The translations under genes were made by a program, and so were the position numbers. Below the pieces are notes generated by a model that worked only from the letters and a program-made list of their open reading frames with translations, did no database searches and had not been told where the DNA came from. A stretch of DNA of 63,459 nt, the filler included, from Phoronis australis (taxonomy: Eukaryota; Animalia; Phoronida): NCBI GenBank assembly GCA_002633005.1. It is 4 parts of 4 records of this genome, joined end to end, with 100 filler letters (N's around TTAATTAATTAA, not from the genome) between each part and the next. Parts side by side here need not be neighbours in the genome. Positions count along the whole stretch, not along the records: positions 30,495 to 56,564 come from NMRA01000516.1; 3 more parts are not named here. One strand, 5' to 3'. Below are positions 1 through 63,459 of the stretch, in pieces. Each line of letters opens with the position of its first letter. Positions within the stretch are counted from its first letter, which is position 1.

Positions 1-39
1 CCCCCCCCCCCCTTACTGAAAACGTAGATCTGCCACTGC

Positions 40-990
40 TCAAACGCAATTAAAAAGGACTCTAATACTTTCAAACGCAGAACATCTTGCTCCACGTAGG
101 GAATTGACGTGTTTTCCACAATTTCTTGACGGGTGATTTTACGTGCGTGGCATTGCAGAAAATGATCTTGAATGTCGCCATTTTGAAGATGCATGGATAA
201 CCGACGGGAAAGACTGCAAACCGTTTGACCATATTAACATTCTTTGACGTTTGAACGAAGACATTCGTTCATAGGGCATACAAACTCTCTGTGCACCGGG
301 GCGGACTTTCGCATTAGAAATGTTATTTTTATGACCAAGTTGGAGGACTTCCTATTCCGATAATAAATAATAATATCGAGGCGATCGTCAGGCTTACAAA
401 CTTTAATATTGTCCCTTATAATTTTCTTAATGGCGTATTCGTCCTGGAGGTAATTATTAGACATGACATTTTTGTAGAATATCCTTTTGGTGACACCGGT
501 CCGACGTGCAGGGACTTCATAGCTAATTCTGGACACAAATCGCTTAATATGGAAATCCACCAAAGCATTGGTATACCCATTATTCACCAGTATTTCTTTA
601 TCCTCTTTAGGAAGTTGACCACAACGGCGACCACATACCGCACAGAGCACTCACTTTTGGCGTGGAGGCAGAAACCTTTATCAGTAGGCTTGTGGTAAAC
701 TGATGTAAAAAATTCAGATGGAGAATGCTGCACAAGAACGTCCAAAAACGGAATCTTGTCATTTACAGGAAGCTCGTGGGTAGGCTAAACTTCAATACAG
801 AGTGACGCTCAAGTTCATTACGTACTGATAACAAGTCATCAAAGGCACACTAAACAAAAATATCATCTACATAACGTACATAGATAGGAATACCACCAAT
901 CACATTGCTAGCCCTTTTTTCCACTTCAGACATATAAAATTCCGAGAAAGTGGGACCCAGAGGAGAGCCCATGCCCACACCATCTTTTTG
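40..990 (-). mobile_element. Penelope-like retroelement fragment (RT C-terminal half + GIY-YIG endonuclease), 5'-truncated and degenerate
   Basis: Minus strand reads QKDGVGMGSPLGPTFSEFYM...YVRYVDDIFV* (RT motifs, ~990-850), ILVNNGY...IIYYRNRKSSNLV (ORF 234..650) and YGQTVCSLSRRLSMHLQNG...RLKVLESFLI (GIY-YIG, ~235-45). Stops and frameshifts are present. It lies in an intron of the ankyrin-protease gene. Confidence 0.9.
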
Positions 991-1032
991 AAAAAAACGA
1001 CTACATCAGTCAATAACCATCGACGTACTTAC

Positions 1033-1281
1033 TGGGGACCTTATGATTCAGCAATGTGTATACATGATAGTTCGTCATCACGTACTTGGACCCGACTCGG
1101 AAGCCAGATCCCACCCCGCTTGCGTCTGACTTTGCGAGTAATACAACTGAAGATAATGCAGTGGTCAGAGACATGTGTAGATGAGCTGAAATGACGTTCT
1201 CGCCCCTGTCAGGGAATTTGCCCAAAAGACCTGACTGCTTCACGGGTACAATGAGAGGGAAATAATCTGAAAATGACAAAG
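1033..1281 (-). CDS. Exon 11: start of trypsin-like (FAM111-type) protease domain including the catalytic His motif
   Basis: SSVVLLAKSDASGVGSGFRVGSKYVMTNYHV. Phase-1 acceptor at 1282-1283 (alternative in-phase acceptor at 1267-1268); donor GTAAGT at 1032-1027. Confidence 0.8.
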
Positions 1282-4200
1282 CTGCATAGTAAGTAAAGTT
1301 CGATAAAGTGACAATTTATAACTGACTGTTAATGACCCAGACAGCGCCATCTTTAGACAGTTCTTTCTTTTTAACCTTTTTTTGCTCAGTATTTTCCTGA
1401 GAACAAAAATGATTTTTAGGTCTGTCTGGATGATTATGTTGTGTTTAGAATGTTAAACACACTGAACAGATGAGACGTAAAGTTTCCCCATAATAAAATT
1501 TAAAAGCACAACCTACATGTATAGGGACTACATTTCAGCTGATGGACGAATCCATAACCAGGGTTGCTAAATCCGTTAATTTAAAGGTAGTGTGAAAAAT
1601 ATAACTGTATTTCAAAATATCCACACTCAAAAATGTAATCGTTCAGATTTCGAGTGCCGAAAAAGAACCCAATTTCACAGAAGGTTGATGTTATTTCAAA
1701 TTCCAGCACTACAAAAAAATAATAATCAGGTACAACCAGTCACAAATGATAAGTTGGCGTACATGTGTAGGTTTATAAAGTCACAGGACAATCACTCAAG
1801 GTATGGTATACAGTGCAACTTAACATTACAAAATATATGCTCTAAGTTGAAAGAAACACAAAATTTGAATTGTTTGTTGTTTAGTTTTATATATCTATAT
1901 TTATTGTATGTTGCATTTTTGAACCAGTCATTGGTTGTAGACGTTGTCGCAAGCTAAGCACACCTTTCTCGAGGCAATATTAAATGTGTGATAAACGATT
2001 GCCACAAATAACTTGTCACAATGACATTTGTCTGCACAGTATGTCTAGTTGGAAGGGTGAATATCCTATTTCAAAAACACTACTGCAAATCACATGCTAA
2101 GTCACATAACATCTTATAAAGTCCAGTCGGTGACGTTTGCATGTACACGCGCATTTCTTGCAAAAAACACACTGGCAGTCATTCCAGTTTGATTTCGCCT
2201 GAAAATGTCTTTTCAATAAAAGTTTCATTTGGTATAAGTCTGTGTAAGCTCAAGTTTACACAGTGGGGGCTGCTACATGTAAAAGTCGTAATACAAAGTA
2301 CCCATCAGTTTGGGATCCACACTCAGAAGGTCCATCGTCCCGTCGTCATTACTCTTTACTCGTACGACCACGTCTACCACACCATCAGGTATGACTTGAC
2401 CCTGTGACTTTAAATAAGACTTCAGTGCCGCTAACAAAACGTTCTTTTCATCATCAACAGGCGTGGGATTTTCATCAGCGTCTACATCTGAGGTAGGTAG
2501 TTTTACGCTCTGACGCCTGGATCGCATGTGCATCTGCAGTTAAGAACGAATTTCAAATTAAAAATACAACTATTCACACAAAAGTATTACTACATTGACT
2601 CTGAAATGGTTTAAATATTACAGTTACCAACAATGCACTGAGAGAAAATTGACCCCGTACTCGCTTGAGCACAATGTATATTTATAACCAAGAAACACTT
2701 ATGCATCACATAGGAAAGAGTTGTTAGTCTTCTTATTCACCATATGTTGGTTTCACCAAATGACCCATGGTCAAGTCTAAACACATTTCTGTCCGGATTG
2801 AGATTCAAACAAGGTACTTTCCCTTACCGTGGACATTGCGTTCATGAAGACTCATATTTTTTTCTTAAGTGATACCATCGCGCTAACTTATATTAACATA
2901 CAACATTTTTGCATGAAAATATTATACTTGTAAGTATGCGTTTCCTTGCAACAAAGTATTGTATGCGAATACCATGTACGCAAAATTTGGAATCCAATGC
3001 AGATGAACATGAAAGTTCAACACAGTGTGCTACTTATGTATATTTAACATTAAGAGTTGTTGCGAGTAACACATTCACAATACATGACTTCTACATGTAG
3101 GTCATCATTTGGTGCGAGACACCTCAATCCAAGAGATGTGTGGCTTTCGGAGGATCAGACAATTAAAGACAACACTAATGCAATCCCATCCTATTCCTGA
3201 TATTGACACGCTGCTATGATATAAACCACGTAAACATCACTATTGCCATGGTAACTAGAATTATATTATTTTTCACCAACACATACCTCAAGGACTTTCT
3301 TTATTTTCTCGATAGTCTCATCCTCAACCTTGTTAAAAAACACGTGACATTCATTGCCACAGACATCGAGAGCTGTTTTATTATCCTGCAAAACAAAAAT
3401 ACAGAGCCCATCGTTCAGAGGAACATACGTCATGTGAATTTACGCACCACTATGTGTTAAACATCTACTATATCAAGCGCTTAACTTGTGTATTGTGGAC
3501 AAAACACTCCGGTCCGGATGCTTAGGCATAACGCTGCATGAGCAGTTTGTGTCAGTACTAGATTAGAGAAAAAACGGCGACTACAAAATGGAGATTCTGT
3601 TGGCCAAAATTTCTTCAATTATTGACTACTTTTAAAAAAAGTTCTCAAAATTTATCATGTTATTTAGAATGTCACCCGGCTGGTACATAAATGAGTAATT
3701 TGAATTCGTTGAAAATCACGTGTAAAAAGCCGCTTTTGTGTTTATGGTTAGTGTTAAGAGAAAAGTAAACAAGGACTTTGTCTGCAACTGTACTGTGCTG
3801 TTCCATTATACTAGGACCTACATGTGAATGTTTTGGTAATATATTCAACAAGCATTCAAACACTAATATCTACACATAAAATTATATTGCGATATCTAGT
3901 CTACAATTTGCTTTACCTATCAACTGACAAATGCCTTGCAGCGATGTTATTTAACGTTTGCCTCTAAAACAAAGATAGACATTGGTAAAATGCATTGACC
4001 TTGTCATCTTACCTCATTAAGAATTGTTGCATCAACATTATTTTGAACGAGAAGTTCCACAACTGCTAGCCGGCCATGCATAGACGCTTCGTGCAGGGGC
4101 GTATTGCCTCTCTACAATAAGTATTGAAGCTGAACACAATACACATTAGCACCATTTCAATTAGTGGTTGAACTGCTCGCGTAAATAAAAGCTAAGTGGT

Positions 4201-7200
4201 CTATTTTCAGTCAGATTAGCGAAAGAAATTGTCCGATATTTAATCAAGGACAAAATGAAGCAACTTTGATTTATTTTAATCAAGTCTAACGGATACTTTG
4301 TTGCTGTCAAGCAATTTTGGGTGTTAGAAGAGTGGTGTGACTCTCGATAAGGCAGGTGGAAAATGTACATGTATAGAAAGTAAACAAAATTGATACGCCA
4401 TATAATCTTATTCATTTTTAATAATCATAATGAATGATCCTAATCCTTGAGCCCACTGGGTGTGATCGTTATTTTTCAATGAACGTTAGTCATTTGCAGC
4501 TGGCACACCAGTGGCTTACGTAAACTATTTGGTACTTTTTTAAATTTTACAAACTGATTTCGCTAAAGCAGATGCTCGGTCTATATCATGTCAACTGAAT
4601 TTGGCCATTCTTCTGTCACAGTAGGAATAGCCTTCAGGTATCAATACCTGTGTTGCTGATCGAATACACAGTCAGATTGCCATTGACATTTATTCGACCG
4701 CTTAAGCATATGCTGTACATGCGTGTCATATATTTACTTGTCACATTGTAATGCACTTTACTTCTTTCGAGTAAACCAAGGAAATCGTAACCCACTGCAC
4801 AACATTACAAGTGCGTTCCGTGTTTAGGCACTTACGCCGTATATCGGAAATAAAGAAACTGAGGAAAATTTCCTTCTTAAGTGTTTCACATATACTTGTA
4901 GACGCATGCTTATGCCTTGCTTATAGGCACAGGTGGAAATCCGTTGTATATGTGCGCAGAATTATTTTTGTATACTTATGTAATTTTTTAAATCCACGAC
5001 TTTGCGCAACTTCGTGCACATAAGGTAAAAATGTATAAAACAGACACATTGGCTCACAAGGCAAATATTGGAATTGTGTACACTGTACATGTATAAGAAA
5101 ATCAGTAAAACTTTTGCTGACATGACAGTTATTGCCTCGGCTCTAAAGCAAGCTTCACTAAATTTCCGAATGGTGGCACCCGTCGACATCTAAGCACGAC
5201 TAATGTATGCAAAGTTGAACGGACTGGCACAAATAACATTACATAACTGAACAGGTTTGTGCGAATGATACTTTGGTGACAATTTCAGTGAAGATAGCTA
5301 GAAAAATTTGCAAAATACAAACCGAAAGAAACGATGAGGATATATTTCATTCACAAAAAAAAATTTCTAATCCAACGAACTTTGGTAGCTTTTCACTGAA
5401 TAATAAAGGCAATTTGAAACTATTGTTTATACTTATGAGAACATAAGATGTGGTCGAACAATAACATGTTGCCACCAATCACTAACATATCTTTAGTGAA
5501 CATGGAAGTAAATGTTCCGGAAATGGAGTCAGATTATGTACAAAGTTATAGCTATGTTGAAATTGAGGTCAGTATAAATTATACATGTAATGTATGTCAT
5601 GATCTAAAACTGAGGGAGCCTGGACAATCAGCACCAACGTTTATACAAATGTTTAGCGCTTAGATAAAGAGAACACAACACTTGAACATCAAAGCTAAGT
5701 CGGAATGTGTTTTCATTATTTTTTAAAGTTCTGTCTTGCTACACAATGTGATTTACATTGTTGTTTTATCTGTTTGACAACTGCGACATTGACACGTTTT
5801 TCAAAAATTACTTTCAAGACTGTTCGTTCGTTAACCATTCTCAGACGCTACGTAAACTGATGTGTCACCATCACAATAAATGAAACGATTCAAATGCACG
5901 CGTCTACTGCTGTGCGTTTCTTTCAAATAAGCTCAAATATTCCACACGTTCTAGCAATCGACCCTCTTTATAAAATTAGCGTTGTTTGTTTCGTGATTGG
6001 CACATTTTTAGAATCTTTTCACGAAATCTACACGACAAGTTTACCAAGTAATACCGCAAAAGTCCATTTTCGCACACGAAATTGTTTCACTTAATTCATG
6101 TCGGCTGTCTAATTCAATTCTTCCACAAAATGTAGATTTGCAAACGTTCACTTTATGGACAACATTGGCTGCGTTCTGAGAGTAATTTGCGTGAAAGTTG
6201 ATTTTTTCAGATGCCAATATTTAGAGTTTCCAACCAAATAAATTTCCGATACGTAAGGACTCACAACCATTTTGCGCACAGCGTGTTGGACATACACGGC
6301 GTGTGGAATTAACTTCTTAAACCGTCCATACTTTATGCATTGACTGGAACAATTCGGACTTTGCAGTCCAGGAGAGAAAAGAAAGACGTGCCATTTCTCT
6401 CCCGTGCGCCACAATGATTGATAAAGGATGTCCAACTTGGAATCCAGAAACTGCATCATGCTTTATTGAAGCGTTATATGACGGTTTCATCAAAAGACAA
6501 GCGTGGCCATTAGCGGGCAAACTAAGTTAGGTGCCGTAAAAATCCGTTATTGAGTAAATATGGGAGGAATAATAAATGGACGTCAAAGTCCATGTCAAAT
6601 GTCAATTACGTCTATTATATGGGCTACACTTTTATATTTCCGAATTTCAATGTTTTGTTTCACTAAAATGAATTTGAACGCGTGAGGAAAATACAGGCAC
6701 TATTGGCATGCGTATTAATCTGAGAAATGAATTTCTTCATCAACTGTAAAAAACGTCGACACTTAGGATTCCTGTAAACAAGAGACACTAAGGAGTCTGC
6801 GCTGTGAAAACTAACAAAATAACAATATTCATGACACGTAGTCAATGTCATTTAGTTCAGCTACTGAATAGTTGTCAGTATTAGAGAAGGAAAATTGAAA
6901 ACTTGATATAAAGCGGTAAATCTGGGTCTGCCAGAAAACGGGTGAGATAATCTTAGCAACAGAAAAAACGACCCGTTTAGTCGAACGAACATTACGAGTG
7001 TTGTAATGACCACAACAGCTCGAAACTTTTGTGTTTAGCCGACTAGAAATATATGAGCGCCTTTTTTTCTTTAGCAGAACTGAAAGTGAGGGCTATAGCC
7101 TGTAATGTGCCGGTTTTATCATGAGTCAGTAAACCTCAACATTTCCACGGTGTGCACTGCTGGAAAAACCAAAAAATACGAAAGTTGGCCACGATCAGTA

Positions 7201-10200
7201 TAACTGGTAATTGTACTGTACTCTATCGGCGACACAATGTATTGGATCATTTCCCAGCGCCAACTTTTCATTTTTTTAATGAATCACCGATATAGGCAAA
7301 TACTTTTACTATCTCTACTCAATAATGTAAAATATTCTGAGGCCACATGGCTTGAACATGTGATGAAAAAGTACAGTGGGTTGTTTAGTATGGGTTTGAA
7401 TGATAGATTACGAGCGCTAGACGACTCACCGTGGTGTGTTTGGCACCCAGTTATTAGTATTTTTACACTGTCTGCCCTACCGTGACATTTTTCACTTTTG
7501 GCATTTGCATTGTTTAGGTTAAGAGTGAGGCAAAATGATGTTAAGCTCAAGATGTGAAACAACATTTACACAAATGTATCTGCCTATGTCCAAAAAAAAA
7601 ACAAAATGATTCAAAAACGTATTCACTTTGGTCAACTAAATTCGCTGAATCAACTGCAACTGAGCAAATTCCTTGCGAAATTGTAAAATTCTAGGAAAGC
7701 AAGGGTTCCAAACGTTGGTTTTGTTTCTCGTTTTATTGATACAAAGATAACCGTTTTTGCTCTACTGAAGGCATGTTTTGTTAACTTCGGTAATAAATCT
7801 ATAATCTTATAAATACCATGTTTACCAGTAAAGTAAATTTCACCGACACATGTACTCCATCGAGACTCAAATACCGCTATCTTTTGTTTAAACAACAAGA
7901 CACAAATAATGGCATCAATCTGAACTTTTGAAACATAAAAATTACCATCTAAGTGATTTATTTGTCAATTTCATTTTTTTTTAGCGAAGCAGGCACACAT
8001 TCGTAATTAATCTATTTTTCTGCAAGATATCCCGGCATAAATTTGAATTCTTTCAGCTTGAAGTTGGCAAACTTAAATAATTGTGTTGATATTTTAAGGG
8101 TACAAAACGCGTCACTTATAACAAGCAGTCAGTATTTATCGCTTTGCTACTGCATGTGGCGATTATGAAGGGATTCCCAGAGCAAAATAGCCTGACATCA
8201 CTGGCTTGCACGAGAGGAACTTTAAAAAATAATGCATAGAGCAGAAATAGCAGTTTGAATAAAAATGGCTTTCACCAACACATTTCATGGAATATAAATA
8301 AATCAATGGCGCTTCGATTTAATAACTGAAACTAAATATGTACAGAAGTGGTTTTAAAGCAAGATGTAGGTCTTTTTGATGGAATAGTTTGTTGATAAAT
8401 GAACAAATCCTCAAACTCAGAGTACCGTTTGAGCACTACCGACAAAATTCTAAAATCAGTTCCGAACATCAGGTGTATTCATTCTCCAATGTGGAGGACC
8501 TCGAATAAGTTCCTACATCATTTTGAAGTTTCTGTTGTACATTTTAAAAGCAGTAACTGAGATATTTGAACTGGTTAATGTATGTTTGACACATGAAACT
8601 TTTGATAACGTGGCCACCAACACAAATCACGGCCAGACCTATTCAAGATGTTTCAAAGAGAAATCACGTACCTCAACACAAGCTCCGCATTGAAATGAGG
8701 AAATACATCCTCATAGCTTTAAAAGTTTCCGCAACTAAACAATAAAACTTGCTTACATAACAAAAAGACGAGAGATCAACGAGATGAAGTACGATGCCAT
8801 ATTTTTGAAACAAGCGAAGCAGACGACAGGTAAAAAACACGCTACTGTTTCCGACAACAAAATTCACGCAAAAATCGTAAACAAACCAGCTTCAATGTAT
8901 ACACAATTTAAAGCACCTGCACATGTATACACAGACTTTGAATTTACATGTATTGTGGATTACAGCTCGTTTACTAGATTCAGAGTGCTCGGCTTGGCAC
9001 CGTGATAAAAGGACTTGTGCTTTCGACGGACTGCCCGGGACTTTGCCTCAGTCACGCCCTAGATTTCAACTCCATAAAATGGTAAATCCGACCTTGGCAG
9101 GAACAAACACGGTTGTGTGGTGGGGTCGAAATACATGTACAGTTAAGTCATGGGGTTAGAACACATGGATAAATTGATTGCTAAATTATCGTTATATTAA
9201 AACTAAGCAAGACTAAAACCTTCCTAAACGCGCATCTGATTCCTTGCAGTGAACTGATTAAAAACCTGCATGTGTTATAATTAATGAAGCGAGGAAATCT
9301 GAACCTGTGGCTGTTGTCGACCATTGATGGCGCGTTCGGTCTGTTTTTATTTCTGCCAAATTAATACGATTAGACAAGCTGCTTTGAATCACTGAGTGAT
9401 CTGGGGAGGTGCATGGACTGAAGAAGAGATTCTTTGTAAGTAGGAGACAGATCATTTTTGACGAGATATTTATTACGAATGAATATATCCTCGAACTCAT
9501 AGTCCATTTTTTGCAGTCTTAACTAATCAAGAAGTACAACACTCTTGCAATACCTCGTTGACAGTATTGATGTCACATCCGCTTTCCATGCACAGTAGTT
9601 TCACTACTTCTGTATGTCCACCTGCAGATGCCGCATGCAGCGGTGTGTTACGCCACTACAGTAAGTGAACAAAAATAGATAATGTTGATCAGCATTATAC
9701 AGTAGTGATGTGGGTGGGTGAACAGGTCGAGTCTTATACTTTTCCAGTTCAAACTTCAACATCAGTTGCAATACTGATGAAGGGTGTGACTCAACAGGAC
9801 AGACCAAAACGTGATATTTAAACTCAGACATCACTTGCACGGGATTTTTTAAATGTTCCTTTGATCTGATGTAGTCACGTGATTGAAAAGAGTATTTTAA
9901 ATGTAACAACTTGATCTTATACATTACAACAGAGGGACATTCATTTAATGAGTGCTGTGGAAATGCAAGTAAAGAACCAAGTCACTGTGCAAGTCTAGGT
10001 GAACTAAAAACTGTTTATAATTAGTTAAAGTCGCGTGCACGTCACGTCACGTGCGGTGGAATGCAACAAAAATGTCAATGTTTAAAATGAAATCATAAAT
10101 CACAATTAATTAAATCATTGAATGATTCAGCCAAGTCACATGTTGTGGGTTCATCATCGTTGTGTAAACAACTAGTTCAACTAAACAACCTGTGTGTCAT

Positions 10201-13200
10201 TACTTACCTTATCACGTACATCTACACTGGCCTTGTTGGCCAACATCACCTTCGCTGCGTCTGTATGACCACGCTCTGCTGCCCTGTGCAGCGGTGTCCA
10301 GCCCGACTATGTAATATATAATGGAGATGTGTGAATGGACGATCAACGTTTAGAGCTAATTAACATACACTGGGGAAAGTGAACTTGTAAGGTGACATAA
10401 ATGAAACATTACTGACCCCTCTAAGACGCTAAAATACTTGTAATGATATCAAGAATCAACATGAGTGCTTCAGATTTTAAACGTGGCTGTAACAACAGAA
10501 CATGCTTTGGCCGTTCTACGCAACTTTGAGAGTTCACGAATGTAAAGCAGACGACTTTTAATTTGTCTTGCTTTTGAGACATTAAATTGCAAAAAAGATC
10601 AAGGAAATGTGTCCCTAAACATTTTAAACTATCCTTATGTAAACAACTAGTTCAACTAAACAACCTGTGTGTCATTACTTACCTCATCACGTACATCTAC
10701 ACTGGCCTTGTTGGCCAATAACACCTTCACTATGTCTGTATGACCATCCCATGCTGCCCAGTACAGCGGTGTCCAGCCCAACTATGTAATATATAATGGA
10801 GATGTGTGAATGGACGATCAACGTTTAGAGCTAATTAACATACACAGGGGAAAATGAACTTGTAAGGTGACATACATGAAACATTACTGACCCCTCTAAG
10901 ACGCTACAATACTTGTAATGATTTCAAGAATCAAGTGTTACACATTTTAAAACGTTGCAGGACATGTTACAACTCTACGCAGCTTTGGTTCTTCACCAAG
11001 AAAAGCAGACGACATTGAACTTGTCATTGTTTTTGGACAATAAATTGTGAAAAATATCAACAAAATGTGTTCCTAAACAGTTTTAATCATCGTGTTTGTT
11101 AACAACTAGTTCAACTAAACAACCTGTGTGTCATTACTTACCCCATCACGTACATCTACACTGGCCTTGTTGGCCAACAAATACTTCACCTGCAGCACGT
11201 TCACTGTGTCTGTACGATCACGCACCCGTGTCCAGCCCCCCTATGTAATATATAATGGAGATGTGTGAATGGACGATCAACGTTTAGAGCTAATTAACAT
11301 ACACGGGGGAAAGTGAACTTGTAAGGTGACATAAATGCAACATCACTGATCACTCTAAGACGCTACAATACTTGTAATGATTTCAAGAAGCAAGTGTTGC
11401 AGATTTTAAAACGTTGCTGTAACAACAGAACATGTTGTAGACGTCGACTGTAAGAAATTACAGAGTTCCTGCATAACTTGACAGCGATCCCGCCATGTTG
11501 TATTTCTTCACCGATTTTCTGGCTTAGTGTTTAATATAAATTTGTAATGTTGATTGGAAGATTGTCATTAAGAATAGAAAAGTATCAACGTTAAGTCCAC
11601 AAATATATTGTTGACACAATTCAAACCTCAATGTTTCTTAAGATGCATGTACAGGGTACAGATTGAAAAATATTTGTTGAAATCATGAGATATGAAAAGT
11701 GTATTTACACACAAAATATTTAGTTAAACTTCAGATAGTCTACTGTTTTTGTAACAAAGATAACATTGTCTTAATTCTAATGTCGTCTCAAGTAGTCTCT
11801 ATTACCTCGTCTTGCACGTCTACATCGGCCCCACCCTGCACCAGCACCCTCACCACCTCCGTCCTGCCCCTCCCTGCTGCCAGGTGAAGTGCAGTCTGGC
11901 GCTGCAGAAACAATGAACAAGTTATAGCAAACTTCACAATCAATAACTTCACTGTGAATCTTAATTACTCGTCATGCAAAGGTTGAAATACCACAATTGT
12001 ACACAGATTCTCTATTAATTTGATGTGAGTAAAAGATCTAATTAAATTATCTTTTGTTAGCCACCTGAACGGGTATTTTGCTAAAAACAATTTTTGACAC
12101 AAAAAACTATGTATTGGACACCAATGTTGAAGCTAAATGTGCTCTGTATGAAAGCAGCGATCACAAGGTTAAAATTTACGGGGCTGCCTGATATTCTTAG
12201 TATATCGACCATACCTGCTGGGTGCATCAATTGAGAAACACGGTGAAACTAAGTTATACGTCCAGTTTCACTTCTGCCTGAGGTCCAAAATAATTTCTAA
12301 CGGATGTGTGTCATTAACAAACAGGAATACAACTATGACATAACATCAATACATGAATAAAATGATATTGGAATAGGCAATCTTTGGTAGGCCTATATGG
12401 TGTTTTACTGGTTAGGAACAAATGCAGAGAGAACACATTCAACTTGTCAATGACATTGAACAAAGTGGTAACTGGTAAAACCTCCTAGAAAAGAATAAAC
12501 CCTTCTCTACAAATTAAGCACATTATGAAACACATTTTACCAAAACCATTCTTCTAGTAAGACTGATGGTCAATCAATCACGTGGTTCCCATTTTGCCAA
12601 AAATCCAAACGAATTGATGTGATGTTCTGAGTCTTCAGACGCCGAGACAGTGGCCTGGCCAAGCGAACTGCTGCTTTTAAAAAGAGCACTTTGCCGGCCA
12701 GTTTTCGCGTGTACACGCGATAAATTGATACATTCGCCTGTTCTTGAATATATTTAAAGGGGCATTTCCTTATCACAAGGAGCCAATTAAAGAGACTATG
12801 ACCATGAAAAATATCATGAAACGTACTGCATCTTGAGTTTTTTGACACTCGTTTGACATTGTAAATGCTGTGTTTTGGCATGGACACCATTTTCAAACTT
12901 GTATAAAAAGTTTGACATGATCAATGATTTACCTTATGCAACATTTTGTTTTTGAACGATCACGGCCTTTTTATGAAAAGCAAACAAGGAATACAAAAAG
13001 GTCAACATCAACATAAGCTGCCTCTTCTTGCCGACGGCCACTTGGACCCGACGGTTACAGACGTATAAATAACCCTAGGCATATTAATAGCCGAACGGCA
13101 GCCACGACTTGGGTTTCAGCAGACCAGTTTTGGACTGCAAACTATTGCAAAGTAGACGCAACATTTATTGGAACAAGCACCCAGTGCTCTACAAATCGCC

Positions 13201-16200
13201 ACCTTTAACTCGAGAACATCTTCAATAAGGCGCCAATAGTTATGGCAAATGTCCACCTGTCCTTTAACTCTCTAAAATTATTTTCAAAACTGCAAGACGT
13301 GTTTAAAAAGCGATAAACGGAGCAAAGTTTGGAGTCGCAGTGTTTTATGTTTGCAGTGGTCGTCCTTAGGATTAGGGTTTAGGGTTAGGGTTTAGGGTTA
13401 GGGTTTAGGGTTAGGGTTTAGGGTTAGGGTTTAAGGTTAAGGTTAGGGTTAGGAATAGGGTTCTCCTCTCATCCGTCTTGAAAAGACGTGGCAGTGGTCT
13501 GGCCAGGCGAAGCGTTGCTTTCAACCCCATTTAGAACGTCTGCACGTCAAACGAATGTCAAACAACTCAAATAGAACAATTATAGCTTAATGGTGATTGG
13601 CCATGGTCTCTTTAATTGGTTCATTGTGATAAGGAAATACCCCTTTAAATATTTTCAAGAACAGGCAAATGTATCAATTTATCGCGTGTACACGTGAAAA
13701 CTGTAGCCTACGGCAAAGCGCTATTTTTAGAGCAACGATTAGAATTTTCTATTTGAAGATAATCACCTTAGGGTGTTGTTTAAAAAGGGAAATGTTAAAA
13801 ATTTTGAATTCTCGAAGAATTTCATATGCAAAGGGACGATCATGATTGCTTTGATGACAAACAAACACGGAGTACACAAAATTCTACTTCTTGAACATAA
13901 GCCGCACTTTGATGTTACGCCACGACTAGCAGACGGACACTTGGATCACACGGTTAGTGAATAGACAAAATAAACAAAAATACGTACAGATGGAAAATAA
14001 TGCATAATAGAACATGGCACTCATACCTAAAATTATAAAAAATTGTTGAACCTTAAAACAACTGCCTGTTTGAAAAATATCTTCATGTAAATAAAGCCTT
14101 AAAATATCGTTTTTTTAGAAATCACCCAAGAAGTGCAATGCCTCAAGGGAACATCAATCCATCTATTAATAGAAGACAATCTGAAAATCTATAATTAGAC
14201 ATGCATTTGAACGTCAACACTGGGTGCGTTCTCGCGAATGGCCGAGACAAAATGTCGCCCCCCTTGTGATATCCTAGATCCGCTTATGTATTGAATTCAT
14301 TCTGGACACGTCACAAACGTACTACTGCACAGACCCAACTTTTCACGCCAGCTGAGATTTTGGCCACTCGTATCAAGTCGCAATATGCGACTTGGAATTT
14401 TCATCATAACCGTACTGAGTTTTTACATGTACACCTATTGGTTGAAACCTGGCAAATATGAATCAACTCATGAGGATCTGAACATAATTTTGTTGCAGCC
14501 AAATTAAGTTCAAAAGAACTCTAACGGAGAACAGCCCGATAAATGACTAGCAGTTGCAAACATACATGTACATGTATCGCGAAAAAATGAAATAATCCTG
14601 AAAGAGTTTTTGTTGAAATGTACTTTGGTTACTTTTTCAAATATTCGGATGCGCCGAAGAATATGCCAGACCACGTGATAAAACGTCACAAAACAGTGAC
14701 GTTTACGATAAAGTTACCAAACTTTGTCTTGGAAAAAACATGTAATTTTTTTTTTTTGAGGAAATTGTCCGGATTGTGAAATTATAATATCCCAGATCAT
14801 GGGCTACGCAGCACTGAGGAAAGTTAGGGTTATAGCCCCCAGACCCCCTATGGAGCACCGCCCGTAGTCCACGGGCACTGAAAACAGTGGGGGTACAGCC
14901 ACCCCTCAACCACTATGGTGCGACGCCCGTGCAGATAATAGATCCCATTGCGACACTGCTTGGTTTTGTTCTTTGTGCTCACGGTCGAGTCCCGGGAAGG
15001 GATCGTGATTCGGTAATGTTAAGTAACGGCCTGTTTGAACATGCGTCCTGTTTTTTCGCAAAAGACATAAAGCCAGTAAATTACAACCCTAGGTCCACTA
15101 ATAGGCAAACAACGCCTTTTTCAGCGGAAAAAGTTTTGATTTGCTACATATAACTATTGCAACTTATTTTTAAACAATCAGACATAAAGTTTTGAGCAAT
15201 CATTTTATTCTTCTATTCGCACACACCATGCCAGTTTTTTACTCCCCAGATAATCAGTCGACTATGTCATTGATTTTTAAAACTTGCTTGGGAAAAAATA
15301 CTGTTCCGAGTGAAACGTCAGCCAAAATGAGTTAATAATTTTGCGGGTGGCTAGAAAACACGTGGATGTTAACGAAATCGAAACATTCGCACCTTGGTGG
15401 CGTTGCATCATTTCTTGCTATTCCAGTCTTTTGATGTTTTAGCACGCAACCATTTGGTAAAAAAACTAAATTTGCGCCTTTTTTTAACTTTGAAACATTG
15501 TGTAACAAGCGCCCACTGGTCTATTATTCGCCACTGTTAACTTTTGACAAAATTCAATAAACCGCCAACAGCTGTAGCAAGCCCCACCATTAATTTCCCT
15601 CACTGAAATTCTTTTCAACACTGCAAGATGCGTTTAATATATTGTAACCGGACCAATGTTTTGAGTCGCAGTGTATTAAGTTTGTGGGGGTCCACGGAAA
15701 CATCGAATTCTGGAAGCTACTGCGTGGTATGAAGCTGTCATCTACGATGTCTATAGTCGGTCACACACTTATTATGCTTAAGAACAAATTCGTTTTTCAA
15801 AAGAATCCCTTCTTTTGTCAATATTTAAAAGCTAAGTCCCGGATTCGGTTGATTTCTCCGAAGGAGAAGTAACCCCTCCGACATGCATTTTGGGATCACG
15901 TGTCGTTTCTAGGCTAACATACATGTATATTCTGCAAAACTATATGGCACGTACAGTGTATCCGGTCACAAGGAGCAAACTCGAATTACACGGTTATGTG
16001 AAGCTGCTCGGATTGGATATTATGTCGAAGCTCCAACGGATTTCAATGGCGGTAGAGAAAAATGCAGTTGCACCAAACAGTAAGAACTCAATTACGCGAC
16101 CGGAAATTTGGGGATTACTTAACGTCGTAGGCAAAATCATAATCTCAGCATTTTCTTGACGGCCTTAAACTTAATTTGGCGCATTTGGTTAATTTCTTGC

Positions 16201-19200
16201 AACCTAAATTTCGTGACAACTTGATGGGATTTTGGCTAGGTCCCAAATTGCTGATATACATAAAACGAGTTATTATTAGTTTTGCCTTTGCCATGACCAA
16301 AATGTTAAGCACTGTCTAAAAATAAATTCCTTGGAAAAATGAATTTCGGAGAAATAGTCAACAAATCATAAAACAAGAGCAACGCAGAGGGTTGAAATGC
16401 GCCCACAATTGCACCGTATACGGTATCCTTCTAGGGTTGTTTATTGGTACCATAAAGTGGCCAGTAGAGGACATATATGTAGTATGTTGTACTTTGCAAA
16501 ATGGAAAGGCATGGACAAAATGTGAGTGATCTTCATAATACAAGCACATCCTATACATCAGTTGCTTAAAGCACCACAGAAACATAGAATTAAAAACAAA
16601 TTTACCAACATACGAGATTAGCACAGCATTAGAATGCCAGAAACAAATTTCTACTTGGAATTTTTCCTTCATAGTCACGAACTAACACAAAGTATACACC
16701 TGAAGACCTATGAAAATACAGAGGTCAATGTAAAATACTAAAATTGCCACTAGAGGCATACCGGTAGTCAGAATCATCCTAAAGTCGTCATCGTCCGTTG
16801 TCAACATCACATAAATATACTTGCTAAATTTAGTAAAGATCCTGCAAACGGTTTGGGAGATACAGCCATGGGCGCAAAAAAACAAAACTGCCACTAGGAG
16901 GCGCCACAGTAGTCCAAATCGTCTGAAAATCATTGTCAGCTGTCTTCCTTATAGTAAGCACATACACGCCAATTTTCACAATCATCCTTTGAGCGGTTTG
17001 GTTGATAGAGGGGTGGACGCAAAAATACAGACTCGAAAACAGTAAAAATGGCCACTAGGTGGCGCAAACTACGTCGAATCCATCTGAAAACAGTAGGATA
17101 GCGTCATCTCACTAATAGGTGCCTACATACCAAATTTCATGAAAATCCGTTCAATACTTTTGAAGATACAAAGGTAAGCGTAAAAAACTAAAATTGCCAC
17201 TAGGGGGCACACCGGTAGTCGGATCCGACCAAAAGTCGTCATCTTCCGTTGTTAACATCATATAAATATACTTACACAATTTGTAAAGATCCTGCGAACG
17301 GTTTAGGAGATACAGCCATAGGCGCAAAAAAACAAAACTGCCACTAGGAGGCGCCACGGTAGTCGAAATTGTCGGAAAATCATCTTCAACCGTGCTCTAC
17401 ATAGTAAGCATACATGTATACATTCCAATTTTCACAATCATCCTTTGAGCGGTTTGGTTGATAGAGGGGTGGACGCACAAAAACAGACTCGAAAACACTA
17501 AAAATGGCCACTAGGTGGCGCAAACTATGTCGAATCCATTTGAAAACGGGAGGATAGCGTCATCTCACTAATAGATGCCTACATACCAAATTTCATGAAA
17601 ATCCGTTCAGGACTTTTGAAGATACAAAGGTTAGCATAAAAAAATAAAATTGCCACTAGGCGGCACACTGGTAATCGGATCCGTCCGAAGGTTCGCACAT
17701 GCCTTCCCATTCATGAATGGAACAAATGTGCCAAATTTCATGAACATATGTCAAAGGGTTTTGGAGATAGAGCGGCGGACGCCGCACGCCGGACGCCGGA
17801 CGGACGCCGCCCGTACGGAGGGAGGGACGGACGGACGGAGATGACGGCATAATGCGTCCACATATAAATATGTGGGCGCATAACAAAAGCAAACAATAAG
17901 AAATGCTTCTGTTCATGTCATCCGCGTTTTGTAGTGTAGGTAATCAAAAGATTTGGTCAGTGGGGGTTAAAGTTTTCAGTATCCAATTACATATTAAAGG
18001 TTACATAAAAATGTGATAATGGTCATCTTCAATCTACCCATGTCATAGTCTTGAATGACAACTTCGTCGTGTGAACCAGAACAAAACATGTAACACCTTC
18101 TTCGCCTGTCCCCTGCTTAGATACTGCGAAAAAAGGCGAACCAACTTTGTCAGCTTAAATCAATACACCAAGTAGCAACATTTTGGACCGCTAGGGAATT
18201 GTTTTGTTAGTACTGCAAAGCTATAATGATATAACTCAACCATATTTTTCAAGTAGTTTGTAAAGTATATATCCAGAAAAAAATTCTTACTTCCCGCGTC
18301 AGGTCTTCATGTACATTGGGCACAACCTGTTTGATATCCGCATGGAGCTTGACAAAACAGACAAATTTATCAAAATTGGGGTTCAAGTCTGTGATGACCG
18401 AATGTACCAACTAAAACGATTACATTTACTGTATGCATATATTTATTAGCGCAACGATGAGTACACATGCGTTCTGGCCAACAGCCAGACCCGAACTGAC
18501 CACGAGGTCTCTAACAACTAGATGGAAGACACGCCCACTATATACTAAGATAGTTACCACAAAGTCAGAGTAATTTGCAGACACAAATGAGAGTGATGAC
18601 TTGACTGGACTGTCCAATCCTTCGAGATCAGTATATTGCCACAATTTGCATTGAATATTTTCAAATTTTATTCAGTTGCAAAATGATTTTTTCCTGAACA
18701 GTATCTGGAGTAAGATGTCCAAAGTGGGGCAAGTTCTGTGTACACTAATTAAAATCACGTCAAGACGGCACCCCGAAACTCGCAGAAACTACTTCCAAGA
18801 ATAACATATTCTTCGACAGGGTTGTATGGCGATGGTCCTAATGCCCGATATCTCTGATCACCGCATATTACTAAATTAGGAGACAATCTACAACCGCGGT
18901 TGACAGGAAAGAATTTAAAAATATACCATACTGCATGACAACATGCTGTGAATGTTCTAATAGTGTTTCAAATCACTTTCAGGTATTTTCAGCAAAGTTA
19001 GCAAAATAAAAGTTGAATCAATTGTTTCCGTCATAGATTAGAAACATCAGTCCAAGGATGTCTTGTTCAATAATATTGTGCATGGGGTCGTATAACATGT
19101 ATGGAAACAATTCTCCGATAAAGCCTCCCCCCAAAGAGCATCAGGACTGGTTCAGCAACAACACTTGAAAAACATACATCAAGCAAAAAGAGAAGTCTCT

Positions 19201-22200
19201 AATTTTTTTAGATTTTCACGAAATCGTTTTTTTTTAAATTCTTAGGGATAAGCTTAATTATAGTATGACTTTGTGATTCAGTGAGTCCACTGTTTAAGCT
19301 ATTCCGCAGTGCTACCTAACAAAAGCATCATGTGACTTTGGAACGACACTTGTCGATGGGAGTGGCTTCGCCCCTAACACACACCCTTGGCTACAGCCAC
19401 GATTCCGGCTCGCAGTGTTTAGTACATGAACACCCAGCCCACACCAGAAGTTTGTTGACACGGACAACTATGCACGCCCAAAAATTATTGGGTTGGGCAC
19501 AAATCATTTTTACTTCGCCGAACCACCCCCACCCTTCGCCACCACCTCTGCCACTCCCCCCTCTCCTACGTCTGCCCTAGGTGGGGGTCACAGTGGAGGA
19601 TTCAAGGGTGGCCATCGTCAATCTACCCAAGCCATAGTTGCAGAAATTTGCATTAAATATTTTCAAATTCTATTCAGTTGCAAAATGATTTTTTCCTGAA
19701 CAGTATCTGGGGTAATTAAGATGTTCAAAGTGGGGCAATTTACGTGTGCACTACATGCGCGCACCGAAGTGGGCTAAAAGGTCCACCCCAGAGAGACAGA
19801 AAGTCCGAGAAAACGAGGCATCAGTTCGTTAAACATTCGCAAAGGCGTATTTCACAATGGTGCTCCCGTTTTCTGTTTTTTTTTTTTTTTGTTTTTTTGA
19901 AGTCGGGCCACTTTTTTGTTACCAAGAGGTCCACAAAGTCAGGAACTCGAGCCCCCCATATTGAAGGCTGGGTGCGCGCATGTACTAGTTTACTAGTTTA
20001 ATTAACGTCCAGACAGCTCCCCCCTCCCCCCAGTGGAGCCCATGAGTTAACCACTGATTCAGCCTTATCGTAACAAGTAGCATCAGACGTGTCACATACA
20101 GATTTGCATAATTCTATGTATCCTGATTTTCGTCAATCATCAAAATCTGAGAATTAAAAATGTGTTTGTGATATGTTACATAGTGAATTCTGAGGTTGCA
20201 GCATGATAAATAATTTTGCTCAGTTGAGTGTCTGAACTGAGTCCTGTGCCCGCGGGTACTGCGAATGGCCAAATTACTTAAGTATGCAGAGCTTGTGTTT
20301 AAGTTTCAGCTTCTCATGGTTTACGGCAGTGGTAATACGTCTGCTGTCTGTGAGTGGAAAATGGCCGAGCATTCGGTTATTTTGTTTTGTATTAAAATTT
20401 TGAAAGTTGTTTCGACCGGCCGAAATGATGTTTTTGTTCAAAAGTCGACTCACTTTTGCCAAAGGTTTGCCTAAATATCCGTTAATGGTTCCATTCAAGA
20501 ACAGCACTGTCCGTGGCCTGGCATACAAACAAGTATATCGGTATAGAGTATCTTTGTTTGATACAAATGATGTTATCACCCTGAGTCGAATTACCAGGGC
20601 CCGGTCTCCAATCTTTTTACTCGAAATGGAACCCGAAATTAGGTTTGGCATTTTCTACTCTACTTTTGGGCGAACTCAAGATAAGTGTCTATTATTCTAT
20701 GCTCGAGTACACAATAACTTACGTAGATAATGTATTGCCCTTAGTTCACAGTTTTTAAGCCCAATATTAAAGCTATAAGTTCGAGTTTGAACTCGAAATT
20801 TCGAGTTTTTTCTCGAGTTTGTAGCACGAATATAAGGGTCTTCAAGGGCAAACTTGAACTAGAAACTCCTATGCATAAACTATAATGTATTCGAGCACAG
20901 TCTGATAACCAATTATCTTAAATTAGCACAAAAGGAGCAAAGAAATTGCCAAAAACAGTTTCGAGTTCGTTTCGAGTTCGTTTCGAGTACAAGATTAGAG
21001 ACCGGGCCCAGTTGTGTAAACAAACTGCAGACTCTACAAGGGCAGGTCACCAGTGCAATTTCTCCTAACCTCCATTGGAGGGCGCCAGCATGCGTGTGAC
21101 GTCAGTGGACAAAAGGGTCTTGGACAACATTCACCATTCTGTATTAGGATGGCCCTGATTCCTTATATCACTGCTCACAGCATATCACCAAAATATGGAT
21201 ACATTCCACAAAAGCGGTTGATCGGAAAGAATTAAAATATATACCTTGCTGCATGACAACATGCTTTGAGCTTTCTAACAGTGCTTAAAATCACTGTCAG
21301 GTATTTTTAGCAAATTTAGCAAAATAAAAGATGAATCATTTGTTTCCGTTATTGATTATAAACATAAGTCCAAAGCTATCCTGTTCAATAATATTGTGCA
21401 TGGTGTCATATAAAATGTATGTAAACAATTCTCCGATAAAGCCTCCCGCGAATTGGAATCAGAACTGGTTCAGCAACAACACTTGAAAAACATGCATCAA
21501 GCAAAAGGAGATGTCTCCAATTTTTTAGCTGTTCAAGAAATCGAGGCTTTTCTTCTAAGGGATAAGCCTATTTCATAGCACGAATTTTTGATTCAGTGAG
21601 TCCTCTAACCTAGTTCGCAGTATTCCCTAACAAAAGTATCAAATTTTTCAGAAAACATTGCATTGGAAATCTATCGGAACTGGCAGGTTTTTCGCATTTC
21701 ACGTTTTTCAAGATACCAGTTACATCTTTCACAATTAATTCTAGTTCAATTTTTGCTAACATCATGTATCTTTGGAACGAAATTTGCGAATGGGAACTCT
21801 TCGCAACCAACACACGCCCTTGGCTACGGCCATAATTCTGGCTCGCAGTTATTAGTACGTGTACGCCCACCGCATACCAGAACTTGTTGAGACGGACAAC
21901 ATAAATTGATCAGCAGGATCACATAAATCCATGAAGTCGTTTTTTCAAGCTATGGCAAACTTCAACTAAACATTATGCAAAGAATTCAACTTGTTTATAG
22001 AACAAAAACAAGGCATGTATCTAAACTACACGGTCACGGACGTAAAAACACGACCCACGTACCTGCAAACACCGTTCACTGACTCGCAAACATGGGATTG
22101 GACTCACAAAACATGATCCAAAAACAGCATCTGGTATGCTGAAGACCGCTAAACAGGATCTAAACTTTTTAATCCCGACGCCTTACCGATCCTGCCACCT

Positions 22201-25200
22201 ACAGGGAATTCTAATAACAACAATGCCTTAATTTCTGTGAACTTTCAGGAATAAACACTTGTGCGCGAAGGAAATTGGAAATTAAAAATGCCAGATTGTG
22301 AATGCTACAAACCAGAACCTTATTATTGAAGACAACGTCACCAACACACCCGCATTTTCAGTTGTTAGAACGTCTTTCGAAATCCTATACATGTATGAAC
22401 ATATCCTATAATAAACTATATGTTCAAAACTAAAGTGAAGACACAAACCTTGAGTCAACAACATCAAAAGAGAGATCAACAAAGTATTCAAGGACACGTA
22501 CACGTATGCAGCTTTTACTGCCGTAAAACTTACTTTTAAAGAAATGAATGCTCCTCACGCAGGGATATTCATGAACTATGATTTTGTGGCACGAACGCGT
22601 GAAAATAAAAAGGCGCAAATACATTCAAGAGTGCAGCGTTTTAAAAGATGCGCTCGGGTGCATCAATAAAACGCAACAATCTTCCAAAAGATTCTAGACA
22701 AATTACATCAAAAGTAAGTAGTATGCGTATTTGTTGGAGCTCTACATGTATATGCATTTAGCGACTGAACTGAGGATTCGTAATCGAAGAAATGTCGTCC
22801 TGTCTTTGCGCAGGTTATGCTCAGTATGCAATTGATAATAACGTTTTAACACAAACACTAGCTCTCTCAGTAACTGGTGGTCCGCGAGAGGAGCACTTAA
22901 GACTTCTTTTCTCGGAAAGCGCAAAGTCCAAAAAGTGATCAGATTGAGAAATGAATATTTATGTTTATGGTAGGGAACCTCAAGGTCATATGAGGTCAAA
23001 TTACGTGTACGTCAAACCCAATAACAAATGAATAAAATTAAATGTTTTTATTGTAACTAATAGACAACAAAGTGATGGAATCGATTAATCCTATCTGCTG
23101 TGGCAATAAAATGTTTTGGCGAAAAATATAATATTCAACATAGTCATTTAATTTGAAAGGCAACGGTTGCAAAAAATATTTTCAAGATTTTTTTAGGGGA
23201 GTGTTCATGTATGCATACTTACTTCCTGGTCCAATGGTTGGTTAAGGTTCCATTTATTCTTGATCAATTTCTGAAGAGGCGCACAGTCGCCATCTTCCAC
23301 TGCTTTTATAACCTGAAAATAATAACAAATAAATATGAATTACATTTCACCCAGTGTACATGTGCTATCGCCATCGAGTCATTACATTGCTTCATACTTC
23401 CAAGTGACATTTAAACATCATTTGAGCATCCCTGCAATTATGATATTAGTGTCGTCCCGCTGGAAATCTGACGCACTAAAAAACTACATTCGCATGTCTA
23501 CTTTTTCCTAGAATACCTTGAATCCAAATAGGGGGGCGGTGCAATACCAGGGACCAAGTCAGCGCCAAAATGGGCGCAACGAAAGTCTGTTGTGGAGATG
23601 GGAAGACGGCCGGGAGTTTGTGCAAACGATGCATTTTTATAATAGATGTATAAAAAGTGCATCGGACTTTAAATAGTTGTTGAAAAGATTATATAGCGTA
23701 ATCGAAAGAAATTATTTGTTTCATGTAGGTCTCAAAGAGCTTCGAATTATTCCTGGCAGTGGGCACATGCATAATTACGTAAAACTTTCCTATATGTCCA
23801 AGTCCGCTTTTTGATGCTCCGCTCACGTACTGAGAGCTCCAGCTGTTTTGGGGGAGAGGGTGGAGTTAATTAGTGTCCAAGTCCTCTGTAGTTGAACATC
23901 ATACTTGATCTTTCTTAAACATAAGGCAGTATCTGAAGGTCACGTGGTCCATCACACCGGGAAATTATGGATCGGCATTGTCACTGTAAAGTAACCAGGA
24001 TCCAAGCAACAAATTTTCCCGGACCACTATATTCAGTGACTATTTGTTGTCACAACGCGGTGTTGTGAATTCCACATTGCCTTTTGTATATCGTCACTAG
24101 AACGAGCAGACGACCCTTATGAAGGTGAAAGAATACAAAGATCTACATATAGGGCCTAAGCAGCGTTGCCTGTTCTTTGAAAAAGTAAACTGGCTTGTTA
24201 CTGGAGCGTGTCGCTCAGAAGGGTGAAAGTCTTACAACTTACCTCCTTACGAAGGAAGCGCATGTCAGTTCCAACAAAAAACCTTTAAGGAGCTTTATTG
24301 ACAAAATGAACAACAAAATAGAACCTTTATCGGTTTGATTTTCCACAAAAAAACTCATTTTGGAGTACACAATTTCACTGGAAAATGTGTACAATATTTG
24401 TCAATTTCAAACACCAATAGAAATGCAGTTCATTAAGTTTCCATGGACCTTTTCATGGACACTGCTCCCACGCAAATCAGTCACTTTTTGGGGCTCAATA
24501 TCTAAATGGTTTAGCATCCTAATGTCCACGTGATTACAACGCGGCAGTCGAGCACCCCTCTCTCAGTTGTCACTGCTCTAGAGATGGGAGAAATGTATCG
24601 AGGGACAGTGAGATCAGACTGCTTGAATAATGACTGGTTTTACGTCAAGTTATTTTCATACAAAACTCGGGTATATATAAACATTTCAACTTCTGGAACG
24701 CAGAGTGAAAATGGTTGAAAAAATAACAATCTGTAAGGCCGCCGTGACACCGATGAAGCTCCTTGGATCATACAGTTGAAATGCATGGATGACAATCAGT
24801 AGAAGATTTCTAGACACTAATCTTTTTCGTTAAAGCGAATGTCTCCTCCAACTGTCAGTTGTCTACATTTTCACTGCGAAGGAACAAAGCTGTTTTACTA
24901 TTTTGCAAAAATCAGAGTTTCGAAATACAGTTTATTTCATTTTGAAAAATATTAACAAGTAAAAGATCAATACGTACTTTATGCCTGTCTACAAAAACAT
25001 ACAGATGTGGGGTGGGGTGCACAAATAAATGCTGACTTGTAGAGCAAGATGTGTCATCTTGTTTAAACTATTTTAATATCGATCACTAATAGAAAGTCAA
25101 AATGAATCAACATTCCGATAAGGCTCCAGCAAAGTCAGTATGCCTTGAAAGAAGTACACATATGTAATGAATGCTATAGGAGCACATGCATGTAGGTACA

Positions 25201-28200
25201 CGGGTGTTAGACAAACACTTTAGATTAACGTTGTTGATCGCACTTGATGGCTTCCTGATTTTGATTTTGGTGGTGTCAAAAAGCGACGTGTATTAGCAGA
25301 AGTACATCGCATTGCATATACAATTCAACGTGTATTGGCTGGGTTACATCACATTGCATATACAATTCGACGTGTATTGGGAGGGTTATATCGCATTGCA
25401 TATACAGTGCAATTCAACGCGGGCGGGTGCAGCTACCTTAAACTGCCTCTCGTTCAGTGACGTTAGGACTTCGTTAAAAAGCAAGACTTCGCGATATTAC
25501 GTTAGGTATTGCCGTGTATTTTCAAAGAGAACACGTGATTCTGGTTAGATTTTAGGTAGGTCCTAGCGTAGGTCCTAGCGCTACTGACAGCACGCCAGGT
25601 TACAATGTCTAGTCACACGACAAGTAAAAGAGTTGAATTATCGACCCCGGACCACACGCTTGTGCAAATGGCAGTTGTCATCGAGCGTTGTACACGTGAA
25701 ATAGCGCTTTGTTGTCTTTCATGGGCTGACAAAGGGTATGAGAAAGCTTTTTGAAAAACTAGACCGTAGGCAGTTACCTCAACCAATCAATGAAGAGCTG
25801 TCTGCAAAATGGCAAGTGACACTGGTAACGGGTCAATTCAACTACCTTCATTGGCCAAATTCTACAGCTATTTTAAGATTCCAGCTTGGCAGTCTTCTCA
25901 AAAGCAAGCGTAGAATCCGCAATAACGCCGGAGTAATGTTCCACTGCCGTGACATGTGAATATTTTACTACTAAAGCTTTCTTGTTCTCCTGGGAAGTTT
26001 ACTGAGAATGTACTGAATATCTTCAGCTTGCCAGTACATTTGCATGATGATAGAGGAGTACTGATCTGTGAATGGTTGTTTCCAGTCACGTGTCACTGGT
26101 TACAACTGTGAACAACTCAGACAGCCTCTTTCAGTTTATGCTCGCCACAGAATACACGGTTACTGTCTACAGCTATATAAAGTGTAGCTTAGACCATGAC
26201 ACAAATACACACGCGTAGCGGAACCACGTCTGTCTGAGTCAGTAGATCTAAATTATTGAAAGCACGTGAAGGCTTTTATTAAGTTCTAGTAAACAACCAA
26301 CTTGCAGAGTATTTGAAAACTGTACCAGCAGACAAAACCCGGGAGAACATCTTTAGTCTGCCCCTAGCTACTAGACGGTGGTGTATGCACACACCGTATC
26401 CTCTTCCGTGCGGTGCTAAACTAAAATGTAAATAGTCACCCCCAGGCACGGCGTATCAGCACACAATTTTGAAGTGCCCATTTGATCGTTTATAACTTAG
26501 CACACTCATTTATATCTAAACGTGAATTGTAAACAATATTGTCAATCAGATAAATACGTAGCGACAACCTATCATTCTTCTGTAATAATGTACAATTAAC
26601 AATGAATTAAACACTGCGTGGTTTTTCACCTTTATAATTATAAGTTTTGGTCTCTGCGATTATCGTACATAAATATATGAATAATGATTACAATGTTCAC
26701 AACCACGTGCTACTTTACAAATATTTCCATACATTTCAAATACTCTTTAGTTGAAAAGTCTATCAACATTCGTGTAACAAAACACTGAAGCCACAATTTG
26801 ACATAAATTGTATTTTCAACCACAAAATATTCTATAAATTCAGTTTCTCCTCTTTGCACTCATTGCTTCTGTGCCGTCGTGTGCGTAAATGTTTTAGTTT
26901 TGTAATGTAAAATCTAACGCAGTTTCTAAAATTAGTTTTGAAGCACAATACAAATGAGACACAGAGACCACACCCTCTCATCATTGGAATAAAGACTTTC
27001 AGTAAACTGGGTTTACAAGTTTCCAGTCTTTTCAGTCTGTGTGGCGAAGCAGTATATATACATGTATATGCCTTAACCAGCATTGGTACGCTAGGTGAAA
27101 AGGTGTTCAGTGCGTCTACGTACTCTAGTAGCGTGCAGAGGTTTGGTGATGTCCAGTGCGTCTACATAGTAGCGTGCAGAGGTTTAGTGGTGTACGGGAC
27201 TACGTTTGCTAGATGTCCCTCTATCTCTACTCAAATGCAAACTAGCACTAAGAAAAGTAAAACAGATTCAGCATAAAATACAAACCTCATTCAATCTAAC
27301 TACAAATCAGGTACAATTTCTAAAAACAATATTTTTAGAGGATTCACGTTGTCAATGCTCTGTCGGCTCCCCTCCATCTGCTACATGTACCCTACTGTGT
27401 ATACGTCACACTACATGAAAACACTATGTATATTACGTTAAGAACAATGGTGTACAGGTCCTACATGTGCGTCTACGTCACACCCACTGCATTTCCTAGC
27501 TAAACTTCTCAAATGACACTGAGAAGCCCCCTACAACGGTTTGTAATTAGTACTGAAAAAGCGGTGATTTCACAAGTCCAGTGGCTCACATTAGTCAATT
27601 CCCTATTTGGGGCTGTTTCATGCAAGCGGCACTGAGCTCCGACCCAACTGTTGTATGACGTCAGGAAATTCAAAGTTCATGACGCAATTTGATGAGATTT
27701 GGTGATTTGTAATAAAGTCGTAAAACATTACGGATTTTGCTGTGTTATACATGTAGCTCTGAGTCGCTGAGGGTTTCGATATTCCAGTCGGTAAAAGGAT
27801 AACAGTGGACAGCTTTAGTATAATATAGATATTCTAATCAGTAACAGGATAACGGTGTACAACTTTAGTATAAGTTATACTATGTTATTAACATAGATGT
27901 TCTAGTCAGTAACAGGATAACAGTGGTCAACATTAGTATAGTGTAGATATTCTAATCGCTAACAGGATAACAGCGGACAACTTTAGTATAATATAGATTT
28001 TCTAGTCAGTAACAGGATAACAGTGGTCAACATTAGTATACATGTAGTGTAGATATTCTAATCGCTAACAGGATAACAGCGGACAACTTTAGTATAACAT
28101 AGATATTCTAGTCAGTAACAGGATAACAGTGGTCAACATTAGTATTATATAAATATTCTAGTCAGTAACAGGATAACAGTGGACAACTTTAGTATAGTGT

Positions 28201-28697
28201 AGATACTCAAGGTTTAATTACAAACTGCGATAGACTCAACGGTGAGGACATAATGAGCAGTCCGATGTCTTTTTCTTTTTGTAAATTAGTAATATAACAG
28301 TGATCTGCATGAATACGACGTGCGTTGGATTTCAAAATATCCATACCCCCTGTTTAGGATAAATACATGGAAAGGCATGTTTCTACTCTTGTAAAATTGT
28401 TTTTTTAAAATTGTTTGTAAAATAATTATGTTTCCCAGGCTAATTCAAGTAACAAGCAAACGTACGTGTATCCTGTTCGAATTCGCAAGTTTTAGTGATG
28501 CTTTTTCATGAGTCGCTGAAGGCTTCGATTTCTTGCGGTTCACGGAAATTCGGGCTTGCGGGTTAACAGCGTCGTACATTAGGTATTCAAGGTCAAACAT
28601 ACGATTGACAAAAGCACAGACACTGTACCTACCTCTTCCCTTTCATCTTCGGTGAGGGGTAACCTTCAGATCCGCCACTTACCTGTTTTGCTGCCAT
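1033..28697 (-). CDS. Multi-exon gene: ankyrin-repeat protein fused to a FAM111-like trypsin-fold serine protease (3' end outside the window)
   Basis: Phase-consistent GT-AG exons: 28697-28683, 23312-23223, 11901-11806, 11240-11142, 10781-10683, 10306-10208, 9655-9554, 4111-4013, 3385-3287, 2533-2302, 1281-1033. The protein starts MAAKQ|VIKAVEDGDCAPLQKLIKNKWNLNQPLDQE|RQTALHLAA..., with no signal peptide. Confidence 0.85.
2302..2533 (-). CDS. Exon 10: linker between ankyrin repeats and protease
   Basis: CAG acceptor, then MHMRSRRQSVKLPTSDVDADENPTP...SVDPKLM. A phase-1 GT donor (GTACTT, weak) matches the phase of the next exon. Confidence 0.7.
3287..3385 (-). CDS. Exon 9: C-terminal capping ankyrin repeat
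   Basis: 99 nt, phase 0-0, DNKTALDVCGNECHVFFNKVEDETIEKIKKVLE; ttgcag acceptor, gtatgt donor. Confidence 0.85.
4013..4111 (-). CDS. Exon 8: ankyrin repeat
   Basis: 99 nt, phase 0-0, RGNTPLHEASMHGRLAVVELLVQNNVDATILNE. Confidence 0.92.
9554..9655 (-). CDS. Exon 7: ankyrin repeat
   Basis: 102 nt, phase 0-0, WRNTPLHAASAGGHTEVVKLLCMESGCDINTVNE. Confidence 0.92.
10208..10306 (-). CDS. Exon 6: ankyrin repeat (tandem copy A)
   Basis: 99 nt, phase 0-0, SGWTPLHRAAERGHTDAAKVMLANKASVDVRDK. Confidence 0.92.
10683..10781 (-). CDS. Exon 5: ankyrin repeat (tandem copy B)
   Basis: 99 nt, phase 0-0, LGWTPLYWAAWDGHTDIVKVLLANKASVDVRDE. Confidence 0.92.
11142..11240 (-). CDS. Exon 4: rearranged ankyrin repeat (tandem copy C)
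   Basis: 99 nt, phase 0-0, splice sites intact, GGWTRVRDRTDTVNVLQVKYLLANKASVDVRDG; the TPLH motif is lost. Confidence 0.7.
11806..11901 (-). CDS. Exon 3: ankyrin repeat
   Basis: 96 nt, phase 0-0, RQTALHLAAGRGRTEVVRVLVQGGADVDVQDE. Confidence 0.92.
12670..13736. repeat. Pair of ~135-bp inverted repeats (12670-12803 and 13597-13736), probable DNA-transposon remnants
   Basis: gttttcgcgtgtacacgcgataaattgatacattcgcctgttcttgaa is the reverse complement of ttcaagaacaggcaaatgtatcaatttatcgcgtgtacacgtgaaaac, with a few mismatches. Confidence 0.75.
13366..13462 (+). repeat. Interstitial telomere-like tract of alternating TTAGGG/TTTAGGG
   Basis: About 5 copies of the 13-mer TTAGGGTTTAGGG, then degenerate TTAAGG/TTAGGG units. 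Confidence 0.92.
16372..17883 (-). mobile_element. Non-autonomous Helentron-associated element (HINE/DINE-1/pearl-like) with internal ~450-bp tandem repeats
   Basis: Subterminal inverted repeat ATGCGCCCACA at ~16397 and TGTGGGCGCAT at ~17871; terminal palindrome tgcgtccacatat-aa-atatgtgggcgca; adjacent (GGAC)n microsatellite; ~2.3 copies of a 450-456 bp unit made of three ~150-bp subunits. Confidence 0.8.
18020..19480 (+). mobile_element. Highly decayed CR1/L2-type LINE RT remnant, copy 1
   Basis: Broken RT-like peptides (…KLAK.KVES…, …WFSNN.L…). 18870-19470 is paralogous to 21170-21900, and 18640-18735 is paralogous to 19645-19740. Confidence 0.5.
19754..19982 (-). mobile_element. Short MITE-like repeat with CATGCGCGCACC termini
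   Basis: catgcgcgcacc...gggtgcgcgcatg termini; inverted relative of the copies at 42226-42455 and 42753-43003. Confidence 0.6.
20598..21008. mobile_element. PIF/Harbinger-type MITE
   Basis: TIRs GGCCCGGTCTCCAATCTT / AAGATTAGAGACCGGGCC, a 3-bp CAG target-site duplication (20595-20597, 21009-21011), and repeated internal CTCGAA/TTCGAG motifs. Confidence 0.8.
21170..21900 (+). mobile_element. Highly decayed CR1/L2-type LINE remnant, copy 2
   Basis: Clear direct similarity to 18870-19470, e.g. aaacaattctccgataaagcctccc and ctggttcagcaacaacacttgaaaaac. Confidence 0.5.
23223..23312 (-). CDS. Exon 2: N-terminal capping ankyrin repeat
   Basis: 90 nt, phase 0-0, VIKAVEDGDCAPLQKLIKNKWNLNQPLDQE; ttttcag acceptor, gtaagt donor. 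Confidence 0.85.
25284..25406. repeat. 42-bp minisatellite, 3 copies
   Basis: acgtgtatt...cattgcatataca starts at 25286, 25328 and 25370. Confidence 0.85.
25445..25592 (+). mobile_element. ~150-bp MITE, family shared with ~49980-50122 and 61700-61862
   Basis: CGTTCAGT(G/A)ACG.TAGG ... CCTAGCG.TACTGA inverted termini and an internal (GGTCCTAGCGTA) repeat. Confidence 0.7.
27778..28207. repeat. 50-bp minisatellite, ~8 copies, in intron 1 of the ankyrin-protease gene
   Basis: Unit ttctagtcagtaacaggataacagtggtcaacattagtatagtgtagata; two variants alternate. Confidence 0.92.
28683..28697 (-). CDS. Exon 1 coding part (MAAKQ) of the ankyrin-protease gene
   Basis: aagATGG Kozak context and a strong CAG|GTAAGT phase-0 donor; joins in frame to exon 2. 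Confidence 0.7.
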
Positions 28698-28779
28698 CTT
28701 CTTTCAATGTGCCTTTGAATCTGTGCCAACTCTGTACGACGGGACTGTTATTTACAGGTTGTGGTTCGTTATTGTAAAA

Positions 28780-29070
28780 ACCCATTGACGTCATTTGTGT
28801 TACTATTGGAGATACTCGATTCTTGTTTGACGATCGATCAACTGTGTGTGATAAGGAATACCGGGTATACCAGTCAGCCGAGTTGTTTACACCTTAATTT
28901 TCCAGGCATACCGGCAGGTAGCGTTAGTGGAGGCCTAGGATCCAATTTTCAGATTCTTCCCTATGGTCACCAATCACCTAGTATTTGTTGTCCCCGATCC
29001 CCTGTTTGTTTGCAGTTTCGAAGCTCTCTTCATTGGGTCGCGAACTTTCCTGTTTGAGGGAATGTCCCTA
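28780..29070 (-). promoter_or_regulatory. Putative proximal promoter motifs: palindromic CRE (TGACGTCA, 28786-28793) and a kappaB-like site (GGGACATTCCC on the minus strand, 29058-29068)
   Basis: Consensus matches ~90 and ~360 bp upstream of the ATG; motif match only. Confidence 0.35.
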
Positions 29071-30091
29071 AGAAAATTTCACCTGAACGATTACTCTTTA
29101 CACCTACGCGTAAGGGACCTTTTGGGCAGCATGCTACTGATACGTCCTTAATTAGCCCCAGAACAGTTGGTACAGACGGCTGTTGTCACGTTAATGACCA
29201 GTGACACGCCGTAATGTTTAATGCACATTCAATAATTTCATTAGTTTTATTGGTCAGAGGGTCTTGTTGGCTGACCTCATTTTGTTGATATTGGAGTCAT
29301 CAAAACATGTCAGAAGTTAAACATATTGTTAGTGCCCATAATGCCCATTGCTTATCTGTCTTCACTAAAGCGCTATTGACATTTTGCATCATTGTACACT
29401 TCACTCTTATTAAGTACAGTGTGTTCAGTTTTGGCTCCGATACACTGTGTGCAAGTTGTTTTTGACAAGTTTGAATTCTTTTTTTCAAAGTTTCTTTCTG
29501 AATTCTCAACATCGTTTTCTGTTTAATGCGTTTATTGAGTCAATGTGGCTATTTGGCAGAAAAAAGTGGTTATTTGCTGAGATTTTATGGTTTTCATTTC
29601 GTATTAGCTAACTGAAACCTCAAAAAGTAAGAAAATGCATGGATGAAACTCTTTAAAAGTGCCTGGGATTACAAAAACATGTTTCATATTACGTGTTATT
29701 ATGTGTATTATTAATATTATTATTTTAACACAAAGCCTCATTTTGAAGAAACGTGTATACATAGCAAAAATAACCCACCGGACGAAACCTGAAGAAGCAG
29801 TTTGAGGTTATTTTTGTAATAGTTGGTGAGTTGCCAAAATCTCTGACGGAACGTTGGATAATAGTCGCTTTAAAAGCTAGCTTGGTGCCAAAGTCAGGTG
29901 GCACGTGCTCCCCAAAGGTTTGCGACATTATGAGCTACAAATTGGAATACAATTTCACTCCACTGCCTAATTAAAAAGGCTAGATGTAAGTACAAACTTT
30001 TCACCAAAAAATACCCACAGAATATTTAATCTCAACACCACAGGTATTACGTAATAGCTTAAACTGAATTACATGCATTACAACTGTTTCA

Positions 30092-30394
30092 GCCGATTTC
30101 ATAAAGGTGGTTTAAAGTTAAACCTGGTTTAAACTGGGCTTAGACCAGGTTTAAAGATAATCTGCATTTCATAAAGGTGGTTTAACTTTTAGACCAGTGG
30201 TCTTGTAAAACCTGGTTTAACTCCAGTTTAGACCTGGTCTAAGTCAGTTTTCATTTCACCAACGAGGTATATATTACTTAGACCTGTATTAAGATCATAA
30301 ACCAGGATTAACTTTAGACTTGGTCATACCCAGGTTTAACACTTTTAAAGATGGCTGACTCAGACTTGCGAGATATACATGTGCTCTATCGAGC
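30092..30394 (+). mobile_element. Left end of a probable PIF/Harbinger element, truncated by an assembly gap
   Basis: GCCGATTTCATAAAGGTGGTTTAA terminus, dense CTGGTTTAA/TTAAACC subterminal repeats, and an aagATGG start at 30351 running into Ns. Confidence 0.5.
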
Positions 30395-30494
30395 NNNNNN
30401 NNNNNNNNNNNNNNNNNNNNNNNNNNNNNNNNNNNNNNTTAATTAATTAANNNNNNNNNNNNNNNNNNNNNNNNNNNNNNNNNNNNNNNNNNNN

Positions 30495-30612
30495 AGTTTG
30501 TATATTGTTGAGGGCTGGCTGTACACCATGGGTCAGTTTGTATATTGTTGAGGGCTGACTGTACACCATGGGTCAGTTTGTATATTGTTGAGGGCTGGCT
30601 GTACACCATGGG
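30495..30612. repeat. 40-bp tandem repeat, 3 copies abutting a gap
   Basis: agtttgtatattgttgagggctggctgtacaccatgggtc x3. Confidence 0.9.
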
Positions 30613-32342
30613 AGTAGGCTTTATGTCGTTCATTGGCATTGAACGTGACAAGAGGAACAGATCACAAACATAAACACTTTCTTCTAGAATGGTCCTCAGA
30701 GTTACATCAAAACGTGTCATGTGTTGAGGAGCAGATGGCAGACATGAACACATTGTTCTAGAATGATCCTCATAAGAGTTATAGCACAACGTATCATGTT
30801 TTGAGGAACAGATGGCAGACATGAACACTTTGTACTACAGTGGTCCTTGGCATAACATGTTAACTCTGAAGTATAGAAACTGAAACAAATTCTGATAATT
30901 AAGCTTAATTTATTATAAATTACTGAGGAGTTCTACTCATTATAGGTAAATTACAGATTAGAATTATTACCTTAAGAAGATTTCTTGAAAATTAACAATG
31001 AATATAGAGTTTAATCCAAGACTGTTGGTTACCAGATTCTTCATTTATTATTGTATTATTATGCATGGTTCACAGCAAAATTATGTGAATTTTTTTTGTC
31101 ATGTAATTCAAGTCCAGGTTTACACGTCAAAGTGCAGAACTGTTGAATATAGCGCTGATGCAGTGCCAATAGTCAGTCATGTCTTCTAAATGCCCAAGAT
31201 GCATTTTCAAATTTTGATGTGGTTATTTTAAACGTATTACACTTCATCCTATGCAAATATCAAGAAAATTGACCTAGGCGTGTAGTTTGCAGTAGAATAG
31301 TTCACGAGCTCTACAAACTGATATAAAAATCGTCATTGTAGATTGAATATTTTCGAGATAAGAGCTTTTTGAAGTTGCAAACTTTGTGCCATGAATCACT
31401 TAGGTGGAGCTGTATAAACCTTGCTCTGTTTAATCATTCCACCATCTTGGAAGAGAATCAGTGCCATGATGGATATTCTTTTCAAAAGTTGATGTACATT
31501 AATCCTGTTTACATATCTCTGTTGTGTGTTTTAGCTGTTTTGTTCAAATTCTTTTTTGTAGAAATGAGTGAGGATCTCGTACAGTGCTATAGGAAGCCTC
31601 GCCTTCTCTGTCACTCTGGTGGCCATTTTATTCCAACTTCGTCTGTTCACAAGAAAGTGTACACGGAGTTTCTGGAAGACATGTTGAAAGAAAAAAAGTT
31701 TGGAGGAAAAACATGATGTCTGTGGAACTTGACTTTTAGAACTCTCCTACTTTGGCTGATACGAAAGTCATGTGCTGCAGCTTTTTAAATTCAAAATCTA
31801 CTGTTTATGGTGTTATTTTTCTAAGAAGAAATGGTAATCGCTGATAATTTTAGAGTCACTTAGGCATTCATACTTTCAGTTAATGTTCCTCTCGCTCATA
31901 GTATTGATAAAGGTATGTAAACAGCCAAGCAAAATACCCACATTGTATTTCTGCTTTCACTTCTACTGGGTGAATGTAATTTTTGTATTACCAACTTCAG
32001 TAGGTTGGACTCAGTCTGTGCCTGGGGAACAATGAATTGACTTGCTCTCCAATGCTAAACTGAGACAGGTATGGTAACAAAGGTTCACTCACAATTACAT
32101 AATCTTTCATACTACAACCTGGCTTTTTATGTGGTAGTCCTGCTTTTCATTCCAGTTATCCCGTATTTTCATTCTCAAATGTTTACAACTATGCAGCAGG
32201 TATTCAAAATAACATCATCATAAATAGTGTTAATATTTTCCATAGTCCACTTTCTTTAGGAACAAAACAATCATAAAAATGTGTTCCAATGTGTCTTGTT
32301 TACCTTACTGCATACTGCATGCCAGTGTATCAGGATTATTAA

Positions 32343-34310
32343 TTATGCGCCCACATATTTGTCTGGGCGATCGGCGTCCGTGGCTGTATCTCCTAAACCT
32401 CTTGCAGGATCTTGTTAAAATTTGGTAAGTGTGTTCCTATGGGGTTGACGACAAAGGGCAAGGAGTTTCGGACTGACCTGAGTACTGCTGGGCCCTCTAG
32501 TGGCAATTTCATTTTTTTACGTCTACCTCTCTATCTTCAAAGGTTGAACCGATTTTCATGAAATTTGGCACATAGACATCTATTATTGAAGTGATGCTAT
32601 CCTTACGTTTTCGGGTGGATTCGAGGTATTTTTCACCATCTAGTGGCCATTTTTAGTATTTTCGAGTCCGTTTTTTGGCATTTGCCCCTTTGTCTACCAA
32701 ACCACTCTAAGGATGATTGCGAAAATCGGCATGTATGTTCTTACTTTGAAGAGGACTGTTGACGATGATTTTCCGACAACTTTGACTACTGTGGCACCTC
32801 CTAGTGGCAGTTTTGTTTGTTTTTGCGCCCATAGCTGTATCTCCTAAAGGCTGTACAAGTCAGAATCTTTATTAAANATGTTTACAACTATGCAGCAGGT
32901 ATTCAAAATAACATCATCATAAATAGTGTTAATATTTTCCATAGTCCACTTTCTTTAGGAACAAAACAATCATAAAAATGTGTTCCAATGTGTCTTGTTT
33001 ACCTTACTGCACACTGCATGCCAGTGTATCAGGATTATGATGCACCCACATATTTGTCTGGGCGTTCGGCATCCGTGGCTGTATCTCCTAAACCTCTTGC
33101 AGGATCTTGTTAAAATTTGGTAAGTGTGTTCCTATGGGGTTGACGACAGAGGGCGACGAGTTTCGGACTGACCTGAGTACTGCTGGGCCCTCTAGTGGCA
33201 ATTTCAGTTTTTTACGTCTACCTCTGTATCTTTAAAGGTCCTCAACCGATTTTCATGAAATTTGGCACATAGACATCTATTATTGAAGTGAAGCTATCCT
33301 TACGTTTTCGGGTGGATTCGAGGTATTTTTTACCATCTAGTGGCCATTTTTAGTATTTTCGAGTCCGTTTTTTGGCATTTGCCCCTCTGTCTACCAAACC
33401 ACTGTAAGGATGATTGCGAAAATCGTCATGTATGTTCTTACTTTGAAGAGGACTGTTGACGATGATTTTCCGACAACTTTGACTACTGTGGCACCTCCTA
33501 GTGGCAGTTTTGTTTGTTTTTGCGTCCATAGCTGTATCTCCTAAAGGCTGTACAAGTCAGAATCTTTATTAAACGCAGCAAATGTGTTTATAAGAAGTTG
33601 ACAATGGATAACGACGAGTTTTGGACGGACCCGACTACCGCTGTGCTCCCTAGTGGCAATTTTAGTTTTTTACCTCTGGCTCTGTAACTTCAAAGGCCCT
33701 CACCGATTTTCATAAAATTTGGCACATAGGCATGTATTAATGAGACTACATTATTCTTTTGTTGGATTTCAGGTATTTTGCGCCATCTAGTGACCATCAT
33801 AATTTTACCATTTTCGAGTTGGTTTTTCAACGTTTGCCCCTCTATCAACCAAACGATTCTAACGATGATTGTGAAAATTGGCATGTATGTTCCTATTATG
33901 AAGAGGACGGTTGCCGATGATTTTCCGACGACTTTGGCTACTGTGGTGCCTCCTAGTGGCACTTTTGTGCCCATGGCTGTATTTCCTAAACGGTTTGCAG
34001 AATCTTTTCTAAATTTAGAAAGTGTATTTATATGAAGCTAACATAACAATGACGACTTTCAGGCGGATCCAATGAACAGTGAGCCCCTTGTGGCAGTTTC
34101 ATTTTGTCTGTTTTCTTTTGTTTCTCTGAAGTTCCCTGACGGATTTCTATGAAATTTAGTGTATAGCTTTCTCAATGGTACGTTCCCGTTTTCGGATGGA
34201 TTGTATGTTTTTGCGCCATCTAGTGGCCATTTTTATGACAAATAAACAACCCTGAAAGCTCACCATTTGCGATGCATTCGTGGGTGCATTTCAACGTTCG
34301 CCTTGCTCTC
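32343..34310 (+). mobile_element. Helentron-associated element of the same family as 16372-17883 (its first ~530 bp appear twice because of an assembly overlap)
   Basis: Starts ttatgcgcccacatatt, has ~150-bp subunits with CTAGTGGC motifs, and ends gtgggtgcatttcaacgttcgccttgctct, matching the other copy's end. Confidence 0.78.
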
Positions 34311-34427
34311 TGAATACATTTTCAAGCCGAGCTCAAGAACAGATGTTTGTTTATCATTTTTTAAGTGTCAGAAGACATTTATCTACAAGTTTTGGATAGG
34401 TGAGTAGGCGGTTATTAGTTTATCAAT

Positions 34428-34892
34428 TTTTATGCGTCCACATATTTAAATGTGGATGCATTATGCCGTCATCTCTGTCTGTCCGTCCGGCGTCCGTCCG
34501 TCTAGCGTCCGTCCGGCGTCCGGTGTCCGGCTTCCACTCAGTGCTCTATCTCCAAAACCGTTTGTCATATGTTCATCAAATTTTGCACATGCGTTCCTTT
34601 CATGGATGGAACGGCATGAGCGAAGTTTGGGACGGATCCGATTTTCGGTGTACCCCTTAGTGGCAATTTTAGTTTTTTACGTTTACCTCTGTATCTTCAA
34701 AGGTCCTCAACATATTTTCACAAAAATTGATGTATAGGCATCTGTTAGTGAGACGACGGTATCATATCGTTTTGGGATGGATTCGACGTAGTTTGTGCCA
34801 CCTAGTGGCCATTTTTACTGTTTTCTTGTCTGTTTTTTAGCCCACCCTTCTGTCAACCAAACCGCTCTAAGCATGATTGTGAAAATTGGAAA
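34428..34892 (+). mobile_element. Third, truncated Helentron-associated element
   Basis: tttatgcgtccacatatttaaatgtggatgcat palindrome, (GTCC)n microsatellite and two CTAGTGGC-type subunits. Confidence 0.78.
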
Positions 34893-35024
34893 GGACGACG
34901 CAATTGTGGCACAAGACTGCCCGTCAAAGTTGTTCAGTTATTGGGTCATAGCACAGACCGCACAGTGGGTTAGCGTCTAAGGTAGCATTTTGTCAGTCAA
35001 TCCTACTAAACTTTCGTGTTGTTC

Positions 35025-35495
35025 TCTGACGTGAAGAGTCAATCTAATATCGCCACATGAGGTTCAGCCACGTGACTACAGAAGCCGCCTTTTGGATGCG
35101 ATGTCACTTTTCTGACGCAAGGCTAGGTGCGAATTAAGCTTGCTTCCACATTTGTCGAGAAGTAAAACATGCCAATTGGACGCGATGTCGTAGCATGTGG
35201 GGGTCTGTCCGGGGTAGCATCGCGACAGCGGGGTATATATGCGCTGACGGGGGCAGGGTGGCAAAAACGACCGGCTGATGGCAAACAGAAAGACGAGAAT
35301 CGAAGCTAAGCGAGATAAATTACACAACAAACAAAAGCACAACTGAAATCCGCAAGTCGTAGAAGCCGCGTCATTGCAGTATAGTTATGCGCTATCATTT
35401 TGGCGACCGTCTTTAAACGGTTGTATGGCCATTTGAGTGGCTAAACTGTGGTCTGTGGACTTTCCGAGCACTGTCCAGTGCAGAATTTAACAGGT
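35025..35495 (+). promoter_or_regulatory. Probable promoter and non-coding first exon of the Sushi/CCP gene
   Basis: Locally CpG-rich, with TGACG half-sites, CCAATTGG (~35172), TATA-like TATATAT (~35234), a donor aacag|gtaatt at ~35493 and a candidate acceptor ttgcag at ~36462, upstream of the ATG. Confidence 0.4.
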
Positions 35496-36592
35496 AATTA
35501 TCATTTGATAAATTGTACGATGTCTTCGTGTAGCCTTAATAAAGAGAAAACAACACGTGACCTGTCTGAAATTGATGCGCTTTTTTGTTTTAGTCAGTGT
35601 CTCAAAATGGTTTGAGTACATAAGAGAATCAAGTGTACTAGCTTGTACTAACCTATGCAACTTTTGGGGTAACTATTACCAAAGTACTGAGTTGTTGAAC
35701 GTCATATCTGAACTCCAAAATCAGTTACTTATCAGGAAAATGAGAGTGACTGAGGTGGCACACGGCCTGAAAGCCAGGTATTTCAACAACCAGGTAAATC
35801 AAGTGTCATTGGCCTTGCAAAAAATAAGAAAAAACCATTGATGTAAGGAAATCGAACTATTTTTTATAAAAAACTGCGAATAGGTGTTGAGGTGTACGAG
35901 ATAAAGTCGAGCAATTTTTTGGGGTTGAATTTTACCTATTCACGCTCGGTGTCGCCTCTTTAAAAGTATAGCGTCGTGATCCGAGGCTCTTTTGCATGTG
36001 TTGTAACCGGAATCTTCACGTACGCTTCAATGGTAAAGTCTACTTTACCGACTGCCTGTGCTTTGAAAACAACGCCCAAGGTAAGAGTGACATAATTGAG
36101 AAATTCTCAAGGTAGCGGACAATCACAGATGGCTCAGCGAATTTATAATATGAAAAATACGGACAAGTTGTCGCTTTATCTGCGGCAATGTGGAAAGAAC
36201 TCAAAAGAGTGAACGCATGGCTTAAAAAGCCCGAAAATAACTTAGGCCGCCGGGTTCTCCATTTTCTCTGACATATGTTCATACGAATACAAACGCAACA
36301 CGTAAACACACAAACACTGATGAATAAAATACCGGATAATTGAAGTTTATTTGACTGGAAAAACAAAACTTTACAAGGCCACGCACGCGAGATGAGTTTC
36401 TAAAGACGCTGAGGTCGTGTGTCCAACTATTGAAATAATATGGAGCAGGTGGCCTATTTGCAGGTAGCGTTTACATGCAGTACAACTGTTGCAGTCATAA
36501 ACTGACTGAAGACTGGCACATTGCCTTTTTTGCAACAATCATACCAAACTCGTGTATCACGTGAATTACGTCACGTTCCATGGGAATAAAAC

Positions 36593-38362
36593 ATGGACTT
36601 GATCAAGATTATAATGGTTTTTGTGTTGGTAGCGGAAGACATAAAGGCAGCTCCTTGCAACAGCCCGTTCAATCCAGTTGGCAGCCATTATGTGATGCAA
36701 ACACTTGATGTCGTACAGCCTTTGGAAATGAAGTCAGGGACAAGATGGTCAAAAGCGTGGGACGACAATAGTACCGTTAATTTGAACATAACGTGTGAAA
36801 ATGGATACTACACACCGGACAGACGTGGAAATAAGATTGCAACTTTCGTCTTCCGATTTGCGTGCAATTTGAACTCAAAACCACCTCAACCTTGTCGACG
36901 ATTCTCATGTTTTCCATTTAAAGACACCATCCCAACCAATTCCGAACCTATCTATCATCCTCATCTGAACAAGTATAAAAATGGTAAAGGGCAAATTTTG
37001 AGACCCGGAGATAAAGAGTTCACAGTTGATATGTATGAAATCTGGGTGGGAGACGAACAGTTTTATAAATGTAAAGAAGGATTTTCTTTCGGCGGAATGA
37101 ACGACCTTGTCTCTCAAAATTGCACATTTCCACACTTGAATAAAGGCCCACCTGATAGGGTTTCAGGATGTACTGATCGTATTACATGCCAGCTCCCTGG
37201 TGTTCGAAGTGTCATATTTCACTACGGTAACTCCCCACCTCTTTCGAATGTGGTCAAATTTTCTGAGAAACTAAAAATTTATTGTAGGACAGGTTATCAG
37301 ATTGAAGGCGGGAAAACCAGCTACACGACTACTTGTAAATACAAGCACAACAAATATAACTCAAAAGCAAAAGCGAGTTACAGGTCGAAACCGGGACTAG
37401 TGCCAGATTTGAATCAGTGCCGGCCAGTTAGTTGCGCACGTGCGTTCTCTAATGGCGTCTCTCGTCTCGTTCATACTGTGTACAGTTTCAACGAAACCGT
37501 CGTGTTTCGTTGTCACCCAGGGTTTTTGACAGAAGCTGGTGCTGAACTAGAATTGGCTACATGCACATATGGGGGCAAATACGGAGACTGGAATAAAGCC
37601 ACCATATGCACAAGAAGGGTGAAATATTGCGTGTTGTCAATGAAACCCGAAGTAAACTATGTAGCCGTAGTTAATGGAACAGAATTCAAAGCTGGCTCGG
37701 TGATTCAGGTGAAGGTGGGAGATACCGTCATGTATAAATGTCAGACAGGTTACAGTTTTGACGGCGCCTATCTTGACACCACGGGACTGACATGTAATAA
37801 GTTGGGTAAAATTAAGCAGCCATCGTTGTGTAAGAAACCTCGTGCAGATAATGCCATTGCCTTGGGTACTAAGAACAAATCTACCGGCGACATGGCAAGC
37901 ACAGTGTTGAAGCAGGCCACGGTAGGAGCCGTGGTTGGGTTTCTTTTGCTTCTGTGCTGCATAGGCACAATTATTAATCACCACAATAAGCAGTATCCGA
38001 GGCAAGTCGGGGTACAGACCGATATAACTGAAGGCGGAGATCACAATGATACGTGGAAGTCATCAAACATTGATTCACTCTTCCAAGTGAGTGACCAGTC
38101 TGGCACTAAGAGTTTTGAAACGCAACTAGGTAGTGCGAGCGAAGTTGACAAGCTGACACTCGAAAAAGTCGAGACACCAAGCAACTTGGACAATTACCAA
38201 ATAGGGTCACTCAAATTGATGGAAGAGCTTGACCACGTTAAAGATGTTCCTGGGACATCAAAAGAAACTGAGAGGAACAAATGTGTATCGAAGAGCAATG
38301 AAATGGGTGTCGATTGTGAAGAAAAGCTTGATAAATCTTACGAGAAAGGCCGGATTTGTTAG
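36593..38362 (+). CDS. Type I membrane protein with ~5 divergent Sushi/CCP (SCR) domains; single coding exon, 589 aa
   Basis: Long uninterrupted ORF with an N-terminal signal peptide. Repeated C..CxxG(Y/F)..C..C modules (ITCENGY, YKCKEGF, IYCRTGY, FRCHPGF, YKCQTGY), a TM helix ATVGAVVGFLLLLCCIGTII and a ~125-aa acidic cytoplasmic tail. Confidence 0.9.
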   Translation: MDLIKIIMVFVLVAEDIKAAPCNSPFNPVGSHYVMQTLDVVQPLEMKSGTRWSKAWDDNSTVNLNITCENGYYTPDRRGNKIATFVFRFACNLNSKPPQPCRRFSCFPFKDTIPTNSEPIYHPHLNKYKNGKGQILRPGDKEFTVDMYEIWVGDEQFYKCKEGFSFGGMNDLVSQNCTFPHLNKGPPDRVSGCTDRITCQLPGVRSVIFHYGNSPPLSNVVKFSEKLKIYCRTGYQIEGGKTSYTTTCKYKHNKYNSKAKASYRSKPGLVPDLNQCRPVSCARAFSNGVSRLVHTVYSFNETVVFRCHPGFLTEAGAELELATCTYGGKYGDWNKATICTRRVKYCVLSMKPEVNYVAVVNGTEFKAGSVIQVKVGDTVMYKCQTGYSFDGAYLDTTGLTCNKLGKIKQPSLCKKPRADNAIALGTKNKSTGDMASTVLKQATVGAVVGFLLLLCCIGTIINHHNKQYPRQVGVQTDITEGGDHNDTWKSSNIDSLFQVSDQSGTKSFETQLGSASEVDKLTLEKVETPSNLDNYQIGSLKLMEELDHVKDVPGTSKETERNKCVSKSNEMGVDCEEKLDKSYEKGRIC

Positions 38363-38404
38363 CCACGCTACTTGCGAAATGGTGTGATCGAAACGTTTTC
38401 AAGT

Positions 38405-38435
38405 TAAACACATTAAAGGTGTGATTTTATTTTGC
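38405..38435. terminator. Opposed poly(A) signals of the two convergent genes
   Basis: ATTAAA on + at 38412-38417 and AATAAA on - at 38431-38426, within the 112 bp separating the two stop codons. Confidence 0.55.
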
Positions 38436-38474
38436 TAGAACGAAGGAAAAAGGACTTTAATTTTCATGACGACT

Positions 38475-38621
38475 TTATCCAATAACGGGTTGTCCTATAG
38501 TGCGTCCTCGAACGGCAGGAAGTTTTCCACGTAATTGGTTTCCAGAGGTGTTGAGAACGAAATCGAGATATGGCGACCGCCTTGACATTGCAGCCAAACT
38601 GTCTCCTACCAAAGCTTGGCC
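38475..38621 (-). CDS. Terminal exon of LPMO-like/CHRD gene
   Basis: GQALVGDSLAAMSRRSPYLDFVLNTSGNQLRGKLPAVRGRTIGQPVIG*; GNQLRGKL resembles the CHRD end motif GE(I/L)RGQ(I/L). Confidence 0.75.
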   Translation of the reverse strand, partial: GQALVGDSLAAMSRRSPYLDFVLNTSGNQLRGKLPAVRGRTIGQPVIG

Positions 38622-41600
38622 CTGCAATGAATAAGAGAAAATTGCGTATATATAATCCTTTTCGAGAGTCCAACGTTTAAAGTATCATTCGAATTCCATG
38701 TGGTGCAAAATTGAATTTACGACAATTCTTCGGCAGTGTGAAAATGAAAATTTTAATGCATAAAATATCCTACCTCAAAAAACATTGACTTGGACAAATG
38801 ATTTGCGTACAGCGTCGTTTTTGTGGTGTTTAACGAGCTGAAGGTAGCAACGGGTCTCCCATTACTTTCGACCAGCAACGACCCAACAACAAGAGAATCT
38901 GTCAGGTCGTGAATCAAACCGCTGAAAATAGGAGATTTAAACAGGGTCATTGGATATTATATTCACCAATTTCCATGTGTTCACGTACTGATGCCGCTTG
39001 CATTCATATAAACAATTGTACAAGATATAACAGCGTTACAGTGACACAGATACAACAGCGTTACAGTTACACATATACAACAGCGTTACAGTTACACAGG
39101 TACAACAGTGTTATAGTGACACAAAAACGACATTAAGAACTAGATCACTAACTACTACCTTTCATTTCATTTCAAGACGAAATTTCTTCAAAACCGCTCT
39201 TACAGTTTCCTAAATTATCATTTCGTTTTCATTTTATGTAACTTTTGAGTTTCTTTGAAAAATCACAGCAGCCATATTTTTGATAATCCTTCATGGAAAA
39301 CTAGCATTTTAAAACTTGGAGAACGGTGCATAAAGCATAGTGAAGGTTTCATATGAAGCTGATCAGTCATTCTGAGATACGGTGTTCCGGCGAAATTAGC
39401 CAAATTTGGACTTTTTGTGGGGTTCTACATAGCTTATTAATCCCTTGAAATAAGTACAACATAATGCTTTATTCTTGATCAAGGTATTGCTTCATGAAGT
39501 CTTCTCGCAACCTGTTCTCAGAGTTTCCCTTAAACGTAAGCAATGGCATAAAAACAAAATGTTATTTCAAAAGTTACAGGTTTGCGCTTGACTTGGTACG
39601 GTAGGTACTTCTAGACAATGACTCACTTTCGATACTTTGACTACAGGTGCAAAGTTTGGTTCACAAACATCAGTTGCAGAACGAAACACTCAAGCCCATG
39701 TATCTCCAACAAAAATTTCAGCTTTCTGGGAGACTCGAACCCCTGCTGTTAGAGAACATTACGGATGCGCATACCAAGTCTTCCTCTTATTCGTAGTCAC
39801 CAAGCGCACTGGAGACGAAATGCACGCTACGTATGCCTTAAGCAATGATTTGTTGGGTAAATCATGTAAACAAGCAATTGCAGAAATGTCTTGTCCAAGT
39901 GTACGTATGAAATTTTTAGAAAACACTACACCATTACGACTTTCAAGTCCTGTATAAAGTATCTCAATGGAGTAAATTAAGTTAACAAGGAAATAATCTA
40001 ATACTAGAGATTTTAACCCAAATTTCATACAAATGCATTCGGTGGCCCCTTCAGAATTCAAATAACGCAGAGTAAAAAGTTAACGTTACTCTGCCCATCA
40101 GGCAAATAAGACTTGCGAATTGGCTAAAAAGTAAATTCTAATTGTCTTGTTACCTCACATGAAGTTTCCCGTCGCTGTGCAGAACAAACGAAACTAGTGC
40201 ATTGTACGGTGTTTGGGCAGAGAGTCCACGGTCCAATGGCTTGCCGTCCTGAGTCAGATAACTTGTTTGACCTAAGACACGAAGGTGGAGGTACTTTGAT
40301 TTTCGTCAACAATTTTTTCTCGGTCTCATTAAAGATTAAAGGTCTCCAAGTTTGACTTAAATTACACACTATTTCGTCTTTCACATACTTCGGATGAGAC
40401 AGTCATTTCACCTTTAAGAATTGAAATTGAATCTTACGTCTATTTTCATTCTTAGCTTCTAATAATAAAAAATAAAAATAATAATTGCAGGCGGTCTGAT
40501 ACATGTTGTACCAGACATGCGCAGGCCTCGCATGTGGGCCCATTGCACTGATCACCTGGAAATATTTTTATGCTTTATTAATATATCGTTTAAACCGAGC
40601 TTAGAAGCTAGAAACCTGGCTCAAGGGTTTAGCAGTGTGACCTGGTGGGACTCGAACACATGACCTCGAGTAAAGAAAGCGGGCACTTATCAACCAGGCC
40701 ACACTGCCTCCTCTCTTAGCTTCTTAGTCAACAGGCAATTTCTGCCATCTGGTGTCAAGTTATTTTGTGGCCGTAAATAGAGATTGTGGGACTTGGGACT
40801 TCCATACATTTGAAGATTCAACACGCAAGTAAATAAAAAGCCTGTTATGTTATCAGCTACTTTACTTCTGGGCAAATAAACTTGTTCTAACAATTGTTGA
40901 ACTTAGACAAAATATTACAGCGTAATGCTCAGTGCTGAAAAGAAAATATACCTGAGTACGGTGTTGCTCCTACCTGTTATATTCCAGCAGAAAGAAGAAT
41001 GGCAAAATATTTCAAACAAATGGGTTTGTGTTCCACGCAACTTACACACTTCTTGGTGGTTGTTTTTGTCACACTTCATAAACTTGGGTATTTCGCCTTT
41101 GATTCTTCTGTTATCCGATGGATTCATGTCACTAGTGGTGACGTCTAACGTCAGCAAGCCCGACTGAAGCATGAGTATTTGCTCGCTCGAGGTAAACTGT
41201 TAATAGACAACACAGTACAGTCAGCTTAATGTAACTCCTTCATTTATCTACTGTTTTGTGGGACCAATTAAGGGTATGAGTGAATATAGAAAACTGTCAA
41301 ACGTAGGAACGCTATGCCCTGAAGATGACTGATCCGGGGAACTTAAGTGATCCTATGACTTGTGGCATGTTTACCAAAGTAGCGTTGGGAATTCTTAAAA
41401 TATTCCACTTTTCCACGAGGGGATTTCAAAATCTGAGTTAATGGGATGTGATGAAAATTTTGAAAGCTGCATAAACCCGAAACGAAGAGATGCTGCAAAA
41501 TGCAACGTTTTTGAGATTGCATGTTGAATGATACTTTCTCACCTGACCTGGAATGTGTAACGACACGACTGGTTAATAACACCGAGTACGTAATTTTTTT

Positions 41601-44600
41601 ATATTACATGGGCAAATCACAAAGTAGTGCAAAGTAGAAATCCATACGCCTTACATTTTATCGTCTGCAAAATACTGAAACAACCAAACGCGCGTTAACC
41701 AAACAATGCCGGAAATTCCGAGGTGACAAGTTTATGATTGACAAATCGGGTGTCACAACTGTACGTACTACCAGTATGAAGGACATAAAAACATCTTCTT
41801 AAACGGACCCATCTTTTATATCCACGTTCATTCACTGAGATGAGCCCCAACTCAAGAGACGCGACGAGCAAGCCTCGGGATTTTGACGAAATTTCCAAGA
41901 GGTTTTGCCCATGTCATAAACCTGAGACAAGTGTAGGATTTTCTATTTTTCAAGTGAGTATACCAGGAAAATATGGTCACGTGAACGTTTAATGGTAGAT
42001 AAGTATGAAGTTAATATTCAAATACTATGAATATATACTAATAATGTATATATATTTTAATGAGTTAATTATCCTCTGAATATATTTTGCAAAAGGCACA
42101 CGCTTGCCGATGGTAACACACACATAGATCAATCGACCGACAAGGCTTCAAATCTGTGGGGTCATGCTAGCGTCTTCATTGATACGTACTGTAAATGCAT
42201 TTTTTTTCGCAATATATTAGAACCCCATGCGCGCACCCAGCCTTATATGGGGGGCTCGAATCTCTCACAAATTGGACCTTTTACTCACAAAAAGAGGGAG
42301 GACTAAAAAAAACTGGATACCACCTTCAGGTCTGTGAATTGTGCTTCTGCGCCTTTTTAGTGGACTTTTGTCTCGGACTTTTTGTTTCTCTAAGCCGGAC
42401 CTTTTTACCCACTTCGTCAAATGCAGGGGCTCGTTTGAGCCTCCCGACCCCCCCANTGTAGGATTTTCTATTTTTCAAGTGAGTATACCAGGAAAATATG
42501 GTCACGTGAACGTTTAATGGTAGATAAGTATGAAGTTAATATTCAAATACTATGAATATATACTAATAATGTATATATATATTTTAATGAGTTAATTATC
42601 CTCTGAATATAATTTGCAAAAGGCACACGCTTGCCGATGGTAACACACACATAGATCAATCGACCGACAAGGCTTCAAATCTGTGGGGTCATGCTAGCGT
42701 CTTCATTGATACGTACTGTAAAGGCATTCTTTTTCGCAATGTATTAGAACCCAATGCGCGCACCCAGCCTTATATGGGGGGCTCGAATCTCTCACAAAGT
42801 GGACCTTTTACTCACAAAAAGCGGGAGGACTAAAAAAACTGGGTACCACCTTCAGGTATGTGAATTGTGCGTCTGCGCCTTTCTAGTGGACTTTTGTCTC
42901 GGACTTTTTGTTTCTCTAAGCCGGACCTTTTTACCCACTTCGCCAAATGGAGGGGCTCGTTTGAGCCTCCCGACCCCCCNCCCCCCCCCCGGGTGCGTGC
43001 ATGAACCCATATCACTGACAATGCTGTCACATCTTCACTGACCCTAGTTGTCATCATGTGCTTTGCATTCTCGTTGTATTAGAATCTGAATGCAAAGTAT
43101 ATTATGTAAGACAAATTATGCATGGTTGCAATTTTAATTAATGCGCCTGATGGCCAGAGTCAAGCGATCGCAGTGCCTCAATGAAAAGATTTGCGCGCCA
43201 ATGACGTGGGCGCGCTTCTAAAATGGTCCCTGCACATGACATTAAGAAACTTGAGTCAAACATACAGTAAACCACATTATGTTCCCCTGTATTTGCCTAT
43301 TGTAATTAATTCTTGGTCTAACATTGCCTAGTAAACTTTGATTCATACAAAATCATTTTTAAACGTTTACCTGAAGTATGCCTTTGACGATCCATTTATT
43401 TCCAATGATGCTGGATGCCGATGACGTTAGATCAAAGAGCTCACCAGGCGGTCCATTTACAGTCACGTGACTTAAAGAACTATTAACGCCAACACCAGAC
43501 AAGTCCACCTGAAGAAATCCGATACTAGGATTTAATACAACACCCTAAGCCCCAAAATGCCGGGCGGTACTGCTCATAAAAATATTCAAAGTGGGACCAG
43601 TTGAGTAATTTTCAAAATAATCAAACGTATTATTATGCCCTGTAGTGAATATTGAACTTGTATACGAATAATTATGTCAATATCAATATGGCGTGGAAAA
43701 TATGTTGCGAACATTTAGTCTTGCCAGCACACCGTCTGTTGGCCACTTCAGACTTATAGGCTATTCATTGGGTCACGTGATGTGGCCAGTTAGAGATGGC
43801 GTGCAGACAAGATTTAAATGTTTGCAAAATATTAAACTTGTCATTCCAAATGTCCACTTTAAGCAAAATATAACAACCCCTATATGAACTATAAGCTAGT
43901 CAATATAAATGAGAGAAAGAAAGTTCTTTCTAAGGAACGTAAAAATGGAAATGCCGCCAACACTGGAAACCTTGTGGAAAGAGATAGAGAAACTGCGTGG
44001 TCTTCTCTCTTTCACTCCTCTCTCTCCCTCTCCGTCTCCCTCCCCCCCTCTCTTTCCCCATCTCTCTCTCACTAATGAGATACTTTCACTCTTTCTCTCN
44101 NNNNNNNNNNNNNNNNNNNNNNNNNNNNNNNNNNNNNNNNNNNNNNNNNNNNNNNNNNNNNNNNNNNNNNNNNNNNNNNNNNNNNNNNNNNNNNNNNNNN
44201 NNNNNNNNNNNNNNNNNNNNNNNNNNNNNNNNNNNNNNNNNNNNNNNNNNNNNNNNNNNNNNNNNNNNNNNNNNNNNNNNNNNNNNNNNNNNNNNNNNNN
44301 NNNNNNNNNNNNNNNNNNNNNNNNNNNNNNNNNNNNNNNNNNNNNNNNNNNNNNNNNNNNNNNNNNNNNNNNNNNNNNNNNNNNNNNNNNNNNNNNNNNN
44401 NNNNNNNNNNNNNNNNNNNNNNNNNNNNNNNNNNNNNNNNNNNNNNNNNNNNNNNNNNNNNNNNNNNNNNNNNNNNNNNNNNNNNNNNNNNNNNNNNNNN
44501 NNNNNNNNNNNNNNNNNNNNNNNNNNNNNNNNNNNNNNNNNNNNNNNNNNNNNNNNNNNNNNNNNNNNNNNNNNNNNNNNNNNNNNNNNNNNNNNNNNNN

Positions 44601-47600
44601 NNNNNNNNNNNNNNNNNNNNNNNNNNNNNNNNNNNNNNNNNNNNNNNNNNNNNNNNNNNNNNNNNNNNNNNNNNNNNNNNNNNNNNNNNNNNNNNNNNNN
44701 NNNNNNNNNNNNNNNNNNNNNNNNNNNNNNNNNNNNNNNNNNNNNNNNNNNNNNNNNNNNNNNNNNNNNNNNNNNNNNNNNNNNNNNNNNNNNNNNNNNN
44801 NNNNNNNNNNNNNNNNNNNNNNNNNNNNNNNNNNNNNNNNNNNNNNNNNNNNNNNNNNNNNNNNNNNNNNNNNNNNNNNNNNNNNNNNNNNNNNNNNNNN
44901 NNNNNNNNNNNNNNNNNNNNNNNNNNNNNNNNNNNNNNNNNNNNNNNNNNNNNNNNNNNNNNNNNNNNNNNNNNNNNNNNNNNNNNNNNNNNNNNNNNNN
45001 NNNNNNNNNNNNNNNNNNNNNNNNNNNNNNNNNNNNNNNNNNACTCAAAGAATTATTTAATTGGACTCTACTCAGAGAATAACTTACTTGGACGCCACTC
45101 AAAGACGGCTTGCTCCTTTGTTCTTGCCTGTTAACCGATAGAGTGAGGACGCTGTTTGACGGCACCGCTCCTATGATTTTGTTGACGGCGTTAATGAAGA
45201 TGACTCGATTCTGAATGTGGTAGTCTGTTTCATCAAGTATACCTGGCGCAGATAAATAGATTTGCGCATCAAACTACTGGCACAACTTAGCTTACCTGCG
45301 TTTTATCACACTATACTAGTTGACAATATGCACACCTACGTGCATTCATAGCAATGGCTGCAAAATAAATTTTAGGATAACCTATGAACTATCCACGTTA
45401 GACATGTTTTGTGTTTCGTTTCGATAAAAAATATTTGTCGAATGATGACATTGGGAATTGCTCGTCCGATGAGCCCCTAACCCTATCCTCCCCTGCCAGT
45501 GGTAGAGTGAACCAGTCCGAGGCAATTTCGCAAATGCCAGGTTTTTGTCTATAGCCCAAGTTCCTTGAACATTGGGCTTATGACGTAGATAACGTAGCCT
45601 TTTTGCATCAACTTACTAGCGCCATTGCTGGTATAGATATCAACTGAAGCCGTCTTATCGATATCGCGCCCACTGGTAATGAGACCAGAAACAGTAGTAA
45701 CTTGGCCTCGGAATGTGGTGAAAGTTACAATTCCATGAAAAAGAGACCTGTCGCTTTCTCCAAAGATGGCCTGCAAAAGATCATGGTTTATAACTCGTGG
45801 GTGCTGAGATAATGCCATCACTCATTTTTTCATCAACTCTTCATGTACGTTAACGACATGGTCAAGCAGAGTTTCAGAACAAAGCGGTTCTAATGCGCTT
45901 GTCTTCTCAGGCAATGTAGCAGTCCAACATGGGGGTGTCACACGGTCCCACCTCATTATTTCTAAGTGTTCTACCAATGTAACTGTGAACTCCTCACGTT
46001 TTAGTAGTTTTAGTAATATTTGAACAGATTATTCAACTGACCTGTAACTAAGGGTGTATTTTGCTGAAGTGAAATTAATTTTTCCGAAATAATTGCGTGA
46101 AGCGTAAGAAAAGTGATCCGTTTCATGACATGCGACCAACAGTTGCCAAATGGTCAGCTCAGACAATTGTGATAAGTTATTTTTAAAAAATTGAATTATA
46201 ATAAGCAGTTGCATGTACACAGACAAGCGTTTATTTAACAACTGTGAACTGAAATGCTAAGGAAAAATTCTCAACTAACACTGAAGTCACTTTTTGTGAA
46301 CAAAGTCCCAGTGAATTTGACTTAACAGGATTCGCCACAGTTTGCCAAAAAACAGCCATTGTTTTATGGTACTGACTGGTTTATAAAAAAATTGATCACT
46401 GTTTTTATTTCAACTGACTTATTTTAAGGGAGTTAGACACAATTTGTTAAAATGTCGTAAAACAGTTATTGTTTTAAGACATTGAACAATTTCTAATACT
46501 TTTAAATGTGATTTTATATTCGAAATATCAGGTTATTTAATTTGAAAAATGTTTTTTTGGATTCGTTTTTTATTATTTTGCGTGTAATAATAACGCGCGT
46601 CGCCAGAATTTCACATTGGCATTATACTAAACGATAGGAAAATAAGTGTTACTTAATTCAAACGGCAATTTTGAAATTATTAAAGAAAAAACTTCTCGTC
46701 TTATAGTGTTTGTATCAACTAAACTTACTGCACCCTCCGACAACATGGCCAACTAGCGAAGTGTAGCAAGGTAATCGTGGTCTTGAAATTGGCGCGCTTT
46801 TTAAGAAGGGGCATTCTTAAAATACAATACTGTTTGAGTAAGGAGCTCAAAAAGATACAGGATGAGCATCAAACTGAAACACCAGAAACATTTAACACTA
46901 AAATTAAACAAGTTTTGAAAGGGATTTCAATCATCGGTTTCATTAGACGTGCTTATTCAGTAGCCCACCTCAAATTTTACATTATTGTCAGAGGTGCGTT
47001 TGTTCAGACGGCCGTATCCATAGACCACGCTGTAATGGAAATGCTAATTCAGTGCAGATTTGTAGTAGGCAATGACCGAAATACAAAATGTGAAAATTAA
47101 AAAAGATCAAAGATAAAATAAAGCAGTGCAGGAATCCCCTTAAATGTTACTTTTGCGTCCAATTTCTGTTATTTTGGCGCGCCACATCAAATTTCACAGT
47201 GACATCATAACAAACAACAGGCAAAAAGCCTAATGTCTTCATTACAGAAATAAAGTAGCTTGATTGATTGATTCAAACAATTGCTCCTTGCATACCATAA
47301 ACGCCTCAATGCTAAAACTTTATTAGAGTAGAGAGACAAAGCGGCATTTACAATAATTGGAATTCCAGCTGTTGCCTCTCTGCTATGTCAAAACATACAT
47401 GCGGCATTATAACTTGTCATGAGAGCAAGTCAACATCGATTCTAATAAGGAAAATACAAAGAAAATTTAAATGGCATTCCCTTCTGCTTACCAAAACTCC
47501 ACACTAGAGGACAGTATTTCGAGCAAATTCAGTTTCGAAGTATCGCTATCACAGTAGGAATTCATCACCGTCCCTTTGAAGATCATCTCAAGCATTTGAG

Positions 47601-50600
47601 TGGTAAAACTCACTTCAGGAAATTTTAAACAATAAAGGGTCTTAATACAGTTACAGGTGACCGATCAATTACAGCTGGGTTTTGAAAGCGATACCGTCAC
47701 GACACGCAATGATAGTCTTAGAGGCAATAAACTTGTAATTCATGCCATTTACCCGGCGTTATAACATCGGTCTTACGTCATTTCTTGCACAAATTAGAAA
47801 TAGTTTCTGGCTTGTCATTATTACTTCACATCAGTCCTGTTTGTCACGGCTGGTTACTTCACATCAGCCCTGCTAGTCACTGCAAGTTGCTTCACATCAG
47901 TCCAACTTGTCACGTCACGGCAGGTTGCTTCACATCAGTCCAGCTTGTCACTACAGGTCACTTCACATCAGCCCTGCTTGTCACGGCAGGTCACTTCACA
48001 TCAGCCCTGCTTGTCACGGCAGGTTACTCTATTGTTCAGTCACCCAAGCAGTACTTACAGCTGTCAAGCCATTCGTTATGAAAAGGTGTTTTCTATAATT
48101 GTACTACGCTCTCTGGTTATAACCAATTTCAAAACAAAAGATGTGAACGTTACTTTGGGAAACTAAACGAGTAAATAGGACAGTAAATTCGATTCATGTT
48201 GTTGACAGCCGACCATGGTATACAGTGCCTTCAATAAGCAAATTTCTTAATTTCACTGACTATCATTGTGTGAACCAAAAAGCACCTGTTAAACATTTTC
48301 ATTTAATGGATTCGTATTTACTTTTCGTGTTGCTTCTTACTTACATAGCCAATGTCCTCCCTTGTTACTTACATACACAGTGTCTTCTCTTGTAGCACAT
48401 GGACCCACGGGATGTGCTGGTGTCACGTCACTATTTCTGAGGTTGACCACTTGAGGTGGAAGCCATTGTTTGGCGACAAAGTTAGCGCCTAGATCTCTGT
48501 ACACACCATTCGGGTGCTTAAAAGGACAATGTTACAATTGGGGGACTTTTTGTATTTTTAGCATAATTTACTTCAAGCGTCTATAAACCCACTTTCCATC
48601 ACGAAAACCGGCTTTAGATTTAGATTACTTTCAGTCTTAAAATTGGTCGTAAATTGAAGTCAAATAAGAGGTGACATCACAGTGTTCGCATCAAGTGACT
48701 TGCTCACCGTGCTTCACTCCCGGACTCTAGTAGGCTTGTTAGACTCACAGTGTTCGCTCATTGAGCTTTACTCGCGGAGTGTAGGCTTGTTACGGTAATG
48801 CTCCATGTTATTTTGGTCAAAAATAATTTCGAAATGTTCATTTTTCATTTTTCAAAACCTGCTTACTTTTACAGTACATAATGAAAAATTTACAAAATGT
48901 CTTGTTTCACGATATCTCCGCATTACCAACCATGGTAGTAATAGAATAAAAAAATTTTAATTTTCAGTTTTGTGGAGAAATTTGACAAAATGGAATTTTA
49001 CTTGTTAGATATAGCGTGTCCCGAATAAATGAAAAATTACCGTAGTGCCGGTTTTATGAAAATCTACGAAAAAGATTTAAAATGCCGTTCAGAGAAGGTA
49101 AAACCAAAATTGTCTTCAAAAGCCTAATATTCCCTATCAAAAATAGTATACAACATAGGTAACATAGATAGGACTAAGAGGAGAAGACGAGGGGGTTTGA
49201 GGGGTATTTTGTACTCTTGATAGGCCTTATTTGTACATTAGCAGCAGGAGTGTCGCTCATAAGAAGGCACTCGAGCGTGTACAAATATTAGGGATCAACA
49301 AAATCATGACGTCATACGTGATGCAAATTTATGCTAAGAGTCTCTTTTGACCTTCAAATGAGGGGAACTTTGCGATCTACAGAGCCGGAGTACGGCTGTC
49401 TTCGCGGCGGGCCTTTGGTGTGTACATAGTACATATATGTCATGACTCTGCCATTGACGCCCTGGAAACCATTTGTTTAAATCGATCAATGAAATGACTT
49501 GGTGTGGTGAATGGAGTACATTGACTTTGAGTCCGGCTTTGAACATTGAATACCGGTACGGTCGCGGCAGCCCAACAAGCATCAAGATATATTTAAAGAC
49601 TTGCAAACCAGCTTACGCTTTGACTGGTGTAAGGCCACGTGTTGTAGAACGAAGAAATGCTGGTTTCAGATTGACAGCTACCAAGGCCTCTTCCAACGCC
49701 AAACCTTGACGGACGAATTTTGATATTTGCGCAGGAGTAATAAGTGCTGCAGTTGTTGCGCGACGGCGATTGTTGGACGCACGGCTCTTCTGTAAAGACA
49801 AACGATTAACTTACGCAATGCCACTCCGGACGAAGGATAGAACTTGAACCCATCTTACACGGGAGATAGAACCATCACATTGACCCACTCTTTGCAAAAC
49901 ACTTCTAGGCCACCCGTAGTGACAAGAAGCTAGCACACTCACGACTGGAAGGAATTAAGTTAAATTGGTTAAAAACCAGCCTTCCAATCAGTAGCACTTG
50001 GACCTCGCCAAATCGCAAGACTCCGCGAGATTGCGCGAGATATTGCATTGAATGAGAACACCTGACTTTGGCTAGATTTTAGCTAGGTCCTAGCGTAGGT
50101 CCTAGCGTTACTGAACGCTAGCCTGCAGTTGTATGTCGAATAAACTAACATTTGATTTTAGATCACGTTTCGTTATTATGTTTGTCTCGAAGTCTCGATT
50201 TGCTCCCTGGTCGAGTGAGAAGGCGTTTCTGGGCTTAGAAATAACTCATAGTTCTTTATTATTGCTCGATACTATGACCAGCACAACAAACTTCACGGAG
50301 TGTCATTCAGCTTGTTACGAAGAGTCTGCTCTCGAGCACTAACAAACTGTGGCGAGATCTTCCCAATGCGAGGGTTGATTTCTAATCTAACCAACGAACA
50401 AGCTGAGACCAGGGGTTTTGTAACCTATAGTGGTGTTAATCAAAAGTTAGCTTTTGATCGAAGAATTTGGATAACGCCTTATAGGTGATCTCGTCCTAGA
50501 CTCTATCTTTTGAATCCAAATAAACCCTTCAAAGTGGTCATAAATGTTTGAATTCGCTTACCAACAATTTTGGTGTGATATTTTAAGCATTCTATCTTCA

Positions 50601-53532
50601 CTTTGTGTACTTTTGATCAAGAAATAAACGCAGAAAGTAAAAAATGTGATTGACTGCATCATCGACCAACTGAGTATTTTTGGGCCTAAACACGTCTTTT
50701 GACGACGACGGAAATTGTGGAAGTCCATAGACAAACTGTTCTATTAAGCAAAATAACTTCAACAGACACATGAACTTAAATTATTCAGTTGAATCATTAG
50801 ATTGACACAACTGATGTACAGGCAGACTAGATATACATGTATTTTAGTTAGGCGATCAGCTACTCACGGGCGTCGTTGTATTTATCTGTCATAACGCTTA
50901 TCAATTGTAAATAGCAGTCATTGCATTCGATGTCTGGAATAATAACGGTGATGTGAGATGTACTGTCTTTACATCGGCCGATCGGATATCCGTTTATCTG
51001 AAGAGAACAAGTACACTTTAGTGATGCGTGTACTGTATACCCAGTAGTTACATGGGTCAACTTTGAATTTCAAAGTCTTAAAAATGAAGAAGCACAGTTT
51101 TCAAATTGGATGTATTGTTCACAGGAATAAGAAGAGTTAAGTAAGCCTAGTGTTAATAGACTGTAGGGCAAGCCCAGACCAAGCAGATTTTCTTACGTCA
51201 AGTGGTGGGATGATTGGATATCCCAAAAACCTCTACCCAAGATTGAGCGCACATCAGTCCCATCTATCAGCAAAAAGTTCACTGCTTGATTGGAAGCATC
51301 TGCGGTAGATTCACCGAACACATTACGTAGATCTAACTCAATGTTCACAAAGATTACAATGTTTATGTAGAAGACGCTATATTAAGGAACGTGTTGACTT
51401 ACTTTACAAGTGGTAAAGAAGTTTGCGAAGCTAATCTTAGCCGCATTATTGTGTGGGATATGATCAAGGAGAGTGCAGAATGTTGAATCGTCGCCTCTCT
51501 TCAGTAGTCGAATGGAGGTTGGCGCATCTGAAAGTCAATAATTTGCTTTAAGTGCACCTTCCTTATTCTTAGAATAACGTTGTTTTCTCAAAACTCTCTA
51601 TTACTATTTTAAAGCACCCACCGGGAACATATCAGACATTTCCAAAACCCCAAACTGTACCTCAGACATATTTCATATCGAGCAAGTACCGCGCCGCTTG
51701 GCAAACTTCAACCATAACCTCAAAGAGACTTGGTAAGGAAACGGTTGAAAACGACGGGTTCAACCTACCAGGTCTCAAAAGTAATGCATATGACGCCATT
51801 CTCAATCCTTTGTCTGCCAATTGATGCACAATTAACCCTTGTTTAAGCCTATTACAGCATTGGTATACTCATTGGCTGCTGCTCGTCGACTTCTTCTGAT
51901 TTTGAGAGTATCATGGTTTTCTAATAATGAAGTTCATACACAGACATAAAACAACTCTGAGCTGAGGCAATACTTGACGAGTACGGGCGTGATTAGAATG
52001 TTTGTGGACAGCAGAACCCACTTCTGCTTCTACGTCACCTCTTACTCGTGTTGTCTTAGGAAGTACTTGAATACTACTACCGCTGTCACGTTGTTCACTG
52101 TTGTCGCAGCTTCCGCTGCCCACTGAGTGTTGCGCCTCCCGACGATCACATTATGTATATGATCACATTACGCTATTCTAGAGGTGGTCTGTAATAGCTG
52201 CCAACCCTTTAAAATTATTACCATTAGTTGAATCACTAAGACCTCTCTTGTGATTGTCTATACTTGAGTTATCTTGGTAAATATTGTCAAAGACTTTGAT
52301 TTTAGACCAAAGTCGAACAAATGTGTATCATTATAGTCATCATGTGTTCCATCGGTCGGGTATCAGGTCATTTTATTAACACAATTAATAAGTTCCAACA
52401 GTTCTAATGTGCCATTCTGGCTTGTCAATGCATAAGAAATCATATTAAATGGCAGGAAAACATCAAGATTCAACTTTCTATACATGGTCTAGGCAAAAGG
52501 ACCTTAGTATAGAAAACTATCCCACTGTTTGAGTCAACACATAGTGTCAGTACATACATGCATACATACATGCATACATACATGCATACATACATGCATG
52601 CATACATGCATGCATACATGCATGCATACATATACAAACTCGATTTACAGTGAGTAGTGAACAGGTGTGTGTTATGTATTTTAAATTTCCTTACCACGTT
52701 ATTGGAAGATAACAATCCATTACCTGTATGAAAAAAGGTCTCCTCAAACCTAAGAGTCATAGGACCTGGTTTCACCTCCGTGAACATGTTCTCAGTTCCG
52801 GTGTAACCTACGTCTCCACATGGGCCCTACAAACGAAGAAGAGCCTAGGTCTAAAAATTTATCCAATAGCATGATTTCAGAACTCTACGGTAAACATTTT
52901 GTTACTGATTTGCATTATGAATTCAACCAGCTATCGCGGGCTCAAACGTCTGCAGAACTTGTTTGATTTTGGAATCCACATGTTCTTTACGTCAATAGTG
53001 TGCGCGAAAATCACACACGGTCACTCAACATTATCTTCACCAATTCTCCAGCATTTACGCACTTTCTTCGTTTGCATTCGCATGAAATAAAATTACTATT
53101 GAATAAGCTCCAAAATTCCCCATTCTTGCAAATCCTAACCGTCTCTTTCCTTATATGATCCAAAGGCGTCGCACTGATTTGACGGTAACCCGTAGCCTTT
53201 GGCTACACGCTTTTGTCAAACAGTCATTACAAAAGAAATTATTTCACGCTGTAATGAAATTTAATAATTTTACAGAAAGAAATGTTGTATGTAAATCTAT
53301 ATGGTACATGTTCCCAGATTGATGCAAAATGCGGTTAGCTGTTCACAGCACTCTGCAACACTGCATGCACGTTGAAAGCTTTTATGTTGATTCGTCTCCT
53401 TAGGAAAAACCAACTCACCGTTTTAAATCCAGAGTTAGGATGCTGCGGACTTGGACATACGAATCTTGCATGGCCGCTGACTTGAACAAGGGCGTGCACA
53501 GTCAGAAGCACGACCTTAACGAGAGCCGTCAT
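38475..53532 (-). CDS. Multi-exon gene: secreted LPMO-like (N-terminal His-brace) protein with C-terminal CHRD-like repeats
   Basis: GT-AG exons 53532-53419, 52826-52724, 51527-51403, 50997-50868, [an exon not found], 48516-48373, 45770-45617, 45242-45088, [N-gap], 43508-43371, 41196-41046, 40271-40154, 38921-38774, 38621-38475 (TAA). All identified junctions are phase-consistent except 50868 to 48516. Confidence 0.8.
38774..38921 (-). CDS. Exon of LPMO-like/CHRD gene
   Basis: Phase 2-0, (S)GLIHDLTDSLVVGSLLVESNGRPVATFSSLNTTKTTLYANHLSKSMFFE. Confidence 0.75.
39020..39123. repeat. 25-bp minisatellite, 4 copies (intronic)
   Basis: tacaacagcgttacagt(g/t)acaca repeated. Confidence 0.85.
40154..40271 (-). 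CDS. Exon of LPMO-like/CHRD gene
   Basis: Phase 1-2, (C)QTSYLTQDGKPLDRGLSAQTPYNALVSFVLHSDGKLHV(S); bridges the phases of both neighbouring exons. Confidence 0.75.
40590..40710 (-). mobile_element. tRNA-derived SINE head
   Basis: Minus strand GGCAGTGTGGCCTGGTTGATAAG (A box) ... GTGTTCGAGTCCCACC (B box), continuing into non-tRNA sequence. Confidence 0.7.
41046..41196 (-). CDS. Exon of LPMO-like/CHRD gene
   Basis: Phase 0-1, FTSSEQILMLQSGLLTLDVTTSDMNPSDNRRIKGEIPKFMKCDKNNHQEV; resembles the CHRD C-terminal half (LxxGxLYVNVHT..P.GEIRGQI). Confidence 0.8.
42226..43003 (+). mobile_element. CATGCGCGCACCC-type MITE (shown twice because of an assembly overlap)
   Basis: atgcgcgcacccagccttatatggggggctcg ... 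cccc gggtgcgtgcatg; related to 19754-19982. Confidence 0.55.
43371..43508 (-). CDS. Exon of LPMO-like/CHRD gene
   Basis: 138 nt, phase 0-0, VDLSGVGVNSSLSHVTVNGPPGELFDLTSSASSIIGNKWIVKGILQ. Confidence 0.8.
45088..45242 (-). CDS. Exon of LPMO-like/CHRD gene
   Basis: Phase 1-0, (S)ILDETDYHIQNRVIFINAVNKIIGAVPSNSVLTLSVNRQEQRSKPSLSGVQ; gtaagt donor. Confidence 0.78.
45617..45770 (-). CDS. Exon of LPMO-like/CHRD gene
   Basis: Phase 0-1, AIFGESDRSLFHGIVTFTTFRGQVTTVSGLITSGRDIDKTASVDIYTSNGA; gtaagt donor. Confidence 0.78.
47812..48028. repeat. 33-bp minisatellite, ~6.5 copies (intronic)
   Basis: cttcacatcag recurs at 47824, 47857, 47891, 47928, 47961 and 47994. Confidence 0.9.
48373..48516 (-). CDS. 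Exon of LPMO-like/CHRD gene (end of N-terminal region)
   Basis: 144 nt, phase 0-0, HPNGVYRDLGANFVAKQWLPPQVVNLRNSDVTPAHPVGPCATREDTVY. Confidence 0.78.
49980..50122 (+). mobile_element. ~150-bp MITE, same family as 25445-25592
   Basis: ggctagattttagctaggtcctagcgtaggtcctagcgttactgaacg terminus. Confidence 0.7.
50868..50997 (-). CDS. Exon 4 of LPMO-like gene
   Basis: Phase 0-1, INGYPIGRCKDSTSHITVIIPDIECNDCYLQLISVMTDKYNDA; the PxxxCxxCxLQ motif is typical of LPMO-fold proteins. Confidence 0.88.
51403..51527 (-). CDS. Exon 3 of LPMO-like gene
   Basis: Phase 1-0, (D)APTSIRLLKRGDDSTFCTLLDHIPHNNAAKISFANFFTTCK. Confidence 0.88.
52550..52633. repeat. (TACA/TGCA)n tetranucleotide microsatellite
   Basis: tacatacatgcatacatacatgca... 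directly visible. Confidence 0.95.
52724..52826 (-). CDS. Exon 2 of LPMO-like gene (second His of the putative brace)
   Basis: Phase 0-1, GPCGDVGYTGTENMFTEVKPGPMTLRFEETFFHT. Confidence 0.88.
53419..53532 (-). CDS. Exon 1 of LPMO-like gene: signal peptide + mature N-terminal His
   Basis: MTALVKVVLLTVHALVQVSG^HARFVCPSPQHPNSGFKT; gtgagt donor. Confidence 0.88.
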
Positions 53533-56500
53533 TGTTTTTGTCTGGAAGGCTTCGACTGACAACCTTGAAGACGCTGCGTCATGCTGTAGTGGGCTGATCT
53601 TGTGGACACTTGTGTAATCAAAGTTTTGTTGACCTGAGATTTCCCACACGAGATAATGAAGCATTTGAAAGGGATTGATTGACAACGGAGCGATTTTCGT
53701 CTGATGATGGGTGTTGCTATTTCATATGAATCTCTTTCGGACCACCGTTGTTTCATATTTCTTTTGGCTGGACCATAACGGTATGAATATTGCTATTTGT
53801 CAATTCCTGAAACTCATTCCACCACCCATACGTCTATCGGCAAATAATAGGCTTTCGTTAATATGTTAAGGATGTTTTTCACTCGAATGTTTCATGAATA
53901 TGCACACGCGCTTATGATCCACTTGTACACTGTATAAGCGCAGTCGTATATCCGTCGGCAGAATCGACTCATCTTTTGGAGTTAAAATAATTCTCCCATG
54001 ATACTGACCGCTCATATCTTCATTTTATCCCCGGTATGTTCTTGATTGCAAGCCACTAGTAGCACTTCTAGTATTTTTCTTTCTTCAGTATTCTGAGGTC
54101 TCATTTATTTTTGAATAACGTAAAATATATATAACCAGCACTGGATTGCTTAATTATCCGCTGAATAAGTTTGATTGTTGCATGACGTCGGGTGCGTTGT
54201 TCAACAATAACAACGTGGCGCGTGATAATGCGACGTCATTGTTGCTATGAAGCGTATAACTTTTATGCAGCTGGACCCTGAATGGAAACCTACATCAAGG
54301 CACAGTGTGTGATCAGTGGCATGTATGAATCGCATGGAATTGGTTTTTAGTGGCACCTCGAATGTATGAGCTAGCTCGTGTTGGGGGATCCTGTTTTGGT
54401 TTCTGCCGGACCCATTTCAGAGTGCAGATTTGTCTCTCATGGGTCATTTGATATTTAGTGCGGTACTACTGTCCGTTTTAATCTAGCTCTGTGCCGCTGG
54501 GTCTTTGTTTTCTTACTCTTTGTGAACGCAGTGCCTGTAACTCGCATTTATTCCTAAGTTTATGCAATCATTTTGAATTACAAAACATGAAACCTAGGGA
54601 ACCGGTGGGACAGTTAAATTTGGACATCGTCAATGTATACTTGACATTTGAAGTAGTAGCCCGTTGTAGGGGGCCACGACCCAAAATATGGGTACACATC
54701 ACATGTCTAACCACAAAAAGCAAGTGAAAGAGTTACTTTTTCAGGCAAGCAATGCGTTGCGCGCTTTGGTTGTTTTTGTCCGTTTTAGGTGGCACGAGGC
54801 GCTTTTTTCTTTGACGATTTCGCTGGGGTATGTTTCAGAAAATCGTGCTGTAAGTCATTTTTTCTGTGACTGTTAATTTAGGTACACAGCAACTGAAAAA
54901 AAATGTATAAATCACGTCATTTTAAATCTCCATATCGCTCCGTTATATCCACTTCGACTTGTATGGATTTTGGCTCCTTTAAACACTCCACCATGCTTTA
55001 TTTTTGAAGTTCGTTAACGACAACGCGTACCAGGATTTTAAGGTTCGTGCCCTCCCCTCGAGTTTTAGTTGGCAATTTTGACATGAAGATGATTGTGATA
55101 TTTTGCGTTCCATGACGAGAATTCCATCAAGGCAGGTTTTGCCTAATTAAGCTTTTCATTCATTTTTGTACCGTGTATGGTCGTAGGCAAAATATGATAC
55201 CATCAAGATTTTAGTCTAGATGTTTCCAAACTGGGTTTTTGGCCATAACATTTATAGGAATCTGATTATGAGAGCGCAAGAGAAAACGAACATATTTGCG
55301 ACGTTTCGTTTACTCAATGTAAATGAGCCTAAATGTCAGAAAATATTTGTTTTTTCTTTCTCGCTTATGATGATTTTCAAGGGTTTCCGTTATTCAGTTT
55401 CGGCAAGGTCGTCGCTTTCTCGCAAAGCTACCGATTGGATAATCAACTACGCACTTATTTGCTTTTCATTTTAAGGTTGATCATCGTCAATACACCTCCA
55501 AAATCGCGCATCGTTTTTGCGCAAACTACATTGAGATTTAAGTCTCCCGAAAAAAGTTGACGATCGGATAGTGTTTAAAAGTATAATTCTAAATTTCTCC
55601 AGTTAGTGCACCAATGAAGTAAACGAAAGTAGTTCTGCTTGTCGCGTCAGCTGTTGGTATCATTATCTCGATTTATGACCCACAACGCATGACTGGACAA
55701 AGCCTTTTCAAATTAGTGTAGATAAGCCGGTGGAGAGTGAGACCCCTGAGGTCCCAATCGAGTCCTCACCACAATTCCACGTAAGGTCTCCAGGAGTCAC
55801 ACCCAGAGTGCAGGCCCACGGCAGACGTCCATTTCTATATTAAGGTGGACTCTAAGTTCTCCTATGGTCAGATGTTGGTACCTCGTTCATCTATGCTAAG
55901 TTTTCTGGATTGCCGATCCAATAGGCCTACAGAGAATCTGTTGACGATGCCACAGAAGCATACATCATAGATCTGCCATCTACTGCGAACTTCAATGACG
56001 AAATTTGGATTGAGTTGGAAATTCGAATTCCATCATGGAGTACCCGCAAAGCGGGAACAACCGTCGTTGAATGAGTATGATCGAGACTTTTCCAAATATC
56101 AATTTTATGTTAACAATAAGGTGCACAAGCCCAGTAGAGAACCTCAAAGAAGAACGCAAGCGCCCTGAGACAGTTGAGAAACTTCAAATGAATTTTCTGG
56201 ACTGAAGGAGTTAACTTTGGCAAAATCGCCACGCTCTTACCTTGGAAGAAACCGAGAAAAGATGGACGTTTGTGTCGTGTTTGACTAAAAAATCACCCTC
56301 TCGCCGGTTCTCCGAAGGCCGGCACAGGTTAGTCATCTCGTCCCATTTTACTTTTTTATAATTAGTCAAAAAGTTGGGGCAGATCCTCAGTCAAATAGAT
56401 AGTCCTTTCTGCAGGTCTTCCTCACCTGTTCATGTTCACGGAAAACTTTTTCGACATGAGAGACAGTTCTGCATATCTATCGAAACGCCAGCCTTGGAAA

Positions 56501-57150
56501 AATGATGACACACATTAAAAACATTAGTGAATGTATCCCAGTACTTCCTTCTGCCATGTCAAACNNNNNNNNNNNNNNNNNNNNNNNNNNNNNNNNNNNN
56601 NNNNNNNNTTAATTAATTAANNNNNNNNNNNNNNNNNNNNNNNNNNNNNNNNNNNNNNNNNNNNGGGGGGGTAAGTAAAGATGGACACAAGATTAGATTT
56701 TATCAACATCATCTGAATTCTTTCAACATAACCTAATCGAATGCGATATCATTTTTGAAAAAGTAACTTTGTTTAAGGCATTACAGGTCTTGATGCTATG
56801 AGAATTGCCAATTTGAGCAACTGAACGAAGGACTGCACAAAGAAAAAGTTTTGACTACGAGAGTACTTGTTCGAGTTGGAAGGAATTAAAGACATCGACA
56901 GTCTCCTAAGGTGTTCCCTAAGTGCAAAAGGTACTTATGAGAACGTGACTTACGTGTTTTAATCAGTGTGAGGCTAAAAAGCATCTAGTGTACGAAGTTC
57001 CTAAAGCCACAGGAGCTTCGCCGTCTCCACTGTTTGCCTTGGCCTTGGGGACAGCTAGAGTACTACTAGTAGGGCCTAATAGAGACGGTGCAGGTCACTG
57101 TCTACTATGCAGCAAGGCTAGCATCATGTAGCCAGCCAGCTAGCTGTATG

Positions 57151-57855
57151 CACAGGCGTCCTCAGCTTCTGATCGTCCCCAATACACTATATATATAATA
57201 CTACAATGCATGACACTCCGGACTAGAAATTCCACGGGTGCTTCACTTCAGCCGTCCATAACAAACACAAAACTCAATAAGTTTACACAAAACAGAGGTT
57301 CAACAAACCATGGGAAATTTTTCTTTCTCCCAATACCTTTTATGGTGTCATGCTCCCCACGAGTTCGCAAGAAATTCGCAGTCAAAGCACAAAAAAACTT
57401 ACCAAAAAGCTCGTCCGGAGCAACTCCCGTGTCGCATGCAAAGGCTACGGAATTATCCAATGAGTTACGGATGAACGGCAATTGCCGAGTAATCAATGTC
57501 GTGACTTTCTGTGATCATGAATCGACAATTGCTGTTCATCCATAACTCATCTGATAATTCTGTACCCTTCACGTGCGACACGGGAGTTGCTCCGGACGGA
57601 CTTTTTGGGAAGATTTTTGTGCTTTGACCGCAAATTTCTTGCAAACTCGGTAGAGCTGGACACCCTAAATAGTATTAGGAGAAAGAACAATTCCTCATGG
57701 TTTGTTGAACTTCTGTTTTGTGTGAACTCAATGAGTTTTGTGTTTGCTATGGATGGTTGAAGTGAAGCACCTGTGGAATTTCTAGTCTGGAGTGTCATAC
57801 CTCGTAGTATTATGTATAATGTATTGGGGACGATCAGAAGCTGAGGACGCCTGTG
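57151..57855. mobile_element. 705-bp foldback (almost fully palindromic) non-autonomous DNA transposon with 8-bp TSD
   Basis: Termini CACAGGCGTCCTCAGCTTCTGATCGTCCCCAATAC / GTATTGGGGACGATCAGAAGCTGAGGACGCCTGTG; ~340-bp arms with a short central spacer; GCTGTATG duplicated at 57143-57150 and 57856-57863. Confidence 0.9.
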
Positions 57856-57995
57856 GCTGTATGAAGACTATCGACAAAATACTTATTTAGTATAGAACTT
57901 TGTGACAAGGCCAAGCATCACGTAGTAGCCAAGCCTTTAGTCTAGGCGCAAAGCTGTATACTAAATAAGTGTTTTGACGATAGTCTTCATACAGC
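57856..57995. repeat. Short palindromic MITE-like element interrupted at its edge by the foldback insertion
   Basis: gctgtatgaagactatcgacaaaatacttatttagtata ... tatactaaataagtgttttgacgatagtcttcatacagc. Confidence 0.7.
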
Positions 57996-58314
57996 TAACA
58001 AGTGTACAGCTTTGCTCCAAGGCTAGCTGGCTGGCTACCTAGCCTTGTGATGCTGTGCGTGATTCCAAGTTCACGCACAGCAGTGCAAAGCTGTGTACTA
58101 AAATGTTAACGATGGTCTTCATAAATCATACACGGGCAAATCACAATCAAGGTCCATATTCGGTGGCCACTTTTGGTGAAAAATGAAGGTTGTCATATAA
58201 CTGTAAAAGCTACGTTATTTTAAAGTACCATCAATCCAGGTTTTTAATCTAAAATATTTTTGCGCAAGAACCACCGAATAAAATTTTATGGCCTACTGCA
58301 TCACAGTTGTATAA

Positions 58315-59910
58315 AAGGGTACGTACACTACAACTTGTGGTTACAGCCCACTTCTATCATGCAAAAATTCAGGAGGTAGCTGTTAATTTAATATGTTCTT
58401 GATCAAATTGAAGAAGTATCACATAGTAAAGTAAGAAAAGTTATTACCGTACTGATAAGTTGTGCTAGATGATGATACAAATGCATATATCTTAACACAG
58501 TATAATGAGGACTTCTCTCTTGCACTGATTCTTTAAAAAAGAAAATGACAAGTAACCTCTTTTTTCAAAAACTTTATAGGTGCTATTTGCTTAATTTTCA
58601 ACACATTCTCCAGATGGTAAAAATAGTTAAAGCAATGCTAGGCCACAGTGTTCAACTAGTAAATAGTAAAAAATGGTACTGGTTAGGGGGGTACGTACAC
58701 TATGCTCAGTCAATCAACATTAAATTTTGACTAAGTTACAAATGTATGGGATGATCTCGAGTTTTGTGCTGCCTCTACTAGTTGTTTTATTGCAAGTTGT
58801 CTTGAGAGATAGAGAACCTGCCTCTGCAACATCAGTTGTCACATGACGTGTCTTCTAGGATGTTACTAGATTATTCCTGTGTGACATTTTATTGCCCAAT
58901 GATTTTTTTTGTCAGACTGGATGCATTCTGGTTATTGTTCATGAGAACAGCTAGTATGTAAAATACTTGTGGGCAATACTTTATAGCACAGAGGTTGAAG
59001 GTACATACACTACATAGGGGTACGTACACTACACAGGGGTACGTACACTACACAGGGGTACGTACACTACATTTCAATGACTTGTCAGGTTTATAAAAAA
59101 ATTTTGAATCTAGAGAGTTAGATGATTTACTAAATCAATTCAAAGTGAAAAAATAAAAAGTACAGCATAGATGTTTCTGTCTGTCATTCTTTGAAAACAG
59201 GCGCATGTTAAAATATAGGGGTACATAAAATGATACACTACACAAATGCTAATATTTCACTCAAAACAAAAGCATTTGTAATTAACACCCTTTTAACCTA
59301 GCATTTTTAAAAGAGGAAATTGTTTGTAACAAATACATACCGTGTGATATTTTTGTTTCATAGTATTTGTTCAAATCGGTCTACGTACACAACACAGGGG
59401 TACGTACATTCACTCTGGCGTACAATACATTTCAATGACATGTCAGGTTGTAACTAAATACTTTAAGAATCTACTGAGAGTTAGTTGATTTACGAAATCA
59501 ATTCAAAGAGAAAAAATGAAAAGCACAGCATTCATGTGCATATCTGCCATACTTTGAAAATAGGCAAAAATTAAAATATGGGGTACGAACACTACACAAA
59601 TTATATTTCACTCAAAACAAATGTATTTGCAATAAACACCCTTTTAACCTAACATTTTTAAGGAAGGAAACTGTCTATGACCAATGTTGCTCACTTACCA
59701 AGTGATTTTTTAATTTTATGGCACTTGTAAACATGGGGGTACGTACACTACATCACTGTTTCTGCATCACATGGTAACATAATGTTGTATGACCATTTAT
59801 TTTTCTTGGTGACAATAAGCACCATATTGTTATATTTAAAAGGCAACATTTTCATTTGCAATGACCATTTGTGTTACTGAATTCCACATGGGGGTATGTT
59901 CACTACACTT
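58315..59910 (+). repeat. Region studded with the motif GGGGTACGTACACTACA (~12 copies) and a ~360-bp direct duplication
   Basis: Motif at ~58317, 58686, 59000-59072 (4 tandem copies), 59218, 59380-59410, 59580, 59735 and 59890; 59060-59380 is similar to 59420-59750. Confidence 0.8.
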
Positions 59911-60079
59911 TGTTAGCCTTTGGGGCCCGTTCTTCTTCTTCTTCCAAAAATCAACAAACAATCGTGGTATCGATCCTTTCTTGTTGGCGCATTGTTAGTA
60001 TAAAACTTAGGTGCATTTAACTGTGAAAAATAACGATAAAACAAAGTGCTGGTTAGTGCCAAGATAAAAAGGTCTTAAT

Positions 60080-61440
60080 GATTACTGTGTAAGATTGATG
60101 TTCAAGATGTGACTTGTGAATATTTCTATTGTTTCTGATGAGATGGCGAATTGTGGTAGTCTATTCCAGAGTAGAATGGTAGATGAAAGAGTTTGCGTAG
60201 TATGCAGTGCGGATGTATAATCTCTCAAAGGTATGGGAGTGGGAGTTTCGTGATCTGGAGGACTGTAGGAGTAGAAGGTATGAGTGAGGAATAGCAACCA
60301 GGTTATGTATGGTCTTGTACAGAAGGAATAGTTTGTTCTGAGCTCGTCTTTCCTGGAGGGTGGGCCAATTGAGAGTTTTGACCATGGATGAAATGAAGGA
60401 GTACCTTGAGTGGTCATTTAAAACAAACCTGCCTGCTCTACGAAGTATTTTTTCTATTTTTTCAATGTTTGTACGAGTGGATGGATCCCAGACAGAGGAG
60501 GAGTATTCTAGTTTTGGTCTAACAAGTGAAGTGTAGGCAAGGGCTTTTGTTTTTTGAGGAGCATATTTGAGATTTCGTTTAATGAAGCAAAGTGTTTTGT
60601 TTGCCTTTGAGGTGATGTGCCTATATCACTATAATATGAGTGTTCCATGATAAGTTATTGGTGAGAGTGACCCCGAAGTATGGGGCTTCATTAATGCATT
60701 TGAGTGAAGCGTTGTGTGACGCTGTAATTGTATATTATGGAGGAACGTTTTCTGTGGATACAAAGAGTATTGCATTTGGAGACATTAAAGTTCATTTTCC
60801 AGGAGTTTTCCCAAGAGGCGAGGGATCTATTTAGTCTTGTTGAAGAATTTGGCAATCGTGGGAGGAACTAATGGGTCTGTGTTAGAGTACGATCTCATAT
60901 CCCAGTGAGTGCATGTGTAGGAGTAGTTCAGAGAATTAAGTGTTACATAATACATCCCCAACATGAGGAATTGTAGTAAACATGTTTGTTCAGTATATCC
61001 TGTTATGATTCATGTATGTCACTATATAAGTGTATGATCGCATGGATTGTAACAGACTCAGTAGTATCAGCAGAAGAGTATGTAATAAAACTATTAATAA
61101 TCCTCCTTCAGACTAGTATTATCCTTGGACCGCGTTCTCGCACTGTGTCGCGCATTCAACGTTCCTAACCGAACAGAATGCCTTTCACTGCTAGCACATC
61201 AACAGTCTGTACTGCTTCATCAGCAAAAAGCCGGACAGTAGAAAGAATGCTGTCAGGGAGGTCGTTTATGTAGAGTATGAAGAGTGCAAGGCCAAGGACA
61301 GAGCCCTGGGGCACTCCTGATTGGACGTGGCTGGGGAGGAATTTGAGAACTCGCCATCGACGACGACTCTCTGTGTTCTATCCCGACTATGGGATAGAAA
61401 TGACTGGATCCAATTGTGGGTGAGACGCCTTATTAGGCTT
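60080..61440 (-). mobile_element. 5'-truncated CR1-group non-LTR retrotransposon (RT C-terminal half), degenerate, with a ~320-bp insertion at ~60882-61200
   Basis: Minus strand [35 protein letters not shown] ... KANKTLCFIKRNLKYAPQKTKALAYTSLVRPKLEYSSSVWDP ... LNWPTLQERRAQNKLFLLYK. Confidence 0.9.
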
Positions 61441-61699
61441 ATTACTATACTGACTAAACAACAAATGACGGATTTTCACTCAGCCACTGGAGCTTCCAGC
61501 TGAGTTGAGCACAAAATTGTTCACTCACTTTGAATTCGAAGACTGTTTGAGCTTTAACGTCTGCCCATAGGTGGTGCGTCAGAGATTTTGGGTCACTGCC
61601 TTCCTTCAGAGACCGTAGAGTTGCTTCCTTCCAAGACTGTCGAACATTCACGCCGCCTAGTGGATTCCGAAGTAGTTATAACCTACATAAGTCAGATCT

Positions 61700-61862
61700 C
61701 TGTTCGTTCAGTAACGCTAGGACCTACGCTAGGACCTACGCTAGGACCTAGCTAAAATCTAGCCAAAGGCACGTGATCTTATTCAAAATACACAGCAATA
61801 TATCATGTAATCTCGCGAAGTCTTGCTTTTTAGCGAGGACCTAGCGTTACTGACCGGGAGGC
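61700..61862 (-). mobile_element. ~160-bp MITE, same family as 25445-25592, inverted
   Basis: cgttcagtaacgctaggacctacgctaggacc ... gacctagcgttactgaccg. Confidence 0.75.
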
Positions 61863-63459
61863 TGCTGGTTCCCCCCGGTACTCACACGTTGACGCCACGT
61901 ACACTACGTGTGAACCAAGAACTGCCAGGAGGGTCTGTGCAGGAGACTATTTGTTGTTTAGTGCTCTATATTTCGAGACTGGAATATTGGAATTCCGATA
62001 CAGGACGTTCCCGTACTCGGAATATTTCGATTTAAGTGGGCCGGATTGCAAACGGGCCGGAACAAGTACTAGGCCTACATCATAGGCGGATTTATGGGGG
62101 GGGGGGGCATTNNNNNNNNNNNNNNNNNNNNNNNNNNNNNNNNNNNNNNNNNNNNTTAATTAATTAANNNNNNNNNNNNNNNNNNNNNNNNNNNNNNNNN
62201 NNNNNNNNNNNTCTTCCCTGCTCAAACAAATACTCGACGTGCAAACACACTTTTTGATATGACCAGTTGGCCAAAGAACAACTGTGAGTAGAGGCCAATG
62301 ATTAAGAAAGGTTTTTGTGTTACATTAGTTTGTTACAGATTCACTGCAAGAACTTGAGTTGATATTGGTGGGGTCATTTTGAAACCTGCTTTCTGCAGTG
62401 TCCAGGAAGTTTTAATGCTTCTCCATGTTTAGAAACTGGTTTGAGGTTCTAGACATTTTCATACTTGGAAATTTTTCACCCTGGTCAACAACTGTGACTT
62501 GCTCCAGGCTTGAATCTGGGTGTGATTTAGCACAGAATCAACACCTACTAGTAGATAAATACTTTTGGGCTAAAAGGCAAGCAACCTGAAAAATTATAAT
62601 CTGACGGGCAAATTGTTACTCCTAACTTTTGAAATTTTAAAGAAAACAAAGATGTCAAAATGTTGTACATGTTCAAAACAAATATAAAACGAGTACCAGT
62701 AATTACAGGCATTCTGTGCTTTTTGTTGCGAATTTTGCAAACAAAATTGACACAACCAATAGCATTTTAATTGTTACATGTACTAAAAATTGAATCAGTA
62801 ACACCTGGCGCTGTGTCAATTCATTCTATTAGCAAGGTCTGTCGTAAGCTATTGGTAGCCTTGAGTGTATCTGAAGTGTATTCATTTGTTTCTCTCTTTG
62901 TGCTTTCAGTCAAGATTGTGTTGAGCACCATAAGGAGAGTGAAGCGACCTTACCAAGCAAGCCAAGAAATAAAGATGCCTTTGTTAAAAGGGTTGAGAGT
63001 TTCACTGTACGTTTATAATTACCTGTGGAATTGGTTTGTGCAAAAGCCATGTACAGCACCCTATTAAAAACTAGAGGTCTTTTAGCGTGGCAAGTTGGCG
63101 CTCCTGAAGTTTTACTTGATTATTCTATGAGTCATGTAAGGTTCATTGATTGTACCTGTATGTTTAGTCTAAGATTCAAACTCTAGTTAGTGGTTGGTGA
63201 TATCTGACCTTGACTTCTTTATAATGTGTGGCTTTGACATGTCGAAACTCGTCTTTTAAGAAAAGTATGTCCTTCAATCGGCCACTGTACTTCTTTTGAC
63301 GGTCAGTTATACTTCGATTGAAGGACCTTCATGAAAACTCAGTGCCTACTCTTTTCTTTAGCAACTTTTTATCACAGTTTATGTCAGGGCTGTTCCAGCA
63401 AAATCTGTATGGGAGGGGGGGGAAGGCACTTTTATTTCGTACCCACCGCCCGTATTTTT

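Follow-up and report, generated by a model that had tools for sequence, protein, structure and literature searches.

The window analysed here is a stretch of 63,459 nucleotides of Phoronis australis DNA (assembly GCA_002633005.1). On its minus strand lies a gene in which ankyrin repeats are followed by a linker and then by an exon with a weak likeness to the start of a protease (Table 1). All nine exons (A to H and J) are open, with intact GT/AG ends. The gathering cut-off of the Pfam ankyrin model PF00023 (21.1 bits) is passed by exons A (37.7), B (40.7), D (38.6), E (38.7) and F (33.9). A local ankyrin profile run over the window gave no extra repeat beyond A to F, and a by-eye look at positions 11800-19000 did not find the first exon or the 5' end of the gene.

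Table 1. Exons and intron segments of the ankyrin gene, in positions of the window.
Feature	Position	Strand	Description
Exon A	10208..10306	-	intact 33-residue ankyrin repeat, phase 0; Pfam Ank E 1.9e-9; AG/GT ends
Exon B	10683..10781	-	intact 33-residue ankyrin repeat, 87% identity with A; Pfam Ank E 2.1e-10
Exon C	11142..11240	-	broken repeat; 99 nt, open frame, splice sites intact
Acceptor-side intron flank of A, homogenised	10307..10460	-	~150 nt; a 97% copy lies at 10782-10934 and a 95% copy at 11241-11393
Donor-side intron flank of A, homogenised	10160..10207	-	copies at ~10635-10682 and ~11094-11141
B-A intron, distal part	10461..10634	-	differs by ~17%, and by indels, from its counterpart in the C-B intron
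Exon D	11806..11901	-	upstream ankyrin repeat, 96 nt, outside the homogenised cassette; Pfam Ank E 1e-9
Exon E	9554..9655	-	ankyrin repeat, 102 nt; Pfam Ank E 9e-10; RNA depth and tandem E-like joints
Exon F	4013..4111	-	ankyrin repeat, 99 nt; Pfam Ank E 3.1e-8; contig with F-G splice
Exon G	3287..3385	-	likely C-terminal capping repeat; without Pfam match; spliced to F and H (RNA)
Exon H	2302..2533	-	linker, 232 nt; G-H and H-J joints in RNA; without Pfam match
Exon J	1033..1266	-	putative first part of a protease domain of trypsin-like (PA clan) type; H-J joint in RNA

Three copies of an exon cassette, each carrying a single ankyrin-repeat exon, stand in tandem on the minus strand: A and B are intact and C is broken. 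Exons A and B are both 99 nt long and in phase 0, with AG/GT ends. When exon B, read into its intron, served as the query, two of the three candidate homologues were generic ankyrin proteins of 44-48% identity. Copy C, although of the same length and open, has no match in Pfam or NCBIfam; neither the TPLH-type motif nor helix 1 of an ankyrin repeat was recovered in it, and the local profile matches the helix-2/loop half only. Either five helix-1 codons were lost and five helix-2 codons doubled, or a segment was replaced out of register, the length being kept in both cases. Codons 5-16 of C match A at 26 of 36 nt when shifted by 15 nt, versus 11 of 36 in register, and C may be the by-product of an out-of-register exchange. 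Because C is a broken repeat, the locus holds two intact copies and one damaged one, where an earlier note on this DNA spoke of three ankyrin exons.

The exons are embedded in strongly homogenised introns. The 64 nt adjoining the acceptor are identical in A, B and C, in agreement with the ~60 nt noticed earlier, as are the 41 nt adjoining the donor. Next to the exon identity is 100%; it declines to ~83% in the distal intron, where 28 of the 167 aligned columns are mismatched (17%) and indels occur. Since the distal introns differ to this extent, the copies are not plainly recent, and the description of the array as recently triplicated is not supported in that form. The introns are mosaic, C being like A in some patches and like B in others. 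In DNA contigs, exons of different sequence lie between the same flanks, and another helix-2 subtype has its 5' half and donor end in common with the first. Homogenised flanks and recombination between units, both proposed in the earlier note, are supported by the gradient, the mosaic pattern and the recurrence of the flanks around other exons. In the suggested check of exon against intron divergence, exons A and B (13/99) are more diverged than their near flanks (5/195; P 0.001, with a flank boundary picked after seeing the data), but not more than the intron taken whole (35/351; P 0.36) or its distal part (28/167; P 0.49).

Recounting exons A and B confirmed the differences first noticed: 9 of the 33 codons are changed, by 13 nt in all, giving the residue pairs S/L, H/Y, R/W, E/W, R/D, A/I, A/V, M/L and K/E, and no codon with a silent-only difference. 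The two exons are 73% identical in protein (24/33 residues) and 87% in DNA. The number of synonymous differences, Sd, is 0-1 because one path at codon 21 (M/L) includes a silent step, and the NG86 method gives Sd 0.5, Nd 12.5, S 22.5 and N 76.5. The neutral probability is 0.035 with no silent step and 0.17 with one, and simulation gives 0.04-0.07; taken alone, the A/B pair is marginal evidence for diversification. The earlier count of five changes on the binding face was borne out, as the seven face codons hold five of the nine changed codons (P 0.009). The six classic DARPin positions, reportedly those of Binz et al. 2003, hold four of the nine (P 0.034), and three of the nine changes lie at framework positions. 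At two of these three, codons 17 and 18, copy A has a base that hardly any other sequence shares, the other base being found in 89-100% of the read sequence, and for this reason these changes look like private mutations and not like variable face.

The variation of the whole family was surveyed by comparing a 211-nt unit with four public runs, keeping reads at least 80% alike, a filter which favours the conserved scaffold, and variants of at least 10%. Only run X1 behaves as DNA; the three others are spliced RNA, including X4, which is labelled "DNA?" and was treated as RNA because it contains spliced joints. The runs are samples of one family and not independent tests, and their variants, which are unphased and classed by the codons of A, come from alleles and paralogues alike. 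Many related cassettes are present in the DNA run and in the three RNA sets. At one site of the DNA run all four bases occur, each non-reference base in 12-25 contigs, which exceeds what a single exon with two alleles can supply.

The variants are concentrated on the predicted binding face. The 40 variants listed, of 53, comprise 4 in introns and 36 in exons. Of the exonic ones, 22 fall on face codons 1, 3, 8, 11, 12 and 33, which are six of the seven (binomial P 2e-7), and 31 at codon positions 1-2. In each run, among the listed variants, 9-10 of the 14 first and second positions of face codons are variable; for the third positions of framework codons the figure is 1-2 of 26 (Fisher P 1e-5 to 3e-4). 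In the worst case, with the remaining variants of each run all placed at framework third positions, P is 0.001, 0.008, 0.048 and 0.003. The low pooled synonymous count among the listed variants (3/36, P 0.023) is not robust, as P becomes 0.18 if 3 of the 13 remaining variants are silent. Variable and constant codons interleave on a scale of 1-3 codons, and base changes are of all kinds, no single type being dominant. Framework positions 7, 17, 20, 21 and 32 also vary; codon 31 was not seen to vary. Diversification of the binding face, as first proposed, thus finds its support in the reads of the four runs, while the A/B pair by itself leaves it marginal.

The cassette family is expressed. In spliced reads one A-type exon directly follows another, and all 12 listed of the 27 junction strings are in frame when decoded by hand, with differing beta-turn residues. 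In RNA, a D-like exon is spliced onto A-type exons. Reads that skip one 459-nt unit (4, 6 and 34 reads) and reads that link a D-like exon directly to an intact A-type exon fit a varying repeat number, with alleles and paralogues mixed among them. Furthermore, spliced contigs match exons F, G, H and J with 0-3 differences. The concern that the copies might be untranscribed is thereby answered for the family, but not for copy A itself, whose private base at codon 18 appears in 4/266 and 3/135 reads and is absent from X4.

The end of exon J contains a GSGF...TNxHV-like stretch that weakly matches four trypsin-like models. Trypsin_2 (PF13365) is matched as a partial domain over profile positions 1-18 (E 0.061; 14.5 bits vs. 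a cut-off of 27.6), and MarP, DegP/HtrA and HtrA match the same stretch with E 0.03-0.11 (NCBIfam, 11.9-13.3 bits, all far under cut-off). Of the His-Asp-Ser triad and double beta-barrel of such proteases, a candidate catalytic His and the first strand region are the sole parts inside the window; the transcript extends past exon J, and the remaining part was not found in the window. Among longer proteins, none of 95 candidates was a homologue of exon J. Two matches among 1.84 billion representatives, both repeat-inflated, were judged spurious, and four in the PDB (E > 1) were attributed to chance, as were the NCBIfam matches of exon H (12-13 bits vs. cut-offs of 175-204). A single-sequence model of exon J is all-helical and unreliable (pTM 0.30). 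FAM111A/B are also grouped with the trypsin-like PA-clan proteases; none of the matches of exon J points to FAM111. The profile matches hint that exon J may be the start of a trypsin-like protease, and the ankyrin array might then act as sensor for a C-terminal protease of this type in the same protein, with a conceivable role in immunity or allorecognition.

The cassette anatomy, the identity gradient, the family-wide pattern of variation, the in-frame tandem splicing and the presence of the variants in DNA are all direct observations. They probably reflect an expressed cassette family which varies mostly at predicted face codons, shaped by conversion or crossover together with diversifying or balancing selection, and encoding a germline recognition protein. 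The cassette consists of ~150 nt of acceptor flank, one 99-nt phase-0 repeat and ~45 nt of donor flank. Gene conversion and unequal crossover would hold the flanks and scaffold uniform, diversifying or balancing selection would retain new binding residues, and the phase-0 symmetry would leave the repeat number free to change. A likely reason for the concentration of the variation on the predicted binding face is that recombination homogenises the scaffold while selection favours new surfaces. The product would be fit for an immune or self/non-self sensor, and binding of a ligand to the ankyrin array might activate or aim the protease. More tentatively, the genome could hold a natural DARPin library in its germline, with dozens of ankyrin cassettes that can replace one another, move within genes and from gene to gene via their conserved intron flanks, are selected for new binding faces and act as the sensor of a new family of ankyrin-protease receptors against pathogens or non-self.

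Four other readings were weighed. The family pattern may be real and the A/B/C array nonetheless a degenerate allele or pseudogene. This is somewhat unlikely and can be compatible with the best explanation. The loss of helix 1 in C despite its kept splice sites, the rare changes of A at framework codons 17-18, the missing 5' end and the small number of reads 99% alike to the locus (19/1301, 10/1208 and 20/1857) point that way, against nine open exons with intact GT/AG ends and the close match of the spliced contigs to F, G, H and J.

Relaxed constraint with conversion, in which old units are homogenised near the exon, the face tolerates change without positive selection and the lack of silent changes is due to chance or to the filter, is an unlikely account. 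It cannot raise face variation above that of framework third positions and flanks; the face excess stands in all four runs, worst case included, and the interleaving of variable and constant codons is unlike a patch that escaped conversion. The marginal probabilities of the A/B pair and the equal divergence of exon and distal intron agree with it, nevertheless, as do the broken C and A's private framework changes, which suggest slack selection at the locus, and the partial listing of variants and the mapping in favour of conserved reads leave it some room.

Lamprey VLR assembly is an example of somatic diversification, and in favour of a mutator or templated process acting on the face codons in cells are the sharp focus of the variation, the many junction variants seen in RNA and copy C, which resembles an out-of-register templated replacement. 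Such a process is very improbable here: the common variants occur in DNA (run X1) and again in all three RNA sets, base changes are of every kind, and no docking-site-like complement to the flanks was found within positions 1000-20000. As the variants are already in DNA, the targeted or somatic variation considered in the earlier note is not needed. It is hardly credible that the array is an assembly artefact, with haplotypes or paralogues joined in tandem, even if 95-99% identical duplicates flank a single N at 32877, 42456 and 42980 of the window, no contig spanning A-B-C was seen and the alignment of the DNA run covered unit A only, as positions 1-30394 are without N, the units are 7-17% different with indels and distinct junctions, and A-type exons are in tandem in spliced reads. 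A mutually exclusive array of the Dscam type, which yields one alternative exon per transcript through docking/selector pairing, is ruled out by tandem A-type exons within one read, and no complement to the flanks longer than 11 nt was found.

In fungi and brown algae, concerted evolution combined with a hypervariable binding face is a mark of recognition genes; among animal repeat proteins the combination is reportedly rare. An animal family with ankyrin exons, an intron-flank handle for exchange and possibly a protease end, and not a NOD or kinase, would add a candidate class of invertebrate immune or allorecognition receptors. The family is directly testable because the species has been sequenced in both DNA and RNA runs. 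In the mostly open literature searched, the papers listed, judged by title and abstract opening, describe no animal ankyrin exon-cassette family and no ankyrin sensor with a trypsin-like protease, which is not proof of novelty.

For fungal NLRs, PMC4986451 and PMC13449251 describe near-identical (HIC) ANK, TPR and WD40 repeats (Podospora HNWD family; Pa_3_8560 for ANK). These vary in number and are hypervariable at a few sites of the concave face, in the inner helix and beta-hairpin; concerted evolution via unequal crossover and exchange between paralogues was proposed as the cause. HIC repeats in metazoans are rare according to PMC4986451 (0.8% of ANK/TPR/WD repeats). The Phoronis cassettes follow the same regime as the fungal ANK repeats, as far as that account goes (PMC4986451), and the six face codons holding most of the listed exonic variants correspond to hypervariable concave-face positions. 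Unlike in fungi, each Phoronis repeat has its own exon, the homogenised unit takes in intron flanks, the gene has few repeats of the conserved type, and the adjoining domain is a candidate protease. Near-identity in the sense of Dyrka (> 85% over at least 100 residues) is absent, exons A and B being 73% identical in protein (87% in DNA) and the only two intact copies at the locus. No NACHT, NB-ARC or ROC-COR was seen in the nine exons scanned, a span that excludes the gene ends, and the gene is not filed as a member of the NLR or ROCO receptors.

The brown-algal ROCO-LRR and NB-ARC-TPR genes are built of one repeat per exon, with exon duplication and loss and inactivated exons kept (PMC3341825). 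They show positive selection on the ligand face and are candidate immune receptors with an unproven ligand (PMC3341825). Brown-algal genes of this kind are also the subject of PMC11378527. One repeat per symmetric exon, in-frame tandem splicing and an inactivated copy (C) are likewise found in Phoronis, whereas its repeat is an ankyrin and not an LRR or TPR, no ROC-COR or NB-ARC was seen, and there are no inverted intronic exons at the locus. Homogenised intron flanks, present in the Phoronis cassettes, were not seen in the passages on the brown-algal genes (PMC3341825).

Designed libraries (DARPins and ANK-N5C) likewise combine a constant 33-residue scaffold with variable beta-turn and helix-1 positions, as described in PMC4308713 and PMC8229355. 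The randomised positions of ANK-N5C, given there as 2, 3, 5, 10, 13 and 33 (PMC4308713), equal exon codons 33, 1, 3, 8, 11 and 31 in our mapping, and the face positions of the Phoronis exons agree with them. In contrast to these libraries, the Phoronis cassettes are natural, germline and split by introns, with codon 31 seemingly constant and some framework positions variable. The family would thus show which ankyrin positions are varied by natural selection, as compared with those randomised by engineers.

A unit of 459-475 nt is present three times at 10156-11417 in this eukaryotic window (GC ~39%), which is probably of animal origin, judging by its GT-AG introns, TTAGGG array and sushi-domain membrane protein. 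Each unit carries, on the minus strand, one 99-nt phase-0 exon with AG/GT ends. In copies A and B this exon encodes an intact ankyrin repeat (Pfam); the two differ, as the earlier note had claimed, by 13 nt at 9 of 33 codons, with no codon differing only silently. The acceptor-adjacent intron is also identical in the three copies (64 nt before the acceptor), as are the 41 nt after the donor. Between the units, intron identity is 100% beside the exon and drops to ~83%, with indels, in mid-intron, and the intron of copy C is a mosaic: some patches are A-like, others B-like. This gradient and these patches make the proposed recent triplication doubtful; older or mosaic units, held alike near the exon by conversion, would fit better.

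The third copy, likewise taken for an ankyrin exon, is broken: no Pfam match was found for copy C. Aligned to A with a 15-nt shift, codons 5-16 of C agree at 26 of 36 nt, vs. 11 of 36 in register, which indicates that five helix 1 codons were lost and five helix 2 codons doubled. The length of 99 nt is kept and the frame is open; an out-of-register exchange would account for the kept length in one step.

The exons identified run on the minus strand in the order D, C, B, A, E, F, G, H, J, all open and with compatible phases. At the joints seen in RNA, the contigs are 0-3 letters from the window, on the expected strand.

Coding features of the window
Feature	Position	Strand	Remarks
Exon D	11806-11901	minus	ankyrin repeat (Pfam)
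Exon C	11142-11240	minus	
Exon B	10683-10781	minus	
Exon A	10208-10306	minus	
Exon E	9554-9655	minus	ankyrin repeat (Pfam)
Exon F	4013-4111	minus	ankyrin repeat (Pfam); F-G joint in RNA
Exon G	3287-3385	minus	F-G and G-H joints in RNA
Exon H	2302-2533	minus	G-H and H-J joints in RNA
Exon J	1033-1266	minus	H-J joint in RNA
Single-exon type I membrane protein (predicted)	36590-38362	+	intronless 589-codon ORF

The end of exon J resembles Trypsin_2 (E 0.061, profile positions 1-18) and the MarP, DegP/HtrA and HtrA models (E 0.03-0.11), all far below the cut-off. No homologue was found in protein database searches, PDB included, and the single-sequence structure model is helical and unreliable (pTM 0.30). 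Judged by sequence, a candidate protease encoded from exon J is a fairly plausible lead. Inside the intron after this exon, broken reverse-transcriptase and endonuclease-like frames (150-850, minus), similar to those of a Penelope-like retroelement, gave no Pfam match in the one frame scanned.

Elsewhere in the window, the predicted membrane protein has a hydrophobic N-terminus and sushi (CCP) repeats rich in cysteine (Pfam Sushi, E 5e-13), along with a likely membrane span and an acidic tail. What seems to be a non-autonomous element with interstitial telomere repeats occupies 12699-13703: inverted arms of 106 nt, 92% complementary, enclose a TTAGGG-type array of 97 nt (13366-13462). A tandem repeat family of ~456 nt occurs at 16703-17683 and 32342-34841, in opposite orientation and ~80% alike. 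Duplicates of 95-99% identity (32179-33543, 41932-42979) flank single Ns at 32877, 42456 and 42980; these are likely haplotype overlaps at scaffold gaps, hence assembly artefacts. A fragment at 60161-60625 (minus) that resembles a LINE ORF2 end has no Pfam match.

Nine public runs were listed for the cassette family, six of which were compared with the window. Most RNA reads on 900-13300 are 85-95% alike to it, so they originate from paralogues or divergent alleles; only 19/1301, 10/1208 and 20/1857 in three sets are 99% alike. A codon 18 marker of copy A was found in 4/266 and 3/135 reads, and in none of run X4. Unit A was mapped (10165-10375, 80% likeness, variants at least 10%) with 226 contigs of X1 (DNA), 91 contigs of X4 (counted as RNA because of its spliced joints), 471 reads of X6 and 592 of X8. 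At 10305, all four bases occur in X1, with 12-25 contigs per non-reference base, which implies several loci; a rough reading gives dozens of members, contig depth being no copy number.

The seven face codons, predicted to form the binding face, unite the randomised positions of ANK-N5C with the classic DARPin positions. The former come from a designed ankyrin library (PMC4308713). Among the 40 of 53 variant rows listed, 36 are exonic and 4 intronic. Codons 1, 3, 8, 11, 12 and 33 hold 22 of the 36 (P 2e-7 vs. 7/33 codons), face codon 31 has no variant among the listed rows, and 31 of the 36 lie at first or second codon positions. In the four runs, 9, 10, 10 and 9 of 14 face first/second positions vary, vs. 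1, 1, 1 and 2 of 26 framework third positions. Even with all unlisted rows (2, 6, 9 and 2 per run) placed on framework third positions, P is 0.001, 0.008, 0.048 and 0.003. These columns are unphased and mix alleles with paralogues, the runs are not independent, and the 80% filter favours conserved scaffolds. Sites 10254 and 10258, where A stands nearly alone, were excluded; they are framework first/second positions, outside this test. The per-run test is firmer than the pooled silent count (3/36 listed rows, P 0.023), which would fail with three silent rows among the 13 unlisted (P 0.18).

For a patch escaping conversion, variable codons alternate with constant ones on too fine a scale. Relaxed constraint would not raise the variation of face codons above that of third positions. 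The family-wide pattern thus favours diversifying selection on the binding face, which had been proposed from the A/B pair. On its own, that pair carries little weight: by NG86, Sd is 0.5 on 22.5 sites and Nd 12.5 on 76.5, and under neutrality silent steps this few have a probability of 0.035 (none) to 0.17 (one, via the M/L codon), or 0.04-0.07 by simulation. The A/B exon exceeds the near flanks in divergence (13/99 vs. 5/195, P 0.001), but neither the intron as a whole (35/351, P 0.36) nor the distal intron (28/167, P 0.49).

Reads splice A-type exons, relatives of the A/B exon, head to tail; the 12 junction strings listed (of 27) are all in frame by hand decoding. They differ in beta-turn residues, one turn being two codons shorter. 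E-like exons likewise occur joined in tandem (18 and 16 reads), so exon E is duplicated too in other family members. There are unspliced reads that lack one 459-nt unit, and in RNA a D-like exon is joined straight onto an intact A-type exon; both fit repeat-number variation and may be paralogues. Stranded RNA reads from three runs give good coverage of the introns at 9180-12900, pointing to abundant RNA in the family that is unspliced or retains introns.

DNA contigs also contain these flanks around different exon sequences; the 5' half and donor end are common to a second helix-2 subtype as well. The acceptor-adjacent flank 10309-10348 has a summed DNA contig depth ~4-15x that of the exon; this is no copy number, but suggests that exon types beyond those mapping at 80% also follow this flank. 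The common variants are present in the DNA run and turn up again in the RNA sets, which makes them germline. A search for docking-like complements to the flanks within 1000-20000 found none.

Beyond the observed anatomy, variation and splicing, we infer that phase-0 ankyrin cassettes are quite probably gained, lost and converted by way of their conserved flanks. Such turnover would homogenise scaffold, silent sites and introns alike, and selection would preserve novel residues on the binding face. The encoded proteins would serve as intracellular binders that differ in specificity and possibly aim or activate the candidate C-terminal protease.

No description of such an animal ankyrin cassette family was found in the literature searched, which was covered partially. 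The cassettes are filed under neither the fungal HIC nor the brown-algal type, since no NOD or ROC-COR domain was seen in the nine exons and the A/B/C locus lies below the formal HIC threshold. However, they would work like the HIC ankyrin repeats of fungal NLRs, for which polymorphism in repeat number is described together with positive selection at the concave face (PMC4986451; HIC repeats also PMC13449251), and like the one-repeat-per-exon receptors of brown algae (PMC3341825).

Follow-up and report, generated by a model that had tools for sequence, protein, structure and literature searches.

A spliced Phoronis australis gene predicts a secreted histidine-brace protein related to bacterial SCE4755-family proteins

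Reviews name AA15 as the histidine-brace family of animals (PMC10952591, Table 1), and non-AA15 sequences resembling lytic polysaccharide monooxygenases (LPMOs) in animals have already been mentioned in PMC5320794 and PMC6950343. The catalytic LPMO motif is given as N/Q/E-x-F/Y in PMC5320794 and PMC11137697, and the latter calls the second-sphere Glu/Gln crucial for the peroxygenase reaction. The fungal, GPI-anchored X325/Bim1 proteins carry a brace and take part in copper uptake, and activity on polysaccharides has not been detected for them (PMC7924993); the fourth copper ligand of X325 is an Asp (PMC10952591). In AA16, a role as H2O2-making copper oxidase was shown for two fungal proteins, and MtAA16A, with a normal brace, cut no glycan and produced H2O2 (PMC10088020). 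The bacterial SCE4755 family is described by a hypothetical equivalog model, NF043005, and our literature search returned no paper using the term SCE4755. Searches on a novel annelid or metazoan brace family returned mostly no papers, a search for LPMO together with CHRD found only an unrelated use of both terms, and matches to a Lottia gene number were probably due to chance.

The window analysed here, a 63,459-nucleotide stretch of Phoronis australis DNA, had been proposed to carry an animal, intron-containing gene with four exons and a single LPMO-like domain. RNA reads reveal a real, spliced invertebrate gene on the minus strand with at least 14 exons and a product of more than 611 amino acids (Table 1). 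Every motif quoted in the original prediction was found in exons 1 to 4 at the position given for it, and the three joints between these exons are all GT-AG and spanned by RNA reads (in order, 14, 11 and 9 reads in run X1; 15, 15 and 9 in run X2), giving an open spliced frame with Gly20-His21 and His71. The first of these joints, 53419/52826, is additionally covered by one X4 contig. The four exons and the intron-containing nature of the gene were thus borne out by read-confirmed splicing, whereas its proposed extent was not: a stop directly after exon 4 was ruled out because RNA reads splice at 50868, which is a splice donor, and at least ten more exons follow before the stop codon at 38475-38477. 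Exon 5 holds the end of the LPMO-like domain and then the start of a Cys-containing linker; both the axial Tyr174 and the closing Cys177 lie in it, so the domain is complete only with this exon. We infer the translation start at 53532 rather than at an in-frame ATG at 53664, because the signal peptide then ends before His, as in homologues. Twenty-seven reads continue past 45088 into sequence absent from the window, and the exon 10 acceptor at 43544 was assigned from an AG and the reading frame. Residue 69 is Phe in the window sequence and Ile in part of the RNA reads. Expression was seen in two of three comparable RNA samples, at a strongly sample-dependent level.

Table 1. Features of the gene, with positions along the window
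Feature	Position	Strand	Content or support
Exon 1, coding part	53419..53532	-	Predicted 20-aa signal peptide, His21 (codon 53470-53472), Cys26, Lys37
Exon 2	52724..52826	-	Cys41, Glu67, Phe69, second brace His71 (codon 52728-52730)
Exon 3	51403..51527	-	Cys90, eukaryote-specific His95/His98 motif, Cys113
Exon 4	50868..50997	-	Cys139/Cys142, Gln145, Ser148, Met150, Asp152
Exon 5, overlooked in the original prediction	49617..49789	-	Cys161/Cys171 loop, Ser172, axial-position Tyr174 (codon 49740-49742), Cys177; joints 49789/50868 in 15 + 10 reads, 48516/49617 in 32 + 11 reads
Exon 6, conserved linker segment	48373..48516	-	RNA reads and homologue profile (16.1 bits; 600 shuffles <=6.6)
Exon 7, first part of CHRD-like repeat 1 (weak support)	45617..45770	-	RNA reads; collinear in full alignment
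Exon 8, remainder of CHRD-like repeat 1	45088..45242	-	Joint 45242/45617 in 48 + 7 reads
Assembly gap (N), probable site of exon 9	44100..45042	-	Inferred
Exon 10, CHRD-like repeat 2	43371..43544	-	Joint 41196/43371 in 32 + 20 reads
Exon 11, end of repeat 2	41046..41196	-	RNA reads
Exon 12, start of CHRD-like repeat 3	40154..40271	-	RNA reads
Exon 13, repeat 3	38774..38921	-	RNA reads
Exon 14, coding part, with the last of repeat 3 and the stop codon	38475..38621	-	RNA reads

The domain is homologous over its full length to the SCE4755 family. Exon 4 alone matched NF043005 (E 6.8e-7, 29.4 bits), as did exon 2 (E 0.016, 15.3 bits); exons 1 and 3, searched singly against NCBIfam, gave no match. 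Against a profile that we built from 75 bacterial SCE4755-family domains (7 of 7 source proteins tested exceed the NF043005 cut-off), the spliced domain scored 56.4 bits, with 1000 shuffles reaching at most 9.4, and it matched all 148 positions end to end (1-148). On a profile of 23 AA15-like sequences the score was 11.3 bits, against 60.3 on the SCE4755 profile, in agreement with the claim that the protein lies closer to SCE4755-type proteins than to AA15. His1, Lys, Glu, His2, CxxC, Met, Asp, the axial Tyr and the closing Cys all align between the family and the window protein, a predicted signal peptide precedes His1 in both, and Glu/Gln at the site before the axial Tyr is not among the six commonest residues of the family and is likewise absent here. 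Unlike the family, the window protein has Ser in place of Gln at position 148, extra Cys pairs, the His95/His98 motif and a CHRD-like tail. Since all eight real homologues scanned (20.1-52.8 bits; animal members 27.6-52.8) fall below the NF043005 cut-off of 75 bits, we place the family, by sequence, as a eukaryotic sister group or subfamily of SCE4755 proteins, not as a cut-off member.

Pfam scanning of exons 1-4 found nothing, and all matches in exons 5-14 were sub-threshold, including one to CBM_14 (E 0.053) that we rejected. Neither LPMO_10 nor PF20238 (X325/Bim1) matched the exons or the 20 homologue-search proteins; two AA15 control proteins match LPMO_10 at 54 and 70 bits, and bacterial relatives of the window domain do match PF20238. 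No Pfam carbohydrate-binding domain scored above cut-off in the exons or in the homologues scanned.

A profile search with exon 4 returned nine proteins, one of which (P0001) was dropped as a low-complexity repeat artefact; a word-based search with the same exon gave no candidates. The single tblastn match of exon 4 against plasmids and a viral-contig match to the first AA15 pattern were both judged chance, and tblastn of the Owenia protein against phages gave no match. When single exons were aligned to bacterial scaffolds, most of the alignments were wrong, and no search made use of them. Uncharacterised homologues with 35-56% identity over the domain occur in Owenia (CAH1789858.1, 52% identical over the domain), Dimorphilus (CAD5114452.1), Liolophura (XP_064595205.1 and XP_064600936.1), Gigantopelta (XP_041352778.1), Lottia (XP_009054970.1) and the diatom Fragilariopsis (OEU05739.1). 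Linker and repeats are collinear between the window protein and its animal homologues, annelid and mollusc proteins included; many homologues additionally have a phytocyanin-fold domain and end in a membrane or GPI-type tail, and the window protein has neither.

In a 79-row tree, the window protein grouped with annelid, mollusc and diatom sequences in a eukaryotic clade (100/99) separate from AA15, which forms one side of a 100/100 branch; the clades that unite it with animal and protist homologues have support of 97/93 and 100/99. The protein was thus not nested in AA15 in free trees, and its proposed non-AA15 status agrees with these and with the profile scores, although in AU tests forcing it into a grouping with AA15 kept a p-AU of 0.06, short of formal rejection. 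Placing the eukaryotic group as sister to AA15 was not rejected (p-AU 0.53).

Evidence on the fold comes from models of homologues, those of Sorangium and Owenia, rather than of the window protein itself, and both contain the LPMO-type beta-sandwich that had been expected. The Sorangium domain model (pLDDT 96) matched AA15 (5MSZ, rmsd 2.0 over 124 residues) and X325 (6IBI, rmsd 2.9 over 120) equally, at Z 13.6 each; residues 24-181 of the Owenia model matched 5MSZ at Z 10.0 (rmsd 2.7, 133 aligned). AA15 is the nearest solved relative of the domain (TdAA15A, E 5.8e-7). Whole-domain superposition of the models on LPMOs from residue 1 predicts that the two His would be juxtaposed around copper. 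Foldseek with the 784-residue Owenia model was dominated by multi-Ig proteins, with only the phytocyanin domain visible; a wider structural search resolved three domains, LPMO, SOD/CCS and phytocyanin, all of them types with copper-protein folds.

With AA15 (TdAA15A, 5MSZ) the domain shares this fold, the brace residues, the axial Tyr, a CxxCxLQ strand, a loop closed by Cys ahead of the last strand and occurrence in invertebrates. In the Owenia model this loop, with strands, lies at the place of the AA15 beta-tongue, without the AA15 loop motif, and although the domain has ten Cys, the AA15 profile picks up the C-terminal ones only. The two differ in forming separate clades, in Ile/Phe at the Ala89 site and Ser at the Glu182 site, in length (the domain has about 163 aa, the AA15 sequences 185-222) and in a CHRD-like tail instead of CBMs. 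X325/Bim1 (LaX325) resembles the domain in its small LPMO fold and in a brace without known glycan activity, and differs in its anchor, in PF20238 and in its Asp as fourth ligand, none of which was identified in the window protein. AA16 (MtAA16A, 7ZE9) shares the LPMO fold, brace and axial Tyr, but retains a second-sphere Gln and scores lower (Z 7.6, Owenia model).

At the predicted copper site, the window protein retains His21, His71 and the axial Tyr174, together with the conserved Lys37, Glu67 and Met150. The invariant His51 of 62 bacterial domains is the aligned counterpart of His71, and the profile also pairs His71 with His91 of TdAA15A; Tyr174 aligns, again through the profile, with Tyr184 of TdAA15A, a Tyr/Phe being expected at the axial position. 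His1, His51, Tyr129 and Lys17 are invariant in all 62 bacterial domains, and none of these four residues had been required by the search pattern. At the second-sphere site, two positions ahead of the axial Tyr, the window protein has Ser172 and so lacks the N/Q/E-x-F/Y motif; among 20 eukaryotic sequences this site is Glu in none and Gln in one, against Glu in 23/23 AA15 sequences. Met150 occurs in 12 of the 20, all of which keep Lys37, Glu67, His71, Asp152 and Tyr174, and His1 is kept in 10/10 of those with an intact N-terminus. Direct alignment to ScAA10C put the Met one residue off Arg212; alignments suggest that Met150 lies near the copper site, and Asp152 and Met150 are candidate fourth copper ligands.

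Among the eukaryotic sequences, all that extend far enough have Cys26, Glu67, Cys90, His98 and Trp209 (His98 in 20/20), and His95 is present in 19/20. His1 is replaced in 3/17 and His71 in 4/20. Only 3/8 mollusc-group homologues have both brace His, with the remainder of the protein conserved, which argues that the family can function there without a brace. These losses are confined to one mollusc clade and one chiton paralogue, suggesting about two independent events. In the proposal of an uncharacterised copper enzyme or copper-binding family, the word enzyme is weakened by the absent second-sphere Glu/Gln and by brace loss in several molluscs.

The N-terminus is hydrophobic by hydropathy profile, with Val at -3 and Gly at -1 relative to His21, and the 14 eukaryotic sequences with His1 all have a small residue just before it. 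A signal peptide is predicted to be cut at Gly20/His21, which would expose the amino group. Exons 10-14 contain no transmembrane or GPI-type tail (highest 19-residue hydropathy 1.38), and the protein is predicted to be secreted and soluble.

The tail holds three CHRD-like repeats. In structure, Owenia residues 357-477 resemble domain II of yeast CCS as well as Cu/Zn SODs (Z 10.4, rmsd 2.7, 111 aligned), and the Owenia repeat matched Pfam CHRD (PF07452; E 2.7e-7, 31.9 bits, above the 24.1 cut-off). A CHRD scan of the 20 homologue-search proteins gave one above cut-off and six more below; the window tail exons scanned singly gave no match. Window repeat 2 is homologous to the passing Owenia repeat (repeat-2 profile, 33.8 bits; shuffles <=6.6), repeat 3 scored 10.5 bits on its own profile (shuffles <=4.0), and repeat 1, at 1.1 bits, scored no better than shuffles and is placed by collinearity. 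His-x-His is the copper ligand motif of Cu/Zn superoxide dismutase; the 428 known tail residues, which exclude the exon in the gap, contain none.

We tentatively favour a reading in which the secreted protein binds one copper in the His21/His71 brace and holds it or passes it on, rather than cutting polysaccharide. Cleavage at Gly20/His21 would free the His21 amino group, the N-terminal LPMO-fold domain would hold one copper between His21 and His71, and Tyr174 would sit under it. Active LPMOs have Arg/His and Ala at the places that Met150 and Ile/Phe69 would crowd here, and we propose that peroxide would then not be directed at a glycan. As metal-free spacer or docking domains, we would place the three CHRD-like repeats, one of which has an SOD/CCS fold in the Owenia model, and the copper would be held or handed to another protein, much as in fungal X325/Bim1 without membership of that family. 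Against copper hand-off, the axial Tyr is retained as in active LPMOs, and invariant Glu67, Lys37 or Asp152 could stand in for the missing Glu/Gln; a Bim1-like role would also suit the homologues with GPI or membrane tails better than a soluble, anchorless protein, and a shared fold by itself says nothing about function.

The close rival is an active LPMO or peroxygenase on some glycan, its second sphere rearranged around Glu67, Lys37, Met150 and Asp152 and its CHRD-like repeats binding substrate. The kept brace, axial Tyr and fold, the activity of TdAA15A and the stranded loop at the beta-tongue place all fit this reading, as would C-terminal binding modules, common in modular LPMOs according to PMC5823890, and an expression level varying between samples as in a tissue-specific enzyme. 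We nevertheless hold it to be possible but doubtful, given the absent Glu/Gln-x-Tyr motif, a bulky Ile/Phe where AA15 has Ala89, no carbohydrate-binding domain above cut-off and a brace repeatedly lost in molluscs.

An extracellular copper oxidase, making H2O2 or oxidising small reductants, for example to feed peroxidases in matrix cross-linking or defence, appears unlikely. MtAA16A provides the precedent, 7ZE9 is among the structural matches (Z 10.3 with the Sorangium model) and the axial Tyr is retained, but MtAA16A has a second-sphere Gln that the window protein lacks (PMC10088020), and no partner enzyme was found nearby, the longest window ORFs having given only a Sushi-domain gene. Replacement of brace His while Cys26, Glu67, Cys90, His98 and Trp209 stay, and repeats devoid of His-x-His, would suit a role in the extracellular matrix or in recognition, with the LPMO-like domain binding a ligand and copper binding dispensable or vestigial; this we judge improbable, as the window, annelid and protist proteins keep the full brace and neighbour set over a very long evolutionary distance and the losses are so limited in the tree.

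It is quite unlikely, though conceivable, that the protein is an extracellular, CCS-like animal copper chaperone, in which copper is carried by a Met-tuned brace domain and secreted copper enzymes, extracellular SOD for example, are docked by metal-free SOD-fold repeats; if true, animals would here put the LPMO fold to a non-enzymatic use, in a lineage common to diatoms, giant viruses and myxobacteria. A fast-evolving AA15 member is very improbable: the top solved match, a Cys number equal to that of AA15 and the AU result speak for it, but the profile scores, the AA15 branch and the missing LPMO_10 match speak against it.

The window gene represents a second, old brace lineage beside AA15, with members in annelids and molluscs and relatives in diatoms and bacteria, none of which seems to have been assayed. 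Because it is predicted to be soluble and is brace-intact, the window member is a good choice for expression. With brace and axial Tyr kept, the second-sphere Glu/Gln missing and a Met conserved beside the site, the lineage offers a natural test of brace catalysis. The three copper-protein folds in the Owenia homologue point to extracellular copper handling, which is poorly known in marine invertebrates.

The motifs of the original prediction were recovered where it had placed them, on the minus strand of the window, and its four exons are real; the gene itself comprises at least 14 exons, including a domain-completing fifth exon that the four-exon model had missed. RNA reads aligned to the window defined seven GT-AG joints in 45050-54500, at all of which the first mate lay on the plus strand, as fits minus-strand RNA in a stranded library. 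From 5' to 3', these joints were crossed by 14, 11, 9, 15, 32, 25 and 48 reads in RNA run X1 and by 15, 15, 9, 10, 11, 11 and 7 in run X2; run X3, of similar depth and from the same study, gave 2 reads at one joint and 0 at the other six. Three of the four RNA runs (all but X3) were also aligned further along the gene, where four more joints between 43371 and 38620 had read counts of 17-36 (X1) and 8-20 (X2). Since 27 reads continue from 45088 into sequence absent from the window, the N gap probably conceals one or more exons. Exons 1-8 translate to 366 aa and exons 10-14 to 245 aa, both free of internal stops.

Positions of the LPMO-like gene and of other features in the window
Feature	Position	Strand	Remarks
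Exon 1	53419-53532	-	
Exon 2	52724-52826	-	
Exon 3	51403-51527	-	
Exon 4	50868-50997	-	
Exon 5	49617-49789	-	
N gap	44100-45042		
Stop codon	38475-38477	-	
Sushi/CCP ORF	36590-38362	+	single, 590 aa; Sushi/CCP repeats, Pfam E 5e-13
Reads in both directions	~38400-38900	both	
Deep piles of divergent RNA reads	50025-50125, 48968-49005, 54154-54280	both	
Fold-back joints in RNA reads	near 50050-50097		
Short tandem repeat	52545-52641		intron 2
ORF	234-650	-	138 aa; retroelement-remnant look by eye; no Pfam match at E 0.01
ORF	60161-60625	-	154 aa; retroelement-remnant look by eye; no Pfam match at E 0.01

The neighbouring Sushi/CCP ORF, which has a likely transmembrane segment and is expressed in X1 and X2, converges tail to tail with the LPMO-like gene. 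The piles of divergent reads are transcribed repeat elements in the introns and upstream.

Scanned alone, exons 4 and 2 each had the SCE4755 family (NCBIfam NF043005) as their sole match (E 6.8e-7 and 0.016, respectively), and exons 1 and 3 had no match. A motif pattern retrieved 122 bacterial loci, and all seven of those tested, including one from Sorangium cellulosum So ce56, passed the NF043005 cut-off. Residues 21-183 of the window protein matched a profile of 75 bacterial domains (from 80 loci with full flanks) from its first position to its last at 56.4 bits, compared with a maximum of 9.4 bits for 1000 shuffles. The search pattern itself fixed the CxxC strand with its Gln and Met, so the conservation of these residues among the bacteria is not independent evidence. 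Outside the pattern, His1, Lys17, His51 and Tyr129 were present in 62/62 bacterial domains and Glu47 in 59/62, corresponding to His21, Lys37, His71, Tyr174 and Glu67 of the window protein. The predicted SCE4755-type fit held along the full domain, but not as formal membership: eight homologues scored 20-53 bits on NF043005, short of its cut-off of 75.

Searching 1.84 billion representatives with exon 4 found nine proteins, of which two are short fragments and one, a repeat artefact, was dropped. A profile of the six full-length homologues added 12 (8 new among 12 matches, then 4), and 19 homologues were used, one a partial mollusc sequence. Those named come from annelids (Owenia, Dimorphilus), molluscs (Liolophura, with two, Gigantopelta, Lottia, Plakobranchus, Lymnaea and Elysia) and, via a cluster member, the diatom Fragilariopsis, with 35-56% identity to the window domain. 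The fold evidence comes from models of two homologues, the Sorangium domain and the Owenia protein. The Sorangium domain, as modelled by AlphaFold (pLDDT 96), matched LPMOs throughout, with AA15 (5MSZ) and X325 (6IBI) tied as best at Z 13.6, and residues 24-181 of the Owenia model matched 5MSZ at Z 10.0 (rmsd 2.7, 133 aligned). The nearest neighbours of the Owenia domain in the ESM Atlas were a mostly giant-virus cluster (TM 0.74), a green-algal cluster (0.77) and SCE4755 clusters (0.65).

A second motif gave an AA15-like set of 95 matches, with 23 complete distinct domains; both sequences tested matched TdAA15A, at E 1e-57 and 2e-39. The window domain scored 11.3 bits on the 23-domain AA15 profile versus 60.3 on the SCE4755 profile. 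A maximum-likelihood tree was built from 79 domains: 38 bacterial, 20 eukaryotic and 21 AA15, two near-duplicates of the last being omitted. A 100/100 branch separated AA15 from all other rows, and within the 20-row eukaryotic group (100/99) the window protein belonged to a 14-row animal group (97/93). These scores and this topology place the window protein outside AA15 rather than nested in it, in agreement with the non-AA15 assignment first proposed, and the eukaryotic group and AA15 may be sister lineages. Topology tests on a 33-row subset qualify this placement: constraining the window protein to group with AA15 lowered the log-likelihood by 19 units, with p-AU 0.06, and a union of AA15 with the entire eukaryotic group was not rejected (p 0.53). 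AA15 is moreover the nearest solved relative by sequence. The window domain contains ten Cys, of which only the C-terminal ones align to the AA15 profile; in the Owenia model a strand-bearing loop closed by Cys occupies the position of the AA15 beta-tongue, without the AA15 loop motif. One viral contig carries an AA15-like LPMO gene (L124:457-1041, plus strand; Pfam LPMO_10, 54 bits), which formed a long branch inside AA15 in the 79-domain tree.

Aligned through the profile, His71 and Tyr174 lie opposite His91 and Tyr184 of TdAA15A, residue 69 lies opposite Ala89, and residue 172 lies opposite the Glu two before the axial Tyr. The second-sphere Glu/Gln is described as crucial for H2O2 handling, key positions in ScAA10C being Arg212, Asp214, Glu217 and Phe219 (Hall et al., PMC11137697). 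Residue 172 is Ser in the window protein; this position holds Glu in 0/20 and Gln in 1/20 eukaryotic sequences, versus Glu in 23/23 AA15 sequences. Residue 69, two positions ahead of the second brace His, is normally Ile or Val in the family; the assembly encodes Phe there, and an Ile allele is carried by 5/19 and 12/18 RNA reads (window 52736, exon 2). Met52Thr, Thr261Ser and Gly297Val are further coding variants in the reads. Using AA15 and the strand patterns to set the register, we infer that Met150 and Asp152 stand where ScAA10C has Arg212 and Asp214; direct alignment differs from this register by one residue. Met150 occurs in 12/20 eukaryotic sequences, all of which retain Lys37, Glu67, His71, Asp152 and Tyr174, and His1 is kept in 10/10 with an intact start. 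Met is lacking in the remaining eight, which comprise seven named molluscs and a sequence grouping with them, and 3/8 have both brace His, the losses representing about two independent events. By these residues the window protein is of the intact type. Five mollusc homologues (P0004, P0012, P0013, P0014 and P0016) have lost brace His (Glu, Lys or Asn replacing His1; Arg, Glu, Met or Ile replacing the second His), retain the Cys pattern and His98, and are likely a non-copper offshoot.

Beyond the domain, a conserved linker and three CHRD-like repeats are collinear with the homologues. Against profiles made without the window sequence, repeat 2 scored 33.8 bits (600 shuffles, <=6.6) and repeat 3 scored 10.5 (<=4.0); repeat 1 scored no higher than its 600 shuffles. 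Owenia repeat 2 exceeds the Pfam CHRD cut-off, and its model matched yeast CCS domain II and Cu/Zn SODs (Z 10.4, rmsd 2.7, 111 aligned). His-x-His is absent from the window protein's tail. Owenia and the long mollusc proteins have an extra phytocyanin-fold domain and a hydrophobic tail, whereas the window protein has neither. In the Owenia homologue P0005, the former spans residues 629-724 (Z 12.1) and by eye is without the usual Cys/His type-1 copper ligands.

In the mechanism that we propose, the protein would be secreted and then lose 20 residues, after which the two brace histidines, His21 and His71, would hold a single copper over Tyr174; with Glu/Gln absent, peroxide would not be steered, and Met and Ile/Phe would sit beside the metal. 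Because of that missing Glu/Gln and those neighbours, we tentatively prefer copper holding or hand-off, for which X325/Bim1 offers a precedent (PMC7924993), to glycan cleavage, which the LPMO-like fold and intact brace would suit and which we consider rather unlikely. Production of H2O2, by analogy with MtAA16A (PMC10088020), appears improbable in a site lacking the peroxide-steering residue. A copper-independent binding role, as might be expected of the brace-less mollusc sequences, is about equally doubtful for a protein of the intact type. A divergent AA15, despite the unrejected joint grouping, is very improbable given the profile scores and tree.

A review lists AA15, defined in PMC5823890, as the animal family (PMC10952591). 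Our searches, largely without subscription papers, found no published description of an LPMO-like plus CHRD-like architecture, nor any account of it for the SCE4755 family or an annelid or metazoan brace family. Fungal LPMO14 is the family later called AA16. Distant matches of fungal LPMO14 were reported in bivalves, corals and anemones (PMC5320794), and LPMO16 in Metazoa, with early-branching DOMON/EGF-bearing sequences (PMC6950343), so the presence in animals of LPMO-like sequences other than AA15 is no novelty in itself; Table S1 of the latter may hold members of the window protein's group. The gene is real and, as far as its sequence indicates, its product is a eukaryotic variant among histidine-brace proteins of LPMO fold, marked by an unusual site and a predicted SOD-fold tail. 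What is new is a soluble, brace-intact form from an RNA-proven gene, the conservation of Lys, Glu and Met alongside the brace, the decay of the brace in molluscs, and the CCS/SOD fold predicted for the tail repeats by the Owenia model.
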